A stretch of DNA of 48,244 bases from a virus. Position numbers and translations under genes: made by a program. Below the pieces are notes generated by a model that saw only the letters and a list, made by a program, of their open reading frames with translations, was not told where the DNA came from and did no database searches. Where the stretch lies: UHGV virus genome UHGV-0308199, one strand, 5' to 3'. Shown in pieces: positions 1 through 48,244 of this stretch. How positions within the stretch are numbered: the stretch's first letter is position 1; every line of letters begins with the position of its first letter.

Positions 1-258
1 CAACAAACCTAATGCAGTCTTTAGTTTACAAATTGTTACATATATTATTCGTCAAATTTCATTATTATCAGAGATTAACAAGCATTGGCAAAGGTTGTCA
101 CTCAGTAATACTCACCATTATTAACTATTATTCACCATTATTTAGTATTCAAATTCTTTGAATGAGTTTGAAAGTGCCAGTCTTTACGTATTAATTCTTC
201 TGTGCAAGTATATATACACCCAATAGAGACTAATTAAGTCTTAGTATAAATATCTAAT

Positions 259-501
259 GTGAAGGACATAGCCATGAGCTTATTGCCTCGGGAAAACGCA
301 CCCCAAAAAAGATATAGACTTCTGAGAATATCAGAAGTGATTAATTTGACTGGCTTACCCAAGTCAACAATTTATCTAAAGATAAAGAATGATGAATTTC
401 CGAACCAAGTTTCTATCGGTTCTCGTTCTGTTGCATGGGTGGAGCATGAAGTTAATGAATGGATAGAGAAGAATATTCTCAATAGAAAATTAAACTCCTA
501 A
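259..501 (+). CDS. alpA: AlpA-family phage transcriptional regulator (HTH, excisionase-like)
   Basis: 80 aa; RLLRISEVINLTGLPKSTIYLKIKNDEFP...GSRSVAWVEHEVNEWI matches AlpA/Vis-type HTH pattern. Confidence 0.8.
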   Translation: MKDIAMSLLPRENAPQKRYRLLRISEVINLTGLPKSTIYLKIKNDEFPNQVSIGSRSVAWVEHEVNEWIEKNILNRKLNS

Positions 502-518
502 ATTGAGGTGGCAAATAT

Positions 519-1379
519 ATGGTTGACAATGTTTTTAAGAAGAAATTGGCATCAATTAAGAACGAACATGTGTCGGTGTTAGATAGTTACAAAGTAAGAT
601 CATTTAAAGAGACTCATAGCGACACGGCCTGTATTGTGCGTATTATTGAAATATATTCACTGAATAAGCTGCGAGCTAAAGGTGAAAAGCTGTATTCACT
701 TACGGGGTTAACAGTACCTGATACGGAAACTGTGGCGAATGAGATCAACCTGCTCCTGAGCCGTTATGCCCAGTTGTGTCGTCAGGAAGAGGAAGAGTTA
801 TCTTTCCGGCAGCGTGAAGTGACAAATGCGGAAGTTGCATGGAAAAGCACATTCTCAAAAAACGGCGTCAGTAGCATTGCTGAAGCCAAAACGAATAAAA
901 TGGGGCATGCTGAACGAGCGGATGCTGAACGGTATTACCATCTGGCTGTTTCCCGGTTGAATGAACAACATAGTCGATTGAGCACGATCAAGCTTTTGCC
1001 GGGAGTACTGGCCGATGAAGGAAACTACATTGGGAAGGGAATCGATAAGCGTTTACTGAATATATTTCCTCAATCCGGCCAGATCCCTGCTGATTTTATT
1101 TCTGTATTTAATGACAGTGACGTTGTCCGTGATATTAAATTTATTACTGATGCACTCAAGTCTTTATCTGATTCCGTGAGTGAAATTATTAGTCGTTGTA
1201 GCGTTCCAACTGATCGTTATGTATTAAATAACGGTGGAATGGCAAGAGCTATGGCTTACAGGGAGTACTATCGAGCAGATAATTATGTATTACGTTCAGT
1301 CGTAAGTGACCGGGATTATGTTGAGCATGTAATGAAATACAATCTGGTTACTGAGTACAAAAATAAAATCTTTTCTTAA
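519..1379 (+). CDS. hypothetical protein upstream of capsid-like gene
   Basis: 286 aa ORF, co-oriented, 17 nt after alpA; no motif recognised. Confidence 0.5.
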   Translation: MVDNVFKKKLASIKNEHVSVLDSYKVRSFKETHSDTACIVRIIEIYSLNKLRAKGEKLYSLTGLTVPDTETVANEINLLLSRYAQLCRQEEEELSFRQREVTNAEVAWKSTFSKNGVSSIAEAKTNKMGHAERADAERYYHLAVSRLNEQHSRLSTIKLLPGVLADEGNYIGKGIDKRLLNIFPQSGQIPADFISVFNDSDVVRDIKFITDALKSLSDSVSEIISRCSVPTDRYVLNNGGMARAMAYREYYRADNYVLRSVVSDRDYVEHVMKYNLVTEYKNKIFS

Positions 1380-1401
1380 ATACTTAAAAAGGTGAAAAAC
1401 T

Positions 1402-2406
1402 ATGTATGCCTTCAAAACTGAAAGGCCGGACGCAGCACGTCGTTATCATAATAAATTCGTCACTGGCACTAACTATCAGGAAGAATCAAACAGACGCTTT
1501 GCATTAAGCGAACCTACTGAAAATATACTGCGTACCTCAATTCTGGAATCCGGGTGGCTTATTAAAAATATTACCCTACGTGATGTTAACGCCGTGTCAG
1601 GTAATGCCGTCAATATTGGTGCCAGTGAACTGTATACCGGACGTGTGGATGGTGGCCGTTTCCACAAAAAAATGGCAATCAATGGTACGGAGTTCTTTCT
1701 GACAGAGACGGATACCTGCGCCCGGATCAGCTATTCCGATATGTCTCATATTTACCATACCGGCGTGCCGGATGAGTTTGAGAAAACGGTTGAGAGCTTT
1801 TTTGCCCAGGCATATGCGCTGGACATGCTGCGGGTCGGTTTCAACGGTGTGTCGATTGCAAATACTACAAACCCGGAAATCAATAAAAAAGGCGAGGATG
1901 TCAATATTGGCTGGCATGCACTGGCGAAAGCCTACGGGAACGGAAAGCAAATCATCTCTGAGCCTGTCACTCTGGGAGAGACTGGCACCTGGAAAAATAT
2001 TGATGCTCTGGCCAACCATCTGATTACAGAGCTTATTGCTGAGCAGTTTCGTGAAGATCCTCGTCTGGTTGTACTGGTTGGGGCAGAGCTGGCAGCACAT
2101 CAACGCCTGAAGTTATTTAATGCCGCAGACCGCCCGTCTGATGTGAATGCGGCACAGATGGCTACAAGTTCTGTTGCTGGCCGCTTTGCGTTTATTCCCC
2201 CGTTTATGCCGGGTAAGCGTCTGGCAGTAACGACGCTGGATAATCTGCATATTTACACTCAGGCGATAACACGCTGGTTTCGTGCTGAGTTTGATGATGA
2301 AAGCAGTGAATACGTGCATTCCTACCTGCGCAATGAAGGTTATGCACTCGGTGAACCTGAACTGTACGCGGCTGTTGATGAGTGCACCCTGACGTTTGCG
2401 GATTGA
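1402..2406 (+). CDS. P2-family major capsid protein (gpN)-like
   Basis: 334 aa; segments MLRVGFNGVS, DVNIGWHAL, EDPRLVVLVGAELAA, LDNLHIY fall in the same order as conserved blocks I recall from P2 gpN; from memory, not searched. Confidence 0.5.
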   Translation: MYAFKTERPDAARRYHNKFVTGTNYQEESNRRFALSEPTENILRTSILESGWLIKNITLRDVNAVSGNAVNIGASELYTGRVDGGRFHKKMAINGTEFFLTETDTCARISYSDMSHIYHTGVPDEFEKTVESFFAQAYALDMLRVGFNGVSIANTTNPEINKKGEDVNIGWHALAKAYGNGKQIISEPVTLGETGTWKNIDALANHLITELIAEQFREDPRLVVLVGAELAAHQRLKLFNAADRPSDVNAAQMATSSVAGRFAFIPPFMPGKRLAVTTLDNLHIYTQAITRWFRAEFDDESSEYVHSYLRNEGYALGEPELYAAVDECTLTFAD

Positions 2407-2419
2407 CTTAGCGACAGAA

Positions 2420-2446
2420 AGACCCGCTCAGAGGCGGGTCTCGTTT
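2420..2446 (+). terminator. hairpin after capsid-like gene (AGACCCGC-tcagag-GCGGGTCT, weak T tract)
   Basis: 8-bp stem immediately after the stop codon. Confidence 0.4.
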
Positions 2447-2544
2447 ACAGCATCAGGAAAAATGAAGAACTATTTTTAAGCAGAGGCTTAAGCATGCCAG
2501 CGTTAATTAATCCAGGCAATGATCAGTTTTCGGTTATAAATTTC

Positions 2545-2880
2545 TTGCCTCACCAGGAATGCGCGGGATATAGTTTAAAGGTTGCCGCAAAATCGGCAGC
2601 CGGGCGTAGGAACCCGTGTTATCTGAAGGCGATACTACACGCGCTAGGCGTGTTTTTTTGTGTCGCAGCTTTGACTCACCTAAAATTTATGGTGTGGTGG
2701 CTGATTGTATTTTTTTATTTTTTACGCCACATCATCAGAATTATGGTAGTCCAGGCGGGGCAGCTTTCGGGCTGGCCGGTATCCTTCAGAGCCGGTATTC
2801 CTACCCCCGTCTGGGCTACCACCCATGAGCGTAGGAACTCCGGTGGTAGCGTTACCCGCTATCTGAAGGAGGTTGCCATT
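2545..2880 (+). promoter_or_regulatory. structured leader: sigma70-like promoter (TTGCCT-18-TATAGT, 2545-2574), direct repeats GCGTAGGAAC...TATCTGAAGG (2604-2629 and 2829-2872) and an intrinsic terminator (2637-2660)
   Basis: Read directly; second repeat copy supplies GAAGGAGG RBS for the ATG at 2881; ORF-track ORF 2494..3084 is low-complexity over this stretch. Confidence 0.4.
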
Positions 2881-3084
2881 ATGGCTACAGTCCCTGCTTT
2901 ATCTCACCCTGAATTTACCTTTGTCTTTCTGGCTGTCCGCCGTACAGACCGTGATGCCCGTCCACGCCCTGTGCGTGTAATCGCAGAATGCGAGCATGCT
3001 GCACGCCTTAAACTTGCCACTGAATTTATCCTGAGCTTTGCTGCCCGTATCCCTGTGAAAAGAGCCGGGGAGGTGGTTGCATGA
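2881..3084 (+). CDS. small hypothetical protein (67 aa) downstream of the leader
   Basis: ATG at 2881 with GAAGGAGG RBS 9 nt upstream; in frame with 3' part of track ORF 2494..3084. Confidence 0.4.
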   Translation: MATVPALSHPEFTFVFLAVRRTDRDARPRPVRVIAECEHAARLKLATEFILSFAARIPVKRAGEVVA

Positions 3085-3317
3085 AATCCATGAATTTTAA
3101 GCAAGGCTGCATATTGAGTGAACAGGGGGAGAGTCGTCTGTTACGGGCGGCACTGGCCAGTGAGTTTCTTGCAGAGGTCTTGTCCGTGCCCACAGTGAAT
3201 GGAGCGAGAACTGTTTCAGCGGAAGGCGCTGCGGCTTTAGTGGCCTGTATTGCCGAACAACTGGATGGCGTTGTTAAGGAAACCAGCACAATTAAGGGAG
3301 TGATGCGCGATGAATAA
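3081..3317 (+). CDS. hypothetical protein
   Basis: 78 aa; start overlaps upstream stop (ATGA). Confidence 0.45.
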   Translation: MKSMNFKQGCILSEQGESRLLRAALASEFLAEVLSVPTVNGARTVSAEGAAALVACIAEQLDGVVKETSTIKGVMRDE

Positions 3318-3720
3318 TAATCAAAATTTAAAGGCGCATGCTTTACGAACAGCAGTCTTACGCTACTACATTGCTGATGCATTCATTTCCTTAATGGTGC
3401 GTGTTCATAATGAACCTGTTTATATTGAAGATGGCGAACGAATAGAACTCTCCCACGAAAAAGTGGTGAGTAATATTATTTACCATATTGAAATGCCGTG
3501 GGTGAATGAGTTTGGGGCTGATGCTGGTTGCATACTGGCCGCAGAGAAACTGGAAAAAATGCTTAAACCAGGCTTTATGTCAGAAAATATTCGCCTGTCA
3601 GTTTTTGGTGTCACAGAGATGCGTGAGGTTTACCGGGATATTATTTTCGGAGCACCTGATGGCGAACTACCCGAAGGTTTTGAATTTGTGAAGCCGGAAG
3701 GTCAGGAGGTGCTGCTGTGA
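3310..3720 (+). CDS. hypothetical protein
   Basis: 136 aa; stop overlaps primase GTG start. Confidence 0.5.
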   Translation: MNNNQNLKAHALRTAVLRYYIADAFISLMVRVHNEPVYIEDGERIELSHEKVVSNIIYHIEMPWVNEFGADAGCILAAEKLEKMLKPGFMSENIRLSVFGVTEMREVYRDIIFGAPDGELPEGFEFVKPEGQEVLL

Positions 3721-6404
3721 AAACACCGTCTGTATCCACGATTTCCGGAGCTGCAATTGGGCGCTGGCCTTATATCCTGTCAGCATTAGGTATTAAAGTA
3801 CCGTCCGCAGGACATCATGGGGCTTGCCCTGCCTGTGGTGGAAAAGATCGTTTTCGACTGGACGATAAAGCGGGGCGAGGGACGTGGTTTTGTAATCAGT
3901 GCGGTCATGGCGATGGTCTTGATCTGGTTCGTCTGGTGACAGGAAGAAAGATAAAAGAAGTCGCCGGGATGGTATCTGAGGCGCTTGCATTACCAGAAAT
4001 ACAGGAGAAGCCCGCATTGCCAGCCAGGAAAAAGGCCGCAGGAAAAGAAGCGGGCGCGGAGCGATATACCAGACTCAGACAGCAGTCCTGCAATGGTGAG
4101 CCGGTCTATCTGACAAATAAGAGCTTACACGGGTATTCACTTCCCTTGCTGTCACAGCCTTTGAATCTGGCCGGAATAACATTTTCCACCGGTTCATTAC
4201 TGCTGCCTTTGACGGATATTTCCGGGAATATTACTGGTGGCCAGCTTATCAATCCTGACGGGGATAAAAGTCTGCTGCCCGGTAGCCAGCTGTCTGGCGC
4301 ATTCATTGCCCTGACCGATATACCCGCTGAAACACCTGAACAGGTGATTATCACTGAGGGTTTTGCCACGGCGCTTACCGTCAGTCTGCTGACTGAAGGA
4401 TGGATCGTGGCGGCTGTCGCTGCCACCAATTTACTGAAGGTGACGGAGCAGATCCGAAAACGCTGGCCGGAAACCCGGATCATTCTGGCCGGAGATAATG
4501 ATCTGGCTGACGGCAAAGAAAACACCGGGCGTATTCAGGCAGAGAAAGCCGCCAAAGCGGTGGATGGCTGGGTAACGCTCCCTCCGGTACGCCATAAGGC
4601 TGACTGGGATGATTATCGGCAGGAAGTGGGGAAAGAACGGGCGAGAGATGCCTTTCGTGAAGAAATGACGCTGCATGGCAAAGGGCAGACCCGTTTACCA
4701 GAAGGGTTCCGGCTGACAAAAGAATATTTGTGGTACGACAAGCTGGTTAATAAGTCTGATGGTGATACAGAGATACGTAATATCAAAATTTGCAGTCCGT
4801 TGCGGGTGACGGCAATCACCAGTGATGCTGATGGAAGTAATTACGGGCGTTTGCTGGAATGGGAAGATACCAACGGAAACAGCCGTAAATGGGCAATGCC
4901 GATGGAGATGCTGGGCGGTAGCGGGGAAGAACTGCGCCGCGTTCTGCTGGTTAACGGGCTTTCTTACATCAACATTAACGGCATGGCCAGAGCATTCCTG
5001 ATGGAATATATCTCGCTGTGTAAACCGGACAGAAAAGTAACCTGTGTGAATAAAACTGGCTGGCACGGCGGGGTTTACGTTCTCCAGGATGAAGTGATAG
5101 GGCGCGAAGCCCAGTCAGTCATCTTACAAACATCGAGTGTGCAGGGGCGTGATTTTCGTGTCAGCGGCACATCAGAGGGCTGGCGTGAAAATATAGGCCG
5201 TTATTGCATAAAGAATGCCCGTCTTGCCTTTGCGGTGAGTCTGGCATTTGCTGCCCCCCTTCTGAAACTGGTTGGTATCGGCGGTGGAGGTTATCACCTC
5301 AAAGGGGAATCCACAGACGGTAAAACCACGACGATGAAAGTGGCTGCATCAGTATGTGGTGGAACAGATTTCTGGCATACGTGGCGGGCGACGGGGAATG
5401 CCTTAGAAGGAACGGCGAGCCGCCGCAATGATGCCACGCTGATGCTGGATGAAATCCGGGAGGTTGACGGCAGGGAGGCGGGAAATATCGCTTATATGCT
5501 GGCTAACGGGCAGGGCAAAGCCAGAGCCAGAACAGATGGTTCGGTAAGGGAAACCAACCGCTGGAATCTGTTGTTTCTGTCTACCGGGGAACTGTCACTG
5601 GTAGAGCATGCGGCAAGCGCCGGGGAACGTACGTATGCCGGGGTTGAGGTCAGAATGATCCAGATCCCAAGCGATTCGGGCAAGTATGGCGTGTTTGAAG
5701 AACTTCATGGCTTCAGTAGCGGGAAAACCCTGGCTGAGCATCTTGAGCAGCACGTAGCGCATTATCATGGTGCACCATTCCGCGACTGGCTGTATTGCCT
5801 GACCGCTGATCTGCCGGAACTGACCAGTCAGGCGAAAGCCTTATTGAAAGAGTATACCCGAAGGCTGACGCCGGAAAATGCCGGGAATCAGGTTGGCCGG
5901 GCTGTTACCCGTTTTGCTCTGGTTGCGATGGCCGGGGAGCTGGCCACAAAAGCGGGCATCACAGGATGGCCGGAGGGAGAGGCCTTTCGTGCCGCTCAAA
6001 GCTGTCTGGCTGCATGGATGGCTGACCGGGGCCATACAGCTAATCAGGAAGATAAAGCGGCACTTGAACAGGTTCGGGACTTCATGACGCGTAATCAGTT
6101 CAGTCGGTTTGCTGACTGGAATGACGACAGGAACCGGCCTGTTTCAATGATGGGATTCAGAAAAGTCGATAAAGGAGACAACGTGACAGAGCCGGTTGTG
6201 ACGTTCTACGTTCTCCCGTCAGGCTGGAAGGAGATCTGTAAGGGATTTGACTCGCGTAAGGTGGCCAGGTTGTGTGTGGACGCGGGCTGGCTGAAACCCG
6301 GTGAAGATGGCCGGACGCAAAACAGCATTCGCCTGCCAGAAATAGGGCTTAAACGTGTGTACCAGTTCAATACACAGGTACTGGGAAGCGCTGAACCTGA
6401 GTGA
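3717..6404 (+). CDS. P4 alpha-type primase-helicase (zinc-binding, TOPRIM, P-loop NTPase)
   Basis: 895 aa; CPACGG...CNQCGH zinc motif, ITEG and AGDND TOPRIM motifs, Walker A GESTDGKTT; GTG start. Confidence 0.9.
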   Translation: MKTPSVSTISGAAIGRWPYILSALGIKVPSAGHHGACPACGGKDRFRLDDKAGRGTWFCNQCGHGDGLDLVRLVTGRKIKEVAGMVSEALALPEIQEKPALPARKKAAGKEAGAERYTRLRQQSCNGEPVYLTNKSLHGYSLPLLSQPLNLAGITFSTGSLLLPLTDISGNITGGQLINPDGDKSLLPGSQLSGAFIALTDIPAETPEQVIITEGFATALTVSLLTEGWIVAAVAATNLLKVTEQIRKRWPETRIILAGDNDLADGKENTGRIQAEKAAKAVDGWVTLPPVRHKADWDDYRQEVGKERARDAFREEMTLHGKGQTRLPEGFRLTKEYLWYDKLVNKSDGDTEIRNIKICSPLRVTAITSDADGSNYGRLLEWEDTNGNSRKWAMPMEMLGGSGEELRRVLLVNGLSYININGMARAFLMEYISLCKPDRKVTCVNKTGWHGGVYVLQDEVIGREAQSVILQTSSVQGRDFRVSGTSEGWRENIGRYCIKNARLAFAVSLAFAAPLLKLVGIGGGGYHLKGESTDGKTTTMKVAASVCGGTDFWHTWRATGNALEGTASRRNDATLMLDEIREVDGREAGNIAYMLANGQGKARARTDGSVRETNRWNLLFLSTGELSLVEHAASAGERTYAGVEVRMIQIPSDSGKYGVFEELHGFSSGKTLAEHLEQHVAHYHGAPFRDWLYCLTADLPELTSQAKALLKEYTRRLTPENAGNQVGRAVTRFALVAMAGELATKAGITGWPEGEAFRAAQSCLAAWMADRGHTANQEDKAALEQVRDFMTRNQFSRFADWNDDRNRPVSMMGFRKVDKGDNVTEPVVTFYVLPSGWKEICKGFDSRKVARLCVDAGWLKPGEDGRTQNSIRLPEIGLKRVYQFNTQVLGSAEPE

Positions 6405-6419
6405 TTATCGCGTGAGTCT

Positions 6420-6625
6420 TATTTTTATGAGGTAACACTGGTAACAGAGGTAACACCCGTTACTGATGCGGTTCTTCAGTGTTACCAGTCAAAAATACTG
6501 ACTGGTAACAGAGGTAACAAAAAATGGTGTGTTACCACGCGTTACCTCTTGATTTTGCTAACTGGTAACAGATTAAATCCTTTTAAATCAATAGCGTTAC
6601 ACGTGTTACCAGTGTTACACGTTCA
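6420..6625. repeat. iteron array, candidate replication origin
   Basis: At least 10 copies of GGTAACA / TGTTACC in both orientations within ~200 bp just after the primase gene. Confidence 0.7.
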
Positions 6626-6686
6626 GAACAAGAGGTAGGGATCCAAATCCCTTCTTCTGGCGGGCAACAGTATAGGGCACAGAACG

Positions 6687-6959
6687 ATGAAGATGATGAG
6701 AATGTACTGCCCCACATGTCAGGCAGTAGCACGGATAGGTAAAACAAACAGGAAACACCCACAACTGTACGATGTGTACTGCTATTGCTCTAATGTGGAG
6801 TGCGGTCACTCGTTTGTGATGAATGTTGCTTTCTCCCATTCCGTTAGTCCAAGCGCGCTGAACGGGCAGGGAAGGGTTAAAGAGCTGATTGATGCAATTC
6901 CACCCGAGGAACGGGAAAAGGCTTTAAAGTTGCTGCTGGCTGCGCAAAAGAATGGGTAA
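6687..6959 (+). CDS. ogr: Ogr/Delta-family zinc-finger late-gene activator
   Basis: 90 aa; CPTCQ...CYCSNVECGHSF C2-C2 zinc finger typical of P2 Ogr / P4 Delta. Confidence 0.8.
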   Translation: MKMMRMYCPTCQAVARIGKTNRKHPQLYDVYCYCSNVECGHSFVMNVAFSHSVSPSALNGQGRVKELIDAIPPEEREKALKLLLAAQKNG

Positions 6960-7638
6960 AGTATGCGTCGGGAATGGCCGATCTGTTCCCGGAACCTGAA
7001 CACAGGATTTCAGTTTATACGGTCATAAAATTATTATTTTTCAACTGGTTATCTTCTTCATGTTTCACAAACCTTCATAAAATCACACACCTAAAATTAA
7101 TTATCCATTTAATATCATAGAGTTGCGTATTCAGGCCATAGATTCGACGGACAGTAAAACTGAAAAAAAATGAATTTCTTTTCATTCTTTTCAGTTCCTG
7201 TATCGCAGTACATCTCGAGGACTGGCACGGACTGGCGGTATCGTTTGTAAAAAATCCAGGCTGAAAATTTTTAGTGATATGAAAACCGCAGGCGGGTGCG
7301 GTGTAGTGCCGTTTTGGTCTGTCGAGCGTATATTTTCCTTTTTCACGATTGCTGCATATCAAAACGAATGTGCAGATATCAGGCCGTGTCAAACCGTGAA
7401 TCGTGGAGCCTAAATGCCCAAACTACGTTTGTAGACCTAGCTAGGGGAAGGTTTCCACATATACTGCTACCTATCTTCCAGTCGCTGGTGAGGATCAAGG
7501 TAAGCTAACTGGTGAACAAGAAAAGTACTTTCGTATCTTGCGTACTCGTTTTTTTTGATTAGTATGTACAGGTAGTAACTGGATGGTGAGAATTCGTCAT
7601 AACTTATCAAATTGCATGATGTTTATAGAGTATGAGTA

Positions 7639-8520
7639 ATGAGTCATAATAAAAAGGAATATGCTAAATTTTTCCGTCGCCCCATTTTTTCATCCTTAGC
7701 AAAAGGTAAGGATATTTCGGATTTATTTGGGAGTTTTGATTCTTACTGCTATGAAACACTGTTTTCAAACAATGATAATAATGAACATGAGATTTCACTA
7801 AGGGATTTATTTACATCATTATATGATTTTTTGCGTCTGAATTATAGAAATGAATATGTTTATAAGACAGCACTTGTCAATAAAATAATATTCGGTAAGC
7901 ACAGCCCAAAAACAAGTTCGTCGTCCATAGAGTTACCAATTAAAAACTCTATAGTGGATGTTGCGGTGTTTAATGGTACGTCTACAGCTTACGAGATTAA
8001 GACAGAGTATGATTCACCAAAAAGGTTGATTACTCAAGCCCCTGATTATTTGGATGTTTTTGATAAAGTGTATATAGTTACACATCCAGAGTATGCAAGT
8101 AAATATTGTGCTTTAAATCTCCCCAGAGTGGGAGTTATGGTTTTGAATAAAAAAGATCAATTGAGTGTCATTAAGGAGGCAGATTCAAATATTGATTATA
8201 TTAAAAGTGACAGCTTGTTTTCAGTTCTTAGAAAGGAAGAGTTCTTAGCTATAATAGAAGATTACACTTCAACTAAAATAAATATGCCTAACGGATTGGT
8301 TTATGAATATTGTAAAGAGATATTCATGCAGATGCCATTAAACATAGCAAATAAATACTTTATCTCTGCTATGAAAAAAAGATGTAACGATAAAGTTTTT
8401 TTGGATTATATTTATTCTCTTCCAGCATGTTTACGTGTTTTAGGTTATGCAACACCATTATCAAGAAAGCAAAAAGAATTCATCATGAATTTGATGGATG
8501 TAAAAATTAAAATTTGTTGA
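7639..8520 (+). CDS. cargo protein A, predicted PD-(D/E)xK-fold nuclease-like (candidate defense component)
   Basis: 293 aa; ~30-33% GC by eye; IVDVAVFNGTSTAYEIKTE gives D-x12-E-x-K signature. Confidence 0.7.
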   Translation: MSHNKKEYAKFFRRPIFSSLAKGKDISDLFGSFDSYCYETLFSNNDNNEHEISLRDLFTSLYDFLRLNYRNEYVYKTALVNKIIFGKHSPKTSSSSIELPIKNSIVDVAVFNGTSTAYEIKTEYDSPKRLITQAPDYLDVFDKVYIVTHPEYASKYCALNLPRVGVMVLNKKDQLSVIKEADSNIDYIKSDSLFSVLRKEEFLAIIEDYTSTKINMPNGLVYEYCKEIFMQMPLNIANKYFISAMKKRCNDKVFLDYIYSLPACLRVLGYATPLSRKQKEFIMNLMDVKIKIC

Positions 8521-8541
8521 TATCCTCAGGAGTTGTAAGTT

Positions 8542-9492
8542 ATGTATAGCCCATATTTGTATGCGAGAAGTACAGAGTTATTATGCCTTAGGGACCTCGT
8601 TGCGAAGGGAGTTAGCCTAAATGGTCTGCTACCAATTTTAGAACCAATTAACGTCAATACGAGAAATTTATTAACATGTTTAAATGTTTGGAATTCTGAC
8701 ATAATTGTTATCCTTAATCCTTATCAGGAAGATTTTTCTTCACACAATAACGTCTTAACTTTAAATCAAAATTTATCAAGTGTATTAACAAATAAAAATA
8801 ATATCATCTCTGGATATCTTATTCAGCCCAATACAACGATTAATGATATTAATAATTGGTTGAATGCTAACTTAAATAGACGAGTTGCACTTCTATATGA
8901 TAATCCATCATTATCCAACTCTGATATTCAGTTGTTGGCGACAAATCAATTGATTAGTTATCATGTTGTTTTAAATAATAAAATGCTTCCTAATCAGTGC
9001 GCTCTTCTTCCTTTGTCGAAGTTAATTATTATTAGCGATAACTTTAGAAAGTTAGCAAAAAATGCTGATTATAATGGGCCGGAACTTTTCACGCACGCAC
9101 ATCAATTCGTGGGACAAAATTACTTAGGATTTGGCGATTATACAATTACTGGCCAGGTACTAGATCTTGGAGGTGGTCAACCTTCTGCTGTTGCCGCACA
9201 TTTGGTGTTCAAGAATTTACAAGCGAATACAGTTTGGATTCGTCATTTTGTATCAAGCAACACGCAACGAGGAAGTTCAAATGTTACTGCAAAATTTTTA
9301 GATGTTTCAGATCAAATTACAAATCTTGTTCCCCAACATCCAACCCAGTTTGGCAGCAACATTGGTCTTAACTATTATTATTACAATAGTCAACCAACTG
9401 TAAGGCATTTCCCTGGGTTGCCAAAAAACAAACAGTATCAAATTACTCACCATATTTGTTTCATGCTGGATTTAATAGCAGGTCGTATTTAA
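8542..9492 (+). CDS. cargo protein B, unknown function (candidate defense component)
   Basis: 316 aa, N/L/Q-rich, ~28% GC; AGGAG RBS; 21-nt gap from gene A; 3' end overlaps convergent int by 21 nt; no Walker A/B seen. Confidence 0.7.
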   Translation: MYSPYLYARSTELLCLRDLVAKGVSLNGLLPILEPINVNTRNLLTCLNVWNSDIIVILNPYQEDFSSHNNVLTLNQNLSSVLTNKNNIISGYLIQPNTTINDINNWLNANLNRRVALLYDNPSLSNSDIQLLATNQLISYHVVLNNKMLPNQCALLPLSKLIIISDNFRKLAKNADYNGPELFTHAHQFVGQNYLGFGDYTITGQVLDLGGGQPSAVAAHLVFKNLQANTVWIRHFVSSNTQRGSSNVTAKFLDVSDQITNLVPQHPTQFGSNIGLNYYYYNSQPTVRHFPGLPKNKQYQITHHICFMLDLIAGRI

Positions 9493-10647
9493 TAAGCTAG
9501 CGTACCATTCCATCATTACTTGTCGATCTTTAATATATTGCGCATGATTGTAAGTACCTCGAATAGAGTTCTTATCAACATGCGCAAGCTGCATTTCAAT
9601 CCAGGCACTTTCAAACCCATGCTCATGCAAGATGGTGCTCATGGTATGCCTGAAACCGTGACCCGTTAACCGACCGTGATAACCCAGTAGTTTTATCACT
9701 TTGTTGATGCTGGCTTCGCTCATTGGTTTACTGACGTCATTCCGGCCAGGGAAAACGAGGCTGTAATTCCCTGTTATTTCTTGCAGCTTTTTCAGGATAT
9801 TGATCGCCTGAGTTGATAACGGAACCAGATGGGGGCGGCGTTTCTTCATCCGTTCTTTGGGGATCTCCCATAAGGCATTATCTAAATCAAACTCAGCCCA
9901 TTCCGCTGCACGTAGTTCAATTGTTCGCACGCCTGTTAGCATCAACAGCTGCGTGGCGTATTTGGTAACTAAACTGCCCTGATAGTTATCCAGAGCATTA
10001 ACGAACTCGGGCAACTCGCTTTCAGTCAGGAACGGGAAGTGTTGGGTTTTAGGTTTGTTGAGTGCGATAGCTAAATCGGGTGCAAAATTATACTTTGCTC
10101 TACCAGTGGCAACAGCATAACGAAGCACTTCACCACAGCGGCGGCGGATCTTACTGGTTTGCTCTAGCGCACCTCTTTTCTCTATTTTTTGCAGGACGGT
10201 TAGCAGTTCTAATGGTTCAATCTGCTCAATTGGGCGCTGGCCGATAAAAGGAAAAATATCCTTTTCCATACAATTGAGAACCTCTTTTGCATAACCCTCT
10301 GACCAGGTGGCTTTTTTCGATGAGTGCCATTCTCTGGCCACAGACTCAAAGCTGTTCTCATGCGCGAACTGCAAAGCAATCTTATCTGCTTTTCTGGCTT
10401 CACTTGGGTTTATCCCGTTGGCTAACATCGAACGCGCTTCATCACGTTTGGTACGTGCCTGTGCCAACGACACATCGCCATATACGCCAAAGGAAATCAT
10501 CTTAGGCTTACCTGCAAAGCGATAGCGAAAACGCCAGCCTTTACTGCCCGCTGTGTCGATCAGGAGTGATAGCCCCATACCATCGTTAAGCGTATAGGGT
10601 TTGTCCTTCGGTTTTGCTCTTTTTATTTGGATGTCAGATAGCAGCAT
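9472..10647 (-). CDS. int: tyrosine integrase, P4/CP4-57 family
   Basis: N-terminus LSDIQIKRAKPKDKPYTLNDGMGLSLLI...WRFRYRF (arm-binding type); C-terminus HGFRHT...LAH...GTYNHAQY catalytic motifs; start taken at internal Met (10647). Confidence 0.9.
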   Translation of the reverse strand: MLLSDIQIKRAKPKDKPYTLNDGMGLSLLIDTAGSKGWRFRYRFAGKPKMISFGVYGDVSLAQARTKRDEARSMLANGINPSEARKADKIALQFAHENSFESVAREWHSSKKATWSEGYAKEVLNCMEKDIFPFIGQRPIEQIEPLELLTVLQKIEKRGALEQTSKIRRRCGEVLRYAVATGRAKYNFAPDLAIALNKPKTQHFPFLTESELPEFVNALDNYQGSLVTKYATQLLMLTGVRTIELRAAEWAEFDLDNALWEIPKERMKKRRPHLVPLSTQAINILKKLQEITGNYSLVFPGRNDVSKPMSEASINKVIKLLGYHGRLTGHGFRHTMSTILHEHGFESAWIEMQLAHVDKNSIRGTYNHAQYIKDRQVMMEWYASLLNTTCY

Positions 10648-10895
10648 GTGTATAGAAAAAAGATCGAACTCAGTTATACACAATGTTATACGCAAAGATG
10701 TATAGATTCCATTAGAAATAATGGTACTTTGCTGGACGAGTATAAGGAGATGATATCAGTTAAAACAGTGAGTTATGGAATTAATTGAACTTAGTGAGAA
10801 GTGTTCATGGTGTCCCCTGCAGACATCTACTTGAAGCGGCAGGGGATTGATTGGAATGGTGTTTTTTAGATGTGAGAAATATTTTACCCGCTATT

Positions 10896-11096
10896 TTACC
10901 CATTGGCGCGGCTTAAGAGCTTATTTTTAAATTCACAATGGTCACGATATAACCATCTTGCTCGTCCGTGGATAACTTTGGCTTTAGGAAGGTCGCCGGA
11001 CTTAATCCGGTCATAGATGAAGGTTTTACCAAAGCCAGTATCGGCCATGATGAATTTCAAATCAACCAGTGAATCAGGCTGTAGTTCGTGTTGCAT
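10896..11096 (-). CDS. AlpA-family excisionase/regulator (Xis/Vis-like), upstream of int
   Basis: 66 aa; FIMADTGFGKTFIYDRIKSGDLPKAKVIHGRARWLY HTH; GGAGA RBS. Confidence 0.75.
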   Translation of the reverse strand: MQHELQPDSLVDLKFIMADTGFGKTFIYDRIKSGDLPKAKVIHGRARWLYRDHCEFKNKLLSRANG

Positions 11097-11141
11097 GAGT
11101 GCTATCTCCGAATAGGGAATCGAACCTGCAAATCAGGCAAT

Positions 11142-11160
11142 AAAAAACCGCCATCAGGCG
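11142..11160 (-). terminator. intrinsic terminator on minus strand (CGCC-tgat-GGCG + T6)
   Basis: Hairpin followed by TTTTTT on the minus strand, upstream of the AlpA-like gene. Confidence 0.5.
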
Positions 11161-11392
11161 TCTTGGTGTTCTTTCAGTTCTTCAATTCGAATATTGGTTA
11201 CGTCTGCATGCGCTATCTGCGCCCATATCATCCAGTGGTTATAGCAGTCGTTGATGTCCTCTGCTTCGATAACCCTGTCGAATGGCTCTCCATTCCATTC
11301 ACCAGTGACTCGGAAGTGCATTTATCATCTCCATAAAACAAAACCCGCCGTAGCGAGTTCAGATAAAAGAAATCCCCGCGAGTGCGAGGATG

Positions 11393-11677
11393 TTATTCAT
11401 TGCCGATATTCACCTTTATCGCGAACACCTTTACCGGTTTATCACCGAAGTGTGGATGTATGATTGTCTTGATTTCATACCCGTCATACGGGACGTCAAT
11501 TCTACGGCTGGAATCGTCGCGCTTCGGATATCCCTTTGTGATAATCAGACGGTCATATTCCCGGAACATAATTCGCTTATTCCAGTAGTCATTGCACAGG
11601 CGATACTCTTCCGTTTTCTCCCCGCGAATCATGGCATCGAAGTATTCACCTTTGACGGCAAGTTGCAGGTTAGCCAC
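11393..11677 (-). CDS. hypothetical early-left protein
   Basis: 94 aa ORF in leftward operon. Confidence 0.45.
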   Translation of the reverse strand: MANLQLAVKGEYFDAMIRGEKTEEYRLCNDYWNKRIMFREYDRLIITKGYPKRDDSSRRIDVPYDGYEIKTIIHPHFGDKPVKVFAIKVNIGNE

Positions 11678-11946
11678 GACCTTCCTCCTTTGGCTTGTGA
11701 ATTTGTATCGTCATGCCGCTTTGAGTGGTGACTACAATGACAGAACCAGGCTGTTAAGATTGAATGCTTCGTAAAACGAATCCAATGCCAGTGCTTTTTT
11801 ATTCTTTCTGTTCCACCAACGCCATCCCTTGCTACAGGCTACACTGACAATCCACTGCCCACTCCTGTAAGCCATATAAAACCAGATGAGCAAAACCTGA
11901 AGGAATGCTATCCAGTCAATAATCGTATATTTCGCGAAGGAGTCCA

Positions 11947-12489
11947 TCACTTCACCTCCTGCTGCGGTGCTGCTGGCATTTCACGCCAGTGCGTAACTGA
12001 GTGCGGATCCGGGTATTCGGTGCCATCATCCCAGCGATTGCCATTCCACATTGCAGACCACATCTCACCGTCTTCATACATGACCATTACCGGAATTAAC
12101 TTATCCGGCATTCGCTCACTACAGCTTATCCAACCATCCGGAGTTACCGGAGTTGGTCCATCGAATTCGGGCATGTCAGGACCTTTTCTGATAGCTTTAG
12201 CCAGCTCCAGCGGGTCATCGTAAAGCCAGTCGCCAGTTTGTGGGTGATTTGCTTCTGCAAGCTGCGCAGCCCATTCAAGACCATCTTTTTGACCTTGGAG
12301 ATAATCAAGCGGCAACTCTTCATGATTACTTGCAGGTTCGGCACTATCAGCTTCGCGCCGCTTCTGTAGCTCTGCTGCCATTGCTCTCACGACTTCAACT
12401 GGTGCCCTTGCAGCAAACTCTATGTTGGTGATCAGCTCATTAAGATATTGCTCGCCTGGATACTGTTTCTTATCGGTTATAGTGGTCAT
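11947..12489 (-). CDS. hypothetical phage protein (DUF551-like C-terminus)
   Basis: 180 aa; C-terminal W/D-rich segment resembles DUF551 of lambdoid phages (tentative). Confidence 0.5.
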   Translation of the reverse strand: MTTITDKKQYPGEQYLNELITNIEFAARAPVEVVRAMAAELQKRREADSAEPASNHEELPLDYLQGQKDGLEWAAQLAEANHPQTGDWLYDDPLELAKAIRKGPDMPEFDGPTPVTPDGWISCSERMPDKLIPVMVMYEDGEMWSAMWNGNRWDDGTEYPDPHSVTHWREMPAAPQQEVK

Positions 12490-12499
12490 GTGTTACTCC

Positions 12500-12805
12500 T
12501 TAACCCGCAGTGCTTTCAACTGATGAGGGGAACAAAATCTTTTCATCAAACCCTGCATTCATATCATGAACAGCAACACACCAATCCATCGACGAACGAT
12601 TATCAAGAGCCTCCATGATTTCATCCATGCGGCGCAGGTCATACAGGTAAATGCTTTTATCGCCAATGGTGTAAAAACCAATTTTTTTCGGTGATGGACA
12701 GCGATCAAGAACGTCCTGTAATTCGCTCAACCATGCTTGTTCTTTTTTTGTCAAAGTTGCCATATCACTCTCCTTTGATGCGAATGCCAGCGGCACGGGA
12801 ATCAT
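12500..12805 (-). CDS. hypothetical protein
   Basis: 101 aa ORF. Confidence 0.45.
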   Translation of the reverse strand: MIPVPLAFASKESDMATLTKKEQAWLSELQDVLDRCPSPKKIGFYTIGDKSIYLYDLRRMDEIMEALDNRSSMDWCVAVHDMNAGFDEKILFPSSVESTAG

Positions 12806-13472
12806 TCCATCGCTTTACTTCTTCACGAATTACGTCAATGCATTCTTTCGAATCCATTAGGTAATCTTCATCAAAAAGCCTTTCCTGTTCGTTTTCTATC
12901 GCAACAATGATTGCTTCAACTAACTTTTGTGCCTGAGAACCACTTTCTAACTCTGCAATGCGCTTCTCTGCGGCTTCCAGCTTCTCGCGCATATCGTCAA
13001 CGTACTCGACCAGAGATCCGCCAGCAGGAATTTCGCACTCCTCGACCAGTTGGAAGTAGATATCAGCTGCGGCCCGTGTGTTGCTATGCCTAGCGTCGCC
13101 CATCTCACCTTCACGAAGAGTATCGCGTTCGGCGGTAAGATTGGCTATTTTGCTGTCTTTGCCTTCCAGCTCAACGCGAAGCCACCCTACCGTTAGCGCA
13201 ATTTCCTCGTTCTCCTGGTCACGGCGTTTGATGTATTGCTGGTTTCTTTCCAGTTCATCCAGCAGCGCCAGCACGGTTTCTGGTCCGGTCAGAAATTTGA
13301 AGGCGTTGAGCGCATCAATATCCACACCGTAATCTTTAAGCTCCTGTTCACTTAACAAATCATCATCAACTGGCAACATTAACAGGCGTTCCATTGCTGG
13401 AATTGCACGTTCCGCCACCTCACGCAATGCCTGGTAATTAATTTCACTCACTGCTTGCCTCCTTTGCGCCAC
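12765..13472 (-). CDS. coiled-coil early protein (Ea22-like?)
   Basis: 235 aa, acidic, coiled-coil-like; overlaps downstream ORF. Confidence 0.45.
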
Positions 13473-13611
13473 ATCGCATTCAGATATTTGTTTTGATTCA
13501 CTGAAGGAAAAGAATTTCTCTTAAGCAATTCCTCTCTCGATGGCATTGGCTTTACGCGTTGGCGAATAATCATTTCTGCCGGAAGAATGCCGGGATTGTA
13601 TGCAAGTCCTC

Positions 13612-13893
13612 TCATGATTTACTCTCCACGAACTGGTCAATAGCCATGCTAAGTGACACACCTAAAGTATCGATATGCTGCTGAATATCCTGTAGCGTCT
13701 GAGCCTGAGATAACAGGATTTCACGGTTGCATAATTCTTTAACCAGATGCTCAAACTTGCTGTAATAACCGATACGGCTTAGTGTTTCTTTCCCTGCATT
13801 ATCACCTTCTTTGATAATTCCTCTTTCACTAAGAATCAGGTCGTGTTTTGTTCCGGTAATAACATATTTGCCTAGGTCTATGTTTAGCTTCAT
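13612..13893 (-). CDS. hypothetical protein
   Basis: 93 aa ORF. Confidence 0.45.
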
Positions 13894-13909
13894 TGTTAAT
13901 TACTCCATG

Positions 13910-14224
13910 TTAATTTATTCGTATGCCTGCTCTTTCTTCATCGAGTTTTTTTAGCTTGTATCTCATAGCTCTTACTGAATAAATTGAGCGGCAGGTTGCA
14001 ATTGCTATTTCTTCTGCGGAGAACTTACCGAAAAGTGATACTTCGGCTCTTGTCCATCGTCTTCCACGAAGTCGGCTAACAATGTCAGCGCCAATCCTTG
14101 TTGCTTTCGCCATTACTGCTTTTTCAGTCCTTTCCAGTTTTTCTGCGATAACTTCAACTGGCATTGTCGCCGCTACCTCGCGCAAGAAATCGACTTCCCA
14201 TTTCTCCCATGGAGTCTTTTTCAT
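13910..14224 (-). CDS. hypothetical protein
   Basis: 104 aa ORF. Confidence 0.45.
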   Translation of the reverse strand: MKKTPWEKWEVDFLREVAATMPVEVIAEKLERTEKAVMAKATRIGADIVSRLRGRRWTRAEVSLFGKFSAEEIAIATCRSIYSVRAMRYKLKKLDEERAGIRIN

Positions 14225-14235
14225 AGGCGATACCG

Positions 14236-14724
14236 TTATTTGATAAGAAGTGAAGGTTTCCCAACTTTGAGTTGAGCGCCGGGGATATTTATTCCTGCTT
14301 TTAGTTGGTGTTTGATTGCCAGTTTGTCGGCTTTAATTGTCGTTTCAAACTCAACGTATTCAGGAGGAAGGGCGCTTGAGTCGATTATTTCTACAATTTC
14401 TGACGGTTTGCGGATTGTTACCTGGTGAATACCTGCTCGAATATTTTTCTTGCCAACCATTTCAAGCGATGACGCTATATATGATTTGATGCTGTCAATC
14501 TTATTTTGGATTACTGCGGCTCGCTCATTAAGTGACTTTGCCTCTTCCTTGAGGCGTTCAGCATAACCAGATTCATTTTTAATGACGGAAAGAAGTTGCT
14601 CTATTTTATCGGTAAATTCTCCTTCCATGCCTTCTATTGTGTCAGCAATCATCTCTGGTTCTAAATCTGAATCCATCAATTTTGCGTATTCATTGGCTAT
14701 TTCATACAGTTTGCTCACTGGCAA
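14236..14724 (-). CDS. recombination-module accessory protein (Gp157-like?)
   Basis: 162 aa, immediately downstream of recT in the same operon. Confidence 0.45.
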   Translation of the reverse strand: MPVSKLYEIANEYAKLMDSDLEPEMIADTIEGMEGEFTDKIEQLLSVIKNESGYAERLKEEAKSLNERAAVIQNKIDSIKSYIASSLEMVGKKNIRAGIHQVTIRKPSEIVEIIDSSALPPEYVEFETTIKADKLAIKHQLKAGINIPGAQLKVGKPSLLIK

Positions 14725-15604
14725 CCTCCAGTTTCGCTTTGCATTCTATGTAAATGGCTTGTATGTTCTGCTGCAATTTCATTCCAGATGTCAGGCGATA
14801 TGCTTCTGCAAAATATCTCTTCAAATCATCCATGTTTTCAGCCTGAGCCATTTCATCACAAAGAAGTTGTGCTTTTTCCATTATTTCCTGCTGGCGTTTC
14901 CGTTCATCTTCGCGGATATCTTCCTCTGATTTGTGCGGCATAACCGGTTCCTGATGCATACCCTCATCTTCGTTAAGCAGGTGAATGGCATTATCCAGTC
15001 GCTGGGCTTTAGGCCAGTATTTGCTGGCGCGTTTAACTATTGTTTTACGCGCCATCTCTTCCCAGAATGTCTTCCACGGTCCATTCTTTGCCTTGCTCGT
15101 TGCTTCCACAGCTTTAATTTCTGCCAGACTCATTTCTTCAGTCAGGTAGTCACCATCTGCTGTTTTAACCGTGCAATAACCACCAACAATAGAGCCTCGC
15201 TCACCAAATGCGTTGTATTTGTGGGTTGGCGCTGAATCAAGGCCATTTGATTCATAGGTGTCGTTTGAGTACACCAGTTTGCATTGCCCCCACTTAATTG
15301 ATCCTGTCGATTGCGCAAGATGAAGTAATCCCATGTAACTGATATCAAGGCACACCATGCCGTCGCGAGGAACCAGATAAGCCAGTTTGCTGGCCGGGTT
15401 TAAGGTGATGCCGATCGCCGCAACATTGATGATGGCGTTCTGTGCGCTGGTTGGATTTGCCAGTGCTGTTTTAGCCAGGTAATCGTTTTTCTGGAAATAC
15501 TGAATTGCAAACTGGCTTTCCTTAGCCCATGTCACCGTCTGTTCAGTCAATGCTCCGCAGAATAACTGCTCTTGCTGTTTAACGAATTCAACGATATTGC
15601 TCAT
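14702..15604 (-). CDS. recT: RecT-family single-strand annealing recombinase
   Basis: 300 aa; RecT-like core (TIVKRASKYWP...), acidic C-terminus. Confidence 0.75.
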   Translation of the reverse strand: MSNIVEFVKQQEQLFCGALTEQTVTWAKESQFAIQYFQKNDYLAKTALANPTSAQNAIINVAAIGITLNPASKLAYLVPRDGMVCLDISYMGLLHLAQSTGSIKWGQCKLVYSNDTYESNGLDSAPTHKYNAFGERGSIVGGYCTVKTADGDYLTEEMSLAEIKAVEATSKAKNGPWKTFWEEMARKTIVKRASKYWPKAQRLDNAIHLLNEDEGMHQEPVMPHKSEEDIREDERKRQQEIMEKAQLLCDEMAQAENMDDLKRYFAEAYRLTSGMKLQQNIQAIYIECKAKLEVASEQTV

Positions 15605-15912
15605 GCAGCTTCTCCATAAATATGTCTGCGTTTGAATATTGCGAAGGCATATTCAGCCTTAACTCTTTCGGTTATTGCATCCCAGAACCATTCAGCGGCT
15701 TTTTCCTGATAGTTACAGTCATCATCTTCCAGCCAGTCGATAGCGTCCTTAGTGTGTTCATCTGGTTTATATGAGCGAAGCATTTCGCTTATTGGGTCGC
15801 AACGTTTGCAGAGGCGATCAACTTCACTGTTGATTCGCTCGTAATCTTCATCAGTAAAACTTGCGATTATTTGCGATATTTCACGCTTATCATTCAGAGT
15901 CAGAATCATCAT
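15601..15912 (-). CDS. hypothetical protein
   Basis: 103 aa ORF, start overlaps recT. Confidence 0.45.
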   Translation of the reverse strand: MMILTLNDKREISQIIASFTDEDYERINSEVDRLCKRCDPISEMLRSYKPDEHTKDAIDWLEDDDCNYQEKAAEWFWDAITERVKAEYAFAIFKRRHIYGEAA

Positions 15913-16683
15913 CTTTCTCCTGTTCTTTGTGCTGATTGAGCATTTTGTTCATCTGACGAATGAATTCTTCGTCTGACCAGTTATCTGTAAAACTCATGGA
16001 CGGCCTTGTTGTTTCAAAATATCCCAAAGCTTTTCGAGCAAACTTTTCATTCTTGGTTGTTTAAAGTCTGCTCCGGTTAAAATATTTTTTCGTGAATGCT
16101 GTACCGATAAAATCGGGTTGAAAGGGCGAACCGATGCCGCCCCTGCAATAGCGAACTGTTGCATAGGATGCTCCTTCTGTTTGATTGCATAACGAAAACG
16201 CCTCGAGTGAAGCGTTATTGGTATGCGGTAAAGCCGCCAACAGGCGGCTATTTGCTATTGATTCTTTTCAAGAACATCAATGATGTCGTCCGGGTTGTCT
16301 CCGTTGTCTTCACAAAATGCTTCGAATTCAGCCCATTTCGCGCTGATAAAATCAATTACTCTCATTAATTCTTATTCCATATTTTTCTCCAGACCAAAAG
16401 AATGCCGCCCATATAGAGCGGCAAGACTATCAAGGAATGATTTCCAATAATCAGAACAAGTCGGCTCCTGTTTAGTTACGAGCGACATTGCTCACATAGC
16501 AGACTCGCAAATCTGCTATAGGTGCTTATTCGCATCGCATGACAACATCAAATTTTTCGAGATTACTTTGTCGCAACAATCCCTCTTCTACGCGGTCAGC
16601 TTTTCTATAATTATCAAATTCGAAATGTTTAATTACTTCTTTCGTTTCTCGCTCTATAACTTCAACGATGTATTTCTTATTCA

Positions 16684-17004
16684 TCATTCTTCCCCAAGAG
16701 CTTTTCTGATTGCTGCAAGACCATTATTAACAGCTCCATACCATTCTGGATATGTTGTCGTTGTTCTATTTTTGGTTTGCTTAAGTAATAACTGAAGTGC
16801 TTCGAGAAGGTCAGGTGCTGCCGCTATTAGATTGGCATCTTCAATGCATTGAACTTCCTCACAGATTGCAATATACGAACGCCAGCCTGCGCCATTTTCA
16901 AGTGAGTCTGCCTGGATGATTTTAATCTCATCGCCATCCATCATTATTTCCCACTTACCTTCAGTACCTTTAAATTCCATGTTAGCCTCTGTTGTTTGTG
17001 CCAA
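16684..17004 (-). CDS. hypothetical protein
   Basis: 106 aa ORF. Confidence 0.45.
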   Translation of the reverse strand: MAQTTEANMEFKGTEGKWEIMMDGDEIKIIQADSLENGAGWRSYIAICEEVQCIEDANLIAAAPDLLEALQLLLKQTKNRTTTTYPEWYGAVNNGLAAIRKALGEE

Positions 17005-17017
17005 AAATAAAGGCCGA

Positions 17018-17341
17018 CTATGCGGCCTTATCTACATTTCTGAACCAAACGCAGATCGGACCGTCTTCTGTATCGTGAATCGAACCGACAAACCATCCTT
17101 CTCCATCTGGCATGCTTGGCTCCCATCCACTGATGTTTGGATTCCCATCTTCAAAATACGCGTCAATTACCGTTTGATTGTTGTCGTTTTCCATTTCAAC
17201 AATTGATGATTCAATGCCATGCTGCTTGCAGAAAGATCTGAACTCATCAACTGAAATTACCTCTCTATCCCCAAACAGGTTGGCGTATTCTGGGTGCGTC
17301 CAGTAGCCATCCTCGCTTCGCTCTACTACTAATGCTTCCAT
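17018..17341 (-). CDS. hypothetical protein
   Basis: 107 aa ORF. Confidence 0.45.
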   Translation of the reverse strand: MEALVVERSEDGYWTHPEYANLFGDREVISVDEFRSFCKQHGIESSIVEMENDNNQTVIDAYFEDGNPNISGWEPSMPDGEGWFVGSIHDTEDGPICVWFRNVDKAA

Positions 17342-17474
17342 ATCTCACCTCAAATAAGTGGTTTGCTGCCTAATTTCATTTTCTGGCGACCAACACAAGT
17401 CACACCCATTTCACTGCGTGGCTTGCTGTAGTAAATAGGGTTATTTATGTCATTAAAAACCAGCATGAGCGTGG

Positions 17475-17741
17475 TTATTTTTTCTTCCCAAGAGATGGGA
17501 GCCCTCCAGAATAATCTGGACCACTTGAACGATGCATTTGATACAATATTGCGTTTTTGTTGGCGTTTAGTGGCTTTGTTGCGAAAGAAATTTTTTCTCG
17601 TTTTACATCTCTTATCATCATCAACTCACGTTCTGATGCTTTTGGATGATAATCATTGATATGCTTCCATGCTGCCTTGGCGCTGAATTTTCTTCCACAT
17701 AAAGGGCAATAGCATTTATATGATACTTGTTTGCTAGTCAT
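17475..17741 (-). CDS. small zinc-finger protein
   Basis: 88 aa; CYCPLCGRKFSAKAAWKHINDYH C2H2-like. Confidence 0.5.
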   Translation of the reverse strand: MTSKQVSYKCYCPLCGRKFSAKAAWKHINDYHPKASERELMMIRDVKREKISFATKPLNANKNAILYQMHRSSGPDYSGGLPSLGKKK

Positions 17742-17743
17742 TT

Positions 17744-18052
17744 CTATCTCGCCGTAATTGATTTCATTGACCTGTAACCAGCAGCATACAGTGCAACTTC
17801 AGGCAAACAAACGCTTCCGCCATTCGCATCTGTATTTGATTTACTGATGATGCCGAGTGATATTGCTTTTTCAGAAAGACTTAAACGCTTTCTCGGTTCT
17901 TCCTGAACAGCTTCCTCACTGTCTGTGCCGAAGATAGAATCGATGATGTTGCAGATGGAATCACGCTCGATAGCCAGCTTTCTGCGCCGCTCATGACGGC
18001 GAGTTTTGGCATTTCCTGCAAATGTTGATTTTCCGTACACGATTACCGTCAT
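17744..18052 (-). CDS. N: antitermination protein N, P22 gene 24 type
   Basis: Arg-rich motif GNAKTRRHERRRKLAIER near N-terminus; start at internal Met 18052; cognate boxB upstream. Confidence 0.75.
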   Translation of the reverse strand: MTVIVYGKSTFAGNAKTRRHERRRKLAIERDSICNIIDSIFGTDSEEAVQEEPRKRLSLSEKAISLGIISKSNTDANGGSVCLPEVALYAAGYRSMKSITAR

Positions 18053-18171
18053 GATGTTTTCCTCATGTGAAATGGCTTTGGTGGTGATGCGCCAGGTGCT
18101 GATCTTCTGGTTGCTGTCGTTGCAGCTGCAATTCACATCACCGCCAAACCCATCTCGTTTGGTATCTGTTT

Positions 18172-18205
18172 GCGCTTTGTCAGCGCCCCATCGAAGTTAA
18201 AGAGC
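18172..18205 (-). promoter_or_regulatory. nutL: boxA (GCTCTTTAA) + boxB (GCGCTGACAAAGCGC), P22 type
   Basis: Read on minus strand upstream of N; boxB is a 5-bp stem hairpin. Confidence 0.7.
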
Positions 18206-18253
18206 CTGCCAATCTGTTCCGTTTGGCTTCCAGCTTCCTGCTGATGGCTAAAT

Positions 18254-18268
18254 AGTACGATGTGTACT
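18254..18268. promoter_or_regulatory. putative OL operator (AGTACGATGTGTACT)
   Basis: 15-bp near-palindrome AGTAC-N5-GTACT, repeated at OR. Confidence 0.4.
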
Positions 18269-18342
18269 TTATTGAGTCAATACAAAATGTTCTAAATGCA
18301 GTTAGTTTTTTATAACACTTTGTATTTTATTGATTTATATTT

Positions 18343-18375
18343 TGGAAAAAGAAAACCCGACGATAAGGTCGGGTT
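18343..18375 (-). terminator. intrinsic terminator downstream of cI
   Basis: AACCCGAC-gataag-GTCGGGTT hairpin followed by T-rich tract on minus strand. Confidence 0.6.
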
Positions 18376-18405
18376 ATTGTTGTGTGTTTTAGAGTGGTGA
18401 GGCTG

Positions 18406-19065
18406 TTAACTAAATGTCTCTTCAGGCCACTGGCTGGCGATAACTTTCCCTACTACGGAACAGCTATCATTGCATGGGATCATTGGATATTGCGGGTTTA
18501 GTGGTTGTAGGAACACCTGACCGCTATCCCTGATCAGTTTCTTGAAGGTAAACTCGTCACCACCAAGTCTGGCTATGCAGAAATCACCTGGCTCAACAGC
18601 CTGCTCAGGGTCAACGAGAATTAACATCCCGTCAGGAAAGCTTGGCTTGGATCCTGTTGGTGCGGTCATGGAATTACCTTCAACTTCAAGCCAAAACGCA
18701 CAATCACTGGCTTTTTTGGTTGTGCTGACCCATCTCTCCGCATCACCTTTGGTAAAGGTTCTAAGCTCAGGCGAGAACATCCCGGCCTGAACATGAGAAA
18801 AAACAGGGTACTCATATTGTTTTTTAACGGGGGCAGATGAGTATTCGCCAACAGGTGAAAATGTACCGTCGTGGTTGAATGAGACGTTATCAATACCAAG
18901 GTATTTAAACACCACACCAATCTCGTCAAGAGATGGATGACGAGATCCGCGCAACCAGTGACCAATTCCACCCTGCGTCATACCAAGCTCTTCAGCTAAC
19001 TTCTCTTGAGTTATGCCGAGTTCTTTCATTCTGGATCTAGCCAGTTCATACCATTTCATTTTCAT
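18406..19065 (-). CDS. cI: CI-type repressor (HTH + S24 LexA-like peptidase domain)
   Basis: [23 protein letters not shown]; C-terminal EVEGNSM Ser motif; start at 19065 or 19059. Confidence 0.8.
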
Positions 19066-19176
19066 ATCCTTATTATTACGCTCTGTACTAAAACCATCCA
19101 TGCACAAGATGTATTTTTTGTTTGCATTCCAAAAGTACATATCGTATTATTGTTTCATGGTTACTATGGAGGGCAT
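19066..19176. promoter_or_regulatory. OR / PRM-PR divergent promoter region with operator AGTACATATCGTATT (19134-19148)
   Basis: Intergenic between divergent cI and cro; operator shares 13/15 with OL site. Confidence 0.5.
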
Positions 19177-19392
19177 ATGAGCAACCTACGAAAATATCGA
19201 GAGTCACTGAATATCTCTCAAACAACACTTGCTAAGGCGGTTGGATGCACACAGGGAGCTATCGGACATTGGGAATCTGGTCGTCGCTTCCCAGACCTTA
19301 AAACATGCCGTGCTCTTGTTGCGTGCCTAAACAAGTTAGGCGCAAAAGTCAGTCTTGATGACGTGTTCCCACCGGAACACAAAGCCGCTTAA
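19177..19392 (+). CDS. cro: Cro-like HTH repressor
   Basis: 71 aa; ISQTTLAKAVGCTQGAIGHWESGRRFP HTH; GGAGGG RBS; start at internal Met of track ORF. Confidence 0.75.
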   Translation: MSNLRKYRESLNISQTTLAKAVGCTQGAIGHWESGRRFPDLKTCRALVACLNKLGAKVSLDDVFPPEHKAA

Positions 19393-19402
19393 TAAGCGGA
19401 TC

Positions 19403-19437
19403 CGCTCTTTATCAATCTGCACCGCCGACAACGCGGT
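19403..19437 (+). promoter_or_regulatory. nutR: boxA (CGCTCTTTA) + boxB (ACCGCCGACAACGCGGT)
   Basis: Directly downstream of cro; boxB hairpin ACCGC/GCGGT. Confidence 0.65.
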
Positions 19438-19501
19438 AACTAATTAATCACTCATCGAAAGATGAGTATTAGCGATTATTTACCTATGGAAATAGTAAGA
19501 A

Positions 19502-19798
19502 ATGGAACAAACAAGTTACAGCAAACTATCACAGCGCGACGTTGATCGCGCAGAAACAGATTTACTCATCAACCTGTCAACGCTTACCCAGCGCGGTCTG
19601 GCAAAGATGATTGGCTGTCATGAATCGAAGATAAGCAGAACGGACTGGAGATTTATTGCTTCGGTCTTGTGTGCTTTCGGAATGGCATCAGACATCAGTC
19701 CGATTAGCAGGGCTTTTAAGTATGCGCTTGATGGACTCACCAATAAAAAACGCCCGGCGGCAACCGAGCGTTCTGAACAAATCCAGATGGAGTTCTGA
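19502..19798 (+). CDS. cII: CII transcriptional activator (lambda type)
   Basis: 98 aa; C-terminus [20 protein letters not shown] as recalled for lambda CII. Confidence 0.8.
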
Positions 19799-19830
19799 GG
19801 TCATTACTGGATCAATCCACAGGAGTAATT

Positions 19831-19977
19831 ATGACAAAACAACTCAGTCCTTACCAGGACAAAATTCACAAACACATACTACGTGATCGCTTCCTGTCCA
19901 GCTTCAAGCAGCCTGGTCGATTTCGGGCTGAGTTGGAAAAAGTGAAGCTGATGCAGAAGGAGAAAGGTCATGAGTAA
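19831..19977 (+). CDS. small ORF (48 aa) between cII and O-like gene
   Basis: AGGAG RBS + ATG at 19831; stop overlaps O start; not in ORF track. Confidence 0.35.
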
Positions 19978-20869
19978 CATATCTAATCTAGCCGAAGCCA
20001 GAGAGGCCAGAAGGCTACAACAACCGCATCAAAGCAGCGGTAAGGGGTATGCCTTGCTGCACCGTAAAATTATGGATGTGCCGTTTTACAAGGACGCAGA
20101 AGCAGCGCATCTGTGGGTTCACTTAATCCTCAAAGCAAAGCATACGCCTGAGTATGTAATGACTGACGCAGGAGAAATTCTGGTAGGCAGAGGGAAGCTA
20201 CTTGGCGGTAGAAACTCTCTGGCGTTTGAAACAGGACTCAAACCAGATCGCGTTCAGTACCTGCTTAGAAAGTTCAAAAAACTCGGCATGATTGACTGGG
20301 TTTCACACGGTAAATTCTCAGTTTTCTCGGTAGAGAAATATGACGATTATCAGTCAAGTTTTGTACCAGCAGATTACCAGCAAATTACCACCTCAAAGCC
20401 AGCAATACCAATGCCTGCAAGCAATACTGTACCAGCAGATTACCGGCAAATTACCACAGATAAAGAATATAATAATATTATCTCTAATACTGACGTATTA
20501 GAGAGTGCCACAGCAGACAAAAAGTCTGACAAGAAAAAACCTTCCGTCAGCTGTCAGGATGTTGTCGATGCTTACCACGAAATCCTTCCTGAAGCGCCAA
20601 GAATCCGCGCACTGAATGACAAGCGTAAAAACCAGATCCGAACGTTCTGGCGAAAAGCCGGAGTGATAACCCGCCAGCTTGACGGACATGGGTTCACGAT
20701 GCAGGACTGGAGAAATTATTTGAGCTACGTAGGCGAAAATTGCCGATGGATGTTCGAAGAACGCCCAAACCATCAACGCGGAACCGTCTGGCACAAAAAG
20801 GGATTTGATTTCCTGCTTAACGACAATACCTACCTGAAAGTTCGTGAGGGTGAACACGATGACCGATAA
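19970..20869 (+). CDS. replication initiator, O / P22 gene 18 type
   Basis: 299 aa; contains iteron-encoded peptide repeats [10 protein letters not shown] / [10 protein letters not shown]. Confidence 0.7.
20363..20457. repeat. origin iterons inside O-like gene
   Basis: Two 29-bp direct repeats GTACCAGCAGATTACC(A/G)GCAAATTACCAC (28/29), each with two ATTACC cores. Confidence 0.6.
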
Positions 20870-22295
20870 TTTTTATGCGCCGCCCCATAGCATCGAGGCA
20901 GAGCAGGCGGTGATTGGTGGATTGCTTCTGGATGATGACAGCAGTGAGCGCGTCCAGAAAGTTCTGGCGATGCTGAAGCCTGATTCATTTTACAGCCGAC
21001 CACACAAAATCCTTTTCGAAGAAATAATCAGAATGCACCGGGAGCAAAAGCCAGTAGATGGCCTGACGCTTTTCGATGAACTGGATCGCAAATCATTAAC
21101 GGCGTCTGTTGGCGGTTTTGCTTATATCGCTGAGATCGCAAAGAACACGCCAAGCGCCGCAAACATCGTTGCCTATGCAATGCAGGTTCGTGAAACCGCA
21201 ATGGAACGCTACGCCATCAACCGCATGACTGAAGCGACGGAATTGCTCTATTCCCGCAACGGAATGACTGCAACGCAGAAGTACGAAGCTATTCAGGCGA
21301 TTTTCACGCAACTGACAGACCATGCAAAAACCGGATCGCGTCGCGGACTTCGCTCATTTGGTGATGTCATGGAAGACTGGGTTAGCGACCTTGAGAAGCG
21401 TTTTGACCCGTCAGGCGAACAACGAGGAATGAGCACAGGGATCCCATCGCTGGACAGGATGCTGTCACCGAAAGGTCTGGTGAAAGGCTCTCTGTTTGTC
21501 ATTGGCGCTCGCCCTAAGATGGGGAAAACGACGCTATACAGCCAGATGGCAATCAACTGCGCAGTGCATGAGAAAAAGCCCGCTCTGATGTTCAGCCTTG
21601 AAATGCCCGGTGACCAGATACTGGAAAAACTGGTAGGACAGAAGTCAGGTGTTAACCCGAATATTTTTTACCTTCCGGCGACAAATGACGCTGATGACGG
21701 CTATCAGGGTGATTACGATGGTGACTTCAACAGGGCGATCGAAACAGCCAATCGCTTGAGTGAAATCGACATGCTTTACATCGACGATACGCCGGGATTA
21801 TCTCTGGCTCAAATCGTCAGCGAAAGCCGTCGAATCAAGCGAGAAAAAGGATGTGTTGGCATGATTCTGGTCGATTACCTGACACTAATGACCGCTGAGA
21901 AGGCCGATCGCAACGACCTTGCTTACGGCATGATCACCAAAGGACTGAAGAACCTTGCCAAAGAGCTTGATTGCGTTGTTGTGCTTCTGACGCAGCTTAA
22001 CCGCGCACTGGAAAGCCGAACCAATAAACGCCCACTACCAAGTGACTCACGAGATACAGGGCAGATTGAACAGGATTGCGATTATTGGGTGGGGATCCAT
22101 CGTGAAGGTGCTTTTGATGACAGTGTTCCACCTGGTGAAACCGAACTAATCCTTCGTCTCAATCGTCATGGCAATACCGGCACGGTGTATTGCATTCAGG
22201 CAAATGGCGCTATTTATGACACAGACCAACAGTCTGCTGAAATGCGCCGACGTGAACGCGAGGAACCGCAGTCCAAGAAGAAAGGAGGATTCTGA
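20859..22295 (+). CDS. replicative DNA helicase, DnaB type (P22 gene 12-like)
   Basis: Walker A GARPKMGKTT; DnaB-like N-terminus; start at internal Met. Confidence 0.85.
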   Translation: MTDNFYAPPHSIEAEQAVIGGLLLDDDSSERVQKVLAMLKPDSFYSRPHKILFEEIIRMHREQKPVDGLTLFDELDRKSLTASVGGFAYIAEIAKNTPSAANIVAYAMQVRETAMERYAINRMTEATELLYSRNGMTATQKYEAIQAIFTQLTDHAKTGSRRGLRSFGDVMEDWVSDLEKRFDPSGEQRGMSTGIPSLDRMLSPKGLVKGSLFVIGARPKMGKTTLYSQMAINCAVHEKKPALMFSLEMPGDQILEKLVGQKSGVNPNIFYLPATNDADDGYQGDYDGDFNRAIETANRLSEIDMLYIDDTPGLSLAQIVSESRRIKREKGCVGMILVDYLTLMTAEKADRNDLAYGMITKGLKNLAKELDCVVVLLTQLNRALESRTNKRPLPSDSRDTGQIEQDCDYWVGIHREGAFDDSVPPGETELILRLNRHGNTGTVYCIQANGAIYDTDQQSAEMRRREREEPQSKKKGGF

Positions 22296-22323
22296 TGACC
22301 ATCTACATCACTGAGCTAATAAC

Positions 22324-22355
22324 AGGCCTGCTGGTAATCGCAGGCCTTTTTATTT
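22324..22355 (+). terminator. intrinsic terminator after helicase gene
   Basis: AGGCCTGC-tggtaatc-GCAGGCCT + TTTTTATTT. Confidence 0.6.
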
Positions 22356-22370
22356 GGGGGAGAGTAAATC

Positions 22371-22697
22371 GTGGCTGACTGGCAAATACCAATCATCATT
22401 CTTGCCGGAGCCTCGCTGGTTGCTGGCTTTATCCTGCTGAAAAAGCATAAAGACCGTGATCAAAAAGTCGAAGTTCTCTATGGGTATCCAGCGAACAGCA
22501 CAACATGGCTGACCATTTACCACTACCGAAAATCAGGCCGCTGGGTATTCGAATGGGATGATCTGTTCGCTGAAAAGCGACCAAAGTCATGGGGAGACAT
22601 CAGCGAATGCATGATGTTTGAAGAAAGAAAATCCGGCGCAACCCGAGAAGAGTTTAACGAAGCGTGGAGGCGATTAAGTGAGAGAGGGTATCAATGA
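22371..22697 (+). CDS. hypothetical membrane-anchored protein
   Basis: 108 aa; hydrophobic N-terminus; GTG start. Confidence 0.45.
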   Translation: MADWQIPIIILAGASLVAGFILLKKHKDRDQKVEVLYGYPANSTTWLTIYHYRKSGRWVFEWDDLFAEKRPKSWGDISECMMFEERKSGATREEFNEAWRRLSERGYQ

Positions 22698-22930
22698 GCA
22701 AAATTAAATCTGGTTATCCAGGGAATGGGGAATACCCGAAGCCATATTTACCTGTAACTGTGACCACTCAATCTAGGCATCCACATCATTTCAAGCAAAG
22801 TGGTACAGCTTATTGGAGTGGCAATCGGTGGATAGGTATTGATGGGTTCAAAATTGGGTATGCAAAGGTAATTAAATGGGAATTTAACATCGCAAACTGG
22901 AGTTCATCCCATGAGGAAACTAACGTTTGA
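22694..22930 (+). CDS. hypothetical protein
   Basis: 78 aa ORF. Confidence 0.4.
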   Translation: MSKIKSGYPGNGEYPKPYLPVTVTTQSRHPHHFKQSGTAYWSGNRWIGIDGFKIGYAKVIKWEFNIANWSSSHEETNV

Positions 22931-23498
22931 ACTAAGAAGCCACATCCATCAGCAGAACGCTATTCACGCAGTACAGCAAATCATTCCAGACCCAACCAAA
23001 CCAATCAATCAAATAACTCAGCAGAGACTTAAAGAAGTCCTTCTCTACGATGAGTTAACAGGGAAATTCACATGGAAAGTAAAGAAATGCCAGAGAATGA
23101 ATGCTGGGGATATCGCAGGGCATAAGAGTAGCGAAGGCTACTGGGTAATAAAAGTCGATGGAAAACTTTATAAGGCACACAGGCTGGCGTGGCTCTATAT
23201 GAATGGCAGTCTACCAAAAAGTGATATCGACCACATAAATCTCGTTAGGGATGACAATCGTATAGCAAATCTTAGATTGGCAACTCGATCTCAAAACATC
23301 CAAAACGTAAACAAAAAGGCAAATAACAAATCAGGATATAAAGGCGTTTCATGGGATAAGAAATCAAGAAAATGGAGGGCGCAAATCGTAATCAACAAGA
23401 GGAAAGTTAATCTTGGGTTTTACGATGACCCAAAGGAAGCTCATAAAGTATATGCAAATAAAGCGGATGAATGTTTCGGCGAATTTGCGAGGTATTAA
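22911..23498 (+). CDS. HNH homing endonuclease (HNH + AP2-like domain) fused to a NinB N-terminal segment
   Basis: First 32 aa MRKLTFELRSHIHQQNAIHAVQQIIPDPTKPI match the NinB N-terminus I recall; remainder HRLAWLYMNGSLPKSDIDHINLVRDDNRIANLRL...GYKGVSWDKKSRKWRAQI is HNH/AP2. Confidence 0.8.
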   Translation: MRKLTFELRSHIHQQNAIHAVQQIIPDPTKPINQITQQRLKEVLLYDELTGKFTWKVKKCQRMNAGDIAGHKSSEGYWVIKVDGKLYKAHRLAWLYMNGSLPKSDIDHINLVRDDNRIANLRLATRSQNIQNVNKKANNKSGYKGVSWDKKSRKWRAQIVINKRKVNLGFYDDPKEAHKVYANKADECFGEFARY

Positions 23499-23499
23499 A

Positions 23500-23928
23500 A
23501 TGAAATGTGTCAAATATCACCTTACTAATGAATCTATAAGATATAACGCCATTCAGTATCTTAGGACATGCGATTTAGACATCATTGTCGAGTTTAAGCA
23601 GCGCAACCGCAGCTTAGACCAAAACCGAAAGCTTTGGGCTTGCCTTGGTGACGTCTCTCGTCAGGTTGAATGGCATGGTCGCTGGCTGGATGCAGAAAGC
23701 TGGAAGTGTGTGTTTACCGCAGCATTAAAGCAGCAGGACGTTGTTCCTAACCTTGCCGGGAATGGCTTTGTGGTAATAGGCCAGTCAACCAGCAGGATGC
23801 GTGTAAGCGAATTTGCGGAGCTATTAGAGCTTATACAGGCATTCGGTACAGAGCGTGGCGTTAAGTGGTCAGACGAAGCGCGACTGGCTCTGGAGTGGAA
23901 AGCGAGATGGGGAGACAGGGCTGCATGA
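23500..23928 (+). CDS. ninB: NinB (Orf-family recombination mediator)
   Basis: QRNRSLDQNRKLWACLGDVSRQVEWHGRWLDAESWKC...[11 protein letters not shown] matches recalled lambda NinB; ATG 1 nt after HNH stop. Confidence 0.8.
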   Translation: MKCVKYHLTNESIRYNAIQYLRTCDLDIIVEFKQRNRSLDQNRKLWACLGDVSRQVEWHGRWLDAESWKCVFTAALKQQDVVPNLAGNGFVVIGQSTSRMRVSEFAELLELIQAFGTERGVKWSDEARLALEWKARWGDRAA

Positions 23929-24797
23929 TAAATGTCGTTAGTTTCTCCGGTGGCAGGACGTCAGCATATTTGCTCTGGCTAATGGAGCAAAAGCGTCGGG
24001 CAGGTAAAGACGTGCATTACGTTTTCATGGATACAGGTTGTGAACATCCAATGACATATCGGTTTGTCAGGGAAGTTGTGAAGTTCTGGGATATACCGCT
24101 CACCGTATTGCAGGTTGATATCAACCCGGAGCTTGGACAGCCAAATGGTTATACGGTATGGGAACCAAAGGATATTCAGACGCGAATGCCTGTTCTGAAG
24201 CCATTTATCGATATGGTAAAGAAATATGGCACTCCATACGTCGGCGGCGCGTTCTGCACTGACAGATTAAAACTCGTTCCCTTCACCAAATACTGTGATG
24301 ACCATTTCGGGCGAGGGAATTACACCACGTGGATTGGCATCAGAGCTGATGAACCGAAGCGGCTAAAGCCAAAGCCTGGAATCAGATATCTTGCTGAACT
24401 GTCAGACTTTGAGAAGGAAGATATCCTCGCATGGTGGAAGCAACAACCATTCGATTTGCAAATACCGGAACATCTCGGTAACTGCATATTCTGCATTAAA
24501 AAATCAACGCAAAAAATCGGACTTGCCTGCAAAGATGAGGAGGGATTGCAGCGTGTTTTTAATGAGGTCATCACGGGATCCCATGTGCGTGACGGACATC
24601 GGGAAACGCCAAAGGAGATTATGTACCGAGGAAGAATGTCGCTGGACGGTATCGCGAAAATGTATTCAGAAAATGATTATCAAGCCCTGTATCAGGACAT
24701 GGTACGAGCTAAAAGATTCGATACCGGCTCTTGTTCTGAGTCATGCGAAATATTTGGAGGGCAGCTTGATTTCGACTTCGGGAGGGAAGCTGCATGA
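23925..24797 (+). CDS. NinC-like PAPS-reductase-fold protein
   Basis: [15 protein letters not shown]-loop-like motif; start overlaps ninB stop (ATGA). Confidence 0.65.
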
Positions 24798-25045
24798 TGC
24801 GATGTTATCGGTGCGGTGAATGCAAAGAAGATAACCGCTTCCGACCAAATCAACCTTACTGGAATCGATGGTGTCTCCGGTGTGAAAGAACACCAACAGG
24901 GGTGTTACCACTACCGCAGGAAAAGGAGGACGTGTGGCGAGACAGCGACGAAGTTTCACCGACATCATCTGTGAAAACTGCAAATACCTTCCAACGAAAC
25001 GCTCCAGAAATAAACGCAAGCCAATCCCAAAAGAATCTGACGTAA
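24794..25045 (+). CDS. NinD-like zinc-ribbon protein (3' extent uncertain)
   Basis: [11 protein letters not shown]...CLRCE Cys pairs; ORF overlaps NinE frame. Confidence 0.45.
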
Positions 25046-25110
25046 AAACCTTCAACTACACGGCTCACCTGTGGGATATCCGGTGGCTAAGACATCGTGC
25101 GAGGAAATGA
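24934..25110 (+). CDS. ninE: NinE
   Basis: 58 aa (GTG start) ...[56 protein letters not shown]; below ORF-track cutoff. Confidence 0.6.
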
Positions 25111-25472
25111 CAATGGATTATTCACAGTTAAGTGATTTTGAAATTAACGTGGCGGTATTCGAAGCCATTCATAACGGATCACCGGATTACAAAGAAGGTG
25201 AGAATGGCGATATGGTGTTTGTCTCATTTGAGGGAGACATTGTAAACGGAGACGCAGTTGAAGTAGAAGTTGAGCGCGGATCCTTTAACCCATGCGCAAA
25301 CCCAGCAGACGCATGGCCGATTATTGAAAAATACAGGATTAGCATTATCAATCTCGATGAAGACGAGTGGGGTGCACGCGGTGTGGCCTACTGTAAATCT
25401 AAGCGAGCTATACATGAAAATCCCCTCCGCGCCGCCATGATTGTCTTTCTCATGATGCAGAGAATCCAATAA
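25107..25472 (+). CDS. NinX-like protein
   Basis: ~121 aa starting MTMDYSQL; position between ninE and ninF as in P22. Confidence 0.5.
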
Positions 25473-25648
25473 TGCTTAGCCCATCCCAATCCCTTCAATA
25501 CCAGAAAGAAAGCGTCGAGCGAGCTTTAACGTGCGCTAACTGCGGTCAGAAGCTGCATGTGCTTGAAGTTCACGTGTGCTCCGATTGCTGCGCAGAACTG
25601 ATGAGCGATCCGAATAGCTCAATGTACGAGGAAGAAGACGATGGCTAA
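25472..25648 (+). CDS. ninF: NinF
   Basis: 58 aa [44 protein letters not shown]...; below ORF-track cutoff. Confidence 0.55.
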
Positions 25649-26252
25649 ACCAGCGCGAAGACGATGTAAAAACGATGAATGCCGGGAATGGTTTCACCCT
25701 GCATTCTCTAATCAGTGGTGGTGCTCTCCAGAGTGTGGAACCAAGATAGCACTAGAGCGACGAAGCAAAGAACGCGAAAAAGCGGAAAAAGCAGCAGAGA
25801 AGAAACGACGACGAGAGGAGCAGAAACAGAAAGATAAACTTAAGATTCGAAAACTCGCCTTAAAGCCCCGCAGTTACTGGATTAAACAAGCCCAACAAGC
25901 CGTAAACGCCTTCATCAGAGAAAGAGACCGCGACTTACCATGTATCTCGTGCGGAACGCTCACGTCTGCTCAGTGGGATGCCGGACATTACCGGACAACT
26001 GCTGCGGCACCTCAACTCCGATTTGATGAACGCAATATTCACAAGCAATGCGTGGTGTGCAACCAGCACAAAAGCGGAAATCTCGTTCCGTATCGCGTCG
26101 AACTGATTAATCGCATCGGGCAGGAAGCAGTAGACGAAATCGAATCAAACCATAACCGCCATCGCTGGACTGTCGAAGAGTGCAGGGCCATCAAGGCGGA
26201 GTATCAGCAGAAACTCAAAGACCTGCGAAATAGCAGAAGTGAGGCCGCATGA
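25641..26252 (+). CDS. ninG: NinG / Rap recombination endonuclease
   Basis: 203 aa; Cys-rich N-terminus, CISCG...HYRT...CVVCNQHK motifs. Confidence 0.8.
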
Positions 26253-26455
26253 CGTTCTCAGTAAAAACCATTCCAGACATGCTCGTTGAAGCATACGGAA
26301 ACCAGACAGAAGTAGCACGCAGACTGAAATGTAGTCGCGGCACGGTCAGAAAATACGTTGATGATAAAGACGGGAAAATGCACGCCATCGTCAACGGCGT
26401 TCTAATGGTTCATCGCGGATGGAGTGAAAGAGATGCGCTATTACGAAAGAATTGA
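26249..26455 (+). CDS. ninH: NinH
   Basis: 68 aa; HTH-like [17 protein letters not shown]. Confidence 0.65.
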
Positions 26456-27104
26456 TGGCAGCAAATACCGAAATATTTGGGTAGTTGGCGACCTGCACGG
26501 ATGCTACACGAACCTGATGAACAAACTGGATACGATTGGATTCGACAACAAAAAAGACCTGCTTATCTCGGTGGGCGATTTGGTTGATCGTGGTGCAGAG
26601 AACGTTGAATGCCTGGAATTAATCACATTCCCCTGGTTCAGAGCTGTACGTGGAAACCATGAGCACATGATGATTGATGGCTTATCAGAGCGTGGAAACG
26701 TCAATCACTGGCTGTTTAATGGCGGTGGCTGGTTCTTTAATCTCGATTACGACAAAGAAATTCTGGCTAAAGCTCTTGCCCATAAAGCAGATGAACTTCC
26801 GTTAATCATCGAGCTGGTGAGCAAAGATAAAAAATATGTCATTTGCCACGCCGATTATCCTTGTAACGAATACGAGTTTGGAAAGTCAGTTGATCATCAG
26901 CAGGTAATCTGGAACCGCGAACGAATCAGCAACTCACAAGACGGGATCGTGAAAGAAATCAAAGGAGCGGACACGTTCATCTTTGGTCATACGCCAGCAG
27001 TGAAACCACTCAAGTTTGCCAACCAGATGTATATCGATACCGGCGCAGTGTTCTGCGGAAACCTCACATTGATTCAGGTACAGGGAGAAGGCGCGTGGGC
27101 ATAA
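26433..27104 (+). CDS. Ser/Thr protein phosphatase (NinI, lambda PPase type)
   Basis: GDLHG, GDLVDRG, GNHE metallophosphatase motifs. Confidence 0.85.
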
Positions 27105-27613
27105 GAGAACTAAACCTCACCAAAGAGCAGCACGAGTGGCTGAATGGCTGGCTTGAACTGTGGGGCGCATGGGTTTATTCAGGTCGTCTGGAAAAGCGCA
27201 TGAGCAGCGTAATAGCGAAGTTCATGGAGAGCGTAGAGCCGGGAAGAGTTATGACAAGGCCAATGTGCAATGATGATGATGGAATGTTGATTTCTCAGGT
27301 CGTCGATTCCGTCATGTACATTGACAAGAAAGCCTTTGGCATCCTCCTCAGCTACTACGCTCATGGTTCATCTAAGCGAGCAATTGCATCCTACTATCAC
27401 GCGACTGCAAAGCCACGCAAGATGTGTGGACGTGGTGGCGAGGGATGGAGAAAACCTTCACTGGCAACCTGTAGAAACGAAATTGACGACATCCTGAAAG
27501 CGTCATTATTTGTTTTATACCAGCCAATGCAAAATGCTTTCAAAATGCGTAAACGTGTTGAGAAAGTTAAGCATGTTGCTGTTAAAAGTCTTGACATGCA
27601 ATTAGCCATTTAG
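27095..27613 (+). CDS. Q: late-gene antiterminator Q (phage 82 / QuuD type)
   Basis: WLELWGAW...[12 protein letters not shown] pattern and position before lysis genes. Confidence 0.65.
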
Positions 27614-27660
27614 CCATAATATTCACATATGCTGCTGCTTTTGCATTCAGCAACCATCAC

Positions 27661-27686
27661 AAGCCCACCTCCTGTGGGCTTTTTTG
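27661..27686 (+). terminator. intrinsic terminator downstream of Q (candidate tR')
   Basis: AAGCCCAC-ctcct-GTGGGCTT + TTTTT. Confidence 0.65.
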
Positions 27687-27807
27687 CATTCGCGTGCAAT
27701 CAAAACAAGAGTCTTAGTGATATGGGCCTGAGATATGGTGGTGGAAACATCGCTCCGCTCTTGGCTGTCATATCTACGCGAACAGGCTCTATCCCTAAGG
27801 TAAAGCG

Positions 27808-28320
27808 ATGAAAGAAATAAAATTAACGCCAGAAATGGTGCTTTCTGTTGTTGATTACAATCCATCATCAGGCGACTTTCACTGGAGATGGAGGCAGGGG
27901 AGAGAGAGGACCACTTTGACATGGAACTCTCGTTTTGCTTTCAAGAAATGCTCATCAATAAATTCTGATGGGTATTTAATGATTATGATTAATGGTAAAG
28001 CATACCCTGCTCACAGACTGGCATGGTTGATTGTTTATGGCACCATGCCCGATGGTTTTATTGATCACATCAACAGGGTAAGAACAGATAACCGGATATC
28101 AAATCTTCGTCTTGTCACTCATTCCGAAAATATGCAAAACAGGAAAATTCAGAAGAATAATAAATCTGGATACCGTGGCGTGTCTTGGGATGCTAAGTAC
28201 GGGAAATGGAGAGCAAGAATTAATGCGTCTGGAAAGTGTATTAACCTTGGATACCATGACACTGCCGAACTTGCCGCTGCGGCTTTTGAGGCAGCCAGAA
28301 TGAAATATCATACCGTTTAA
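27808..28320 (+). CDS. HNH homing endonuclease (HNH + AP2-like), second copy
   Basis: 170 aa; AHRLAWLIVYGTMPDGFIDHINRVRTDNRISNLRL...GYRGVSWDAKYGKWRARI; paralogous to 22911..23498. Confidence 0.8.
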   Translation: MKEIKLTPEMVLSVVDYNPSSGDFHWRWRQGRERTTLTWNSRFAFKKCSSINSDGYLMIMINGKAYPAHRLAWLIVYGTMPDGFIDHINRVRTDNRISNLRLVTHSENMQNRKIQKNNKSGYRGVSWDAKYGKWRARINASGKCINLGYHDTAELAAAAFEAARMKYHTV

Positions 28321-28330
28321 AGATGTAAGC

Positions 28331-28370
28331 TGCCGTTAGTGACTCTTAAGTTGCAACGGTGGCTTTTTTT
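28331..28370 (+). terminator. possible terminator (imperfect hairpin + T8)
   Basis: CCGTT...AACGG stem with long loop, then TTTTTTTT. Confidence 0.35.
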
Positions 28371-28375
28371 TATTT

Positions 28376-28450
28376 GGGTCAGTCGTATAAAGGTCATTAC
28401 GGAAGGCTGTTAACCTTCTTATCGTGGTTCGAGTCCACGCTGTCCCGCCA
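28376..28450 (+). tRNA. tRNA, anticodon GUU (Asn) by manual fold
   Basis: Cloverleaf: acceptor 6/7 bp, anticodon stem GAAGG/CCTTC, loop CTGTTAA, T-arm CGTGG-TTCGAGT-CCACG, encoded CCA. Confidence 0.55.
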
Positions 28451-28455
28451 AATAT

Positions 28456-28531
28456 GCTGGTTTAGCTCCAATGGTAGAGCAGTCGCCTTGTAAGCGAATG
28501 GGTAGCGGTTCAAGTCCGTTAACCAGCACCA
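28456..28531 (+). tRNA. tRNA, anticodon UGU (Thr) by manual fold
   Basis: Acceptor GCTGGTT/AACCAGC 7/7, D-arm GCTC-CAATGGTA-GAGC, anticodon loop CTTGTAA, T-arm AGCGG-TTCAAGT-CCGTT, encoded CCA. Confidence 0.65.
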
Positions 28532-28773
28532 TAACTGAGCCGTAGCCACTGGCTATCCTGAATTCATCAGTGATAGTTACGCTGCGGCCTTCTACACATG
28601 ACCTTCGTGAAAGCGGGTGGCAGGAGGTTGCGCTAACAACCTCATGCCGTTTTGCCCGTGCATATCGGTCACGAACAAATCTGATTACTAAACACAGTAG
28701 CCTGGATTTGTTCTATCAGTAACCGACCTTATTCCTAATTAAATAGAGCAAATCCCCTTATTGGGGGTAAGAC

Positions 28774-29097
28774 ATGAAGATGCCAGAAAAACATGACCTG
28801 TTAGCCGCCATTCTCGCGGCAAAGGAACAAGGCATCGGGGCAATCCTTGCGTTTGCAATGGCGTACCTTCGCGGCAGATATAATGGCGGTGCGTTTACAA
28901 AAACAGTAATCGACGCAACGATGTGCGCCATTATCGCCTGGTTCATTCGTGACCTTCTCGACTTCGCTGGACTAAGTAGCAATCTCGCTTATATAACGAG
29001 CGTGTTCATCGGCTACATCGGTACTGACTCGATTGGTTCGCTTATCAAACGCTTCGCTGCTAAAAAAGCCGGAGTAGAAGATGGTGGAAATCAATAA
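28774..29097 (+). CDS. S: holin S (lambda type, dual-start MKM)
   Basis: Sequence matches recalled lambda S ([41 protein letters not shown]...). Confidence 0.9.
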
Positions 29098-29557
29098 TCA
29101 ACGTAAGGCGTTCCTCGATATGCTGGCGTGGTCAGAGGGAACTGATAACGGACGGCAGAAAACCAGAAATCATGGTTATGACGTCATTGTTGGCGGAGAG
29201 CTATTTACTGATTACTCCGATCACCCTCGCAAACTTGTCACGCTAAACCCCAAACTCAAATCAACAGCAGCCGGACGTTACCAGCTTCTTTCCCGTTGGT
29301 GGGATGCCTATCGTAAGCAGCTTGGCCTGAAAGACTTCTCTCCGAAAAGCCAGGACGCTGTGGCATTGCAGCAGATTAAAGAGCGTGGCGCTTTACCGAT
29401 GATTGATCGCGGTGATATTCGTCAGGCAATTGACCGTTGCAGCAATATCTGGGCTTCACTGCCGGGCGCTGGTTATGGTCAGTTCGAGCATAAGGCTGAC
29501 AGCCTGATTGCAAAATTCAAAGAAGCAGGCGGAACGGTCAGAGAGATTGAGGTATGA
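29081..29557 (+). CDS. R: endolysin R (lytic transglycosylase, lambda type)
   Basis: [39 protein letters not shown]... matches recalled lambda R. Confidence 0.9.
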
Positions 29558-29991
29558 GCAGAGTAACCGCGATTATCTCCGCTCTGGTTATCTGCATCAT
29601 CGTCTGCCTGTCATGGGCTGTTAATCATTACCGTGATAACGCCATCGCCTACAAAGAACAGCGCGATAAAGCCACGTACATCATCGCTGATATGCAGAAG
29701 CGTCAACGTGATGTAGCAGAACTCGACGCCAGATACACAAAGGAGCTTGCTGATGCTAACGCGACTATCGAAAGTCTCCGTGCTGATGTTTCTGCTGGTC
29801 GTAAGCGCCTGCAAGTCGCCGCCACCTGTGCAAAGTCAACGACCGGAGCCAGCAGCATGGGCGATGGAGAAAGCCCAAGACTTACAGCAGATGCTGAACT
29901 CAATTATTACCGTCTCCGAAGTGGAATCGACAAGATAACCGCGCAGGTTAACTACCTGCAGGAGTACATCAGGACGCAATGCCTGAAATAA
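29554..29991 (+). CDS. Rz: i-spanin Rz
   Basis: N-terminal TM segment, coiled-coil; position after R. Confidence 0.8.
29747..29938 (+). CDS. Rz1: o-spanin Rz1 (lipoprotein embedded in Rz, +1 frame)
   Basis: Signal peptide with lipobox LVVSAC, proline-rich mature part; entirely within Rz. Confidence 0.7.
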
Positions 29992-30193
29992 TTTTTTTTG
30001 CAAATCACAAAGTCCATTTAATGAGCCTCGCGATGCGGGGCTTTTTGCAATAAATGCGTACCGCAACGCATGTTTTTTACACCGAACCTGACCCTTTGGA
30101 ATGGGCCTTTGAGGATACCAGTTAGTGCTGGCGAGCCTCGGTGGGCTGGTTTCCTGTGCGGCAAAGGTTCATTTCAAATGGTAGGTAAACGTT

Positions 30194-30715
30194 ATGAATA
30201 TCGTGCCACTTAACTACAAAGGTGAAATTGTCAGTTTCAACACTGATGGTTGGATCAACGTCACAGGTGTTGCTGAGAGATTTGGGAAACGCATTGATAA
30301 CTGGATGCGTTTGGCAGAAACGCTTGAATACGTTCGTGCTTTAGACGAAGCGTTGACCGGGAAAGAATCTCAAATTTTACATCCCTCACAATCGAGGTAT
30401 GTAAAAACCAGCAAGGCACGAAAGGACAGGGGTGGTGGTACGTGGCTACATCCAAAACTTTCAGTTGCATTTGCCCGTTGGTGTGATGCTCGTTTTGCTG
30501 TGTGGTGCGACCTGCACATTGATAGTCTGCTTCGCGGTGAACTGACTGAGCAGCAGAAATATGAGCAAGCATGTCGCATTCGCGATGACCGGAAATCAAA
30601 AGCCAGCAATGGGGCAAGAGAGATGGCTCGCTGGCGATGGGATAAGCCGGTTATTGAAGCAAATGTCGAGTACTGGCGCGAGCAACTGCAGTTGACTCTC
30701 GATATCGCGTGCTGA
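30194..30715 (+). CDS. KilA-N domain protein
   Basis: 173 aa; N-terminal KilA-N-like pattern (tentative), located after lysis cassette. Confidence 0.5.
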   Translation: MNIVPLNYKGEIVSFNTDGWINVTGVAERFGKRIDNWMRLAETLEYVRALDEALTGKESQILHPSQSRYVKTSKARKDRGGGTWLHPKLSVAFARWCDARFAVWCDLHIDSLLRGELTEQQKYEQACRIRDDRKSKASNGAREMARWRWDKPVIEANVEYWREQLQLTLDIAC

Positions 30716-31004
30716 TGGCAAACGCAAAACTGCGTTATCGAAAAAATCAAAGCATTACGAGAACTGAGCAACGGCTATCCATTACAAAGCCCATCTACGG
30801 GTGGGCTTGATAATGAAACCGGAATTTATTCTGGGCAACCAATTAACGGCAGTACAGCGAAACAACCCAAGCCAGTAAGCGGGGAAATAACACTGGCAGC
30901 CACTGAAAGATGAACCTCCTGCCTTATGGCAAAAAAGATTCTTTGTGGTGGCGGACTGATGGAAAGACATCCTAATCAAGCAACCACTCCACAGGGGCAT
31001 AATT

Positions 31005-31379
31005 ATGAACGACCAGCAAATCGAAAAAGAAATCGTTGAGAAAGGCAAAACGGCACCGCGTGTAACACCCGAGAAAATTGAAGGCCTCATTTGCAGTGAG
31101 CATTTTTTCACTGCTGCGCAGGGTGACCACCAGGCTAAAGAAGATGACCTTATTTATAATCCGGAGCCTTATGTCGAAGCCACCCCTGATGCTCTGCACC
31201 TTCTCACTTTCTGCGTATTGGTACTGAAGAATGGCTTCACCGTTACCGGAGAGAGTGCCTGTGCGAGCCCGGAAAACTTTGATGCAGAAATTGGTCGGAA
31301 GATTGCCCGGCAGAATGCTGTAAACAAAATCTGGATGCTCGAAGGTTACTTGCTGAAGCAGAAGCTAAGCGAACAGTAG
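31005..31379 (+). CDS. hypothetical phage protein (possibly Gp49 / Sf6 gp66-like family)
   Basis: 124 aa; LLTFCVLVLKNGFTVTGESACASPENFD...KIWMLEGY; family assignment from memory only. Confidence 0.45.
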   Translation: MNDQQIEKEIVEKGKTAPRVTPEKIEGLICSEHFFTAAQGDHQAKEDDLIYNPEPYVEATPDALHLLTFCVLVLKNGFTVTGESACASPENFDAEIGRKIARQNAVNKIWMLEGYLLKQKLSEQ

Positions 31380-31482
31380 TTATTACAAAAGCCATTCCCT
31401 ACAGAGTGGCTTTGATAATGGCTTATACCCTACACGGGATAACTTAACTGATATCCCTTTTAACGGATAAACGGAGCCAACA

Positions 31483-31725
31483 ATGGCAGAGATTATTCCC
31501 ATGACTGAAGAACAGAAATTCCAGTTAGAGATTTACAAACTGGTCATGAACCAGAACGCAGCCGCAGAAGAAGCATTTCAGTTCATTGGCACTGACGAGC
31601 TGAAGCTTGAGCTATTTAAAATTCACTTCCAGTCAGGCGGCGCTAATTCAGATATCACGACCCGCACTATCGAAGCAGTGCGTAAATCGAAGGAAGCGTT
31701 AGACCTGTTCACTACCGGAGCATGA
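31483..31725 (+). CDS. hypothetical protein
   Basis: 80 aa ORF upstream of terminase. Confidence 0.4.
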   Translation: MAEIIPMTEEQKFQLEIYKLVMNQNAAAEEAFQFIGTDELKLELFKIHFQSGGANSDITTRTIEAVRKSKEALDLFTTGA

Positions 31726-31923
31726 TGTGAGCCGCGTAATCAATTTTGGTAAGGAGAAGAAATTCCCAATTACTCAAGAGCTATACGAGCGGCTGGAAAG
31801 CGTCATTCATGATTACGATGGTGAAATCAGTTTATGTGAGGCGATTGGCACACTCGAATTGCTGAAGCAGTCACTGATTGAAGGCGCGAAAGAGTCCTCA
31901 GCCTGAAATAACAACTAAGTGAG

Positions 31924-32352
31924 ATGAATATGGCGACTGAACCAAAAGCTGGTCGCCCCTCTGATTATATGCCGGAGGTGGCTGACGATATCTGCTCGTT
32001 GCTTTCTTCTGGCGAAAGTCTGCTGAAAGTATGTAAGCGTCCTGGTATGCCGGATAAGTCCACTGTTTTCCGCTGGTTGGCAAAGCATGAGGATTTTCGC
32101 GACAAGTACGCGAAGGCAACTGAGGCACGAGCTGATTCTATTTTCGAAGAGATATTCGAAATTGCTGACACTGCGATTCCAGATGCTGCTGAGGTGGCAA
32201 AGGCAAGACTTCGCGTAGATACCCGTAAATGGGCGTTGGCCCGAATGAATCCCCGTAAGTATGGCGACAAGGTAACTAACGAGCTTGTCGGTAAGGACGG
32301 CGGCGCAATCCAGATTGAAACATCACCGATGAGCACTCTATTCGGAAAATGA
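31924..32352 (+). CDS. terminase small subunit
   Basis: 142 aa directly upstream of and overlapping TerL start. Confidence 0.65.
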   Translation: MNMATEPKAGRPSDYMPEVADDICSLLSSGESLLKVCKRPGMPDKSTVFRWLAKHEDFRDKYAKATEARADSIFEEIFEIADTAIPDAAEVAKARLRVDTRKWALARMNPRKYGDKVTNELVGKDGGAIQIETSPMSTLFGK

Positions 32353-33764
32353 CCTCGATTAATCCTATCTTTGAACCGTTCATTGAGGCGCATCGCTACA
32401 AAGTCACCAAAGGCGGTCGAGGTAGCGGTAAATCATGGGCAATTGCGAGGCTGCTTGTTGAAGCGGCGCGCCGACAGCCTGTGCGTATTCTCTGCGCTCG
32501 TGAACTGCAAAACAGTATCAGCGATTCGGTAATCCGGTTGCTTGAAGACACCATCGAGCGGGAAGGGTATTCGGCTGAGTTTGAAATTCAGCGTTCAATG
32601 ATTCGTCATCTCGGAACTAATGCTGAATTCATGTTCTACGGCATCAAAAACAACCCGACGAAGATTAAATCGCTCGAAGGCATTGATATCTGCTGGGTGG
32701 AAGAAGCGGAAGCGGTAACGAAGGAATCATGGGATATCCTGATACCAACCATCCGCAAGCCGTTTTCCGAAATATGGGTGAGCTTTAACCCGAAAAACAT
32801 CCTCGACGATACCTATCAGCGATTCGTCGTAAATCCTCCCGATGATATTTGTCTGCTGACCGTGAACTACACCGACAATCCGCATTTTCCTGAAGTTCTC
32901 CGTCTGGAGATGGAAGAGTGTAAACGCAGAAATCCGACACTGTATCGTCACATCTGGCTTGGTGAGCCGGTAAGCGCAAGTGATATGGCAATCATCAAAC
33001 GAGAATGGCTTGAAGCTGCAACCGATGCGCACAAGAAACTCGGATGGAAAGCGAAAGGCGCTGTTGTTTCTGCGCATGACCCATCAGATACAGGGCCAGA
33101 TGCTAAAGGTTATGCATCGCGTCACGGTTCGGTAGTTAAGCGCATTGCCGAAGGTCTGCTGATGGACATCAACGAGGGTGCTGACTGGGCTACTTCGCTG
33201 GCGATTGAAGACGGCTCTGACCATTACCTGTGGGATGGTGATGGTGTTGGTGCGGGTCTACGCAGACAGACAACGGAAGCGTTCTCCGGCAAGAAAATCA
33301 CCGCCACGATGTTCAAGGGCAGCGAATCGCCATTCGATGAAGATGCACCGTATCAGGCCGGAGCATGGGCTGATGAAGTCGTACAGGGCGACAACGTTCG
33401 CACTATTGGCGATGTGTTCCGCAATAAGCGAGCGCAATTCTATTACGCGCTGGCTGACAGGCTGTATCTGACATATCGGGCGGTTGTCCACGGTGAGTAT
33501 GCAGACCCCGACGACATGCTGAGTTTCGACAAAGAAGCGATAGGCGAGAAGATGCTGGAGAAGCTGTTTGCAGAACTGACGCAGATTCAGCGCAAATTCA
33601 ATAATAACGGGAAGCTGGAGCTTATGACTAAGGTCGAAATGAAGCAGAAGCTCGGTATTCCATCTCCTAACCTGGCTGATGCGCTGATGATGTGTATGCA
33701 TTGCCCGGAGTCGGCTGCGCAACCCGACTATTCCAGTTACTCAATTCCTTGTGGTGTAGGTTGA
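32349..33764 (+). CDS. terminase large subunit (headful type)
   Basis: 471 aa; Walker A VTKGGRGSGKS; C-terminal nuclease region. Confidence 0.85.
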   Translation: MTSINPIFEPFIEAHRYKVTKGGRGSGKSWAIARLLVEAARRQPVRILCARELQNSISDSVIRLLEDTIEREGYSAEFEIQRSMIRHLGTNAEFMFYGIKNNPTKIKSLEGIDICWVEEAEAVTKESWDILIPTIRKPFSEIWVSFNPKNILDDTYQRFVVNPPDDICLLTVNYTDNPHFPEVLRLEMEECKRRNPTLYRHIWLGEPVSASDMAIIKREWLEAATDAHKKLGWKAKGAVVSAHDPSDTGPDAKGYASRHGSVVKRIAEGLLMDINEGADWATSLAIEDGSDHYLWDGDGVGAGLRRQTTEAFSGKKITATMFKGSESPFDEDAPYQAGAWADEVVQGDNVRTIGDVFRNKRAQFYYALADRLYLTYRAVVHGEYADPDDMLSFDKEAIGEKMLEKLFAELTQIQRKFNNNGKLELMTKVEMKQKLGIPSPNLADALMMCMHCPESAAQPDYSSYSIPCGVG

Positions 33765-33765
33765 T

Positions 33766-35964
33766 ATGGCAGAAAAAAAGATGACTGACTGGCATCGCAA
33801 GGTGCTGTGCAACTTTGATAATGCCTGGTCAGCAACGCAGGATATGCGTGAGCAGATTATTGAGGCTCAACGTTTCGTACGGGTGTCCGGCGCACAGTGG
33901 GAAGGCAGCACAAACGCTGGTTACTCATTTGATGAGGGCAGGTTTGAGCATTACCCGCGCTTTGAGCTGAATAAGATCGCCCGTGAATGTGATCGCATCA
34001 TTGGTGAGTATCGACAGAATCGCATCAGCGTTAAATTCAGGCCGAAGGACGACAAGGCATCGGAAGCGTTAGCCGAAAAGATGAACGGCAAATTCCGCGC
34101 TGACTATCAGGAAACATCCGGTGGCGAAGCGTGTGATAACGCATTTGATGATGCCGTAACTGGCGGATTCGGTTGTTTCCGCATGTGTGCCGATTACGAA
34201 GATGAAATGGATCCGAGTAACGAACAGCGCCGTATAAGCCTTATCCCGGTTTACGACCCAGCGACATGCGTCTTCTTCGATCAGGACAGCAAGCAATATG
34301 ACCGCTCTGATGCTATGTGGGCTATGGAAATGTTCTCCATGACGCCCAAAGCGTTCGAGGCTGAATACCCTGATTCCATCGCGGCAAGCCTTTCTCGTGA
34401 TGACACTGGCACTCAATATGACTGGTCAACGCCTGATGCCATCTATGTTGGACGCTACTACGAAGTTCGCATAGAGAAGGTGAAGCTCACGGCGTGGCGC
34501 AACCCTGTTAGCGGAGAAACGGCAATCTATGATGAAGATCAAATCAAAGATATTGTCGACGAGCTAACCGATGGTTCATTCGAACTGATCGGTGAGCGGA
34601 CAGTGAAGAAACGCCGCGTTTATTGCGGTCTTCTGTCTGGCGCTGAATGGCTGGAAGAACCGAAGCGTATTCCGGGCGAACATATTCCACTCATCCCGGT
34701 ATATGGGCGTCGCTCATTTGTTGATAATCAGGAGCGAATCGAAGGCCACGCAGCAAAAGCGATGGATGCACAGCGTCTTGAGAACCTGATGGTTTCCATG
34801 ATTGCAGATAACGCTACTCAGGCTGGCGGTGATGGAATTCCTGTAGTTGATGTTGACATGATTCCTGGTCCTCTCGCCACTCATTGGGCGGAGCGCAACA
34901 AAAAGCGCCCGGCGTTCCTGCCGATGGTAAGTCTGAAAAACAAAAACGGAGATATTACTGCGCAGGCTCAGGTCAGCAGTTATACACCTCCGACACAAAT
35001 GCCTCCTGCTCTTGCCGGGCTATTGCAGTACACCGGAACGGCTATTCAGCAAATTACAGGCGCGTCGCAGCTTGAGAACATGCCGAGCAACGTTGCTACC
35101 GATACCGTTGATAGCATCTTTAACCGGATGGATACGCAGTCCTATATCTACATGGACAACATGGCTAAATCCATGCGTCGCGCTGGCGTTGTGTGGCTTT
35201 CTATGGCTCGTGAAGTCTATGGCAGCGATACGCCGATGCGTATCGTTAATGAGGACGGCAGCGATGACGTGGCGCTGATGACTGGTGAAGTGGTTGACCG
35301 TCAGACAGGCCAGGTTATCGCGCTTAACGACCTTTCGCAGGGTAACTATGAAGTGACTGTCGATGTCGGTCAGTCGTTCGCTACTCGCCGTGATGCAACG
35401 GTTAAGTCGTTACTTTCCATGCTGGCACTTATCCCACCAGGAACGCCGAAGCACGACCTTGTATCGTCGATGATTCTCGACAATATGGACGGCGAAGGGA
35501 TGGATGACCTTAAAGAATACAACCGCAATCAGTTGCTTCTGTCTGGAGTTATCAAGCCGAGAACGCCAGAAGAGCAGCAGATGGTTGAGCAGGCGAAACA
35601 ACAACAGGCCAGTCAGCCAGATCCGGCTATGGTTGCAGCGCAAGGTCAGCTTCTTGCTGGTCAGGCTGAATTGCAGAAAGCGCAGAACGAACAGGCAGCC
35701 ATTCAGGTTAAAGCATTCCAGGCACAGACTGATGCTCAGGTTGCTGCGGCAAATGTTGTGAAAATCCTCGCATCTGCCGATAGTCAGCAGAAATCTGATA
35801 TCCGCGAGGCTCTGAAACTGCTCGGACAGTTCCAGCAACAGCAAGGAGACAATGCCCGTGCTGATGCAGAGCTTGTCCTGAAAAGTCAGGCACAGGGTCA
35901 TGCGCAGCGCATGGACATCAGCAGCATCCTACAAAAATCAACTCAGCAACAACCACAGCAGTAA
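33766..35964 (+). CDS. portal protein, P22 gp1 type
   Basis: 732 aa; blocks matching recalled P22 portal, including Q/A-rich C-terminal barrel. Confidence 0.85.
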   Translation: MAEKKMTDWHRKVLCNFDNAWSATQDMREQIIEAQRFVRVSGAQWEGSTNAGYSFDEGRFEHYPRFELNKIARECDRIIGEYRQNRISVKFRPKDDKASEALAEKMNGKFRADYQETSGGEACDNAFDDAVTGGFGCFRMCADYEDEMDPSNEQRRISLIPVYDPATCVFFDQDSKQYDRSDAMWAMEMFSMTPKAFEAEYPDSIAASLSRDDTGTQYDWSTPDAIYVGRYYEVRIEKVKLTAWRNPVSGETAIYDEDQIKDIVDELTDGSFELIGERTVKKRRVYCGLLSGAEWLEEPKRIPGEHIPLIPVYGRRSFVDNQERIEGHAAKAMDAQRLENLMVSMIADNATQAGGDGIPVVDVDMIPGPLATHWAERNKKRPAFLPMVSLKNKNGDITAQAQVSSYTPPTQMPPALAGLLQYTGTAIQQITGASQLENMPSNVATDTVDSIFNRMDTQSYIYMDNMAKSMRRAGVVWLSMAREVYGSDTPMRIVNEDGSDDVALMTGEVVDRQTGQVIALNDLSQGNYEVTVDVGQSFATRRDATVKSLLSMLALIPPGTPKHDLVSSMILDNMDGEGMDDLKEYNRNQLLLSGVIKPRTPEEQQMVEQAKQQQASQPDPAMVAAQGQLLAGQAELQKAQNEQAAIQVKAFQAQTDAQVAAANVVKILASADSQQKSDIREALKLLGQFQQQQGDNARADAELVLKSQAQGHAQRMDISSILQKSTQQQPQQ

Positions 35965-36054
35965 TTAACCCATAACGTGCAATGGCTGTCTTTATGAGGC
36001 CTGGCACCCTATTGCCTTCCGATGGGCTGAACATCGAGTAAACAGGGGTAACAA

Positions 36055-36948
36055 ATGGACCAGATGGCAGAAAACACACCAGAAGTTGAAATCGAAACCG
36101 ACGCGTCAGAGCAGATTCCTGATGATGTCGAACTGGCTGAAGAAGTCGAAACAGCAGATGGCAGTGAGTCCTCAGGAAATGATGCAGAGGAAGCTACTGA
36201 CACTGATGACGACGAATCAGAACAGGAATTCTACTTTGGTGACGAAAAGCTGGATTCGCCAACCAGCGAAGATGGCGCAGAGCATGGACTGGTAAAACAC
36301 TTGCGCAAGACGATTAAAGAGAAAGACCGTGAGCTGAAAGAGCTGATGCGTCAGTCTCAGAAACCCGTCGAGCAGCAGCCGGTAATCACTCAACCACCGC
36401 GAATGCCAAAACTGGATGATGAGGACATCGGTTTCGATGAAGAAATCTATCAGCAACGCATGGCTAAGTGGGCAGAGGATAACGGCAAGTACCAGCAACA
36501 GGAGATGGCTCGCAAGCAGAAGGAGCAGGAGCTTCAGGCTGCCTATCAAGAGCGATTATCCAAATATCAGCAACGTGTTAAGGCTCTCAAGGTTCCTGGC
36601 TATCAGGAAGCAGAACAGGCCGTACTCGAGGAAATCCCCATCGAGACACAAAACGCGATCCTGTTTGAGTCAGAGAAGCCGGAAATCGTTGTTCTGGCGC
36701 TCGGTCGCAACGCTGAACTGCGCAAGCAACTGGCAGAAGCTACCAACCCCGTAGCAATTGGTCGTCTGCTGGAACGTATCGAATCGAAGGCCAGAATCAT
36801 GCCAAAAGCAAAAACCACGGCAGCCACAACCCCGACAGTTAAGGGGAGCAACGGCGCAGTAATCAATAACCTCGACAAACTGAAAGCCAAGGCGCTGGAA
36901 ACTGGTGACTGGACGCCGTATTTCGCCGCTAAAAAGGCAAAAAAATAA
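36055..36948 (+). CDS. scaffolding protein (P22 gp8-like)
   Basis: 297 aa, acidic, helical; between portal and coat. Confidence 0.7.
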   Translation: MDQMAENTPEVEIETDASEQIPDDVELAEEVETADGSESSGNDAEEATDTDDDESEQEFYFGDEKLDSPTSEDGAEHGLVKHLRKTIKEKDRELKELMRQSQKPVEQQPVITQPPRMPKLDDEDIGFDEEIYQQRMAKWAEDNGKYQQQEMARKQKEQELQAAYQERLSKYQQRVKALKVPGYQEAEQAVLEEIPIETQNAILFESEKPEIVVLALGRNAELRKQLAEATNPVAIGRLLERIESKARIMPKAKTTAATTPTVKGSNGAVINNLDKLKAKALETGDWTPYFAAKKAKK

Positions 36949-36966
36949 CCTATCGGAGCATTAAGC

Positions 36967-38220
36967 ATGGCTAACCAATTAGCAAAAGACCTTGAAATCA
37001 TGTTCGAAAACTACGTTGAAGGCTTTGAGGCCGCCTGCGTAGTTTCCCGTAACGCTAAAAAATTCCGTCCCGGTGATACAGCAATGCAGCGAGCAGGTGA
37101 TGTTCTGTATCGTCCGCAGCATTACCACATGAACATTGAGGAAGGCCTCGATCTCAGCGGCAAAACGCCAACAGCACTGGTTCAGCGCCTTGTTCCTTCA
37201 GTGTTCAAGGAGCCGAAAAACATTCTGTACACTCTGGATGCGCGTGAAATGCGTGACCCGGAACATAAAACTGAAGCTGGTCGCGCCGCAGGTATGCGTC
37301 TTGCTGCACAGATTGACTCTGATCTGATTTCCATGGTCACGCAGCGTGCTACTAACGTGATCACAATGGCTGACTCAACCACTGGTTCACAGGGCCGTGA
37401 TTTGTGGAACTGTGCGGCAGGTATTGATGCCACCATGACGGCGATTGGTGTACCACAGGGTATCAACCGCCGCTCTTTCTGGAACCCCTTCAACTATAAA
37501 GACCTTGCTGGCGAGCTTGGTCACCGTGCCTATGCTCAGGGCGCAACCCTGACAGCATACGAAAAAGCGCAGATTCCTCCGGTTGCGTCCTTCGATAGCT
37601 ACAAGACCGATATTTCTGGTCGTGTTCCGAAGGGTGCAGCAACTTCCATTACGCTGGCAGCAGCACCTGCGCACAAGGTTGAAGCGAAAGATGCTAACGA
37701 TATGCCAGTGGATAACCGACAGGGGACCATTACGGTATCTGCTGAAGGCTTGCAGGTTGGCGATGCATTTACCATCGCAGGGGTGAATTCCGTACACCAG
37801 ATCACCAAAGATACCACCGGGCAGCCGCAGGTATTCCGCGTTCTGGCAGTTAGCGGAACGACAGTAACTATCTCCCCGAAAATTCTGCCGCCTGACAACG
37901 CGGATGTCGCCAGCCGACCATATGCAAACGTTGATGCTAACGCGGCAAATAGCGCAGCAATTACCATTCTCAACAAAAATGCCGCACCGGCTAACCTATT
38001 CTGGGCTGATGGTTCTGTTGAGCTGATGTACGGCAAACTGGCGTTCCCGACTGGTCAGGGTCCACAGGTAATGACAGCAACCACCGAGCAGGGCGCTACG
38101 CTGATCATGTCTTACGCCTTCGACCACATCAAAGGCGTAACCACTGCTCGTTTCACCACTCTGTACGGTTGCTCTGTACTTGTTCCTGAATATACGGGCA
38201 TCGTTATTGCCGGGCAGTAA
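36967..38220 (+). CDS. major coat protein (P22 gp5-like)
   Basis: 417 aa; position and size. Confidence 0.8.
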   Translation: MANQLAKDLEIMFENYVEGFEAACVVSRNAKKFRPGDTAMQRAGDVLYRPQHYHMNIEEGLDLSGKTPTALVQRLVPSVFKEPKNILYTLDAREMRDPEHKTEAGRAAGMRLAAQIDSDLISMVTQRATNVITMADSTTGSQGRDLWNCAAGIDATMTAIGVPQGINRRSFWNPFNYKDLAGELGHRAYAQGATLTAYEKAQIPPVASFDSYKTDISGRVPKGAATSITLAAAPAHKVEAKDANDMPVDNRQGTITVSAEGLQVGDAFTIAGVNSVHQITKDTTGQPQVFRVLAVSGTTVTISPKILPPDNADVASRPYANVDANAANSAAITILNKNAAPANLFWADGSVELMYGKLAFPTGQGPQVMTATTEQGATLIMSYAFDHIKGVTTARFTTLYGCSVLVPEYTGIVIAGQ

Positions 38221-38227
38221 TTTTGGT

Positions 38228-38252
38228 GGGGCTTCGGCCCCATTTTTATTGG
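38228..38252 (+). terminator. intrinsic terminator after coat gene
   Basis: GGGGC-ttcg-GCCCC + ATTTTTATT. Confidence 0.6.
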
Positions 38253-38430
38253 GAGAAGACAATGGCACGAACAATGCTCTATAAGCCAGGCAACATGATC
38301 ACCTGTGGTCAGTTTGCTGTCGATTACATCATTGTTGATGACGAAGAAGTTAAATCTCACCTGAAAAAAGGTTGGGTAAAAACTCCTGAAGAAACCGCAA
38401 CGAAGCAAAAAGTGGCTAAGGCGGAAGAAG

Positions 38431-38892
38431 ATGGCGAAAACGAAGGGTGATCTCGTTCTTAAGGCTTTACGAAAAGCCGGGCTGTATTCCAATGCCACGT
38501 TGACAGATGCTGACCCTCAGGCAATTGAAGATGCCATTAATGACCTCGAAGACATGATGGCAGCATGGCAGGCTAAAGGTATCGAGCTTGGATATCAGTT
38601 TGCTGATACAGAAAACGGCATCATGCCGTTACCTGACGATGATTCAGGTATCCCTGCATGGGCAAATGATGGCGTCGCTTTGAAACTCGCTGTGCAAGTG
38701 TGCATGGATAACGTCATTCAGCCGTCAGACGCTCTCCTTACCGCTGCTGACAGTGCATATCAGACAATCTGCATCGCTTTAACCAAAATACCACCACTTG
38801 AGCGGCGAAATGACATGCCTCGCGGTAGTGGTAACAAAAGCGCGTTTACGTGGAATCGGTTTTACATCGAGAAAGATGATCCGAGTACGTGA
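38431..38892 (+). CDS. head-tail adaptor (P22 gp4-like)
   Basis: 153 aa; N-terminus KTKGDLVLKALRK...ATLTDADPQ resembles recalled P22 gp4. Confidence 0.75.
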   Translation: MAKTKGDLVLKALRKAGLYSNATLTDADPQAIEDAINDLEDMMAAWQAKGIELGYQFADTENGIMPLPDDDSGIPAWANDGVALKLAVQVCMDNVIQPSDALLTAADSAYQTICIALTKIPPLERRNDMPRGSGNKSAFTWNRFYIEKDDPST

Positions 38893-38901
38893 GGTGAATA
38901 A

Positions 38902-40320
38902 ATGCCGATTCAGCAACTTCCGCTCATGAAAGGTGTCGGCAAAGACTTCCGAAATGCCGACTATATCGACTATCTGCCAGTGAATATGCTGGCTACCCCC
39001 AAAGAAATCCTGAACAGCAGCGGATATCTTCGCTCATTCCCGGGCATTGCCAAACGTTCTGATGTGAACGGCGTATCGCGCGGCGTCGAGTACAACATGG
39101 CGCAGAGTGCTGTTTATCGCGTGTGTGGTGGCAAGTTGTATAAGGGCGAAAGCGAAGTCGGTGATGTTGCCGGAAGTGGTCGTGTATCAATGGCGCACGG
39201 TCGGACATCTCAGGCTGTAGGCGTTAATGGTCAACTGGTCGAATACCGCTATGATGGCACGGTTAAAACCGTCTCAAACTGGCCTACAGACAGCGGATTC
39301 ACGCAGTATGAGTTAGGCTCAGTCCGCGACATTACGCGCTTACGTGGGCGTTATGCGTGGTCAAAAGATGGTACTGATTCATGGTTTATCACTGACCCTG
39401 AAGACGAATCACATCCTGACCGTTACAGCGCACAATATCGCGCAGAATCGCAGCCTGACGGCATCATCGGCATAGGTACATGGCGAGACTTCATAGTCTG
39501 CTTTGGTTCGTCGACGATTGAATATTTCTCCCTGACTGGTGCAACCACAGTTGGTGCTGCTTTGTATGTCGCACAGCCATCACTGATGGTGCAGAAAGGC
39601 ATTGCCGGAACCTACTGCAAAACGCCGTTTGCTGACTCATATGCGTTCATCAGCAATCCGGCAACAGGTGCGCCGTCTGTGTACATCATCGGCTCCGGTC
39701 AGGTGTCACCAATCGCCAGTGCGAGCATTGAGAAAATCCTCCGCTCCTACACTGCTGATGAACTGGCTGATGGCGTGATGGAATCGTTGCGGTTTGATGC
39801 TCATGAGTTGCTGATTATCCATCTTCCGCGTCACGTCCTCGTGTACGACGCATCTTCAAGCGCCAATGGTCCGCAATGGTGTGTGCTGAAAACAGGACTG
39901 TATGACGATGTGTACCGCGCTATCGACTTCATTTACGAAGGAAATCAGATAACGTGCGGCGATAAGCTGGAATCTGTTACCGGGAAACTGCAATTCGATA
40001 TCAGCAGCCAGTACGACAAGCAACAGGAACACCTGCTGTTTACTCCACTCTTCAAAGCGGATAACGCCAGAGTGTTCGACCTTGAGGTTGAATCGTCAAC
40101 TGGCGTTGCGCAGTACGCCGACCGCCTTTTTCTCTCTGCAACCACTGACGGCATCAATTACGGGCGTGAGCAGATGATTGAGCAGAATGAACCGTTCGTT
40201 TACGACAAACGTGTTTTGTGGAAGCGAGTTGGGCGCATCAGGAAAAATGTCGGCTTCAAATTACGCGTTATCACGAAGTCACCTGTCACTCTGTCTGGCT
40301 GCCAGATAAGGATTGAGTAA
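38902..40320 (+). CDS. tail hub protein (P22 gp10-like)
   Basis: 472 aa, same length and position as P22 gp10. Confidence 0.7.
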
Positions 40321-41168
40321 TGGCGGATTCGAATCTCAATGTTCCGGTAATCATTCAGGCTGCACGGCTCGACACATCAGTCCTTCCACGCAATATCTTC
40401 TCGCAGTCGTATCTGCTTTACGTTATCGCACAGGGCACTGATGTTGGTAATGTGGCTAACAAGGCCAACGAGGCCGGACAGGGCGCTTATGATGCACAAG
40501 TCAGGAACGATGAGCAGGATGTGATTCTCGCTGACCATGAGCAGCGAATTTCTGCTGCGGAAGCAACGCTTGTTAATCATGAGGAGCGAATCAGCCAGGC
40601 AGAATCAACTCTTCAGGGACATGAAACGCGAATCGCTCAGAATGAAAGCGATATTGCGTCGCTTGATACCAGAGTTCAGTCGCTGGAGTTGCAGGTTTCA
40701 GACCATGAAACGCGCATTGATGCTCTGGAGTATGCAACCACGCGCAAGAAGTCAGAGGTTGTTTACTCTGGCGTATCTGTAACCATCCCGACAGCGCCGA
40801 CCAACCTTGTTAGCCTGCTGAAAACGCTCACGCCGTCATCCGGAACGTTGGCACCATTCTTCGACACCGTTAACAACAAGATGGTTGTGTTCAACGAGAA
40901 CAAAACCTTGTTCTTCAAGCTGTCGATTGTCGGGACGTGGCCCAGCGGAACCGCCAATAGGTCAATGCAGCTAACCTTTTCCGGCTCTGTTCCTGACACA
41001 CTGGTTAGCAGTCGTAATGCGGCGACAACAACCGACAACATCCTGTTAGCTACGTTCTTCAGCGTGGATAAAGACGGCTTTCTTGCCACAAATGGCAGTA
41101 CGTTAACCATTCAGTCGAATGGTGCGGCGTTTAATGCCACAACCATCAAAATCATTGCGGAGCAGTGA
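40320..41168 (+). CDS. tail needle (P22 gp26-like) with C-terminal knob extension
   Basis: N-terminus [43 protein letters not shown] matches recalled gp26; 282 aa versus ~233 in P22. Confidence 0.8.
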
Positions 41169-41623
41169 TGATTCAGTTCAAACCAACGCGAAATATCGAC
41201 CTGATCGAAGCAGTCGGAAATCACCCTGACATTATTGCCGGAAGCAACAATGGTGATGGATACGACTACAAGCCTGAATGTCGTTACTTTGAGGTGAACG
41301 TGCACGGTCAGTTCGGCGGCATTGTTTACTATCAGGAGATTCAGCCGCTGACATTCGATTGCCACGCCATGTACCTGCCAGAGATTCGCGGCTTCAGCAA
41401 GGAAATTGGGCTGGCGTTCTGGCGATACATTCTGACTAACACCACCGTTCAGTGCGTCACATCGTTCGCTGCGCGCAAATTCCGCCACGGGCAGATGTAC
41501 TGCGCAATGATTGGCCTTAAGCGTGTCGGAACCATCAAGAAATACTTCAAAGGCGTGGATGACGTGACATTTTACAGTGCTACACGCGAAGAACTAATCG
41601 ACTTCCTGAATCACGGGAGATAG
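41165..41623 (+). CDS. head assembly protein (P22 gp14-like)
   Basis: 152 aa; position between needle and ejection proteins. Confidence 0.5.
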
Positions 41624-41625
41624 CT

Positions 41626-42318
41626 ATGTTATATGCATTTAAGCTGGGCAGAAAACTGCGCGGAGAGGAACCTTATTGCCCTGAAAAAGGCGGGAAAGGT
41701 GGGTCCGATAAAAGCGCAAAGTATGCAGCAGAAGCTCAGAAGTATGCCGCAGACCTGCAGAATCAGCAGTGGCAGACGATCATGAAAAACCTTGCTCCGT
41801 TCACGCCACTCGCTCAGCAGTACGTATCACAATTGCAGAATCTTTCCTCTCTTCAGGGGCAAGGTCAGGCACTTAACCAGTATTACAACTCTCAGCAGTA
41901 CAAAGATCTTGCTGGTCAGGCTCGCTATCAGAGTCTGGCGGCAGCGGAAGCAACAGGTGGATTGGGTTCCACTGCAACCGGTAATCAGTTAGCAACAATC
42001 GCACCAACGCTTGGTCAGCAGTGGCTGTCTGGTCAGATGAACAACTACCAGAATCTGGCAAATATTGGTCTTGGCGCACTGCAAGGTCAGGCAAACGCCG
42101 GGCAGACATATGCCAACAACATGAGTCAGATTTCGCAGCAAAGTGCGGCTCTTGCCGCTGCTAATGCCAATAAACCATCAGGTCTTCAGACAGCAATTAG
42201 CGGCGGAGCTTCAGGGGCTATGACTGGCGCTGCTCTTGGCTCTATTGTTCCAGGACTTGGCACTGGATTAGGTGCGGCAATGGGCGGCGGACTTGGCCTG
42301 CTTGGCTCGTTGTTTTAA
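41626..42318 (+). CDS. ejection protein (P22 gp7-like)
   Basis: N-terminus MLYAFKLGRKLRGEEP.CPEKGGKGGS, Q/G/A-rich body. Confidence 0.75.
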   Translation: MLYAFKLGRKLRGEEPYCPEKGGKGGSDKSAKYAAEAQKYAADLQNQQWQTIMKNLAPFTPLAQQYVSQLQNLSSLQGQGQALNQYYNSQQYKDLAGQARYQSLAAAEATGGLGSTATGNQLATIAPTLGQQWLSGQMNNYQNLANIGLGALQGQANAGQTYANNMSQISQQSAALAAANANKPSGLQTAISGGASGAMTGAALGSIVPGLGTGLGAAMGGGLGLLGSLF

Positions 42319-42327
42319 GGGGTAATC

Positions 42328-43716
42328 ATGGCTACTTGGCAAGGAACAAACGGCGGATTGTTGGCTGGTATCGGCGGCGTCAACTCAAACGCCCCGAGCG
42401 TAAATGACATCGGCAATACGCTTCAGCTTATCAGGCAGAACAATGATATTGAGCGTTCAGGCGCTAACAATGTTGGGCTGACTGCTTTGCAAGGCCTTTC
42501 AGGTATTGCAGGGGTGCTTCAGCAGGAAAAGCAGGCTCAGCGGCAGAAAGAATTTCAGCAGGCGTACGCTAATGCTTATGCGTCTGGTGATCGCGGTGCT
42601 TTGCGTCAGTTGGCTACTCAATATCCAGACCAGATTGAATCCGTTCGTAAAGGCATGGGATTCATTGATGAAGACCAGCGTAATTCTATCGGCACCTTAG
42701 CGGCTGGCGCACGCCTTGCGTCATCGTCTCCAGAAGCAATGCAATCATGGCTGCAAAACAACGCCAAGGAACTGGCGCGCGTCGGCGTTGACCCTAACAA
42801 CGTTGCTCAGATGTATCAGCAGAATCCTTCAGGATTTGGCGAGTTTGTTGATCACCTCGGAATGGCTGCTCTTGGTCCGATTGATTACTTCAATGTTCAG
42901 GACAAGATGGCTGGTCGTGAGATTGACAGAGGCAGACTGGCAGAGACAATCCGCAGCAATCAGGCCGGAGAGGCGCTAACAGCACGAGGTCAAAACATCA
43001 CGATGCGCGGTCAGGATTTATCTGCTTCTACTGCGCGACGCGGGCAGGATTTGGCAATGCAGCGAGCGTCAACAAGAGGAACCGCTGGGAATGATGAGCG
43101 TACAGTTCAGTTATCAGATGGCAGAACTGTAACGGTAGGCGGGAAGCTTCACGGCGCTGGGGCTAATGCGTTCTACGAAGGCATCGACAACGAGGGGAAT
43201 ATGGTTCGCGTTCCTGCCAGTTCAATCGCAGCGCCTGCAACATCGTCTGCATCAGCACAAAACTATGCCATGAAGAAGGATATCGACGCGATCGCAAATG
43301 CAGACGCTTCTGCTCTCGATTTCATGACAGGAATGACCGGCGGTGCAGGTAACCCGGCAATTGGTGCTGATGTTCGCAGCCGATTAACAGGAAAAGAGCA
43401 GCGCCAGTTATATAACTCAGCACAACGTATTCAGGGAAGAATGCAGAATCAGGGCGTGGCGGCAGCAAGGGACATGGGTGCCAGTGGTATTAACACCGTT
43501 GCAGAAGCGAAGATGTATTTTCAGGGGATGCCGCAGGTTGACTATTCAAGCCCGGAGGCTATGCAGCAGTCGATTCGTGAAATTCAGGAATACACCAACA
43601 ATTACAACCAACAATATAACGTTAATGTTGGTAAATCTCAGCGGAAGCAATCTCAATCTGCACAGGTATCACAGCCAGCAGCCAGCAGTAACTTTTCTTC
43701 ACTATGGGGTGATTAA
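42328..43716 (+). CDS. ejection protein (P22 gp20-like)
   Basis: 462 aa; size and position. Confidence 0.6.
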
Positions 43717-45713
43717 TGGCTAAAGCATGGAAAGATGTTATCGCCTCTCCACAGTATCAGGCGTTAGCACCAGAACAAAAAGCGCAGGCTCAGGAGCAAT
43801 ACTTCAATGAAGTCGTGGCCCCGCAAGCCGGAGAAAATGCAGAGCAGGCTAAGCAAGCTTTCTATGCTGCCTATCCATTGCCATCTGTGCAGCCAGTGGA
43901 GACACAACAACCAGTAGCACAGCAACAACCACAGCAAAGTGGATTTATGTCTGATCTTGGTGAAGCAGTAAAAGAGACTGGTCGTGGACTGGTGCAGGCT
44001 GGCGTGAACGTGGCAAACATACCTGCATCAGTTGCCGATGCTGTAACAAGCGCGGCGGCTTGGGCTGGCGGTAAACTCGGTATTGGCGATGGTACATATC
44101 AACCAGCACCACGAGTAACAACGCAGGGATTAGAGCAGGACTTTGGCCTTCAGCAAGGTGCGCTGACTCCACAAACGACAGAGGGAAGGGTATTTTCTGA
44201 AGCATTGCCTTACCTCACTCCTGCTGGCGTTGAGAGAGCGGCAACACAGGCACCAACACTTGCTGGTCGAATTGCTCAGGGGGCAACTCGCCTTCTCGCA
44301 GAAAACGCAGTTGGATCACTTGCTGCAAATAGTGCGAAAGATGATGCGGAAGCACTCGCCACCGATTTAGGCGTTGGTGTGCTGGCTGGCGGTGCTATTA
44401 ACGCTGCCGGACGTGGATTAGGTGCTGCTTATCGTGGCGTTCGTGGTTCTATTGCGCCAGAAGCGCAGCAGGCTATCAGATTTGCAGAGCGTGAAGGAGT
44501 TCCTCTGCACACCACAGACCTGTTACAACCAACTTCCCGCGTCGGAAAAATGGCGCAGACTACAGCAGAAAATATCCCTCTGGCTGGCACAAGCGGAATG
44601 AGAGCAACGCAACAGGAAGCGAGAAGCCAGTTGGTGCAGAGATTTGCTGATAAATTTGGTGAGTATGATCCAGCGGTTGTTATTGACAGCCTTAAAGCGA
44701 AAACATCAGGAATTCGTCGTGCCGCCGGTAATCGACTGGAGCAGGTTCAGAATGCTATGGCTGGAGTAAACATTCAGCCTGCGCGAGCAATTCAGCAGAT
44801 TGATACTGAGATATCTAATCTGCAGAAGCTTGGTAAGGTAGCTGATAACGAGACAATTTCAAAACTTCAGTCATATCGTGATGAGCTTGTTCGCAATGCT
44901 GGTCCTGATGGTCCGGTAAATCTGGATTTGAAGCAATTAAGCGACCTGCGCAGCCAGTTCAGAATGGACGTGAAGGGTGAGCGCCCAGTGTTACCAAACC
45001 GTTCCGATGCTGCCATTCAGCGCGTTTACAAGGCAATGACTGACGATATCAATGGTGCCATTGGTCAGAATCTTGGCAACGATACTCTCCGTAAATATCA
45101 GCAGGCCAATGCCGTCTACGCTGACGAAGCGGCGAAACTAAAGAATACCAGGCTGAAGAATGTTCTCATGAAAGGCGACCTGACGCCGGAAGTTGTCAAC
45201 AACATGCTATTCAGCAAGAACAAATCGGAAATTAAGACGCTGTATAACTCAGTTGGTCGTGTTGGCAGGGCGCAAATGCGCAATGGCATCATTGGAAAGG
45301 CGATGGAGAAATCTGGCGGATCCCCTGACCAGTTCCTTCGGCAGCTTAACATCCTGCAAAACCAGACTGGCATCACATTTAAGGGGCAGGACGCTGCTTA
45401 TCTGAAAGGATTAAAAAACTACCTACAATCCACGCAGCAGGCTGCAAAAGCGGCAGTAACAACACCCACAGGGCAGCAAACTATCCCGTTCATTATTGGG
45501 TATGGGACGGCAATGAACCCGGCGACAACTGGCGCAGCAGTAAGCTACGGACTTCTTACTCGCGCCTATGAGAGCGAGCCATTCAGAAATGCAATGCTCC
45601 GAATGGCAAACACCCCACGCGGATCAACAGAGTTTGAGAAAACCATGCAGCAGGCACAAAAGGCAATTAACGCCCTGACGCAGGGTGCGAAGTCTGATTC
45701 GTTGTCAGAATAG
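43716..45713 (+). CDS. ejection protein (P22 gp16-like)
   Basis: 665 aa; size and position. Confidence 0.6.
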   Translation: MAKAWKDVIASPQYQALAPEQKAQAQEQYFNEVVAPQAGENAEQAKQAFYAAYPLPSVQPVETQQPVAQQQPQQSGFMSDLGEAVKETGRGLVQAGVNVANIPASVADAVTSAAAWAGGKLGIGDGTYQPAPRVTTQGLEQDFGLQQGALTPQTTEGRVFSEALPYLTPAGVERAATQAPTLAGRIAQGATRLLAENAVGSLAANSAKDDAEALATDLGVGVLAGGAINAAGRGLGAAYRGVRGSIAPEAQQAIRFAEREGVPLHTTDLLQPTSRVGKMAQTTAENIPLAGTSGMRATQQEARSQLVQRFADKFGEYDPAVVIDSLKAKTSGIRRAAGNRLEQVQNAMAGVNIQPARAIQQIDTEISNLQKLGKVADNETISKLQSYRDELVRNAGPDGPVNLDLKQLSDLRSQFRMDVKGERPVLPNRSDAAIQRVYKAMTDDINGAIGQNLGNDTLRKYQQANAVYADEAAKLKNTRLKNVLMKGDLTPEVVNNMLFSKNKSEIKTLYNSVGRVGRAQMRNGIIGKAMEKSGGSPDQFLRQLNILQNQTGITFKGQDAAYLKGLKNYLQSTQQAAKAAVTTPTGQQTIPFIIGYGTAMNPATTGAAVSYGLLTRAYESEPFRNAMLRMANTPRGSTEFEKTMQQAQKAINALTQGAKSDSLSE

Positions 45714-45877
45714 CTTTGCAAACACCAGAAATGTGCAAAAACCAAATATATAGAACGCAATATTCAACAGATATTTTTGCATAGACTCATTTCATAGTTA
45801 ACAAATCATAACTTACATTAATGCAATGCCGGGCAAGTTGCATCTTGTTCCGCATTGCTACGTCTGGAGAAAATTAA

Positions 45878-48244
45878 ATGACAGACATTACAGCCAATGT
45901 TGTAGTGAGTATGCCTTCGCAACTTTTCACTATGGCGCGTTCTTTTAAAGCAGTAGCCAACGGCAAAATTTATATCGGAAAAATTGACACTGACCCGGTA
46001 AGTCCAGAAAACCAGATTCAGGTTTATGTAGAGAACGAAGACGGCTCTCATGTTCCTGTTTCGCAACCAATCATCATTAACGCTGCTGGATATCCGGTAT
46101 ATAACGGGCAGATTGCCAAATTCGTAACTGTGCAAGGCCATTCTATGGCTGTATATGATGCATATGGCACTCAGCAGTTTTATTTTCCAAATGTATTAAA
46201 ATACGATCCTGATCAACTTAGGGAAGAGATTTTTTCTGACCGTATGCTGTTAATTACGCCACAGCATTATGGGGCGAAAGGTGACGGTGTTAACGATGAT
46301 ACGGTGGCATTTATTGCAGCAGCAAATGCTCTTGGAGATGGTGGAAAGTTATATATTCCAACTGGAACATATAATTTAATTGGACCAGTTAATATACCAC
46401 CAGTGAATATGTGTGGCGATGGACAGGGTAAAACGGTTATTGTGTTTGATAATACCACATCACCAAAAGATGGATTTGTTTTCGCTGCACCAACTAAGCA
46501 TGATGTTGAATTTGGTTTAAGTCACCTTACAATTAAAAGCAAAGGCGGGAATGGCGCTAATGCCATATATACCCCAAGAGGTGTCGGGCTTAATCATCTA
46601 AGGCCAAAACCAACATTTAGATTTTTATCTTTCTGTTCTGAGACTGCAAATATTGATTCTGATGAATTCGCACAGAAGTACGGTTGGGAATGGTCTTTTA
46701 ACTGTGGTGATAGTTGGCAGTTCACAATCGAACGCATTGATGCTGTTGGATGTTATCAGATAGCCAAAAGTTATAATGAACAGTTCCTTGATGGATTCAT
46801 TCGCACCGCTCCAGAAGAAGGTATTTTATCCATGCGTGTGAGTGATATCACAACGCATAACGTTGCCAATTTTTTTGAAATTAAGCAGAAGACATATTTC
46901 AATCTTACCAATGTCGATGTTGCTAGATCCCTAAACGGTGTTTATGATGCTCAGGATAGAGTGTTCGAATCAAATCGCTATGCGTATGGTGAGTCTATAT
47001 GGACAAACGTTATCATTAATAGCCAGCTTCACCCTATTAATCTTGATAACAGATTTCTTTTGATTGCTAATGGACTAGCCATACATAGAGCAGGAGGAGG
47101 ATATGACCACGGAAATGAATGGGTAGGAATTAGACTCATCAGACCAAGAGTGTGCACCATTAATGGATTGGAGATTAGCAGTGCATCAGGTTATACGACG
47201 ACTAAAAAAGGAATAATTATAGATGGTGGCGATGCAAACAACTTCATTAATGTAAGTTTTGGTACATTGGATATTGGAGCTCAGATAGGAGTAACATCAT
47301 CAATACATGGAGCAAATCAGGCGACAAACTTTTCCAATATTAGCATTAATGCTAATGTCACAACATTACTTAACATACAAAACGCACGTGGTTTTAATTG
47401 CAGCCAGTATACTGCATCTCCTCTCTACACTCTTGCCAATTTAATGGTCAATGATGACAAAGTAAATAACACATTTACACTTACAAATATTGATGGCAAA
47501 AATAATTACACTGATAACTCTATTTATCTTTATAATCAGGAAGCATCAGAAGATACCAAAAGATGGAGGATAGATACTCGTACCGGATACACACTATCCA
47601 CTCAGAAAGACAATGGTGCACAAGGTAATAACGCTATCATTATTCGTCGCAGTGGAATAATTGTAGACTCTATAGAATTACGCACAAAAAACGATTCTGG
47701 CGGATATCTTCTTCATACATCACCTGAAACTCATTTTTCTGGCCTTATAAAACCAACTGTTGATAATGTTAACTCAAACGGAACATCAGCATTTCGATGG
47801 TCACAGGTATACGCTGGTACTGGCAGTATCAACACGTCGAATGAAGAGCTGAAATTGCGTATTGAGGCTGACGAGAAAACAACAGAATCAGAGCGTCTTG
47901 CTGCGCTTGAAATAAAGAAAAATATCTGGAGGTTTAAATTTAAAGATGCAGTAAAGATCAAGAGTGATGGCGCTCGGATTCATTTCGGTGTTGGTGCACA
48001 AACTGTAGGTAATATTCTCAGAAAATACGGTCTTGACCCTAATAACTATGCGTTCTGGTGTTATGATGAATGGGATGATATTTATGCTCCAGAGGTATTA
48101 ATTAGGAGTGTTAAAAACAATGAAACAGGAGAGTGGTACGACGAGGAATATTACACAGGAAGGCAGGTTATTATTAAACCTGCTGGTTATCAGTATGGTA
48201 TCAGATACGAGGAACTTCTGATGTTTATTCTTATGTTTATTTAA
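45878..48244 (+). CDS. tailspike: P22-type head-binding N-terminus + pectate-lyase-like beta-helix + C-terminal intramolecular-chaperone domain
   Basis: N-terminus [11 protein letters not shown]...[21 protein letters not shown]...VLKYDPDQ matches recalled P22 gp9; [18 protein letters not shown] motif; C-terminus resembles endosialidase-chaperone domain; stop at 48242-48244. Confidence 0.85.

Follow-up and report, generated by a model that had tools for sequence, protein, structure and literature searches.

A P2-family capsid protein gene and its conserved partner in a P4-related satellite, probably of ESSI-2-like phages

The first 10.8 kb of UHGV-0308199, the stretch of 48,244 nucleotides analysed here (the window), are a satellite of the P4 lineage integrated in an E. 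coli chromosome. This element is very probably a satellite of ESSI-2-like phages which carries a functional capsid gene, and to judge from the sequence this capsid protein paralog and the gene preceding it, ORF286, on balance appear to have a structural, size-setting role in a small capsid.

Results

The element measures 10,994 bp overall and is delimited by two copies of an att repeat, the left one lying 187 bp ahead of the window start and the right one ending at 10822, exactly where the match to many E. coli genomes ends. The repeat is presumably derived from argW (dsdC-argW locus). Features assigned within the element are listed in Table 1.

Table 1. Features of the satellite, with positions in the window
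Feature	Position	Strand	Basis or remark
Vis/AlpA-type regulator and excisionase	259..501	+	PF05930, E=6e-20; P4 Vis/orf88, 46% identity, E=2e-20
ORF286	519..1379	+	All-helical, family not recognised; constant partner of the capsid paralog
Capsid protein paralog, P2-family (HK97-fold), 334 aa	1402..2406	+	Profile and fold matches
GC-rich hairpin, AGACCCGC-TCAGAG-GCGGGTCT	2420..2441	+	Read by eye, directly 3' of the capsid stop codon
P4-type RNA immunity region	2568..2826	+	Rfam matches
c4-a1b1 targets	2568..2620	+	Rfam
isrK	2581..2658	+	Rfam, 68.9 bits (gathering score 50)
C4/CI antisense RNA	2739..2826	+	Rfam C4, 81.1 bits (gathering score 45)
Two small conserved ORFs, 78 and 136 aa	3081..3720	+	phrog_38507, phrog_5991 (function not annotated)
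Alpha-type primase/helicase	3717..6404	+	Pfam: Zn ribbon, Toprim, DUF927
Iteron-like GGTAACA(G) repeats	6430..6625	+	3' of the primase gene; putative replication origin
Ogr/Delta late-gene activator, single domain	6687..6959	+	PF04606, E=5e-14
cos region	7157..7336	+	Core GCGGGTGCGGTGTAG at 7292..7306, matching exactly the terminal repeat (15 nt) of Cronobacter phage ESSI-2
Cargo/defence hotspot with sce7726/sce7725 gene pair	7639..9492	+	NCBIfam NF033832, NF033831
Tyrosine integrase, P4-type	9472..10695	-	Pfam arm-binding, central and catalytic domains; P4 Int, 40% identity, E=9e-100
Right att repeat ATGGTGTCCCCTGCAG	10807..10822	+	Complement of tRNA 3' end

The satellite-like surroundings described in the initial annotation, namely an alpha-type primase, an Ogr/Delta activator and a P4-type integrase, were confirmed by profile searches and by comparison with P4, and the reading frames of 286 and 334 aa which it had placed directly 3' of alpA were found there. 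The alpA gene (RefSeq start at 274) is the first of an alpA-ORF286-capsid operon, in which a Shine-Dalgarno-like sequence stands ahead of both the second and the third gene; RefSeq names the product of the former ‘hypothetical protein’ and that of the latter ‘P2 family phage major capsid protein’. The hairpin behind the capsid gene has a weak T tract and is absent from the output of the terminator scan; it may be the operon terminator. Positions 2566..2961 exhibited 71% DNA identity to the cI region of P4, and the N-terminal 317 aa of the primase were 38% identical to P4 alpha, a primase of this type being present in each of the 21 satellite loci searched with P4 proteins. The two small ORFs upstream of the primase gene occupy the place of P4 epsilon/orf151/orf106 and are kept in subgroup A satellites, and no similarity of their products to these three P4 proteins was detected. 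Portal, protease or scaffold homologs, for which the initial annotation had advised a search in ORF286 and in the two small ORFs, were found in neither, a gpO protease domain being present in a sister subgroup (see below). In the hotspot the PADLOC match was weak, and one gene is locally 39% identical to P4 cII, which is annotated as sce7726 family.

The 334-aa product matched PF05125 (Phage_cap_P2) with E=9.5e-67 and 225.8 bits (cut-off 27), positions 16-326 of the 327 in the profile being covered; it also matched phrog_70 (‘major head protein’) with E=1.8e-86. Its score of 204.6 bits against TIGR01551 fell slightly below the equivalog cut-off of 219.65, a narrow miss that is expected of a diverged paralog. 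All three motif blocks of P2 gpN which had first suggested a capsid protein were present and aligned with gpN, GFNGV at residues 146-150, EDPRLVVLVG at 218-227 and LDNLHIY at 279-285. An AlphaFold2 model (pLDDT 83, pTM 0.82) corroborated the HK97 fold, its top Foldseek match being P2 gpN in the P4 procapsid (7JW1; E=2.9e-23, TM 0.70), followed by the phiRSA1 capsid (7OZ4), encapsulins and further shells of HK97 fold; searching the PDB by sequence returned the gpN/P4 procapsid and phiRSA1 capsid entries again. By profile and model, the gene encodes an intact P2-family HK97-fold major capsid protein. P2 gpN itself, which the initial annotation had used as the reference, turned out not to be the relevant relative, as the paralog is about 22-25% identical to gpN and 48% identical to the capsid protein of ESSI2_ev015. 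The context is not that of a head operon, since the gene upstream is not gpO-like and the element lacks terminase and portal genes.

ORF286 is an all-helical protein without a match to any known family or fold. No similarity to scaffolds, Sid, Psu or gpO was detected by sequence, profile or structure comparison, and hhalign comparisons of the ORF286 family with Sid and with Psu gave probabilities below 1%. By these comparisons ORF286 is a member of what appears to be a new protein family. Its homologs across the satellite clade are 21-95% identical and are inherited with the capsid gene in the same operon (dN/dS of ORF286, 0.11-0.61), and this co-inheritance and co-transcription fit a physical partner better than a regulator.

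The 80 loci compared divided cleanly into satellites and whole prophages. The satellite loci combined ORF286, capsid, primase and Delta genes, and tblastn searches of 22 of them with helper proteins revealed no terS, terL, portal, adaptor or sheath genes. Twenty-two satellites, drawn from about 15 genera of enterobacteria, had the capsid gene, always preceded by an ORF286 homolog, and it was intact in all but one of them (L010, which has an in-frame stop), with identities between related loci ranging from 50% to 99%. The satellite capsid proteins formed one clade in 100/100 bootstraps, on a long stem branch, and dN/dS values of their genes were 0.05-0.18. Of the 121 columns conserved among satellites, 84 have the same residue that phages conserve, which suggests that the protein still assembles. 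Positions conserved in phages and variable in satellites were concentrated in the N-terminal arm and the C-terminus, together with clade-specific indels, a pattern compatible with a swap of scaffold partner. In the sister subgroup, subgroup B, a gpO protease domain devoid of the scaffolding half lies directly 3' of the capsid gene; ORF286, capsid protein and protease domain would there represent the three kinds of protein needed for a shell.

Among 5426 complete E. coli genomes, 442 (about 8%, many of them ST131) contained the satellite module and 29 an ESSI2-like head module, the satellite thus being about 15 times commoner than resident helpers. Most of the E. coli copies were at least 99% identical, which reflects clonal spread of ST131 and makes conservation within the species uninformative on function.

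We infer that an ESSI-2-like phage of the Peduoviridae (Seongnamvirus/Quadragintavirus), and not P2, is the helper, because the capsid protein is closest to that of ESSI-2-like phages and is accompanied by their cos and an Ogr-like activator. Delta showed 52% identity to the Ogr-like protein encoded by ESSI2_ev015 and only weak similarity to P4 delta (E=0.003). The cos core sits in about 180 bp that are 72-75% identical to the phage genome ends, and was exact in 18 of the 19 satellite loci reaching this position, with one mismatch in the remaining one. With 11.0 kb against the 28.8-30.9 kb of ESSI-2-like phages, the element has a size ratio of about 0.36-0.38, near that of P4 to P2, and satellite and ESSI2-like prophage occurred together in at least six representative genomes.

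Other candidates and signals were discarded. P2 was rejected as helper on the low gpN identity and on its cos, the P2/P4 cohesive-end sequence having no match within three mismatches. The neighbouring prophage, whose portal, coat protein and tailspike are those of P22, is P22-like and was likewise rejected. Capsid or cos regions are shared by two ‘phage’ records, S.Kent 1-2-1 and ECO95 1-6-1, which were set aside as low-coverage, unverified and unannotated contigs. P2-type Ogr boxes (TGT-N12-ACA) upstream of two operons, at 201..218 and 6613..6630, were dropped as evidence, as the window contains 10 such boxes against 13.7 expected by chance; they were kept in the closest relatives only and absent from ESSI2 late-promoter regions. 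As the box upstream of the operon is not conserved, late regulation of the operon is putative. A search of IMG/VR returned no cos-ended contig of roughly 11 kb, the matches being prophage-prediction regions in which the satellite was fused with its neighbour.

Discussion

In the scheme that we propose, activity of the helper would lead the satellite to excise, to replicate by means of its own primase and iterons, and to express a two-gene head module, consisting of ORF286 and a diverged version of the HK97-fold capsid gene of the helper, which would be transcribed with vis/alpA at the place of sid/psu. Templated or chaperoned by ORF286, the satellite capsid protein would become a structural part of a small shell, made of satellite protein throughout or of a mixture with helper protein, and a shell of about T=4 would fit 11 kb compared with the 29-31 kb of the helper. 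Portal, maturation protease, terminase, head-completion proteins and tail would be supplied by the helper, whose terminase would cut and package the satellite DNA at the common cos site.

Incorporation into capsids, the smallness of these capsids and scaffolding by ORF286 are steps that we infer from the genes; for ORF286 a function as scaffold or size-determining factor is proposed from its position, co-inheritance and helical character. A precedent that we count for the size-setting role is Ccm of SaPIbov5, a capsid-protein homolog that enters the shell and alters its size (PMC8569155). Replacement or remodelling of the helper capsid, one of the two explanations offered in the initial annotation, is accordingly the better supported one. 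More tentatively, and at less than even confidence, these satellites might be an unrecognised P4-related lineage that assembles its own small shell from a captured capsid protein and an ORF286 scaffold, with a gpO protease in some members, relying on ESSI-2-like helpers for nothing more than portal, terminase, head-completion proteins and tail.

A conserved capsid gene need not build the satellite's capsid, as is evident from EcCICFT073, in which deletion of the capsid-like gene left helper interference in place, and from PICI capsid genes, which were reported to be dispensable for helper-assisted transfer (PMC6092414, PMC10111431). Also to be set against the size-setting role are the scarcity of resident helpers in E. 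coli, the in-frame stop in one of the 22 capsid paralogs, the lack of similarity of ORF286 to scaffolds, Sid, Psu or gpO, the non-conserved Ogr box and the negative IMG/VR search. Capsid paralog and ORF286 could be an interference or defence factor, that is, a poison or decoy subunit which acts outside the satellite's own particles and aborts helper head assembly by co-assembling with the helper capsid protein or by titrating the scaffold. Anti-phage functions are known in P4-like elements (PMC13586616), the divergent N-terminal arm and C-terminus could yield an assembly-incompetent subunit, and the excess of satellites over resident helpers in complete E. coli genomes means that a host-level benefit could maintain the satellite. 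We nevertheless consider interference unlikely, since the majority of satellite-conserved columns share the phage residue, a simple poison would have no need of a dedicated partner or, in subgroup B, of a maturation protease domain, and the module resides in the vis operon rather than in the cargo hotspot housing defence genes; moreover, an 11-kb cos genome would still require a small head or multimer packaging.

We also regard it as improbable that the satellite protein is confined to particular sites such as pentamers, in a shell otherwise composed of helper capsid protein, while ORF286 has an unrelated role, for example in regulation or in a helper derepression that replaces epsilon. In the only precedent that has been solved, a T=4 shell contains Ccm as pentamers (PMC8569155), the 48% identity between satellite and helper capsid proteins makes mixed capsomer contacts plausible, and, as the element has no epsilon homolog, some other gene must derepress or sense the helper. 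Against this stands the tie of ORF286 to the capsid gene throughout the clade, in which its homologs are 21-95% identical. The second explanation of the initial annotation, a chimera in which a functionless, decaying P2-like prophage head operon was fused by recombination to a P4-like island, is very improbable and was rejected: the order of a 286-aa gene and a capsid gene does resemble gpO-gpN and the TIGR01551 score is just under the trusted cut-off, but ORF286 is not gpO-like, no further head-gene fragments lie alongside, and the pair is kept in so many genera, monophyletic, intact and under purifying selection, in loci too different in sequence to represent one recently spread copy.

Returning to the preferred structural, size-setting role, the satellite belongs to the same lineage as P4 and has apparently arrived at another solution, combining a diverged helper capsid gene with a protein family without known fold. 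If confirmed, this would be a third mechanism for Gram-negative satellites, would offer in ESSI-2-like phages and these satellites a helper-satellite pair workable in E. coli, and would serve as a natural experiment in the control of T number by HK97-fold proteins and scaffolds. As the satellite is present in about 8% of complete E. coli genomes, many of them ST131, and bears defence-type cargo, its mobility also has a bearing on gene flow within an important pathogen clone.

Comparison with known systems

P4 and its helper P2 are the textbook case of capsid-size piracy, which acts through the external scaffold Sid. Our satellite resembles P4 in its size of about 11 kb, its tRNA-derived integration site used by a P4-type integrase, Vis/AlpA, CI/C4 RNA immunity, an alpha-type primase followed by iterons at places matching the ori/crr repeats of P4, an Ogr/Delta activator, and a helper-type cos between the late activator and a cargo/defence hotspot beside int which includes an sce7726-family gene. 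It differs from P4 (helper P2/186) in that its Delta has a single domain and is closest to the helper Ogr, its primase has DUF927 as C-terminus, and its cos and capsid are akin to ESSI-2-like phages and not to P2. The capsid paralog and ORF286 are inserted between vis and the immunity region, whereas P4, as correctly stated in the initial annotation, has no capsid gene. No match to sid, psu or epsilon was detected in the element (blastp, tblastn) or in 21 related loci (E<=1e-3). The capsid gene and its partner thus suggest a route to a small capsid that would differ from that of P4. Of the seven markers in the published definition of P4-like elements (int, psu, delta, sid, alpA, epsilon and alpha), four were found (integrase, AlpA/Vis, alpha primase and Delta), and the element consequently falls outside this definition (PMC10085698), under which the lineage may have been overlooked or filed as PICI.

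Capsid homologs in satellites are already known from Ccm and Gram-negative PICIs. The initial annotation had regarded a satellite-borne capsid paralog as unusual; it is less so, as such a gene is present in SaPIbov5 (Ccm), in PmCI172 and in the majority of Gram-negative PICIs (PMC8569155, PMC6092414, PMC10111431). A full-text literature search of incomplete coverage returned no account of P4-type satellites bearing a P2-family capsid gene, nor any of satellites of ESSI-2. Ccm (helper phi12) is also an HK97-fold homolog of the helper capsid protein borne by a cos-type satellite, but it is 23% identical to its helper protein compared with 48% here, belongs to a Gram-positive host and a siphovirus helper, has no known ORF286-like partner, and its incorporation into the shell was directly demonstrated. 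Gram-negative PICIs such as EcCICFT073 (c1499/c1500) and PmCI172 are enterobacterial or Pasteurella islands with int, alpA, a primase and often a capsid homolog, and PmCI172 produces small capsids. Their capsid genes, however, are lambda E or Mu-like and match lambdoid or Mu-like helpers, that of EcCICFT073 being dispensable in reported tests, and these islands have neither CI RNA immunity nor Ogr/Delta nor a cos of Peduoviridae type.

Cronobacter phage ESSI-2 and the Escherichia phages ESSI2_ev015/040/129/239 share with the satellite 48-49% identity in the capsid protein, 52% in Ogr and an identical 15-nt cos core, but are complete myoviruses of 29-31 kb with gpO scaffold/protease, terminase, portal and tail, and without an ORF286 homolog. 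The comparison with capsid-forming satellites held in one respect, in that cf-PICIs too encode their own major capsid protein, beyond mere remodelling of that of the helper. It failed in others, as cf-PICIs additionally encode portal, protease, head-tail adaptors, TerS and HNH and take tails only, whereas none of these genes was found in the element by Pfam or PHROG, its cos is that of the helper, and a protease domain occurs in subgroup B only. Should the satellites indeed build a shell of their own, they would be intermediate between remodelling satellites (P4, SaPI1) and capsid-forming ones (cf-PICI), and ORF286 would represent a new size-determining scaffold fold.

Identity and fold of the satellite capsid protein

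The initial annotation had proposed a 334-aa product with three motif blocks resembling gpN, the P2 major capsid protein, encoded with a 286-aa gene (ORF286) directly after alpA in a satellite-like element. Both genes are present as noted, each preceded by a Shine-Dalgarno-like sequence, and all three blocks occur in the 334-aa product and align with P2 gpN. This product matched PF05125 over almost the entire profile (E=9.5e-67) and phrog_70 'major head protein' (E=1.8e-86), its TIGR01551 score of 204.6 bits lying narrowly below the equivalog cut-off of 219.65, and a PDB sequence search returned 7OZ4, the capsid protein of phiRSA1, and 7JW1, gpN in the P4 procapsid. An AlphaFold2 model of the protein (pLDDT 83, pTM 0.82) gave 7JW1 gpN as top structural match (E=2.9e-23, TM 0.70), followed at lower ranks by HK97-fold shells including the SaPIbov5 and SaPI1 capsids and encapsulins. 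As both capsid similarity and an HK97-like fold were found, the original observation stands: the 334-aa protein belongs to the P2 family of major capsid proteins. Its gene is already named in RefSeq.

Organization of the element

The window represents E. coli chromosomal DNA found at 100% identity in many ST131 genomes (e.g. JJ1886); in a complete genome, the element is flanked by dsdC and a prophage. Two copies of the direct repeat ATGGTGTCCCCTGCAG, which we take to be an argW derivative, enclose an island of 10,994 bp with the order vis/alpA, ORF286, capsid paralog, GC-rich hairpin, P4-type RNA immunity region (Rfam matches c4-a1b1, isrK and C4 antisense RNA), two small ORFs, alpha-type primase (Zn ribbon, Toprim and DUF927 domains), iteron-like repeats, single-domain late-gene activator Ogr/Delta, ~680 bp of non-coding DNA, the sce7726/sce7725 pair and a P4-type integrase.

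Features of the satellite, the adjacent prophage and related satellite loci
Feature	Position	Remark
att direct repeat (16 bp)	187 bp left of window start; 10807..10822	complement of tRNA 3' end
alpA/vis	259..501	
ORF286	519..1379	after 17-nt gap
Capsid paralog	1402..2406	after 22-nt gap
sce7726/sce7725 pair	7639..9492	in cargo hotspot
P22-like prophage	10896..48244	HK620/Sf6-type
torI/xis of P22-like prophage	10896..11096	(-) strand
Phage tRNA-Asn + tRNA-Thr	28376..28531	
P22 portal	33766..35964	
P22 coat protein	36967..38220	
Tailspike of P22-like prophage	from 45878	
Stand-alone gpO serine-protease domain	L019 10993..11514	no scaffolding half
Stand-alone gpO serine-protease domain	L020 10978..11499	no scaffolding half
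Stand-alone gpO serine-protease domain	L026 10996..11526	no scaffolding half
Stand-alone gpO serine-protease domain	L027 11014..11535	no scaffolding half

Dense GGTAACA(G) repeats in both orientations at 6430..6625, 3' of the primase gene, presumably constitute the replication origin, and one of them overlaps a TGT-N12-ACA dyad at 6613..6630. At 2494..3084, an ORF carrying the annotation 'host cell division inhibitor Icd-like protein' overlaps the matches to isrK and C4 antisense RNA from Rfam, and over its 3' portion it shares 58% identity with the old 'P4 cI ORF'; this 'gene' is probably largely an RNA locus, not coding sequence. Just left of the window start, the satellite's left arm contains the hexanucleotide repeat (CCCAGC)x9, with the att repeat on one side and the alpA promoter region on the other (~7945..8000 of L001, a record reaching further left). 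The P22-like prophage lies in tandem with the satellite at a common tRNA-derived att site, and IMG/VR holds the two merged in single ~50-kb 'viral' regions.

Helper assignment and cos

The nearest phage capsid proteins belong to ESSI-2-like Peduoviridae (Cronobacter phage ESSI-2 and Escherichia phages ESSI2_ev015, ev040, ev129 and ev239), with 48-49% identity over the full length, whereas those of P2 and 186 reached ~25% locally and 22% over the full alignment. Satellite Delta and the ESSI2_ev015 Ogr-like protein share 52% identity. Both termini of the ESSI-2 record consist of the 15-nt sequence GCGGGTGCGGTGTAG, a pattern characteristic of cohesive ends that have been filled in; one end of the ESSI2_ev015 contig stops at the base equivalent to the ESSI-2 terminus, and the opposite end, after sequencing adapter, continues from the next homologous base. 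The identical 15-mer is found in the window at 7292..7306, in a non-coding stretch 3' of Delta, and the ~180 bp around it are 72-75% identical to the ESSI-2 and ESSI2_ev015 genome termini. Judged from these matches, the stretch after Delta holds the helper's cos. The P2/P4 cohesive-end sequence was searched for and was absent from the window. P2 itself was rejected as helper because capsid, Delta and cos all point to ESSI-2-like phages. The neighbouring prophage (10.9-48.2 kb), being P22-like, was likewise rejected.

Positions 1..47 of the RefSeq ESSI2_ev015 record (L002, NC_049395.1) comprise 14 nt of unclear source and then the Nextera adapter TCGTCGGCAGCGTCAGATGTGTATAAGAGACAG, followed by phage sequence, so that the public record seems to be contaminated at its 5' end.

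Distribution and evolution of the head module

Scanning the capsid alignment against one genome per bacterial species returned 80 loci, which split cleanly into prophages and satellites when classified by queries with satellite and helper proteins. Of the ~50 complete loci whose capsid shared 44-52% identity with the query, all except one were whole ESSI2-like prophages, in which the scaffold gene precedes the capsid gene, terL and portal are divergent, and terS, adaptor and sheath follow. The 22 satellite loci (capsid identity 50-99%) carried an ORF286 homolog directly upstream of the capsid gene and primase and Delta 2-5 kb downstream, and helper-protein queries detected no terminase, portal, adaptor or sheath gene in them. 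Their hosts were Citrobacter, Enterobacter, Franconibacter, Siccibacter, Kosakonia, Phytobacter, Intestinirhabdus, Erwinia, Buttiauxella, Brenneria, Yersinia, Pectobacterium, Rahnella, Xenorhabdus and Proteus.

With P2 gpN as root, a neighbour-joining tree placed all satellite capsid proteins in a single clade (100/100 bootstraps), whose long stem arises within or beside the enterobacterial ESSI2-like phage proteins; this can be read as one old capture. Pairwise dN/dS among satellites was 0.05-0.18 for the capsid gene and 0.11-0.61 for ORF286; one of the 22 capsid genes contained an in-frame stop (L010, Siccibacter colletis, ~10001..11002, ORF ending after 135 aa). That genome also carries an ESSI2-like prophage (L042). 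The cos core was exact in 18 of the 19 satellites reaching the cos position and had one mismatch in the other. Satellite and ESSI2-like prophage occurred together in at least six representative genomes. Among 5426 complete E. coli genomes, 442 carried the satellite module, mostly at >=99% identity owing to clonal spread, and only 29 carried ESSI2-like head modules.

About half of the related satellites (seen in L007, L008, L010, L012, L018, L021 and L023, ~6700..9100) have the integrase upstream, oriented like the head module, and vis replaced by a different AlpA-like gene, indicating that the integration module was swapped and relocated within the lineage. Records titled Vagococcus sp. WN89Y (L023), Bacillota MAG (L048) and Bacillales MAG (L063) hold enterobacterial-type satellite or ESSI2-like prophage loci, with L048 proteins up to 99% identical to ESSI2_ev015, and are likely contaminated or mislabelled.

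ORF286 had no match in Pfam, NCBIfam or PADLOC, and when 1.84 billion representative proteins were searched exhaustively with its profile, only 58 relatives emerged, nearly all of 275-300 aa. In a more distant satellite subgroup (Yersinia, Pectobacterium, Brenneria, Rahnella, Xenorhabdus and Proteus), the capsid gene is followed directly by an ORF of 173-177 aa whose match to Phage_GPO, the P2-type scaffold/protease, is confined to the N-terminal protease half (profile positions 3-145 of 268). This subgroup thus has a capsid protein, a scaffold-less maturation protease domain and ORF286; the E. coli subgroup, having no protease, would have to use that of the helper. In L013 and L015, an unrelated 108-aa ORF follows the capsid gene and the ORF286 homolog is longer (340 aa). 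Capsid residues that are conserved among phages and vary among satellites are concentrated in the N-terminal arm and C-terminus, as are clade-specific indels, and 84 of 121 satellite-conserved columns keep the phage-conserved residue.

Proposed role of the module

Of the replacement or remodelling originally suggested, the best-supported form is that the ORF286-capsid module stands in for sid/psu as a capsid-size piracy device, the helper supplying the remaining parts. Scaffolded or chaperoned by ORF286, the satellite capsid protein would be built into a small shell of a size to fit 11 kb; portal, completion proteins and tail would come from the helper, whose terminase would act on the common cos. 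The shell could be pure satellite protein or mixed, as with SaPIbov5 Ccm, which forms pentamers in a mixed shell (PMC8569155). At 11 kb against 29-31 kb, the satellite and helper genomes differ in size by nearly the same factor as those of P4 and P2. The analysis itself shows the identity, fold, conservation and selection of the module, the cos and the lack of other head genes; assembly, the size of the capsid and the part played by ORF286 are inferred. The main rival, an interference-only role of the capsid paralog, draws on two reports: deletion of the capsid-like gene of EcCICFT073 gave no relief of helper interference (PMC6092414), and PICI capsid genes were dispensable for transfer (PMC10111431). 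A chimera, also considered initially, or a prophage remnant is contradicted by the conservation of the ORF286-capsid pair across genera in 22 satellite loci, the single clade and the low capsid dN/dS.

Comparison with known satellites

A satellite-borne capsid paralog is less unusual than first thought: homologs are encoded by satellites as Ccm (PMC8569155, PMC6893505), in PmCI172 and EcCICFT073 (PMC6092414) and in 21 of 29 reference Gram-negative PICIs (PMC10111431), so that the general idea is not new. In the literature searched, we found no description of a P4-related lineage lacking sid/psu and carrying a P2-family capsid paralog, of a dedicated ORF286 family, of a stand-alone gpO protease variant or of ESSI-2-like phages as helpers via a common cos. 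Such loci may already appear, uncommented, as 'PICI' in automated catalogues.

The satellite-like neighbours (alpha-type primase, Ogr/Delta and P4-type int) were confirmed, identity to P4 being 46% for Vis, 40% for Int, 38% for the N-terminal 317 aa of Alpha and 71% at the DNA level for the cI RNA region. The P4-like family is defined by seven markers (PMC8628076, PMC10085698); as P4 protein comparison found no sid, psu or epsilon in the element or any of 21 related loci, it is a P4-related element with only four of the seven. The sce7726 gene is 39% identical (local, 61 aa) to P4 cII, labelled 'sce7726 family protein' in RefSeq (L090, the P4 record, 1746..2540), and the sce7726/sce7725 pair may thus be related to part of the P4 gop/beta/cII locus. 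P4 shares with the element the arrangement of late activator, cos, cargo hotspot and int.

Follow-up and report, generated by a model that had tools for sequence, protein, structure and literature searches.

With a probability of about 0.9, the DNA in front of the primase operon in virus genome UHGV-0308199 is the RNA immunity switch of a P4-related integrative island of Escherichia coli, homologous to the immunity region of satellite phage P4. (Throughout, the window is the whole stretch analysed, 48,244 nucleotides.) A preliminary description of this DNA had noticed a promoter, a duplicated motif and a terminator, and had likened the layout to P4 immunity. The comparison was right in kind, and the relationship goes beyond resemblance: P4 carries the same pair of RNAs, isrK and C4, in the same order, so the RNAs of the window are homologues of P4 seqA/t1 and CI RNA. 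The small RNA proposed to pair with the repeats had not been located; it is encoded by a C4/CI gene at 2739-2826, between the two motif copies. Every sequence feature listed in that description was found where it had been placed, or at most 1 nt away.

Several kinds of evidence converge: membership of both RNAs in known families; exact complementarity between exposed C4 segments and their targets; three-way covariation of C4 loops, upstream targets and downstream targets; overlap of one target with a ribosome-binding site; a conserved terminator; and a conserved open frame. The switch is a cleanly built regulator of a known type, P4 small-RNA immunity, with a pairing specificity of its own. 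The island that hosts it is more unusual than the switch, in that it carries a P2-family capsid gene. The elements of the switch and the operon behind it are as follows.

2494 to 3084, + strand: eta-like long ORF of 196 aa, in frame with kil, assigned by identity to P4 Eta and by its conserved open frame
2545 to 2574, + strand: candidate constitutive promoter, homologue of P4 PLE, assigned by consensus scan, hexamers as in P4 and conserved offset
2581 to 2658, + strand: isrK-family leader RNA (P4 seqA region; Rfam RF01394), with two 5' hairpins, the first target copy and the terminator
2606 to 2612, + strand: upstream target b1 (GTAGGAA), in the loop of leader hairpin 2, complementary to C4 2798-2804
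2622 to 2629, + strand: upstream target a1 (TCTGAAGG), complementary to C4 loop 2783-2790, 8 nt before the terminator stem
2637 to 2659, + strand: Rho-independent terminator in the position of P4 t1, ACACGC-GCTAG-GCGTGT plus a T run
2739 to 2826, + strand: C4 antisense RNA (Rfam RF01695), homologue of P4 CI RNA, the immunity factor
2782 to 2790, + strand: antisense element a' (UCCUUCAGA), in the loop of C4 hairpin 2
2798 to 2804, + strand: antisense element b' (UUCCUAC), in the single-stranded joint of C4
2815 to 2850, + strand: alternative hairpin presenting b2 in its loop; 2815-2823 pairs with 2842-2850
2831 to 2837, + strand: downstream target b2 (GTAGGAA), at +23 from the C4 core in almost all loci
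2862 to 2870, + strand: downstream target a2 (TCTGAAGGA; P4 seqC), overlapping the Shine-Dalgarno sequence
2881 to 3084, + strand: Kil/Icd-like ORF of 67 aa, first gene translatable from the 2545 promoter, assigned by NF033153 and identity to P4 Kil
3081 to 6404, + strand: controlled operon, comprising orf78, orf136 and an 895-aa primase (Zn-ribbon, Toprim, DUF927)

The whole 48,244-base window was scanned with Rfam at curated thresholds. C4 was matched over the entire model (positions 1-87 of 87) with 81.1 bits, against a gathering score of 45 and 74.9 bits for P4 CI RNA. The RNA is about 85% identical to the P4 CI region, and its predicted fold of -47.8 kcal/mol is far more stable than expected (z = -5.3). 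The leader likewise spans the full isrK model (positions 1-77 of 77; 68.9 bits, gathering score 50; P4, 60.8 bits). The c4-a1b1 family (RF03163) stayed below its gathering score at 2568-2620 (43.8 versus 46.7 bits, E = 1e-9), a stretch that isrK covers, and P4 itself falls short on this model in the same way (44.1 bits). Folding of the leader, one of the checks put forward in the preliminary description, gave no support: the isrK fold is no stabler than those of shuffled sequences (z = -0.74). Nevertheless, six pairs of leader hairpin 1 carry compensatory changes among 27 leaders.

The leader begins at a sigma70-like promoter that had been correctly reported: TTGCCT at 2545-2550, an 18-nt spacer, and TATAGT at 2569-2574, with a predicted start at about 2581. 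It is the sole promoter-like match on the + strand within 1500-4500, but matches of this quality occur at chance level (4 sites versus 3.7 expected in the consensus scan). The promoter is therefore taken as real because it is conserved, not because of its match score. About 45 of 48 distinct homologous leaders have a TAnnGT -10 element at constant offset, and a TTGC-type -35 element lies 18 nt 5' of it in about 29 of 48 distinct upstream sequences; both hexamers are identical in the window and phage P4, and position 1 of the isrK model falls 7 nt past the -10 element.

At the other end of the leader lies the intrinsic terminator, also as first described, with its stem at 2637-2653 and a T run reaching 2659. 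A terminator hairpin followed by six to eight T residues is present in all 52 distinct leaders listed, and the outermost of five predicted stem pairs flips from G-C to C-G in seven of 27. The terminator sits where P4-type immunity has t1: between promoter and RNA gene, directly past the upstream target. (The roles of t1, t4 and timm in P4 were reportedly analysed by Briani et al. in 2000.)

The duplicated motif was borne out in full. Its first half, GCGTAGGAAC, occurs at 2604 and 2829 and its second half, TATCTGAAGG, at 2620 and 2860, with no other occurrence on either strand of the 48,244 bases; both copies have the halves in the same order on the same strand. The downstream copy also doubles as ribosome-binding site, as proposed, since TATCTGAAGG there continues into AGG to give the Shine-Dalgarno sequence AAGGAGG (2866-2872), 8 nt before the ATG at 2881. 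The downstream target thus overlaps the ribosome-binding site of the first translatable, Kil/Icd-like ORF, which is the arrangement of P4-type immunity. The two exposed segments of C4 are exact complements (8-9 nt and 7 nt) of both motif halves in both the upstream and downstream copies: UCCUUCAGA (2782-2790) is complementary to TCTGAAGG(A), and UUCCUAC (2798-2804) to GTAGGAA.

These intermolecular helices were examined in an alignment of 51 distinct related loci (alignment A3). Upstream, 99.6% of cells are paired and nine of 15 pairs are changed on both sides; downstream, the values are 99.1% and nine of 16. Individually, the b1 helix has seven pairs (100% paired, three with two-sided changes), the a1 helix eight (99.3%, six) and the a2 helix nine (98.5%, six). 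When the partners were slid by one to three columns, pairing dropped to 35-54%. Chance was rejected as an explanation of the repetition, since neither 10-mer is found more than twice in 48 kb and both copies covary with the C4 loops.

A broader search used a C4-core pattern in which the loop positions were left free. It found 46 viral contigs and 76 species genomes, the genomes being mostly of Enterobacterales, with a few of Burkholderiales, Pseudomonas and Methylococcales. Among 96 distinct sequences, the six variable bases of loop A occur in 28 variants, and loop B in three. An exact 8-nt complement of a locus's own loop A is present upstream in 76 of the 96 loci and downstream in 80; for loop B, exact complements are found in 88 and 87. 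When a locus was instead compared with loops of a different type, taken from other loci, no more than 1.5% of comparisons gave a match. Loci outside the Enterobacterales mostly fail the exact-complement test (L052, L069, L091, L092, L102 and L118, from Ralstonia, Cupriavidus, Methylococcales and Pandoraea). At least for the 'CAC' type of loop B, checked in Pantoea (L093), the failure reflects a 1-nt register shift with pairing retained.

Calculated duplex energies discriminate poorly: the loop-target duplexes of the window (-14.0 and -11.0 kcal/mol) are about 1-2 standard deviations better than those with shuffled targets (means about -9 and -8, sd about 2). The case consequently rests on covariation and on comparison of cognate with P4 targets. 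In that comparison, loop A of the window C4 gives -14.0 and -14.3 kcal/mol on its own targets versus -3.7 and -8.7 on those of P4. This weak pairing predicts that the window and P4 are heteroimmune, with cross-immunity unlikely.

Phage P4 (NC_001609), scanned in the same way, yields isrK (8692-8615) and C4 (8507-8420), both on one strand and ordered as in the window. The two sequences align from the -35 element to the start codon, and the motif bases differ in step at the loops and at both target sets: the loops are CCUUCAGA and UUCCUAC in the window but CCUGUGAA and UUCUCAC in P4, with the targets changed to match. The two share CTTGCCT and GGATATAGTTT letter for letter, and conservation extends to the leader hairpins, the T run, the C4 body and AGGAGG..ATGGCTACA. 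The P4 immunity region reads PLE, seqA/t1, cI (CI RNA), seqC, kil nested in eta, alpha operon. The window shares the position of the terminator; an RNA gene between two target sets; a second target set overlapping the ribosome-binding site of a Kil/Icd-like ORF of 65-67 aa; a long in-frame ORF that begins upstream of the promoter; and a primase operon downstream. The alpA/vis gene and the tyrosine integrase are related as well. There are also differences: the spacer from terminator to RNA gene is 27 nt shorter in the window; its eta-like ORF starts 88 nt past the capsid gene, whereas P4 eta overlaps the vis stop codon; and the window, unlike P4, lacks epsilon, sid and psu and has a primase with a DUF927 C-terminal part.

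In P4-type immunity, RNase P and 3' processing release mature CI RNA from the leader transcript, and Rho-dependent (timm) and other (t4) termination sites lie downstream. P4 CI RNA, processed from the leader, pairs with the flanking seqA and seqC to cause premature termination (PMC4825925). Homology to P4 suggests that processing, termination and translational bypass would proceed similarly in the island. The constitutive promoter would produce an untranslated leader from about 2581, bearing b1 and a1 and then the terminator; transcripts ending there would be a short isrK-type RNA of about 78 nt. Read-through transcripts would include C4, which would be excised and accumulate. Its elements a' and b' would pair with a1 and b1 of nascent leaders, which in P4 favours the stop at the leader terminator and so autoregulates CI. 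They would also pair with b2 and a2, 3' of C4. Translation of the kil/icd-like ORF would then be blocked, the RNA would stay untranslated, and transcription would end before the primase operon, keeping the island silent, with immunity to a second copy that shares its specificity. Finally, an upstream promoter, probably activated by Ogr/Delta, would send in transcripts from the alpA-capsid operon, on which the eta-like ORF (ATG 2494) would be translated across leader, terminator and C4, overriding the switch.

C4 is most likely processed out of the same transcript as the leader. The consensus scan revealed no separate promoter-like site 5' of C4, which is consistent with production by processing. 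Conserved structure also extends past the C4 gene: the alternative hairpin at 2815-2850 is paired in 98.9% of cells, with double changes in five of nine pairs (slid controls, 23-68%). It uses the 3' arm of the C4 closing stem and is therefore mutually exclusive with the folded stem. Possible roles include processing, presentation of b2, and service as a termination site.

The long ORF at 2494-3084 had been considered probably non-coding. For transcripts from the 2545 promoter this holds, because the ATG of the ORF lies upstream of them (51 nt 5' of the -35 element); the frame, however, is conserved open. The ORF spans promoter, leader, terminator and C4 gene and is 49% identical over 180 aa to P4 Eta (199 aa). 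Nested within it, the 67-aa ORF is 53% identical to P4 Kil, with ribosome-binding site and ATG conserved; the NF033153 Icd-like domain covers its residues 12-59, or 141-188 of the 196-aa ORF. A kil start codon was identified in 24 of the 96 loci by a strict ribosome-binding-site pattern and in 75 by a looser one. In 61 of these 75, the frame of the ATG corresponding to 2881 is open for at least 300 nt upstream (other frames, one and six). Counted by frame, stop triplets amount in the variable spacer to 1, 23 and 25, in the leader to 8, 44 and 18, and between C4 and the ATG to 16, 149 and 58. Eleven different lengths separate leader and C4, and nine of these agree modulo 3. Upstream of the leader start, 50 of 56 distinct loci have an in-frame ATG that follows a GAGG- or GGAG-like Shine-Dalgarno sequence. 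The frame, kept through a promoter, a terminator and an RNA gene, offers a natural example of dual selection at the level of RNA and of translatability.

In the part of Forti et al. (1999) relayed by PMC10111431, the constitutive promoter of P4 is internal to eta and kil is nested; Kil is a truncated form made on read-through, the late promoter upstream is the sole source of full-length Eta, and translating eta keeps transcription from terminating. In the P4 sequence, an in-frame ATG at 8767 overlaps the vis stop (ATGA) and opens a 199-aa ORF. The eta-like ORF of the window is probably translated on read-through transcripts from upstream, and probably on those only; such transcripts would bypass immunity. 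An unbroken, ribosome-covered mRNA over 2494-3084 is then the state expected after induction. The preliminary description had held that such an mRNA would count against regulation by RNA; since the ORF is translatable on induced transcripts, this objection is not valid. In the window the bypass route is less certain than in P4, because the eta ATG lies 88 nt past the capsid gene, beyond a GC hairpin, and is translationally uncoupled from alpA. Nor is translational bypass universal, as a minority of loci have no eta-like long ORF. In five loci (L048, L067, L094, L110 and L114), isrK, C4 and kil are retained, yet stops close the frame just 5' of the kil ATG; the eta-less loci include some capsid-carrying relatives.

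The main rival to the P4 model is suggested by isrK - orf45 (STnc1160) - anrP of the Salmonella prophage Gifsy-1, which resembles the window in having an isrK-family leader with its own terminator, read-through, and a C4-like processed RNA complementary to the isrK RNA (PMC4825925). Under an IsrK-type mechanism, the short terminated leader RNA would be a trans regulator that opens the ribosome-binding site by binding either free C4 RNA or the C4-like part of transcripts that read through; the upstream motif would then be an anti-antisense decoy or activator, not a site of C4-promoted termination. The leader is indeed a full-length isrK family member with its own terminator. In Gifsy-1, IsrK acting in trans raises orf45-anrP translation more than 100-fold, and the authors note its complementarity with C4-like STnc1160 (PMC4825925). 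The complementarity in the window is compatible with either direction of control. However, the nearest relative by sequence and gene context is P4, where CI RNA represses and seqA is required for immunity, not Gifsy-1. The Gifsy-1 RNA is described as trans-activating an antirepressor gene of a lambdoid prophage, whereas the window holds a P4-type satellite with a replication operon and has no antirepressor gene downstream. We rate the IsrK-type mechanism as unlikely for these reasons, and note that it and the P4 model are not mutually exclusive and can coexist.

Two other explanations dispense with a trans-acting RNA, and both fare worse. That the region is a plain gene for a 196-aa Icd-like protein, its RNA-like motifs incidental, agrees with the PGAP/RefSeq annotation, with a frame open in most relatives, and with an upstream ATG preceded by a GAGG-type Shine-Dalgarno sequence. 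Yet the family domain spans just the last 48 of 196 residues; within the ORF lie two Rfam RNAs, backed by structural and intermolecular covariation, as well as a promoter that is conserved and an intrinsic terminator with its T run of 6-8; and several relatives keep the RNAs without the open frame. Dual use of the sequence, as in P4 eta, accounts for both sets of facts. The plain gene is very improbable. Scarcely credible is a purely cis-acting attenuator, whose terminator and antiterminator folds would sense a ligand, a leader peptide or a protein. A promoter followed by a terminator before the first gene would suit it, as would the conserved alternative hairpin; but the motif covaries with the loops of an RNA gene 150-200 nt away, which a cis mechanism does not need. 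A riboswitch or leader-peptide attenuator in particular was rejected, as the leader matches no Rfam riboswitch or leader family and contains no short ORF within 2581-2637.

The preferred P4 model has a further parallel in the immI region of phages P1 and P7, for which the Rfam families C4 and c4-a1b1 are named. This region, reportedly described by Citron and Schuster in 1990 and by Riedel in 1993, is said to have the order c4 RNA, icd, ant. Its C4 RNA reportedly has two antisense elements, with targets a1/b1 upstream and a2/b2 over an Icd-type ribosome-binding site, and is said to turn off downstream genes by blocking icd translation. The likeness to the window lies in a C4-family RNA, flanking targets and an Icd-type ORF. 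P1 controls an antirepressor (ant), whereas the window controls a replication operon: Pfam and PHROGs searches found no ant or other antirepressor gene after the icd-like ORF, which is followed by orf78, orf136 and the primase.

The value of the switch itself is modest: it is a clean, unannotated case of textbook antisense-RNA control. RefSeq annotates neither RNA at the locus, so that anyone mining the island would miss its main regulator. Roughly 30 natural, orthogonal loop/target specificities of fixed geometry may be of use in studies of satellite cross-immunity, and the table of specificities may supply parts for synthetic RNA regulators. In RefSeq, the whole dual-use ORF (also L001 8494-9084) bears the label 'host cell division inhibitor Icd-like protein'. 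The PHROGs name for the Kil family, 'transcriptional repressor', is left over from the old P4 'cI protein' assignment. A megablast of 2400-3100 against a phage collection returned the C4 segment as sole match, at 82%, in two Klebsiella phages. In Klebsiella phage vB_KpnS_KpLi5 (OQ830459 34552-34667), the C4 RNA sequence lies beneath an Icd-like CDS.

The host island comprises window positions 1-10,822 (about 10.8 kb), between dsdC and tRNA-Arg, and is present in 421 of 5,426 complete E. coli genomes (at least 99% identity and 80% coverage), including the ST131 strain JJ1886. Its genes run in the order alpA/vis-like, orf286, P2-family major capsid, eta/kil with the RNA switch, orf78, orf136, DUF927 primase, Ogr/Delta zinc finger, sce7726, sce7725 and integrase. 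Those ahead of the switch are as follows.

201 to 218, + strand: dyad TGT-N12-ACA, a candidate late (Ogr/Delta-type) promoter, 56 nt before alpA
274 to 501, + strand: alpA/vis-like gene
519 to 1379: orf286, a 286-aa gene of unknown function between alpA and eta
1402 to 2406: P2-family major capsid gene, between alpA and eta

The island and P4 have in common alpA, kil, the N-terminal part of the primase (38% identical to P4 alpha), cII/sce7726 and int. SatelliteFinder defines P4-like elements by seven components: int, psu, delta, sid, alpA, epsilon and alpha (PMC10085698). Of these, the island has int, alpA, an alpha-related primase and an Ogr/Delta zinc-finger protein; the set is incomplete, with no BLASTP match to sid, psu or epsilon. 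The same gene order recurs in divergent relatives with other immunity types (L009, L030, L048, L053 from Kosakonia, L059 from Pectobacterium, L062 from Citrobacter and L094 from Rahnella). Searches of Pfam, PHROGs, NCBIfam, PADLOC and PDB sequences gave no match to orf286; that it encodes a scaffold is a guess.

A search of the literature found no description of P4-type satellites with a capsid gene of their own. We tentatively propose, as a reading less likely than not, that the island represents an undescribed branch of P4-related satellites in which a P2-family major capsid protein replaces sid and psu, the immunity cassette is placed behind the capsid operon so that late transcription lifts immunity, and the leader RNA serves as a decoy for C4. 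Were this so, Ogr/Delta-driven transcription of alpA, orf286 and the capsid gene would enter eta and lift RNA immunity, tying capsid production to the onset of replication. With the leader RNA as decoy, the many specificities would be mutually blind switches among co-resident elements.

The transcripts reading through eta might originate at the dyad at 201-218, if this is a late promoter; a dyad of this kind also precedes vis at P4 PLL. The island contains two TGT-N12-ACA dyads only, at 201-218 and 6613-6630, lying 56-57 nt 5' of the starts of alpA (274) and of the ogr/delta-like gene (6687; the gene spans 6687-6959). These are the positions of Ogr/Delta-dependent late promoters, which by themselves are suggestive; in the window as a whole, the dyad is not enriched (10 found versus 13.7 expected).

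Between the ogr/delta-like gene and the integrase, the sce7726/sce7725 pair (7639-9492) occupies the place of P4 cII, which is itself sce7726-like; the PADLOC model 'cll' matches the first gene. The pair may be cargo or a defence slot. Directly past the island, at 10808-48244, lies a P22-like prophage encoding a P22 portal, coat, stabilisation protein and injectosome protein, as well as RecT and a DnaB-type helicase. This neighbour is not a P2-type phage and so is no obvious helper. Identity to a strain that has the island only stops at 10822, 15 nt inside the tRNA-Arg gene, and the island and the prophage appear to stand in tandem at one attachment site. Within the prophage, genes for tRNA-Asn (GTT) and tRNA-Thr (TGT) adjoin at 28376-28531.

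Follow-up and report, generated by a model that had tools for sequence, protein, structure and literature searches.

A predicted replication origin formed by a dyad-symmetric iteron array directly downstream of a chimeric primase-helicase gene in a P4-like/PICI-like satellite island

RESULTS AND DISCUSSION

Genomic context of the array

The window, i.e., the whole stretch of 48,244 nucleotides that was analyzed, contains a P4-like satellite island of ~10.8 kb that is located at tRNA-Arg, and the repeat array described here is part of this island. The gene order starts with an HTH regulator, a 286-amino-acid open reading frame (ORF), a P2-family major capsid gene, an Ash/Icd-like gene, and two small ORFs and continues with the primase-helicase gene, the array, an Ogr/Delta zinc-finger gene, a sce7726/sce7725 pair, and, on the opposite strand, a tyrosine integrase gene. 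The integrase gene and the att site lie 3 to 4 kb from the array, at the island end. The features needed below are as follows.

519-1379 (+): 286-amino-acid ORF
1402-2406 (+): P2-family major capsid gene (Pfam, E = 9.5e-67)
2581-2658 and 2739-2826 (+): Rfam matches isrK and C4, inside the Ash/Icd-like ORF (2494-3084)
3717-6404 (+): gene for the primase-helicase-initiator (Pri-Rep), 895 amino acids (Pfam, PHROG)
6431-6619 (no strand): iteron array, the predicted origin
7639-9492 (+): sce7726/sce7725-family pair, 30 to 36% GC, between Ogr/Delta and the integrase

P4-like satellite traits of the island are the integrase, Ogr/Delta, an alpha-like primase domain, the C4/isrK RNAs, and a homolog of cII, which in P4 is annotated in the sce7726 family (PADLOC match 'cll'); a P2-family capsid gene is also present. 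No Psu, Sid, or Epsilon was found among the scanned ORFs. The isrK (68.9 bits) and C4 antisense RNA (81.1 bits) matches in the Ash/Icd-like ORF are both above the Rfam gathering score; they represent P4-type CI-RNA immunity, so the island regulates itself like P4. The 286-amino-acid ORF has no family match in Pfam, PHROGs, NCBIfam, or PADLOC and possibly encodes a scaffold or size determinant, and the sce7726/sce7725 pair is probably a P4-type defense/accessory hotspot.

In Escherichia coli SK1144, the island is located between dsdC and tRNA-Arg/yfdC. From position ~10794 on, the window continues as an HK620/Sf6/Kapi1-like (P22-like) prophage, whose attP/excisionase region adjoins the island integrase, and in SK1144 a tRNA-Arg is found at the position where the prophage starts in the window. 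Satellite and prophage thus seem to have integrated at argW one behind the other. The neighboring prophage carries genes for tRNA-Asn and tRNA-Thr (28376-28531, + strand). The P2/P4 cos site (GGCGAGGCGGGGAAAGCAC, up to three mismatches) is absent from the whole window, despite the P2-family capsid and Ogr/Delta genes, and there is no terminase gene in the island. Identity with the PICI EcCIMP1, whose helper Kapi1 resembles the neighboring prophage, was considered and rejected: EcCIMP1 is located at proA-yagU and has no capsid gene.

Pri-Rep is a chimeric initiator

Pri-Rep harbors a Zn-ribbon (amino acids 33 to 68), a Toprim domain (210 to 307), and a DUF927 helicase domain (331 to 614), followed, according to a structural model, by a C-terminal helical bundle and a winged helix (~646 to 885). 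The corresponding family matches are Zn_Ribbon_Prim, Toprim_3, and DUF927, along with PHROG 1139 ('DNA primase'); a partial NCBIfam match to Cch1 reached 59 bits, far under the family cutoff of 700. In BLASTP comparisons, residues 1 to 317 show 38% identity to the primase domain of P4 alpha, and the remainder of the protein has no similarity to it. Residues 418 to 648 match SaPIbov1 Rep (PDB 8tch) and the SCCmec helicase Cch (PDB 5dgk) by sequence, with an E value of 1.5e-13 to SaPI Rep.

The C-terminal 245 amino acids had no match at E ≤ 10 when the PDB was searched by sequence. An AlphaFold2 model of the last 250 residues was obtained with a mean pLDDT of 79.8 (~90 over the last 100 residues), and Foldseek searches with it returned 8tch (E = 2.6e-5, probability 1.0) and 5dgk. 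The best structural matches of the modeled C-terminal part (residues 646 to 895) are SaPIbov1 Rep, Cch, and a wHTH-oriT complex; sequence identity between the C-terminal domain and SaPI Rep is ~15%. The modeled winged helix contains helices at residues 834 to 841 and 846 to 855 and the strands of a beta-hairpin at residues 869 to 873 and 877 to 884, which gives the following predicted elements.

6108-6371 (+): predicted winged-helix DNA-binding domain, amino acids 798 to 885 (confident model)
6252-6281 (+): recognition helix, amino acids 846 to 855 (model)
6312-6368 (+): wing, amino acids 866 to 884, with the specificity-linked residues 866, 870, 878, and 880 (model)

Homology of this C-terminal domain to the origin-binding domain of P4 alpha was tried and rejected, with BLASTP, PDB sequence, and fold searches all null and an hhalign probability of 0.05. 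The label "alpha-type", which an earlier note on this DNA had given to the whole protein, hence fits the primase domain (38% identity) and fails for the DUF927 helicase and the C-terminal binding domain, both of which are SaPI-Rep-like. Pri-Rep is a natural chimera of a P4-alpha-type primase with a SaPI-Rep-type helicase and predicted origin binder.

A symmetric array of 12 iterons follows the Pri-Rep gene

The array begins 27 bp past the Pri-Rep stop codon at 6404 and thus, as had been noticed before, directly follows the primase gene. The exact heptamer GGTAACA/TGTTACC occurs nine times within 6431-6610, with six copies on the + strand and three on the - strand, in keeping with the two orientations described earlier. 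The initial count of at least 10 heptamers in ~200 bp exceeds the number of strict heptamers by one and holds for the hexamers GGTAAC and GTAACA (10 each in the array). In the window as a whole, the heptamer is found 16 times versus 3.56 ± 1.81 times in dinucleotide-preserving shuffled controls, and none of 100 shuffles reached 16. The GTAAC core is present 13 times in 190 bp, where 0.27 occurrences would be expected from the rest of the window (Poisson P, ~5e-18).

Together with three one-base variants, the nine exact copies make up 12 conserved 7-bp sites in 6431-6619. Neighboring iterons are spaced at a 9-bp pitch, which Tandem Repeats Finder detects in the first three copies. The sites are arranged with two-fold symmetry: the midpoints of the six mirror pairs fall on 6525.0 five times and on 6524.5 once. 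The array is composed of the following elements.

6431-6619 (no strand): complete array, 12 sites in the order >>><>><<><<<, two-fold symmetry about 6525
6431-6519 (+): left half-origin with six GGTAACA sites, at 6431-6437 (+), 6440-6446 (+), 6449-6455 (+), 6480-6486 (-), 6504-6510 (+), and 6513-6519 (+)
6530-6619 (-): right half-origin, mirror of the left, with the six sites of the next two lines, each read on its own strand
Sites 7 to 9: 6530-6536 (-) GGTAACA, 6540-6546 (-) GGTAACG, 6564-6570 (+) GGTAACA
Sites 10 to 12: 6595-6601 (-) TGTAACG, 6604-6610 (-) GGTAACA, 6613-6619 (-) TGTAACA
6520-6529 (no strand): central spacer AAAAATGGTG, which holds the dyad axis, 70% AT
6487-6503 (no strand): 17-bp spacer between sites 4 and 5, 71% AT
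6547-6563 (no strand): mirror 17-bp spacer between sites 8 and 9, 71% AT
6571-6594 (no strand): spacer between sites 9 and 10, the most AT-rich one (79% AT; best 20-mer, 85%) and a candidate unwinding element
6458-6464 (-): additional, degenerate site CGTTACT (- strand, AGTAACG), not kept by relatives and probably without function

The spacer at 6487-6503 forms, with its flanking sites, the palindrome TGTTACCAGTCA-N7-TGACTGGTAACA, and the TTTTAAATCAA block in 6571-6594 is partly conserved. No Rfam family overlaps the array, and neither a DnaA box (up to one mismatch) nor an IHF consensus was detected in 6380-6700. An iteron-plasmid oriV of the RepA/TrfA/Pi type, with direct iterons of 17 to 22 bp, DnaA boxes, and an adjacent DUE, was rejected as a match, as the sites here are 7 bp long, occur in both orientations, and are accompanied by no DnaA box.

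The layout of the array is conserved, while its core sequence changes

Of 5,426 complete E. coli genomes, 449 (~8%) carry the repeat region, and 421 of these 449 copies are at least 99% identical. A scan with one genome per species identified 55 related loci in the Enterobacterales, with primases of 60 to 92% identity. The earlier note had made its interpretation dependent on such repeats being present in related elements; a dense repeat array indeed lies in the 300 bp past the primase stop codon in ~44 of 50 usable loci, usually with 8 to 12 copies of one core. In L038, L044, and L055, the array is located ~1.1 kb downstream, past an inserted integrase-like ORF. These three loci (~8670-9800) belong to a clade of ~60% identity, the N terminus of the inserted ORF reads MAIKKLDDGRYEVD..., and the arrays have GTGGGA/GGGAAC-type cores. 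Among the 55 loci, nearly every complete one retains an array behind the primase gene.

The loci inspected share a layout of three direct, one inverted, two direct, two inverted, one direct, and three inverted sites with matching spacers; site order, orientation, and spacing were confirmed as identical in the displayed loci, and for five relatives the agreement is exact at the level of single base pairs. The exact dyad symmetry was found in L016, L021, L010, L008, and L049, which represent four iteron classes, and L035 shows a somewhat different site pattern. By lineage, the core sequence is GGTAACA, GGGTAACA, GGTGTAACA, GGTGGAACA, GGTTACA/GGTGACA, GGATACA, or of the TACATGTA type, and the iteron unit, 7 bp here, extends to 8 to 9 bp in some lineages. 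In the alignment, the G..ACA/TGT..C columns are invariant at every site, and the inner bases switch in concert. The array goes with the primase gene and not with Ogr/Delta, which is missing downstream in many loci.

It could be argued that the repeats are functionless, due to chance or in the course of decay, and the small repeat unit is the sole point in favor of this. We give this explanation next to no weight, given the Poisson P of ~5e-18, the 421 of 449 E. coli copies with at least 99% identity, and a layout that is kept at the base-pair level across genera with the cores changing in concert. Chance as the source of the array is excluded.

Two records deserve mention. In L008 (8685-8985; Pectobacterium polonicum), GGATACA, GGTTACA, and GGTGACA cores are mixed in one array, whereas close relatives have a single core each (GGTAACA in L021, GGATACA in L009); the mixed array may represent an intermediate or relaxed-specificity state in an iteron switch. 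L007 (NZ_JBQPOM010000063.1), labeled Vagococcus sp. WN89Y, encodes a primase with 81% identity and carries a GGTAACA array in an Enterobacterales-type island, so that this Firmicute-labeled record is likely due to assembly contamination or mislabeling.

Iteron sequence covaries with the winged helix of Pri-Rep

Changes of the iteron core track substitutions in the last ~50 residues of Pri-Rep. The primases of L021, L008, and L009 are 95 to 98% identical and the flanks of their arrays almost identical, yet all iterons differ. Between L021 and L008, 7 of 16 substitutions fall in residues 854 to 880 (0.5 expected; P, ~3e-7), and between L021 and L009 the same stretch holds 10 of 41 (1.3 expected; P, ~4e-7). 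Enrichment is weaker in the pairs L010/L014 and L017/L019 (P, ~0.01 to 0.02). As the sequences are phylogenetically related, these comparisons amount to perhaps four to six independent switch events, two of them at P of ~0.01 to 0.02. A pooled pairwise substitution analysis was dropped in favor of independent switch events and a column-wise class test because a single clade comparison and the overall divergence of the N terminus dominated it.

In the column-wise test, residue 866 was the sole one of 895 alignment columns to split 7-mer iterons (Arg in 22 of 22) from 8/9-mer iterons (Lys in 17 of 17), and Lys866 is found in no fewer than three clades. At residue 880, the xTAACA and GGAACA classes have R or K, and W or F goes with the cores GGTTACA and GGATACA, those of the TACATGTA type, and those of the L038/L044 group. 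The specificity-linked residues map onto the modeled recognition helix and wing. Recognition of the iterons by the winged helix would be expected to leave such covariation. As a side observation, the L021 primase (Pectobacterium carotovorum) has a 33-residue in-frame gap at amino acids 396 to 428 (window numbering) compared with all other homologs, which could be a deletion or an assembly artifact; this copy is perhaps inactive.

The L021, L008, and L009 loci are mosaic and differ in other island proteins too, so that whole-locus comparison alone cannot exclude these proteins as partners of the array. We considered that the repeats might be sites for a different protein, namely the Ogr/Delta activator, the integrase (as arm sites), or a helper terminase (pac/cos). 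Ogr/Delta sites in the late promoters of P2 and P4 are TGT-N12-ACA dyads; the iterons start or end with TGT/ACA, and Ogr/Delta is the next gene. Ogr/Delta was nevertheless rejected as the array-binding protein, with many array loci lacking it downstream and with Ogr zinc-finger regions that are identical in L021 and L008, where the iterons are different. For the integrase, the distance of 3 to 4 kb to the gene and the att site at the island end argues against arm sites, and for a terminase, the island has no such gene and no P2-type cos was found. With the covariation pointing to the primase winged helix, recognition by any of these other proteins is highly improbable.

Comparison with known replication origins

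The closest parallels are found in staphylococcal pathogenicity islands. SaPI origins consist of 6 to 12 iterons right downstream of rep, in opposite orientations and flanking AT-rich DNA, and are bound by a winged helix (PMC9371898); SaPI Rep is a self-loading initiator-helicase whose DNA binding and melting are ATP independent (PMC9371898). The island studied here shares with SaPIs (SaPIbov1 Rep, PDB 8tch; SaPI1 Rep1; SaPI5 PriRep5) a homologous helicase and an array 3' of its gene, and the fusion of primase and Rep resembles PriRep5. Three hallmarks of a SaPI/PICI-type origin are present: an array 3' of the initiator gene, two opposite site sets around AT-rich DNA (70 to 79%), and, by sequence and modeled fold, a Rep-type (DUF927) helicase with a C-terminal winged helix. 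Differences are the Gram-negative host, units of 7 bp (8 to 9 bp in some lineages) instead of 5 to 6 bp, and 12 sites with base-pair-exact two-fold symmetry, and perhaps also the primase domain, which Pfam assigns to the Zn-ribbon/Toprim type that P4 alpha has. The SCCmec self-loading helicases Cch/Cch2 (PDB 5dgk) likewise have the fold of helicase and C-terminal domain in common with Pri-Rep.

In the E. coli island EcCICFT073, an array 3' of pri-rep is experimentally required for plasmid replication (Fillol-Salom et al. 2018, PMC6092414). For this island and for SaPIs, the literature shows that pri-rep and ori together support autonomous replication, which is lost when ori is deleted. Both are E. 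coli satellite islands with iterons flanking AT-rich DNA directly 3' of pri-rep; in EcCICFT073, the array is visible at L059 13997-14284, with the iterons GGTAGAC/GTCTACC. In contrast, its initiator (L059 12242-13996) is composed of D5_N, DUF5906, and Pox_D5 without Toprim or DUF927 and shows no significant similarity to the window Pri-Rep. The P4-type CI RNA, Ogr/Delta, and the far-end integrase on the opposite strand further set the present island apart. DUF927-type 'primases' with an ori downstream of pri have been acknowledged in GN-PICIs (PMC10111431).

Similarity to P4 goes beyond the homologous primase domains (38% over 317 amino acids), the P4-type CI RNA, the Ogr/Delta-family gene, and the cII (sce7726) homolog. 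The iterons are nearly identical, with a single-base difference between P4 GGTGAACA and GGTAACA here (GGTGGAACA/GGTGTAACA in relatives), the pitch is 9 to 10 bp in both, the six type-1 repeats of P4 ori are ordered >>><>> like each half of the array, and crr likewise lies directly 3' of the alpha gene. However, alpha consists of Zn-ribbon, Toprim, D5_N, DUF5906, and Pox_D5 with a D5-type SF3 helicase, the P4 type-1 repeat is an octamer (TGTTCACC) and the unit here one base shorter (TGTTACC), and P4 has ori and crr as two separate elements, where the island has one dyad-symmetric array. The array thus differs from P4 ori/crr in repeat length, in an initiator of which only the primase part matches alpha, and in the lack of two distant cis elements; GTGAAC cores are not found in it. 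The P4-like iteron sequence is notable, with binding domains that have no detected relation.

Mirror-image short initiator sites around an AT-rich region are also known from the origins of SV40 large T antigen and papillomavirus E1, where the initiator is the helicase and is loaded as double hexamers. This likeness is an analogy between unrelated proteins and hosts, and a double hexamer for Pri-Rep is a proposal.

The array as a probable replication origin and possible alternatives

A SaPI/PICI-type origin is the best reading of the array. We estimate at roughly 80% the probability that it is the vegetative replication origin of the ~10.8-kb P4-like/PICI-like island and is read by the C-terminal tail of the upstream Pri-Rep. 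The array follows the gene across the Enterobacterales, whatever lies downstream, its iterons covary with the C-terminal winged helix, and the fold of this domain resembles that of the domain with which SaPI Rep binds its origin. These findings bear out the position and architecture that the earlier note had expected for an origin bound by the adjacent primase-helicase, with the function itself read from them.

P4 crr is a required cis element and not the start site. Position alone is therefore no proof of an ori, because crr sits in the same place, directly 3' of alpha, without being one. By analogy, the array could be an auxiliary element that is bound by the initiator and needed for replication that starts elsewhere; P4 crr has type-1 repeats at a 9-bp pitch with ori 4.5 kb away, and the primase domain of Pri-Rep is alpha-like. 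We regard this arrangement as unlikely. No second array was found in the island by the same scan that recovers both P4 arrays (ori and crr), the single array holds two mirror halves that each have the orientation pattern of P4 ori, and helicase and binding domain are SaPI-Rep-like, a family whose origin is the array located 3' of rep.

Iteron-binding plasmid initiators commonly also have regulatory roles (e.g., PMC4980987). A mainly regulatory or copy-control function, as operator or roadblock for read-through into Ogr/Delta or through 'handcuffing', would fit the location of the array, which follows the primase operon and precedes the next gene, and the lack of a terminator before it. The downstream gene varies by lineage, though, and the array layout does not, and dyad symmetry combined with AT-rich spacers is typical of helicase-loading origins. 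A mainly regulatory array is hence very unlikely, and a regulatory role would most plausibly be added to the origin function and not take its place.

Proposed mechanism

Under the origin reading, Pri-Rep would combine three functions in one polypeptide: a DnaG/P4-alpha-type primase, a hexameric helicase of the DUF927 type (SaPI-Rep/Cch, MCM-like), and a winged-helix origin binder. After induction, the winged helix would bind the 7-bp iterons via its recognition helix (amino acids 846 to 855) and wing (amino acids 866 to 884), and the two mirror sets of six sites would seed the assembly of two helicase rings, facing each other head to head, within the 189-bp region. The AT-rich spacers would then melt, the rings would unwind outward, and the N-terminal primase would supply the host polymerase with primers. 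From the layout and the related systems, we infer DNA binding and melting, the loading of a double hexamer in which each subunit takes one iteron, and replication in both directions.

A more far-reaching version, which we offer as a speculation that is doubtful as it stands, treats the origin as a built-in template for a double hexamer. The six iterons (>>><>>) of each half would take up one winged helix each and set register and head-to-head orientation of the rings, P4 ori would be 'half an origin', and R866 versus K866 along with residue 880 would set the preference for iteron length and sequence. If true, the half-origin nature of P4 ori would explain why P4 needs crr, with both halves fused in the lineage studied here, and residues 866 and 880 would form a simple recognition code that can evolve and that makes co-resident satellites incompatible. 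The phrase 'six iterons for six subunits' is numerology until tested.

The kind of element is already known from SaPI and PICI origins and from P4 ori/crr, and the array is unusually regular among them. No description of this origin, its iterons, or its initiator subfamily was found in the literature. New here are the chimeric initiator, the exact 2×6 dyad layout, and the natural specificity switches that point to wing residues 866 and 880. The array provides a concrete origin candidate for a satellite family widespread in the Enterobacterales, whose primase cluster comprises thousands of member sequences, and the chimeric initiator forms a bridge between the replication modules of the two satellite families that have been studied most. 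The natural switches, with near-identical proteins and flanks and all 12 sites changed, offer material on initiator-origin diversification and on avoidance of cross talk between co-resident satellites, and the 2×6 layout lends itself well to structural studies of how self-loading helicases assemble. The picture of satellite replication is refined by this and not changed.

Sequences flanking the array

Three further elements flank the array.

6637-6652 (no strand): palindrome AGGGAT-CCAA-ATCCCT, not conserved, at best a weak terminator-like hairpin
6418-6422 (no strand): CTTAT as part of GTCTTATTTTT, 8 bp 5' of the first iteron, invariant columns in a 13-lineage alignment
6657-6665 (no strand): CTGGCGGGC (CTGGnnGGC across lineages), downstream of the array, invariant columns in the same alignment

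The palindrome had been reported before at ~6644-6660; it exists, ~7 bp to the left of that position. Its membership in the origin element found no support, with the palindrome not kept in relatives and shuffled sequences giving as much. A role as conserved terminator was rejected as well (one terminator-like match versus a shuffled mean of 0.7). CTTAT and CTGGCGGGC, on the other hand, are invariant in all 13 aligned lineages, whatever the iteron class or downstream gene, and are candidates for a priming/start signal or a host-factor site.

Follow-up and report, generated by a model that had tools for sequence, protein, structure and literature searches.

The window analysed here is a 48,244-nt stretch of the virus genome UHGV-0308199, and its left part has the gene content of a satellite:

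1 to 10806: predicted P4-like satellite of ~11 kb (AlpA, P2-family capsid, Ash, primase-helicase, Ogr/Delta, sce7726/sce7725 cargo, integrase)
259 to 501, plus strand: AlpA-family DNA-binding gene, putative excisionase/regulator, at the satellite end distal to the integrase (PF05930 Phage_AlpA, E=6e-20)
3717 to 6404: alpha-type primase-helicase (Zn_Ribbon_Prim, Toprim_3 and DUF927 in Pfam)
6687 to 6959: Ogr_Delta (Pfam)
8542 to 9492, plus strand: cargo gene of the sce7725 family, convergent with the satellite integrase gene
9472 to 10647, minus strand: satellite tyrosine integrase of the P4/IntS type, 391 aa (Arm-DNA-bind_3, Phage_int_M and Phage_integrase in Pfam)

The satellite encodes a major capsid protein of the P2 family (PF05125, E=1e-66), and no match to the Psu or Sid families was found among the satellite proteins scanned against Pfam; for this reason, the element is labelled P4-like rather than a strict member of the P4 family. 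The minus-strand integrase reading frame spans 9472-10695, and its start was placed at the ATG at 10647, in line with RefSeq on identical DNA and an alignment with IntS. By BLASTP, the integrase shares 45% identity with K-12 IntS (E=4e-124). The cargo gene overlaps the integrase stop by 21 nt and therefore leaves no space for an att site at the integrase 3' end, as the first-pass annotation of this DNA had pointed out. This sce7725 gene has no match in Pfam or PADLOC. The sce7726 gene has one PADLOC match, "cll".

Positions 1-10822 of the window differ from the phage-free strain SK1144 by 1 mismatch in 10,822 nt. In SK1144, the same integrase adjoins an intact argW, its gene lying 160 nt downstream of the tRNA gene; the homologue of 259-501 is annotated as an HTH regulator, and the satellite is flanked by a 20-bp repeat, ATGGTGTCCCCTGCAGGAAT. 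The satellite has a P4-type integrase at a tRNA 3' end with flanking direct repeats. Beyond the integrase gene, the window carries the following features:

10648 to 10806, no strand: int-side att arm of the satellite, where the int promoter is presumed to lie
10648 to 10654 (minus), 10675 to 10681 (plus) and 10687 to 10693 (plus): TATACRC repeats, candidate arm-type Int sites
10807 to 10822, no strand: 16-nt att core ATGGTGTCCCCTGCAG, reverse complement of the argW 3' end, at the satellite-phage junction
10823 to 10919, no strand: torI-side att arm of the phage (attR arm), overlapping the torI 3' end
10896 to 11096, minus strand: torI, excisionase (RDF) of the P22-like phage, 66 aa, 66/66 identical to K-12 TorI
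11116 to 11131, minus strand: argW T-arm copied exactly over 16 nt (TTGCAGGTTCGATTCC when read in the tRNA sense), with 19 nt between it and the torI ATG downstream
11154 to 11321, minus strand: early-left ORF of 55 aa, conserved in P22-like phages and annotated in CUS-3, Kapi1, HF4s and G749
11341 to 11360 and 11372 to 11391, minus strand: two tandem terminator-like hairpins, downstream of an ASCH-domain gene (11393-11677)
45878 to 48244, plus strand: phage tailspike, with its stop codon at the very end of the window

The open reading frames, the gap, the 3' overlap, the T-loop-like motif, the terminators and the flanking gene types of the first-pass annotation are all present, with Lederbergvirus early genes on the right flank. 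It had treated the 66-aa gene and the integrase gene as an AlpA-like/int pair more likely owned by the satellite, and had offered two intervals for the att site. The first of these, the gap at 10648-10895, was confirmed to be non-coding and contains the core. The core ATGGTGTCCCCTGCAG occurs only once in the window, even when up to 3 mismatches are allowed. Its reverse complement is the published core of KplE1/HK620/Sf6, the 3' end of the tRNA-Arg gene argW. The KplE1 core, published as CTGCAGGGGACACCAT (PMC2951348), matches the window core exactly, and the annotated Sf6 attP core also matches it.

The breakpoints fall on either side of this core. Identity to the satellite and argW sequence of SK1144 stops at 10822, identity to the free phage HF4s starts at 10807, and homology to the free phages HF4s, Kapi1, phiv205-1 and Sf6 begins at 10807. 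In a 6-way alignment, the 16-nt core is invariant and the arms are swapped on each side. The suggestion that satellite and prophage lie in tandem at one site is thus borne out, the site being argW.

On the satellite side, 10648-10806 matches SK1144 satellite DNA at every position and resembles neither phage attP nor the dsdC flank of the chromosome. The TATACRC repeat occurs 11 times in L001 against 4.85 expected, and five of these eleven copies are no more than 200 bp from one of the two att cores of the satellite, which makes the repeats candidates for arm-type Int sites. A 9-mer, GTTATACAC, was considered as a satellite arm motif and set aside, as it is not enriched by itself, whereas the shorter TATACRC is enriched and clustered near the satellite att sites. 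On the phage side, the torI-side arm holds two TTTTACCC repeats, at 10882 and 10894, and matches HF4s attP, K-12 KplE1 attR and S88 CUS-3-like attR. A 135-bp attR substrate works in vitro, and its right-hand primer maps to 10900-10919 (PMC3509656); a TAAA motif is reportedly shared by the P' sites of IntS on attL (PMC2951348).

The left end of the window was compared with the junction region, as the first-pass annotation had proposed. Between 1-520 and 10641-11400, the sole shared repeat is a 12-mer, ATGATGAATTTC, at 389 and 11047; it lies in coding sequence on opposite coding strands and was judged to be a chance match. The second core of the satellite lies outside the window, about 190 bp left of its start.

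The 66-aa protein has no match to any Pfam family, including AlpA (PF05930), at E<=1e-3, and none in NCBIfam. It is TorI, and the Phage_AlpA profile is matched by satellite gene 259-501; the AlpA assignment was dropped. The torI homologue is annotated as an excisionase in HF4s and Kapi1, and the torI stop lies 73 nt from the core. The two genes might nevertheless form one xis-int operon owned by the satellite, with a P22-like prophage that has no recombination genes of its own. They are indeed co-oriented across a gap of 250 bp, in the same geometry as xis-attP-int of free phages, and a terminator consensus scan, a pattern match that gave 3 sites in the region where 0.7 would be expected, placed none between torI and the satellite int. 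However, torI is found with the same flanks in the virion-derived phage genomes HF4s, Kapi1 and Sf6, and also adjoins dsdC, again with these flanks, in satellite-free lysogens, whereas in phage-free carriers of the satellite, SK1144 among them, torI is missing and argW takes its place. Of 5,426 complete E. coli genomes, 421 contain the satellite and only 13 the satellite-TorI junction (8 more have a variant satellite arm). A full att core stands between the two genes, the satellite has its own AlpA gene, and the phage encodes an IntS of its own past the tailspike. We regard a satellite-owned operon as extremely improbable.

The apparent AlpA-like/int pair is instead best read, from these alignments, as the boundary of two mobile elements, with the integrase on the satellite side and TorI on the phage side. 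Satellite ownership stands for the integrase, which adjoins argW in SK1144, and falls for the 66-aa gene, which is the phage TorI; nor are the two a pair, as the att core separates them and torI is absent from SK1144. We also considered whether TorI serves the satellite. The motif YRGWTCGY, taken from published TorI site positions, occurs four times in the K-12 attL arm and zero times in both satellite arms, which gives this role no support.

The second proposed att interval, 11100-11390, contains the T-loop-like motif. The sequence GGAATCGAACCTGCAA at 11116-11131 matches the argW T-arm at 16 of 16 positions; it is found a single time in the window, where 0.02 occurrences would be expected when up to 2 mismatches are tolerated. 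Neither ARAGORN nor Rfam, also at a permissive Rfam threshold, found a tRNA in 10500-11500; the local fold at the motif is not significant (z = -1.36) and only 16 nt of argW are present, in agreement with the first-pass remark that the motif does not fold into a tRNA. The same 16-mer lies upstream of torI in K-12 KplE1, HF4s, Kapi1, phiv205-1 and G749, and in the S88 sequence too. In the Sf6 record, it falls within the putative promoter "pI" and the boundary sequence bsq2; a promoter scan of 10500-11500 found no sigma-70-like site, so the "pI" annotation has no independent support. The adjoining 55-aa ORF at 11154-11321 has neither a Pfam nor an NCBIfam match.

Since the CUS-3 record labels this 16-mer "attR core" and is bounded by exactly this sequence ("attL/attR core"), the region can also be explained by three elements, in which torI and the core were left by a decayed KplE1-like prophage between the satellite and a phage that recombined at the 16-mer. 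It is consistent with this explanation that the K-12 KplE1 homology stops ~10 nt beyond the 16-mer, which is an exact argW fragment. However, HF4s, Kapi1, Sf6 and a 39.8-kb contig carry torI, core and 16-mer contiguously, with int across the core, and the S88 CUS-3-like prophage has torI and the 16-nt core beyond the "attR core" of the record. The left end of CUS-3 reads as T-arm, CTGCAGGGGACACCA and the HF4s int-side arm, i.e., argW followed by a core-type attL, and the 135-bp attR that recombines in vitro does not include the 16-mer (PMC3509656). Three elements are thus very improbable. The T-arm 16-mer is DNA from the phage interior that all TorI modules conserve, and not a crossover site, which removes 11100-11390 as an att location. 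It probably derives, as a relic, from an ancestral tRNA-identity block that was longer; a quite unlikely extension of this is that it marks the insertion of the xis cassette into an ancestral 31-nt tRNA-identity block of attP. When phage records were searched for an uninterrupted 3' half of argW, which might represent an ancestral attP, most of those retrieved were prophage-delimited and included the host tRNA.

The window ends at the tailspike stop, and the phage int, attL and argW therefore lie just outside it. The prophage is without an integrase inside the window, as the first-pass annotation had noted, and the assignment of the phage integrase and argW comes from an identical public contig and from relatives rather than from the window itself. 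The ENA contig k141_107787 encodes the exact tailspike protein at coordinates equal to those of the window, and it has 0 mismatches to the window over 8,367 nt. Past 48244, it continues with a hexapeptide O-acetyltransferase, a 385-aa IntS-type integrase, an int-side arm and a second core. A contig of the isolate GCA_050093565.1 (2 mismatches in 8,367 nt) carries, in one piece, yfdC-argW-intS-acetyltransferase-tailspike, then TorI-satellite int and the satellite; argW is intact on it, and its two cores lie ~39.6 kb apart. In three complete genomes that share the junction, the order is tailspike-(cargo)-intS-argW-yfdC, and the integrase lies directly beside the tailspike in two of the three. 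An IntS-type integrase of the kind that is co-oriented with argW and just downstream of it, with attL overlapping the int promoter, is thus absent from the window and found on the identical contig, in the isolate and in the three genomes. The first-pass annotation had named a second integrase just right of the tailspike, the sign of an independently bounded prophage, as a finding that would speak against its reading, and this is what the identical contig and the relatives carry.

Other routes to the right junction were less informative. The last 54 nt of the window, scanned against genome contigs, gave no match, and the complete genomes with the closest tailspike were discarded, as they have their phages at other loci (bioA/ybhB, or by another integrase island), which reflects mosaicism.

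The contig k141_107787 itself ends in an attP-type junction, where the int-side arm and the core are followed by 97 nt of torI-side arm and not by argW; the right chromosomal junction of that sample is therefore not directly visible. Alongside the integrated left junction, the sample would have contained the phage either as a tandem double lysogen or as DNA that was excised or replicating. It is doubtful, but a possibility to be kept in mind, that the left junction is real while the linear order is not that of one simple prophage and reflects a tandem double lysogen or an assembly of mixed integrated and excised DNA. Such an order would agree with the contig end (intS-core-torI arm rather than intS-core-argW) and with a second sample of the same series, which yielded a phage-length contig of 39,784 nt (L028) with torI-attP-intS. 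The near-identical isolate, however, carries the prophage just once, flanked by argW and the satellite within the same contig, and neither the ownership of the genes nor the position of att would be affected.

Taken together, the window very probably covers the dsdC side of the argW integration hotspot of E. coli, with two independent elements stacked head-to-tail. Sequence comparison places a P4-like satellite to the left of the core and a P22-like (Lederbergvirus) phage to the right of it; the phage would be ~39.6 kb long, with a recombination module of the KplE1/HK620/Sf6 type. A literature search for argW, satellite and tandem returned no match. The tandem arrangement of satellite and phage at argW is ordinary biology that has been described already, and no new mechanism is implied.

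The satellite would have inserted first at the argW 3' end, leaving its integrase directly after the tRNA and its AlpA gene at the opposite end of the element. The P22-like phage would have entered later at the regenerated argW 3' end, by an IntS-mediated crossover in the 16-nt core, and would have displaced the satellite from the tRNA. As attP lies between int and xis in this phage family, integration splits the two genes, which is why IntS and TorI are seen apart: TorI would come to lie at the prophage end beside the satellite integrase, in the same orientation, mimicking a xis-int operon, with IntS ~39 kb away, past the tailspike and adjoining the intact argW. Three direct copies of the core would then be present, on the dsdC side, at 10807-10822 and at argW, and either element could in principle excise singly and leave a legitimate site for the other. 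Satellite before phage is the order that we favour; either order yields the same product, so the sequence gives no proof of it. In six genomes, the order is the opposite, with an older decayed IntS/TorI element distal and the satellite adjoining argW, which fits stacking at the tRNA-proximal site.

The stacking also leaves the early-left (pL) unit of the phage, which ends in torI, in a position where it may point across the hybrid att site into the co-oriented satellite int. Cross-talk at the tandem, in which induction of the P22-like phage switches on the non-cognate satellite integrase, with mixed Int recombination and a xis-cassette relic, is quite unlikely. If it did occur, phage induction would activate the integrase of a P4-like satellite that does not naturally parasitize that phage, and the three identical cores could permit mixed IntS/satellite-Int recombination, leading to co-excision or shuffling of elements at argW.

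These results are useful mainly for annotation. Prophages with the KplE1/HK620/Sf6 module show an "orphan" excisionase at one end and the integrase at the other, and a neighbouring integrase-first element can give the false look of a single xis-int operon. Recognition of the 16-nt argW core fixes the boundaries of both elements, both of which have complete sets of recombination genes, and successive stacking at the tRNA-proximal site would explain the variability of the argW-dsdC region.

The closest described system is the KplE1 (CPS-53) module of E. coli K-12, which consists of IntS, TorI and attL/attR at argW (Panis, Mejean, Ansaldi; PMC2951348, PMC3509656). Its core and TorI are identical to those of the window, its torI-side arm is near-identical to ~10 nt beyond the T-arm 16-mer, and it likewise has the RDF at one prophage end and the integrase by argW at the other. 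KplE1 is a 10-kb remnant, whereas the module in the window belongs to a full-length P22-like phage, and the host-side flank of its attR is the satellite and not dsdC. The need for IntS, TorI and IHF in excision comes from experiments on KplE1/HK620 substrates only (PMC2951348, PMC3509656). Excision and IntS/TorI activity in the elements described here are putative; the attP-type junctions in contigs are consistent with such activity and are not proof of it.

In Sf6, HK620, HF4s and Kapi1, the attP region reads int, arm, 16-nt core, arm and xis, followed by the T-arm 16-mer ("pI", bsq2) and the early-left genes, with 95-97% identity to the window. The xis-attP-int order on one strand is seen in the free phages HF4s and Sf6 and on the 39.8-kb metagenome contig. 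The window differs from these Lederbergvirus attP regions in that a satellite int-side arm replaces the int-side half of attP, because its phage is integrated. The CUS-3 prophage of E. coli K1 (CP000711) has the same argW site, int gene length (1158 nt) and early-left genes as the window phage. Its record takes the T-arm 16-mer repeat as its limits and so leaves out torI and the 16-nt core, which the S88 CUS-3-like prophage does contain; the CUS-3 reference record was probably delimited at the wrong repeat and hence lacks its excisionase gene.

The satellite resembles P4-like satellites and islands with the tRNA-then-integrase ("STI") layout, in which the integrase is co-oriented with the tRNA and immediately downstream of it. 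It also shares with P4-like satellites an att site that overlaps the int promoter region, the P4 alpha-type primase, Ogr/Delta and AlpA, and it differs from them in its P2-family major capsid gene and in the missing Psu/Sid match among its Pfam-scanned proteins. Despite only 45% identity between the two enzymes, the satellite Int uses the same core as IntS.

All the features that the first-pass annotation had described at the junction of the satellite and the P22-like prophage (integrase ORF, gap, 66-aa ORF, overlap, T-loop-like motif and hairpins) were recovered in place.

Features of the satellite–prophage junction
8542-9492, convergent with the integrase: cargo gene, overlapping the integrase stop by 21 nt
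9472-10695, minus strand: mechanical extent of the satellite integrase ORF from the ORF call
9472-10647, minus strand: satellite integrase, 391 aa, from ATG 10647, the annotated and alignment-supported start
between the integrase and the 66-aa ORF: gap of 250 bp
10896-11096, minus strand: 66-aa ORF (TorI)
11341-11391, minus strand: two terminator-like hairpins from a consensus scan

Because the cargo gene overlaps the integrase stop, the 3' end of the integrase leaves no room for any site. Rfam gave nothing credible in 10500-11500, and ARAGORN, run on the whole window, found tRNAs only at 28376-28531, where adjoining Asn-GTT and Thr-TGT genes lie on the plus strand inside the P22-like prophage.

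The protein encoded at 10896-11096 matches K-12 TorI at 66/66 residues, which identifies it as TorI, and it has no AlpA match in Pfam. Its gene, with the same flanks, recurs in three free phages (HF4s, Kapi1, Sf6), in the K-12 prophage remnant KplE1, and beside dsdC in satellite-free lysogens; satellite carriers without the phage, SK1144 among them, lack it and have argW (tRNA-Arg) at that position. The gene at 9472-10647 encodes a tyrosine recombinase of the P4/IntS type (45% identity to IntS). It travels with the satellite, whose own AlpA-family gene lies at 259-501. The satellite is present in 421 of 5,426 complete genomes and the satellite–TorI junction in 13, with 8 more carrying a variant arm. 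These distributions, together with the satellite's own AlpA gene, indicate that the apparent excisionase–integrase pair is a coincidental juxtaposition, the integrase being the satellite's and the excisionase the phage's. The assignment of the whole pair to the satellite thus held for the integrase and failed for the excisionase.

When 9000-12000 was compared by megablast with complete E. coli genomes, many 100%-identity matches ended at 10822 and were followed by tRNA-Arg, and homology to phage genomes (HF4s, phiv205-1, Kapi1, Sf6) began at 10807. SK1144 has an intact argW and, 160 nt downstream of it and in the same orientation, the same integrase; the entire satellite lies between dsdC and argW there, flanked by the 20-bp repeat ATGGTGTCCCCTGCAGGAAT. 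Positions 1-10822 differ from SK1144 at 1 position and identity stops at 10822; identity to the virion-derived phage HF4s starts at 10807. A six-way alignment of the window, SK1144, the HF4s attP, the K-12 KplE1 attR, the attR of a CUS-3-like prophage in S88, and G749 revealed an arm swap around the invariant 16-mer ATGGTGTCCCCTGCAG. The Sf6 record annotates this 16-mer as its attP core, and its reverse complement is the KplE1 core published as CTGCAGGGGACACCAT (PMC2951348). This core occurs once in the window, even with 3 mismatches allowed, and its position at 10807-10822, with the homology breakpoints there, agrees with the gap 10648-10895, one of the two candidate att locations of the first-pass annotation. 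Three direct cores are found, on the dsdC side, at 10807-10822 and at argW. The satellite's other core copy lies ~190 bp left of position 1, which is why the comparison of the window's left end with the junction, proposed by the first-pass annotation, yielded nothing meaningful.

The satellite's distal att arm contains a (CCCAGC)n hexanucleotide microsatellite of ~11 units, directly left of position 1 of the window (L001 2935-3002). The window, and with it the assembled contig, starts directly after this repeat, which probably caused the assembly break and could be phase-variable. We also observed that the satellite AlpA gene (389-400) and torI (11047-11058) share the 12-mer ATGATGAATTTC on opposite coding strands, which we judged coincidental (chance alone would give ~0.05 such matches).

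A second candidate att location had been suggested in 11100-11390; within it, at 11116-11131, GGAATCGAACCTGCAA exactly repeats 16 nt of the argW T-arm. This 16-mer directly adjoins the core in the tRNA, and in the phage 293 nt, including torI, lie in between. All the modules examined, K-12 KplE1 and virion-derived genomes among them, have it upstream of torI; it is therefore internal phage DNA, so that this second location was not upheld. An attR of 135 bp that is active in recombination in vitro extends to ~10919, without the 16-mer (PMC3509656). The Sf6 record labels the stretch 'pI', a putative promoter, and has the boundary sequence bsq2 end there; a consensus scan detected no promoter in it. 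The CUS-3 GenBank record, whose left end is argW followed by an IntS-type arm, takes the 16-mer as the 'attL/attR core' and stops before torI. CUS-3 (CP000711; L002 1-16, L009 1-30) is bounded by this T-arm repeat and not by the IntS core, and for that reason torI and the true attR are omitted; in the S88 CUS-3-like prophage (L012 2140-2600), torI and the core lie ~300 bp past the end of the CUS-3 record. We read the 16-mer as a conserved relic, which may derive from a longer block of identity to the tRNA, divided by acquisition of the xis cassette.

HF4s and Sf6 carry, on one strand, int, ~160 nt, the core, 73 nt and xis, and attP in this phage family lies between int and xis. The organisation of the KplE1 module has been described as unusual, with attL overlapping the intS promoter (PMC2951348). 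Integration splits int and xis to opposite prophage ends, and the pair-like look of the junction arises because attP sits between them. The window's last codon is the tailspike stop codon. The ENA contig k141_107787 (ERZ27316650; 50,558 nt), retrieved by the exact tailspike protein, has the tailspike at the same coordinates and is identical over 8,367 nt, and is thus evidently the contig from which the window was taken; past the tailspike it encodes a hexapeptide O-acetyltransferase and an IntS-type integrase of 385 aa (minus strand), followed by the int-side arm and a second core at 50446-50461, 39,639 nt from the first. On a single contig, the isolate GCA_050093565.1 (2 mismatches to the window in 8,367 nt) reads yfdC-argW-intS-acetyltransferase-tailspike ... 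TorI-satellite int-satellite, with argW intact by ARAGORN. G749, ST131 strain 4993 and Ecol_276, complete genomes that share this junction, read tailspike-(cargo)-intS-argW-yfdC; their tailspikes differ, and the integrase is directly beside the tailspike in two of the three. The first-pass annotation had named a further integrase immediately to the right of the tailspike as the finding that would refute its reading, and such an integrase is present in k141_107787, in GCA_050093565.1 and in the complete genomes. Each of the two elements has a complete set of integrase and RDF-type gene.

The GCA_050093565.1 prophage matches 1954-11753 without gaps and is out of register from 11754, reflecting an indel or mosaic replacement in its early-left region. 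The identical cassette of 788-aa tailspike and acetyltransferase also occurs in P22-like prophages elsewhere (L016-L019, L021, L022; L006; L007), next to torT/torR/torCA, ybhB/bioA or a further integrase island, which shows free reassortment of tail and recombination modules.

After its second core, k141_107787 continues with 97 nt of the torI-side arm, not argW, forming an attP-type junction of intS arm, core and torI arm (50446-50558; L023 10569-10681). A second sample of the series yielded a 39,784-nt phage-length contig (ERZ27264764 k141_39336, L028) with torI-attP-intS. The assembled sequences suggest that the sample held, besides the integrated left junction, either phage DNA that was excised, replicating or packaged, or else a double lysogen in tandem. 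The attP-type junction lends in-silico support to the excised form for which PCR had been proposed, and leaves gene ownership and att position unchanged.

The two elements are integrated in tandem at one site, as the first-pass annotation had suggested. We infer that the satellite was resident first, because it is widespread and nearly invariant and the junction phages are diverse; the phage would then have integrated at the regenerated argW 3' end, displacing the satellite outward. Reverse stacking occurs in 6 complete genomes. In strain D6 (L015 3600-25200) the order is dsdC-torI-decayed IntS element-intS-core-satellite-argW, which fits the newest element being tRNA-proximal. Genes for a diguanylate cyclase, a hydrolase and an AraC regulator lie in the decayed element. 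Either element could excise alone, leaving a legitimate site for the other. The TorI-site pattern, taken from published positions, was not found in the satellite arms, so that a role of TorI on the satellite is unsupported; transcription may read through from torI into the satellite int, which points the same way.

Between ogr/delta and int, the cargo position in P4-like elements, lies the sce7726/sce7725 gene pair (7639-9492). sce7726 matches the PADLOC model 'cll' (E=1e-18) and, in public contigs, has a precomputed Pfam Phage_P4_cII match; sce7725 had no match in Pfam or PADLOC. Taken together, the first-pass annotation was right about the gap and the tandem integration, and wrong about the excisionase's owner and the second att location. 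In gene content the satellite departs from classical P4, as no Psu or Sid match was found among the satellite proteins scanned against Pfam and it encodes its own P2-family major capsid protein (1402-2406; PF05125, E=1e-66). The recombination module at the junction is well characterised, and the hotspot in which it lies is a common one.

Follow-up and report, generated by a model that had tools for sequence, protein, structure and literature searches.

How can a nuclease gene sit inside a phage recombination gene while that gene remains readable? The question is raised by UHGV-0308199, a lambda-like E. coli prophage that carries an HNH-AP2 nuclease gene inside its ninB recombination gene; the window, i.e. 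the whole stretch of DNA analysed, is 48,244 nucleotides long, and all positions refer to it. NinB, also named Orf, is a RecA-loading recombination mediator. A first-pass annotation had proposed that the HNH ORF opens with 32 codons of a duplicated ninB 5' end and continues in frame as an HNH-AP2 endonuclease, that this endonuclease inserted into ninB together with a donor-derived ninB 5' arm and borrows the translation signals of ninB, that the ATG one nucleotide past its stop opens a complete and functional NinB with a different but homologous N-terminus, and that there is too little non-coding sequence for a group I intron. Aligning ninB loci with and without the insert had been suggested as a check, and a native origin of the 32 codons in the HNH family as one observation that would speak against the proposal. 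The observation proved correct, and each element of the proposal open to testing was supported, with a qualification on the duplication. The features of the locus are collected in Table 1.

Table 1. Features of the interrupted ninB locus, in window coordinates.
Feature	Position	Strand	Remarks
Shine-Dalgarno GGAG of resident ninB	22899..22902	+	8 nt 5' of ATG 22911; now placed to serve the fusion
Fused ORF NinB(1-32)::HNH-AP2 endonuclease	22911..23498	+	195 aa, ATG start
Resident ninB 5' remnant, codons 1-32	22911..23006	+	in frame with the endonuclease; putative left homology arm
Inserted cassette, 595 bp	23007..23601	+	start-less HNH-AP2 gene plus foreign replacement for ninB codons 1-34
HNH_3 catalytic domain	23169..23297	+	residues 87-129; Pfam 60.9 bits, cut-off 24.8
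AP2-type DNA-binding domain	23331..23453	+	residues 141-181; Pfam 29.4 bits, cut-off 33.3
Shine-Dalgarno GAGG for restarted ninB	23489..23492	+	within the last endonuclease codons; 7 nt 5' of ATG
Stop/restart junction TAA-A-ATG	23496..23502	+	one-base spacer
Cassette-borne replacement ninB 5' segment, codons 1-34, MKCVKYHL...VEFKQ	23500..23601	+	found only in cassette-linked NinB
Complete chimeric NinB/Orf gene	23500..23928	+	142 aa; Pfam NinB 157 bits, residues 5-124
Resident ninB body, lambda type, codons 39-146	23602..23928	+	putative right homology arm
Right junction zone CGCAACCGCAGC (RNRS)	23602..23613	+	identity to lambda-type ninB begins at 23602; identity to type-2-body L013 ends at 23613

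The start of the fused ORF belongs to the resident gene. Over its first 96 nt the ORF shows 100% identity with the insert-free ninB allele L004, and its residues 1-41 match residues 1-41 of lambda NinB (PDB 1PC6; E=3.7e-12), so that the 32-codon match is real and far above chance. Free-standing HNH relatives (160-168 aa) begin where residue ~33-35 of the fusion sits, and hence the 32 N-terminal residues are foreign to that family. In the structural model the first 33 residues of the fusion have a pLDDT of 46-53, which makes them a predicted appendage outside the nuclease fold. The same GGAG Shine-Dalgarno sequence also precedes the insert-free ninB of L004, and no in-frame ATG, GTG or TTG was found between codon 1 and Met63; as it has no start of its own, the nuclease would be read from the Shine-Dalgarno sequence and ATG of ninB, as annotated. 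The ORF, which closes with TAA at 23496-23498, stays open in 19 of the 20 loci from E. coli and IMG/VR, and the exact 195-aa fusion protein is present on 125 contigs. One copy, L011, carries a nonsense mutation (TGC>TGA) at codon 60; we counted it against the homing reading weighed below.

Past the remnant, the ORF matches PHROG 99 'HNH endonuclease' (E=2e-74), and D107, H108, N116, N120 and N129 are invariant in an alignment of 16 relatives. The AP2 domain scores slightly below its Pfam cut-off and is confirmed by the predicted fold, since the model matches plant AP2/ERF domains in Foldseek with an rmsd of 1.2-1.6 Å (prob 1.0). The best fold match of the nuclease model is I-HmuI (PDB 1U3E, prob 1.0; 23% sequence identity over 96 columns). 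Like I-HmuI, the nuclease has an N-terminal module, here the conserved residues 35-62 with invariant L44, Y46, G51 and F53, and a His-Me finger catalytic domain, followed in our case by AP2; I-HmuI differs in being intron-encoded and in its C-terminal DNA-binding region. HNH-AP2 endonucleases are a family of homing endonuclease genes of protists, cyanobacteria and phages (cited in PMC10448857).

Base 23499 is an A, and the ATG at 23500-23502 opens a 142-aa ORF ending at 23928 (MKCVKYHLTNESIRYNAIQY...). The encoded chimeric NinB matches 1PC6 in sequence (E=1.7e-73), and its AF2 model (pLDDT 83.7; 75-84 in the N-terminal segment) matches the same structure across 141 columns (E=4e-15). The body is 97.5-98.5% identical to the ninB of lambda, HK97 and O276. 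The 102-nt replacement segment is homologous to NinB residues 1-38 and four residues shorter, a gap also found in the natural short-loop NinBs P0238 and P0239; its alignment to the resident ninB 5' end gives nothing meaningful at the DNA level. With a pN/pS of 0.26 for the replacement segment, measured against the Cronobacter lineage described below, and a dN/dS of 0.08 for the nuclease body, both parts of the cassette are, on these ratios, under purifying selection. The intact ORF, the fit of the model to the NinB fold and this selection agree with the proposal that the ninB left downstream would be functional. The proposed duplication needs revision: two ninB 5' ends are indeed present, yet they did not arise by duplication in situ, the upstream one being the resident remnant and the downstream one a foreign homologue. 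Searches of the phage collection (tblastn and distant blastn) and of the 120 best NinB clusters turned up no source of the MKCVKYHL-type N-terminus that is free of the cassette, which we counted against the homing reading. L013 was considered as its native donor and rejected: the type-2 ninB body of L013, with only ~26% identity to lambda NinB past the RNRS motif, carries an ordinary lambda-type N-terminus elsewhere (at least 29 phage loci and 77 E. coli genomes), and L013 is, judging from these sequences, another recipient allele.

The limits of the cassette were set by comparison with insert-free ninB alleles, phage lambda included (L004, HK022 L001 and lambda L177 for this lineage). The suggested alignment bears out an insertion of the endonuclease into ninB: where the cassette stands, the empty allele has 18 nt (GTAGTAACCATTCAGGAA, codons 33-38). 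Both junctions are identical across the 20 occupied loci. The 15-mer GTAACCATTCAGGAA is present in 26 of 26 cassette-free ninB loci with a lambda-type N-terminus and in no cassette locus, nor does it occur in the window. A transposon-type insertion was rejected, as there are neither terminal inverted repeats nor a target-site duplication; the left junction has just a 4-nt AATC repeat. Within the cassette, a single weak promoter-like site (23251-23278) turned up; chance alone would yield more such sites in this region.

The cassette was found in 8 of 5426 complete E. coli genomes, about 1325 of which have ninB, with all copies located in ninB and at least 99.2% identical, and in 12 IMG/VR loci with 0-6 differences. 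Across these 20 cassette-bearing E. coli and IMG/VR loci, nucleotide diversity (pi) is 0.0058 for the cassette, compared with 0.058 in the 5' arm and 0.125 in the 3' arm; it is lower in the cassette than in the ninB arms by a factor of ~10-20. The 5' arm falls into 14 haplotypes (20 loci) and the 3' arm, i.e. the ninB body, into 18 (19 loci), while a single identical cassette haplotype is found with five different 5' arms and seven different 3' arms. Polymorphism begins at most 23 nt to the left and 0-12 nt to the right of the cassette, whose gene contexts number 11 upstream and 7 downstream. Two ninB body types that have only their 5' ~125 nt in common both carry the cassette at this site. 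It has thus spread recently into many pre-existing ninB alleles. Catalytic residues, a separate DNA-binding module, a presence/absence polymorphism at a fixed site with intact empty alleles, and an element more uniform than the target alleles flanking it are all features of an HNH homing endonuclease found here. Neither scan of the GTDB species representatives returned relatives of the cassette, and a search for the exact junction pattern in IMG/VR gave no match. With 8 carriers among the ~1325 complete E. coli genomes that have ninB, the cassette is rare, which would fit an inefficient, sporadically transmitted or declining element equally well as an active one.

A second cassette lineage of the same design, with 66% amino acid and 69% nucleotide identity, was found in Cronobacter prophages, with one locus located through the partner NinB P0286. 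Its fusion frame is open in three sequences (L012, the partial L025 and L176), and its 5' arm resembles the local empty allele (78/81 nt in L012, 73/81 nt in the complete locus L176). The empty site of this lineage is L159, which was all that the metagenome scan recovered, no lineage-2 cassette being found there; the core GTAACCATTCAGGAA is common to the E. coli and Cronobacter empty sites. At the stop/restart junction TGA is directly followed by ATG, with zero spacer, and the restart Shine-Dalgarno sequence is kept as GCGAGGT. The cassette design is therefore conserved in two genera. The junctions differ between lineages, at codon 32 vs 27 on the left and at ~codon 38 vs ~codon 48 on the right, so that a single conserved insertion event is not proven. 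The donor origin proposed for the ninB 5' arm is well borne out: the replacement segment occurs only in cassette-linked NinB, is near-invariant next to varying arms and has diverged together with the nuclease in Cronobacter.

We consider it probable that the insert is a homing cassette that captures the translation start of ninB and repairs the gene by replacing its 5' end and restarting translation, with cleavage and homing inferred from the population-genetic patterns above. Ribosomes would start at the Shine-Dalgarno sequence and ATG of ninB (22899/22911), translate the 32 resident codons and then the nuclease, and so produce a NinB-tagged enzyme. They would stop at the TAA at 23496 and restart one base further on, at ATG 23500, by translational coupling and/or through the GAGG within the final nuclease codons. 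The restart product would be a full-length chimeric NinB with a foreign N-terminus and the resident body; as the cassette carries a substitute for the first part of ninB, the host gene remains whole. The nuclease may nick or cut cassette-free ninB at the conserved codons 33-38 (core GTAACCATTCAGGAA), a site guessed from the stretch that is replaced. Repair would then copy from the cassette-bearing allele by way of two homology arms, the 96-bp 5' remnant on one side and the ninB body on the other, and cassette-bearing alleles, which have no target site, would be immune.

Other readings of the insert have to be weighed against this one. The nuclease shares its frame with the ninB codons before it, as some intron ORFs and inteins do, yet a self-splicing group I/II intron or an intein restoring one uninterrupted NinB is almost inconceivable: Rfam gave no family at E<=0.5 and no intron family at E<=1 in 22300-24300, and the insert ends contribute 0 and 1 non-coding bases, too few for a group I intron as the first-pass annotation had noted. 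Pfam found HNH_3 and AP2 alone in the fused ORF and no Hint/intein domain, the ORF closes with a stop codon, the downstream ninB is in another frame, and a complete homologous N-terminus is provided downstream; we rejected both the intron and the intein. It is also very unlikely that the working enzyme starts internally or non-canonically, with the 32-codon remnant as a dead leader. RefSeq (PGAP) does place nuclease starts at ATA 23013 or ATC 23004, the remnant is predicted to be disordered, and L011 could restart at Met63 past its TGA. However, Met63 is the first canonical start after codon 1, a start there would remove the conserved N-terminal module, and, since no stop separates ATG 22911 from the nuclease, each ribosome starting at the strong ninB Shine-Dalgarno sequence and ATG makes the fusion.

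More weight has to be given to passive spread, though we still regard it as unlikely. One or two illegitimate recombinations could have brought an HNH gene, a foreign ninB and a lambda-type ninB remnant together, followed by ordinary homologous recombination to which the nuclease, irrelevant or inactive, contributes nothing. Lambdoid genomes are highly mosaic, as the 11 upstream and 7 downstream contexts illustrate, and lambdoid phages recombine freely, so that mosaic spread without the nuclease is possible, a point that we counted against homing. The rarity of the cassette, the nonsense codon in one copy and the unlike junctions of the two lineages are in line with such a history too. Against it stand the breakpoints, which fall 0-23 nt from either end of the cassette on many independent allele backgrounds, a left arm of just 96 bp, a nuclease that keeps a dN/dS of 0.08 and its catalytic residues across this divergence (66% amino acid identity), and a frame open through the remnant in all but one of the E. 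coli and IMG/VR loci as well as in the three Cronobacter sequences. Alternatively, the nuclease might serve the phage, through exclusion, cutting the ninB of rival lambdoid genomes or prophages, or by aiding recombination together with NinB, with its spread as a by-product. Marker exclusion driven by homing endonuclease genes is known in T-even phages (PMC2988022), and here a tR2-like terminator lies upstream and the nuclease is co-translated with a recombination mediator on the early (nin) transcript. The mechanism would nonetheless be the same as in homing, nothing in the sequence tells benefit to the phage from selfish drive, and rarity speaks against a strong advantage; we hold this reading to be quite improbable.

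In the literature on ninB and homing endonucleases, and on HNH genes and the lambdoid nin region, we found no description of the present arrangement. By analogy, the closest precedent is that of the endonuclease ORFs of fungal mitochondria carrying foreign gene ends (mORFs), as in atp6 of Allomyces macrogynus and atp6, atp9, cox2 and nad3 of Glomus (PMC3630166). In both systems, an endonuclease ORF in a protein gene comes with a foreign, diverged copy of one gene end (PMC3630166); the foreign end is used and the native end persists as a remnant (in our case, 23500-23601 and 22911-23006 respectively), and the mORF often keeps the reading frame of the host gene. The fungal elements differ in that they are organellar, replace the 3' end and encode LAGLIDADG or GIY-YIG enzymes, whereas the ninB cassette replaces the 5' end, encodes an HNH-AP2 enzyme and resides in enterobacterial prophages. 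Moreover, and unlike in the mORFs, the ninB nuclease would be translated from the host start as a fusion to the remnant, with translational restart recovering the host gene.

Phage systems share other traits. The Seg and Mob genes of T-even phages are, like the ninB nuclease, homing endonuclease genes without intron or intein ('intronless homing'), which spread by a break in the genome lacking them and co-conversion of the flanking cleavage-resistant sequence (PMC2988022, PMC2790892). They have their own starts and are intergenic, whereas the ninB nuclease is start-less, lies within coding sequence and brings a 102-nt replacement piece of its target gene; it is thus not a free-standing gene of this kind. 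In genes-in-pieces, such as nrdA with mobE in Aeh1 or genes 39 and 60 with mobA in T4, an endonuclease gene also lies within phage coding sequence and host function is kept without splicing (PMC2988022). There, the host protein is split and two polypeptides reassemble, while the ninB locus would yield a single full-length NinB because the cassette supplies a substitute N-terminus; also unlike genes-in-pieces, the old N-terminal fragment of NinB would become a nuclease tag. Finally, the 'hidden HNH' of ShiLan, in an actinophage methylase gene, is likewise found in coding sequence with presence/absence polymorphism and no intron or intein features; the host frame is read through as an extra loop with HNH in another frame (PMC11855218), in contrast to the stop codon and restart with a replacement segment in ninB.

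Other phages carry a mirror-image cassette at the 3' end of ninB, in which the foreign part is a ninB body and the NUMOD4-HNH gene that comes after it is fused to what remains of the 3' end. Tentatively, and with more doubt than confidence, one can extend this to a general third route, beside introns and inteins, by which homing endonucleases inhabit phage coding genes, with ninB as a hotspot; 5' and 3' cassettes could together replace the whole gene (as in L013) and drive allele turnover, and co-translation of nuclease and NinB, or the NinB tag, may couple the break to the repair that copies the cassette.

The cassette accounts for RefSeq mis-annotations, namely 'HNH endonuclease, pseudogene' and HNH genes with ATA or ATC starts. 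Since wild-type lambda has an intact empty site, homing, target specificity, the role of the NinB tag and translational restart are directly testable in the best-developed phage genetics. The locus indicates that a homing endonuclease can settle inside a coding gene without splicing machinery, using the ribosome-binding site and start codon of the host gene; the N-terminal codons that it displaces end up as a harmless tag, and in return it brings a cleavage-resistant stand-in for the lost piece. The persistence of this design in two enterobacterial genera argues for a workable strategy and not an accident, one that would also offer a way for alleles in lambdoid nin regions to be replaced segment by segment.

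The window matches NZ_CP124374 at 100% and corresponds to a lambda-like prophage carried by E. coli AVS0578. The cassette lies in its nin region, with a gene for a DnaB-like helicase and a tR2-like terminator (22324-22347) upstream. This terminator-like element is a strong, intrinsic-terminator-like hairpin with a T-run (22324-22356; AGGCCTGC...GCAGGCCT TTTTATTT); it lies where lambda has tR2, with the helicase gene on one side and the nin genes on the other. A 78-aa ORF (22694-22930), missing from the RefSeq annotation of this genome, shares 20 nt with the start of ninB and matches PHROG 29435 over the full length (E=1e-57). Two reading frames follow, separated by a single A (23499). Residues 1-41 of lambda NinB (PDB 1PC6) match residues 1-41 of the first (E=3.7e-12), which continues into HNH_3 and AP2 domains, and the second is NinB. 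This bears out the first-pass annotation, which described 32 NinB codons in frame with an HNH-AP2 nuclease and a complete NinB opening 1 nt past its stop. RefSeq (PGAP) labels the ninB remnant (22911-23027) 'HNH endonuclease, pseudogene, missing C-terminus' and starts the HNH CDS (end 23498) at a non-canonical ATA (23013) or ATC (23004), or at Met63 in a nonsense-mutant copy; the in-frame NinB::HNH-AP2 fusion goes unrecognised.

Features of the ninB locus (window coordinates) and of further HNH genes (positions within the named loci)
Feature	Position	Description
First ORF	22911-23498	195 aa; stop TAA 23496-23498
HNH_3	First ORF, residues 87-129	Pfam
AP2	First ORF, residues 141-181	Pfam
Second ORF	23500-23928	142 aa; ATG 23500
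NinB	Second ORF	Pfam
Replacement ninB segment	23500-23601	Last 102 nt of insert; encodes MKCVKYHL...VEFKQ
Further nin-region HNH genes	L003/L011 2916-3443; L004 3447-; L009 3984-4493; L005 3782-4348	

Insert-free ninB (441 bp, 146 aa) was available from three sources: HK022, lambda and L004, an E. coli prophage whose genes upstream of ninB are those of the window. Across 22911-23006 (codons 1-32) L004 and the window are 100% identical; they then diverge, and identity returns at 23602 (CGCAACCGC...); therefore 595 bp (23007-23601) replace 18 nt, GTAGTAACCATTCAGGAA (codons 33-38, VVTIQE). The comparison of loci with and without the insert that the first-pass annotation had proposed thus yields empty sites and exact junctions, and the endonuclease is inserted in ninB, as it had claimed. 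Neither terminal repeats nor a target duplication were found at the cassette, and the Pfam search gave no intein domain. No convincing Rfam match, intron or otherwise, was found across 22300-24300, in agreement with the earlier dismissal of a group I intron. Its anatomy and empty sites are established, and the cassette is a genuine, clearly delimited element.

Free-standing relatives of the nuclease (160-168 aa) start M-x(0-3)-(I/L)T..RLKE(L/V)L.Y, equivalent to fusion residue ~33-35. The insert therefore holds a complete HNH-AP2 gene, a recognised HEG architecture (PMC10448857), lacking only its initiation codon, and the 32-codon N-terminus is not native to the HNH family. An AlphaFold model agrees with this, showing low confidence over residues 1-33 (pLDDT 46-53) and a confident body from ~35; the homing endonuclease I-HmuI is the best solved match of the nuclease body, and AP2 domains match the C-terminal domain. 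There is no in-frame ATG, GTG or TTG between the ninB ATG and Met63, and a start at Met63 would delete the conserved N-terminal module. Judging from the sequence, full-length enzyme should be obtainable solely by initiation at ninB's GGAG-N8-ATG, in line with the proposal that the nuclease borrows ninB translation signals.

The peptide encoded by the replacement segment is homologous to NinB residues 1-38 but diverged, and it lacks four residues, a deletion shared with natural short-loop NinBs. This N-terminus was found only in NinB clusters linked to the cassette, Salmonella alleles with another body among them, as expected of the donor-derived 5' end suggested previously. A GAGG lies 7 nt before the ATG, within the last codons of the nuclease gene; its position and the 1-nt spacer imply translational restart or coupling. 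The chimeric NinB is modelled as a NinB fold, in line with the functional downstream gene proposed previously. In locus L013 the cassette precedes a type-2 ninB body just ~26% identical to lambda's. We rejected L013 as the native donor gene of the replacement segment, since type-2 bodies are common and normally carry a lambda-type N-terminus. The cassette thus occupies one and the same position in two ninB types whose shared sequence is limited to the first ~125 nt, a finding that bounds the right junction to 23601-23613.

The insert is present in 8 of 5426 complete E. coli genomes (ninB in ~1325), always in ninB and at least 99.2% identical. Across 20 loci (these eight genomes and 12 IMG/VR loci), diversity was low in the cassette (pi 0.0058, 9 haplotypes) and higher in the 96-bp 5' arm (pi 0.058, 14 haplotypes) and the 3' arm (pi 0.125, 18 haplotypes of 19). 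On the left, polymorphism sets in no more than 23 nt from the junction; on the right, after 0-12 nt. The commonest cassette haplotype is joined to five different 5' arms and seven different 3' arms, and the 20 loci represent 11 upstream and seven downstream gene contexts. The 5' arm tracks the resident allele: that of the window equals the empty L004 allele, and most others are lambda-like (L005 differs from lambda at 1/96 nt). Of the 20 loci, 19 keep the fusion frame open; the exception (L011) has TGC>TGA at codon 60. The cassette has therefore spread recently into diverse ninB alleles. In E. coli TUM1880 (L005 496-1704), an ISVsa5 (IS4-family) transposase lies immediately upstream of the ninB remnant, disrupting the prophage next to the cassette.

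A second lineage occurs in Cronobacter: its NinB(1-27)::HNH-AP2 protein has 192 aa and, compared along its whole length, 66% identity to the window's fusion. In the complete locus L176 the TGA abuts the ATG without spacer, and the 142-aa NinB combines a Cronobacter-type body with an N-terminus (MKTIRYHLIDES...VEVKQRTRS) that has 71% identity to the replacement segment of the window. An empty Cronobacter allele matches the arms of L012 and L176 at 78/81 and 73/81 nt, up to codon 27. The two cassettes share 69% DNA identity, with dN/dS ~0.08 (dS saturated) for the nuclease body and pN/pS 0.26 for the replacement segment. The design therefore persisted or arose twice, with both coding parts under purifying selection. 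The junctions differ (left, codon 32 vs 27; right, ~codon 38 vs ~codon 48), so one ancestral event remains unproven.

A mirror-image cassette occupies the 3' end of ninB (L013 3590-4589; L093-L118, L121-L122; E. coli H135-H164), at least 80% of it being present in 77 complete E. coli genomes. There, a type-2 body (codons ~43-138) is followed, with an 8-nt overlap in 29/29 close copies, by a 200-aa NUMOD4-HNH gene whose final ~9 codons (KARWGDRVA*) are what is left of the 3' end of ordinary ninB (22/23 nt). L013 carries both cassettes, leaving ordinary ninB only as two remnants, each fused to a nuclease. The type-2 NinB of L120 (75% identity) comes with an N-terminus of its own and no HNH, and in one IMG/VR phage (L110 3457-4658) ~1.2 kb interrupts the NUMOD4-HNH gene between residues 46 and 47. 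More HNH genes (HNH-signature, NUMOD4) lie elsewhere in the nin regions of related prophages, e.g. right after ninB or between ninF and ninG, and the lambdoid nin region looks like a general landing zone for HNH nucleases. In the window, RefSeq flags ninD (24797-24904) as incomplete, its C-terminus missing, which suggests further rearrangement just downstream of ninC.

In both lineages the removed sequence includes a 15-mer, GTAACCATTCAGGAA, on which the empty alleles of E. coli, lambda and Cronobacter agree exactly despite differing surroundings. It occurs in 26/26 cassette-free lambda-N-terminus ninB loci fetched and, allowing up to 2 mismatches, in neither the cassette loci nor the window, a pattern that hints at a conserved target destroyed by insertion. 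We propose that early lytic transcription would yield a NinB-tagged fusion nuclease from the ninB start, and NinB through restart at 23500. The nuclease would break cassette-free ninB near codons 33-38, and repair would be templated by a cassette copy, the arms being provided by the 5' remnant and the body of ninB; occupied alleles would be immune owing to the replacement segment. The overall interpretation in the first-pass annotation is supported.

The closest conceptual precedent is found in fungal mitochondrial mobile endonuclease ORFs (Allomyces atp6, Glomus), which on insertion bring in a foreign gene C-terminus and leave the native one as a remnant (PMC3630166). Phage relatives include T-even Seg/Mob 'intronless homing' and the HEG-split genes nrdA (Aeh1) and 39/60 (T4) (PMC2988022, PMC2790892); the hidden HNH of ShiLan is likewise a non-splicing insertion in a phage gene (PMC11855218). 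Unlike these systems, the ninB cassette replaces the 5' end of its host gene, captures the host start codon by translational fusion and would regain one full-length host protein through restart. No description of this arrangement was found in the literature searched, and its chief interest is that it is directly testable in lambda.

Follow-up and report, generated by a model that had tools for sequence, protein, structure and literature searches.

Tandem tRNA genes of the types Asn(GUU) and Thr(UGU) were described downstream of the late antiterminator gene Q in phages SfI, Sf6, ST64T, PS3 and 21 (PMC3636060). The annotations of Sf6 and phage 21 give the order Q, the late promoter PR′, a qut/pause element, the terminator tR′, tRNA-Asn, tRNA-Thr and the holin gene, with nothing in between. 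The Thr member of this cassette was characterized functionally in 2025–26, in connection with the Toprim nuclease Old from phage P2. Old kills by making two cuts in the anticodon stem of the host tRNA-Thr(UGU), at a paired CNG motif; this is the only tRNA with a UGU anticodon in E. coli MG1655, and phage Thr(UGU) tRNAs rescue from Old by replacing the cleaved host molecule (PMC12445682). The allele from phage 21, tRNA-Thr21, confers protection from P2-OLD; its anticodon stem is shorter, with pairs changed at both cut sites, and the tRNA is not cut without ATP and is cut much less at 150 mM K+, with site 1 being nearly fully resistant (PMC12445682). Rescue experiments from plasmids also support that this Thr allele decodes ACA in vivo (PMC12445682). 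Likewise, Thr(UGU) from phage HK446 allowed HK97, HK542 and Bas34 to plate at close to wild-type levels when the cells were Old+, whereas E. coli Thr(UGU) had no effect on the plating of Old-sensitive phages; a single tRNA rescued neither lambda nor the toxicity in recB mutants (10.64898/2026.07.10.737580). All the published functional tests used Thr tRNAs expressed from plasmids (PMC12445682; 10.64898/2026.07.10.737580). The 2026 preprint describes HK446 as a single-tRNA phage and doubts a defence role for the tRNA in this phage, because it also has the protein inhibitor Oad2 (10.64898/2026.07.10.737580).

A second nuclease, AriB from the PARIS system, cuts three E. coli tRNAs between positions 40 and 41, namely Lys(UUU), which is its main target, Thr(UGU) and, as a secondary target, Asn(GUU); changes U39A, A41C or U16C protect tRNA-Lys, and the Lys, Thr and Asn alleles from phage T5 together neutralize PARIS (PMC12409363). 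The 2024 Nature paper on PARIS mentions neither Asn nor Thr as a target; both were reported in the 2025 follow-up (PMC12409363). With respect to Old, the E. coli tRNA-Asn(GUU) is among the slower substrates examined (PMC12445682) and falls outside of the five preferred targets (10.64898/2026.07.10.737580).

Other phages carry comparable sets in different settings. T5, which is virulent, encodes more than 20 tRNAs and drives them from dedicated promoters. The temperate coliphage P1 contains a tandem with the same order and anticodons, with the two genes 2 nt apart, although the pair is outside of a Q-dependent late leader. The 933W-type Stx phages, which are lambdoid and belong to the same clade, have a small set of three tRNA genes, ileZ, argN and argO, in the same slot downstream of Q/PR′; however, these have other anticodons, for rare Ile and Arg codons, and are followed by the toxin genes.

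Here we analyze a 48,244 nt stretch of DNA (the window), which contains a P22-like (Lederbergvirus-like) E. coli prophage, and compare its tRNA locus with these systems.

Two tRNA Genes in the Window

ARAGORN identified exactly two tRNA genes in the window, both on the plus strand: tRNA-Asn (28,376–28,450), with anticodon GUU, and tRNA-Thr (28,456–28,531), with anticodon UGU. They are separated by a spacer of 5 nt (28,451–28,455, plus strand) with sequence AATAT, which is AACAT in phage 21 and Sf6. Comparison with Rfam model RF00005 using Infernal returned 55.3 bits (E = 2.5e-9) for tRNA-Asn and 61.5 bits (E = 5.2e-11) for tRNA-Thr, against a gathering score of 29, and both sequences have the stems of the cloverleaf, of 7 bp in the acceptor, 4 bp in the D arm and 5 bp in each of the anticodon and T arms. 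Their T-arms, GGTTCGAGTCC in tRNA-Asn and GGTTCAAGTCC in tRNA-Thr, conform to the T-loop pattern GGTTCRANTCC, and their D-loops contain a GG of the G18G19 type; the anticodon loops, CUGUUAA (Asn) and CUUGUAA (Thr), are both of 7 nt, with U33 and a purine at position 37.

The gene for tRNA-Asn encodes the discriminator G73, at position 28,447, followed by CCA; it has a four-nucleotide variable loop, UUAU, and two mismatches, U4·U69 in the acceptor stem and U13·U22 in the D-stem. The acceptor stem of tRNA-Thr is GCUGGUU/AACCAGC, with G1-C72 and C2-G71, base 73 is A and CCA is also encoded; the top pair of its anticodon stem is a G27·A43 mismatch and it has a C at position 14, where A is usual. 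In E. coli, the identity set for AsnRS comprises G34, U35 and U36 plus the discriminator G73, and that for ThrRS comprises G1-C72, C2-G71, G35 and U36; all the corresponding elements are present in tRNA-Asn and in tRNA-Thr, respectively. Folding by minimum free energy gave z values of around −1.7 for each tRNA and is not discriminating for tRNAs; the status of both genes was therefore judged from the covariance model and from covariation, not from the folding of single sequences.

These results show that both features are genuine phage tRNA genes. An earlier note on this DNA, prepared by folding the sequence by hand, had described two tandem cloverleafs 5 nt apart, with anticodons GUU and UGU and encoded CCA, and had proposed tRNA predictors as a check; ARAGORN calls both genes, in agreement with Rfam. 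The single T-T acceptor mismatch and the 4-nt variable loop attributed to tRNA-Asn are also found, and the second gene is indeed of the Thr type, but the clean stems that were ascribed to it do not hold, because G27·A43 tops the anticodon stem.

Structural Conservation of the tRNA Genes

To evaluate covariation in tRNA-Asn we compared 10 distinct phage alleles, all with a GGGUCAG-type acceptor stem. A MAFFT alignment placed an indel inside the T-stem, and pairs were counted instead with a cloverleaf parse anchored by position. Compensatory double changes were seen in 10 of the 21 cloverleaf pairs; four of the 21 were held constant by the pattern used for the search and had no possibility of changing. 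The U4·U69 mismatch was kept in nine of the alleles and was U·G in the remaining one. These compensatory changes and the conserved mismatch indicate that the tRNA-Asn cloverleaf is clearly under structural selection. As for tRNA-Thr, pairs 3:70 and 6:67 change from U-A in the alleles from E. coli and Salmonella to C-G in those from Klebsiella, whereas the anticodon arm, with G27·A43 and UCG/CGA, is fixed while these acceptor pairs covary.

Organization of the Late Leader

The genes surrounding the tRNAs are arranged in the order NinG, NinH, an NinI-type phosphatase, Q, PR′, a leader with a terminator, an HNH-AP2 ORF, the pause element and tR′, the two tRNAs, a second leader and the lysis genes S/R/Rz/Rz1, with all the elements from Q onwards on the plus strand. 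The late antiterminator (27,095–27,613; Pfam Phage_antitermQ, E = 1.1e-25) is of the Sf6 gene 59/phage 21 Q type, and has the position and length of Sf6 gene 59. The late promoter PR′ (27,591–27,620; TTGACA-18-CATAAT, 11 of 12 matches in a promoter scan) contains Q-binding repeats between its hexamers and is the same as the annotated PR′ from Sf6 through the −10 hexamer, except for one base just before the −35 hexamer. It is followed by a promoter-proximal leader (27,630–27,687) with a −10-like TATGCT and a first intrinsic terminator, detected in a terminator scan as a stem (27,661–27,681) plus a U-tract and with a predicted folding energy of −21.5 kcal/mol (z = −4.2); this leader and its terminator are common to HK629 and PhiR12 phages. 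Inserted in the late leader there is an ORF resembling HNH-AP2 homing endonucleases (27,808–28,320; Pfam HNH_3, E = 2.1e-18; AP2, E = 1.6e-8), whose counterpart in HK629 is annotated as an HNH endonuclease.

Immediately upstream of tRNA-Asn, and abutting it, we found a promoter-less segment (28,325–28,375) with the phage 21/Sf6 pause element (TAAGCTG) and terminator tR′, which is annotated as SDPE/terminator in phage 21; the tR′ hairpin (−20.2 kcal/mol, z = −4.8) is followed by U8. Downstream of the tRNAs, an untranslated leader (28,532–28,773) conserved in Sf6, HK629 and HK446 precedes a lysis cassette of the lambda type (Pfam Phage_holin_3_1), composed of ORFs S (28,774–29,097), R (29,081–29,557), Rz (29,554–29,991) and the embedded Rz1 (29,747–29,938), in the same gene order as Sf6 genes 60–64. 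The tRNAs are thus located upstream of the lysis genes, as the earlier note had placed them.

Similarity to Sf6 ends right after the −10 hexamer of PR′ and resumes exactly at TAAGCTG; PR′ and the old tR′ are therefore around 700 bp apart, with the HNH gene, a terminator and an alternative leader in this interval. The HNH-AP2 ORF and the extra terminator thus separate PR′ from the cassette here, but not in phage 21 or Sf6. HK629 has the same Q, PR′, HNH and tR′ segment, but an unrelated stretch of around 200 nt replaces the tRNAs, and ARAGORN found no tRNA in this stretch. The promoter scan revealed no further promoter-like site on the plus strand between PR′ and the holin gene. Being located in the untranslated leader of the late operon, the cassette would be transcribed from PR′ only when Q allows readthrough of the two leader terminators. 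Both tRNAs, with CCA already encoded, would then be released from the late transcript by RNase P and 3′ exonucleases from the host, and aminoacylated by its AsnRS and ThrRS.

Distribution of the Asn/Thr Cassette

Matches to the cassette plus its flanking sequences were obtained in 116 phage records, with 80–99% identity (at least 90% in 112 of them), and tRNA-Asn and tRNA-Thr are annotated in many of these records. Among 5,426 complete E. coli genomes, the 156-nt cassette is present in 369, and the complete arrangement including the HNH gene, annotated by PGAP, is found in 39. The organization of the cassette is shared with phages 21, Sf6, SfI, HK446, BTP1 and relatives, which have the same gene order and 5-nt spacer, and in which the tRNAs directly follow the U-tract of tR′ and precede the holin gene. 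The two tRNAs show 100% identity with the alleles from phage 21, Sf6 and HK446, and the entire 156 nt are identical in HK446, where they are placed behind a Q/PR′/tR′ of the lambda type; tRNA-Asn has no annotation in the HK446 record. The notion, also in the earlier note, that lambdoid phages sometimes carry tRNAs at this position is therefore well founded, as the same cassette is annotated in phage 21, Sf6 and HK446. Since the tandem genes were described with the SfI genome (PMC3636060), the Asn/Thr cassette of the late leader is already known, and confirming it in this prophage adds no new biology.

The content of the slot varies among relatives, being Asn-Phe-Thr-Arg in Klebsiella phage Mulock, and Asn-Gly-Thr-Arg, Asn-Arg or Asn alone in viral contigs. 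The Thr gene is not under selection in every case: in phage L and ST64T, tRNA-Asn is retained but followed by a decayed second gene, which is annotated as tRNA-Leu(TAA) and rejected by ARAGORN. From these comparisons, the cassette behaves as a portable module that is found behind different types of Q/PR′/tR′, and that is replaced, expanded or decayed in relatives.

tRNA-Thr as a Probable Replacement for the Host tRNA Cleaved by Old

The window tRNA-Thr is the tested sequence, i.e., that of both tRNA-Thr21 and the HK446 Thr(UGU), and belongs to the group of Old-resistant Thr(UGU) tRNAs, together with tRNA-Thr6 and those from T4 and Bas32. The anticodon arm of the host thrU has the stem ACUGA/UCAGU, with the paired motif CUG/CAG, and UAAUC|A at the site cut by AriB; the phage arm has GUCGC/GCGAA, with G27·A43 at its top, UCG/CGA and UAAGC|G. 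Consequently, the CNG motif (positions 28–30/40–42) is altered and the anticodon stem is shortened to 4 bp, which are the published features for resistance to Old. These changes in the anticodon arm confer resistance, whereas an extra copy of the host thrU gives no protection (PMC12445682; 10.64898/2026.07.10.737580).

We consider it likely that the prophage carries two functional tRNA genes in a mobile 156-nt cassette of lambdoid and P22-like phages, with tRNA-Thr replacing the host tRNA cleaved by Old and tRNA-Asn possibly acting in the same way. The phage tRNA-Thr, as a poor substrate of P2 Old, would restore decoding of ACA when the single host tRNA-Thr(UGU) is destroyed. This role, which has been demonstrated for the identical allele, was absent from the functions proposed in the earlier note, namely codon supply and att targets. 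Against a role in the evasion of Old, late, Q-dependent expression would come after Old had already been triggered.

The setting differs from that of the published tests, in which the Thr tRNA was expressed from a plasmid: here it is in its native late leader and in a phage without Oad2, Abc2 and Erf, the three HK446 proteins, which are absent from the window. The HK446 trigger of Old, gp33, has only a partial match of 21 aa in the window. A lambda Gam-type inhibitor of RecBCD was not found in the window, which encodes RecT-like and Mu-Gam-like proteins instead.

tRNA-Asn and the Determinants for AriB and Old

The host asnT contains paired CNG motifs, CGG/CCG, as well as UAAUC|C, whereas the phage tRNA-Asn has AAG/CUU in place of the CNG motif, and UAACC|U, and so lacks the host determinants for both Old and AriB. 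The phage tRNA-Thr has UAAGC|G at the AriB motif, together with an A at position 16. Thus, both window tRNAs carry substitutions in the U36-A-A-U39-C40|N41 motif or at U16 and are predicted, from sequence, to resist AriB. The numbering was validated with the Lys allele from T5, which reproduces the published changes U39A and A41C. U39 is replaced and the CNG motif is missing in both window alleles and in all the three anti-PARIS alleles from T5, two of which also share the anticodons Thr(UGU) and Asn(GUU) with the cassette, although there is no sequence homology other than in the general features of tRNAs. Nevertheless, a non-U residue at position 39 is common among tRNAs generally, so that the loss of U39 is weak evidence on its own.

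The loss of determinants was considered as a universal property of phage alleles, and this was rejected: paired CNG motifs are kept in the Asn alleles from Klebsiella and in the Thr alleles from P1 and KpF5. The P1 tRNA-Thr is around 80% identical to that of the window; the P1 tRNA-Asn differs in its acceptor stem and retains UAAUC|A.

ARAGORN found no tRNA-Lys anywhere in the window. Because Lys(UUU) is missing, the cassette is not a complete anti-PARIS set as that from T5, even if it covers two of the three target anticodons, and it could not neutralize PARIS-B185 alone. From the changes in its anticodon arm, tRNA-Asn may resist cleavage and stand in for a host tRNA that Toprim tRNases attack as a secondary target, a role that would parallel that of tRNA-Thr, and it may also add a modest capacity for decoding Asn codons.

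More tentatively, the pairing of Asn(GUU) and Thr(UGU) in lambdoid phages, P22-like phages and P1 could represent a counter-defence unit, co-selected against the ABC-ATPase/Toprim tRNases of the Old/PARIS family that reside in P2 prophages and P4-type satellites; tRNA-Asn would then replace the secondary target, with U4·U69 and the altered anticodon arm as anti-determinants. We regard this possibility as rather doubtful at present.

The first 10.7 kb of the window constitute a separate element of the P4-satellite type. It contains a P2-family capsid gene, an Ash-family ORF, a Zn-ribbon/Toprim/DUF927 primase and a P4-type integrase, as well as isrK and C4/CI antisense RNAs, and AT-rich ORFs of the sce7725/sce7726 families. 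Analysis of these AT-rich ORFs with PADLOC retrieved a single match, to the model "cll", and no components of PARIS or Old. The satellite segment was not found in phage records, and in 421 E. coli chromosomes, those of ST131 strains among them, it directly adjoins the end of the prophage. Because P4-type satellites and their P2 helpers carry PARIS and Old, there is a circumstantial ecological link, but no more than that, between this neighbor and the tRNAs.

Codon Usage as an Alternative

An alternative is that the cassette serves purely to supply tRNAs for ACA and for AAU/AAC in the AT-richer phage genes, especially in the tailspike gene, without any role in counter-defence. We compared codon usage in 51 ORFs from the window with 42 annotated CDS from E. 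coli K-12. The frequency of ACA was 16.3 per 1,000 codons in the window versus 5.4 in the E. coli CDS, around threefold, and its share among Thr codons was 29.5 versus 10.2% (p about 1e-20). Asn codons were also more frequent in the window (4.97 versus 3.77%), with a share of AAU of 0.55 versus 0.37. The AT-rich ORF for the tailspike (45,878–48,244; GC content 0.39, Pfam Head_binding) was the heaviest user, with 26 ACA and 67 Asn codons. The existence of one tRNA with a UGU anticodon in MG1655 also favors this alternative, as does the same bias towards ACA in SfI (17.3 versus 7.1%), but the authors of that work saw no bias for Asn codons (PMC3636060).

Other data do not fit with supply as the sole function. 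AGA (8.5 times), AGG (7.2 times) and AUA (3.6 times) are more enriched than ACA, yet the phage carries no tRNA for any of them. Likewise, the share of ACA among Thr codons is equal in early (0.298) and late (0.288) genes, and the early genes would be translated before the cassette is transcribed. Moreover, the host tRNA-Asn is multi-copy, and the close relative HK629 does without the cassette, with its unrelated filler in the same place. The resistance to Old conferred by the anticodon arm of tRNA-Thr, described above, also argues against a simple increase in dosage.

Codon supply alone therefore does not account for which tRNAs are carried, and we consider it unlikely as the full explanation. 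For tRNA-Thr, nonetheless, it is a plausible secondary benefit, especially for the tailspike: besides replacing the cleaved host tRNA, the phage tRNA-Thr would add decoding capacity for a codon that the phage uses three times more than its host. The proposal of the earlier note that the tRNAs supplement codon usage of the late genes or of the AT-rich tailspike domain thus stands in part, with respect to the enrichment in ACA and its use in the tailspike; specificity for late genes is not seen, the choice of tRNAs does not follow AGA, AGG and AUA, and the effect for Asn is only mild.

Integration Sites, Relics and Integration Compensation

The possibility that the tRNA genes are att targets for other elements, also suggested in the earlier note, or that they are decaying relics or mere sites for RNA processing in the late transcript, is highly improbable. 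tRNA genes commonly serve as att sites, and phage L and ST64T carry a decayed second gene that ARAGORN does not accept. However, no duplicate of the 3′ half of either tRNA was found within the window, nor was a tRNA-like sequence detected in it near the integrase, and 353 of the 375 matching E. coli records contain 80% or more of the 156-nt cassette in one uninterrupted place. Additionally, both genes in the window are intact, with all the identity elements and scores of 55–61 bits, the compensatory changes denote selection for the cloverleaf, and the Thr allele decodes ACA in vivo (PMC12445682).

Compensation for a host tRNA gene disrupted by integration of the prophage, raised for HK446 in the discussion of the preprint (10.64898/2026.07.10.737580), is similarly very improbable here: the attP of HK446 resembles thrW, according to its annotation, and ACG could also be read by a UGU tRNA, but the identical cassette occurs in phages with different integration sites, no tRNA-like sequence lies near the integrase in the window, tRNA-Asn would be left unexplained, and the placement in the late operon implies that the cassette is largely or fully silent in the lysogen, precisely the state that would call for compensation. 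SfI and HK446 use thrW, Sf6 integrates in argW and phage 21 in icd.

Implications for Lambdoid and P22-like Phages

As a phage without Oad2, this prophage would allow the evasion of Old by tRNAs to be tested more cleanly than in HK446. The results also draw attention to tRNA-Asn, the member of the pair that has been overlooked despite its strong conservation, its unusual and conserved acceptor mismatch and an anticodon that is that of a known substrate of PARIS and Old.

Genomic Context of the tRNA Cassette

The first 10,695 nt of the window form a distinct, P4-satellite-type element that adjoins the P22-like prophage. This segment includes a P2-family capsid gene (1,402–2,406), an Ash-family ORF (2,494–3,084), isrK (2,581–2,658), a C4/CI antisense RNA (2,739–2,826) and a primase-helicase gene whose product has Zn-ribbon, Toprim and DUF927 domains (3,717–6,404). 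These are followed by AT-rich ORFs (7,639–9,492; GC 0.31–0.34) of the sce7725/sce7726 family, as named by PGAP, one of which matched the PADLOC model 'cll', and by a P4-type integrase gene on the minus strand (9,472–10,695) that could belong to either of the neighboring elements. The segment was not found among phage records; in 421 E. coli chromosomes, those of ST131 among them, it directly adjoins the end of the prophage.

Within the prophage, the recombination module (14,236–15,604, minus strand) codes for RecT-like and Mu-Gam-like proteins and is of neither the Exo/Bet/Gam type of lambda nor the Erf/Abc type of P22. The only similarity to gp33, the Old trigger from HK446/HK75, is a partial match of 21 aa at positions 15,935–15,997. 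At the other extreme, the tailspike ORF (45,878–48,244), whose 3′ end is the very last base of the window, specifies a Head_binding N-terminus and a pectate-lyase-like domain; it is markedly AT-rich (GC 0.39, versus about 0.51 in the neighboring late genes) and shows the highest use of ACA and Asn codons within the phage.

The Late Leader and the Cassette Slot

The late leader contains an insertion of around 700 bp (27,621–28,324), with its 5′ edge exactly at the −10 hexamer of the late promoter PR′ and its 3′ edge at the 21-type pause element, that is common to HK629 and 39 E. coli genomes. It comprises an alternative leader, in which TATGCT resembles a −10 element, an ORF for an HNH_3+AP2 endonuclease and a terminator of its own. 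The late leader therefore has two terminators, and the HNH gene would be Q-dependent. The location of this gene beside tRNA genes is reminiscent of T4 and T5, the latter with HNH genes scattered between its own tRNAs. In HK629 (L004, positions 2,013–2,213), the exact slot of the cassette is filled by an unrelated and unannotated stretch of approximately 200 nt, bounded by tR′ and the conserved AACTGAGCCGTA leader, in which ARAGORN did not call any tRNA.

The Cassette in Other Phages

Phage HK446 (NC_019714.1, positions 15,098–15,253) contains a 156-nt cassette identical to that of the window. A 2026 preprint on Old (10.64898/2026.07.10.737580) states that HK446 encodes a single tRNA (Thr), in line with the RefSeq record, in which neither tRNA is annotated; the tRNA-Asn was overlooked. 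In P1 (L012, positions 1,425–1,578), the Thr gene is around 80% identical to that of the window and retains the paired CNG motif, and the Asn gene retains UAAUC|A. In the P22-like Salmonella phages L cII-101 (L009, positions 681–752), ST64T and ST160, the cassette has as its second gene a degenerate, 72-nt relative of the Thr gene, annotated as tRNA-Leu(TAA). ARAGORN did not call this gene, which lacks a proper 7-nt anticodon loop, and it is probably a mis-annotated pseudo-tRNA.

Conserved Peculiarities of the Two tRNAs

Position 14 of tRNA-Thr (28,469) is a C, versus the near-universal A14, and its D-loop reads CAAUGGUA, versus AGUAGGUA in the host; both features are also kept in the Klebsiella alleles. 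Residues U16 and U17 of the D-loop are a proposed contact for the non-catalytic monomer of AriB.

The U4.U69 mismatch in the acceptor stem of tRNA-Asn (28,379 and 28,444) is kept in nine of the ten distinct phage alleles, including a diverged family (e.g., alleles L017, L079, and L107). In that family, compensatory changes have altered every one of the D, anticodon and T stems. These results suggest that the mismatch is a selected feature.
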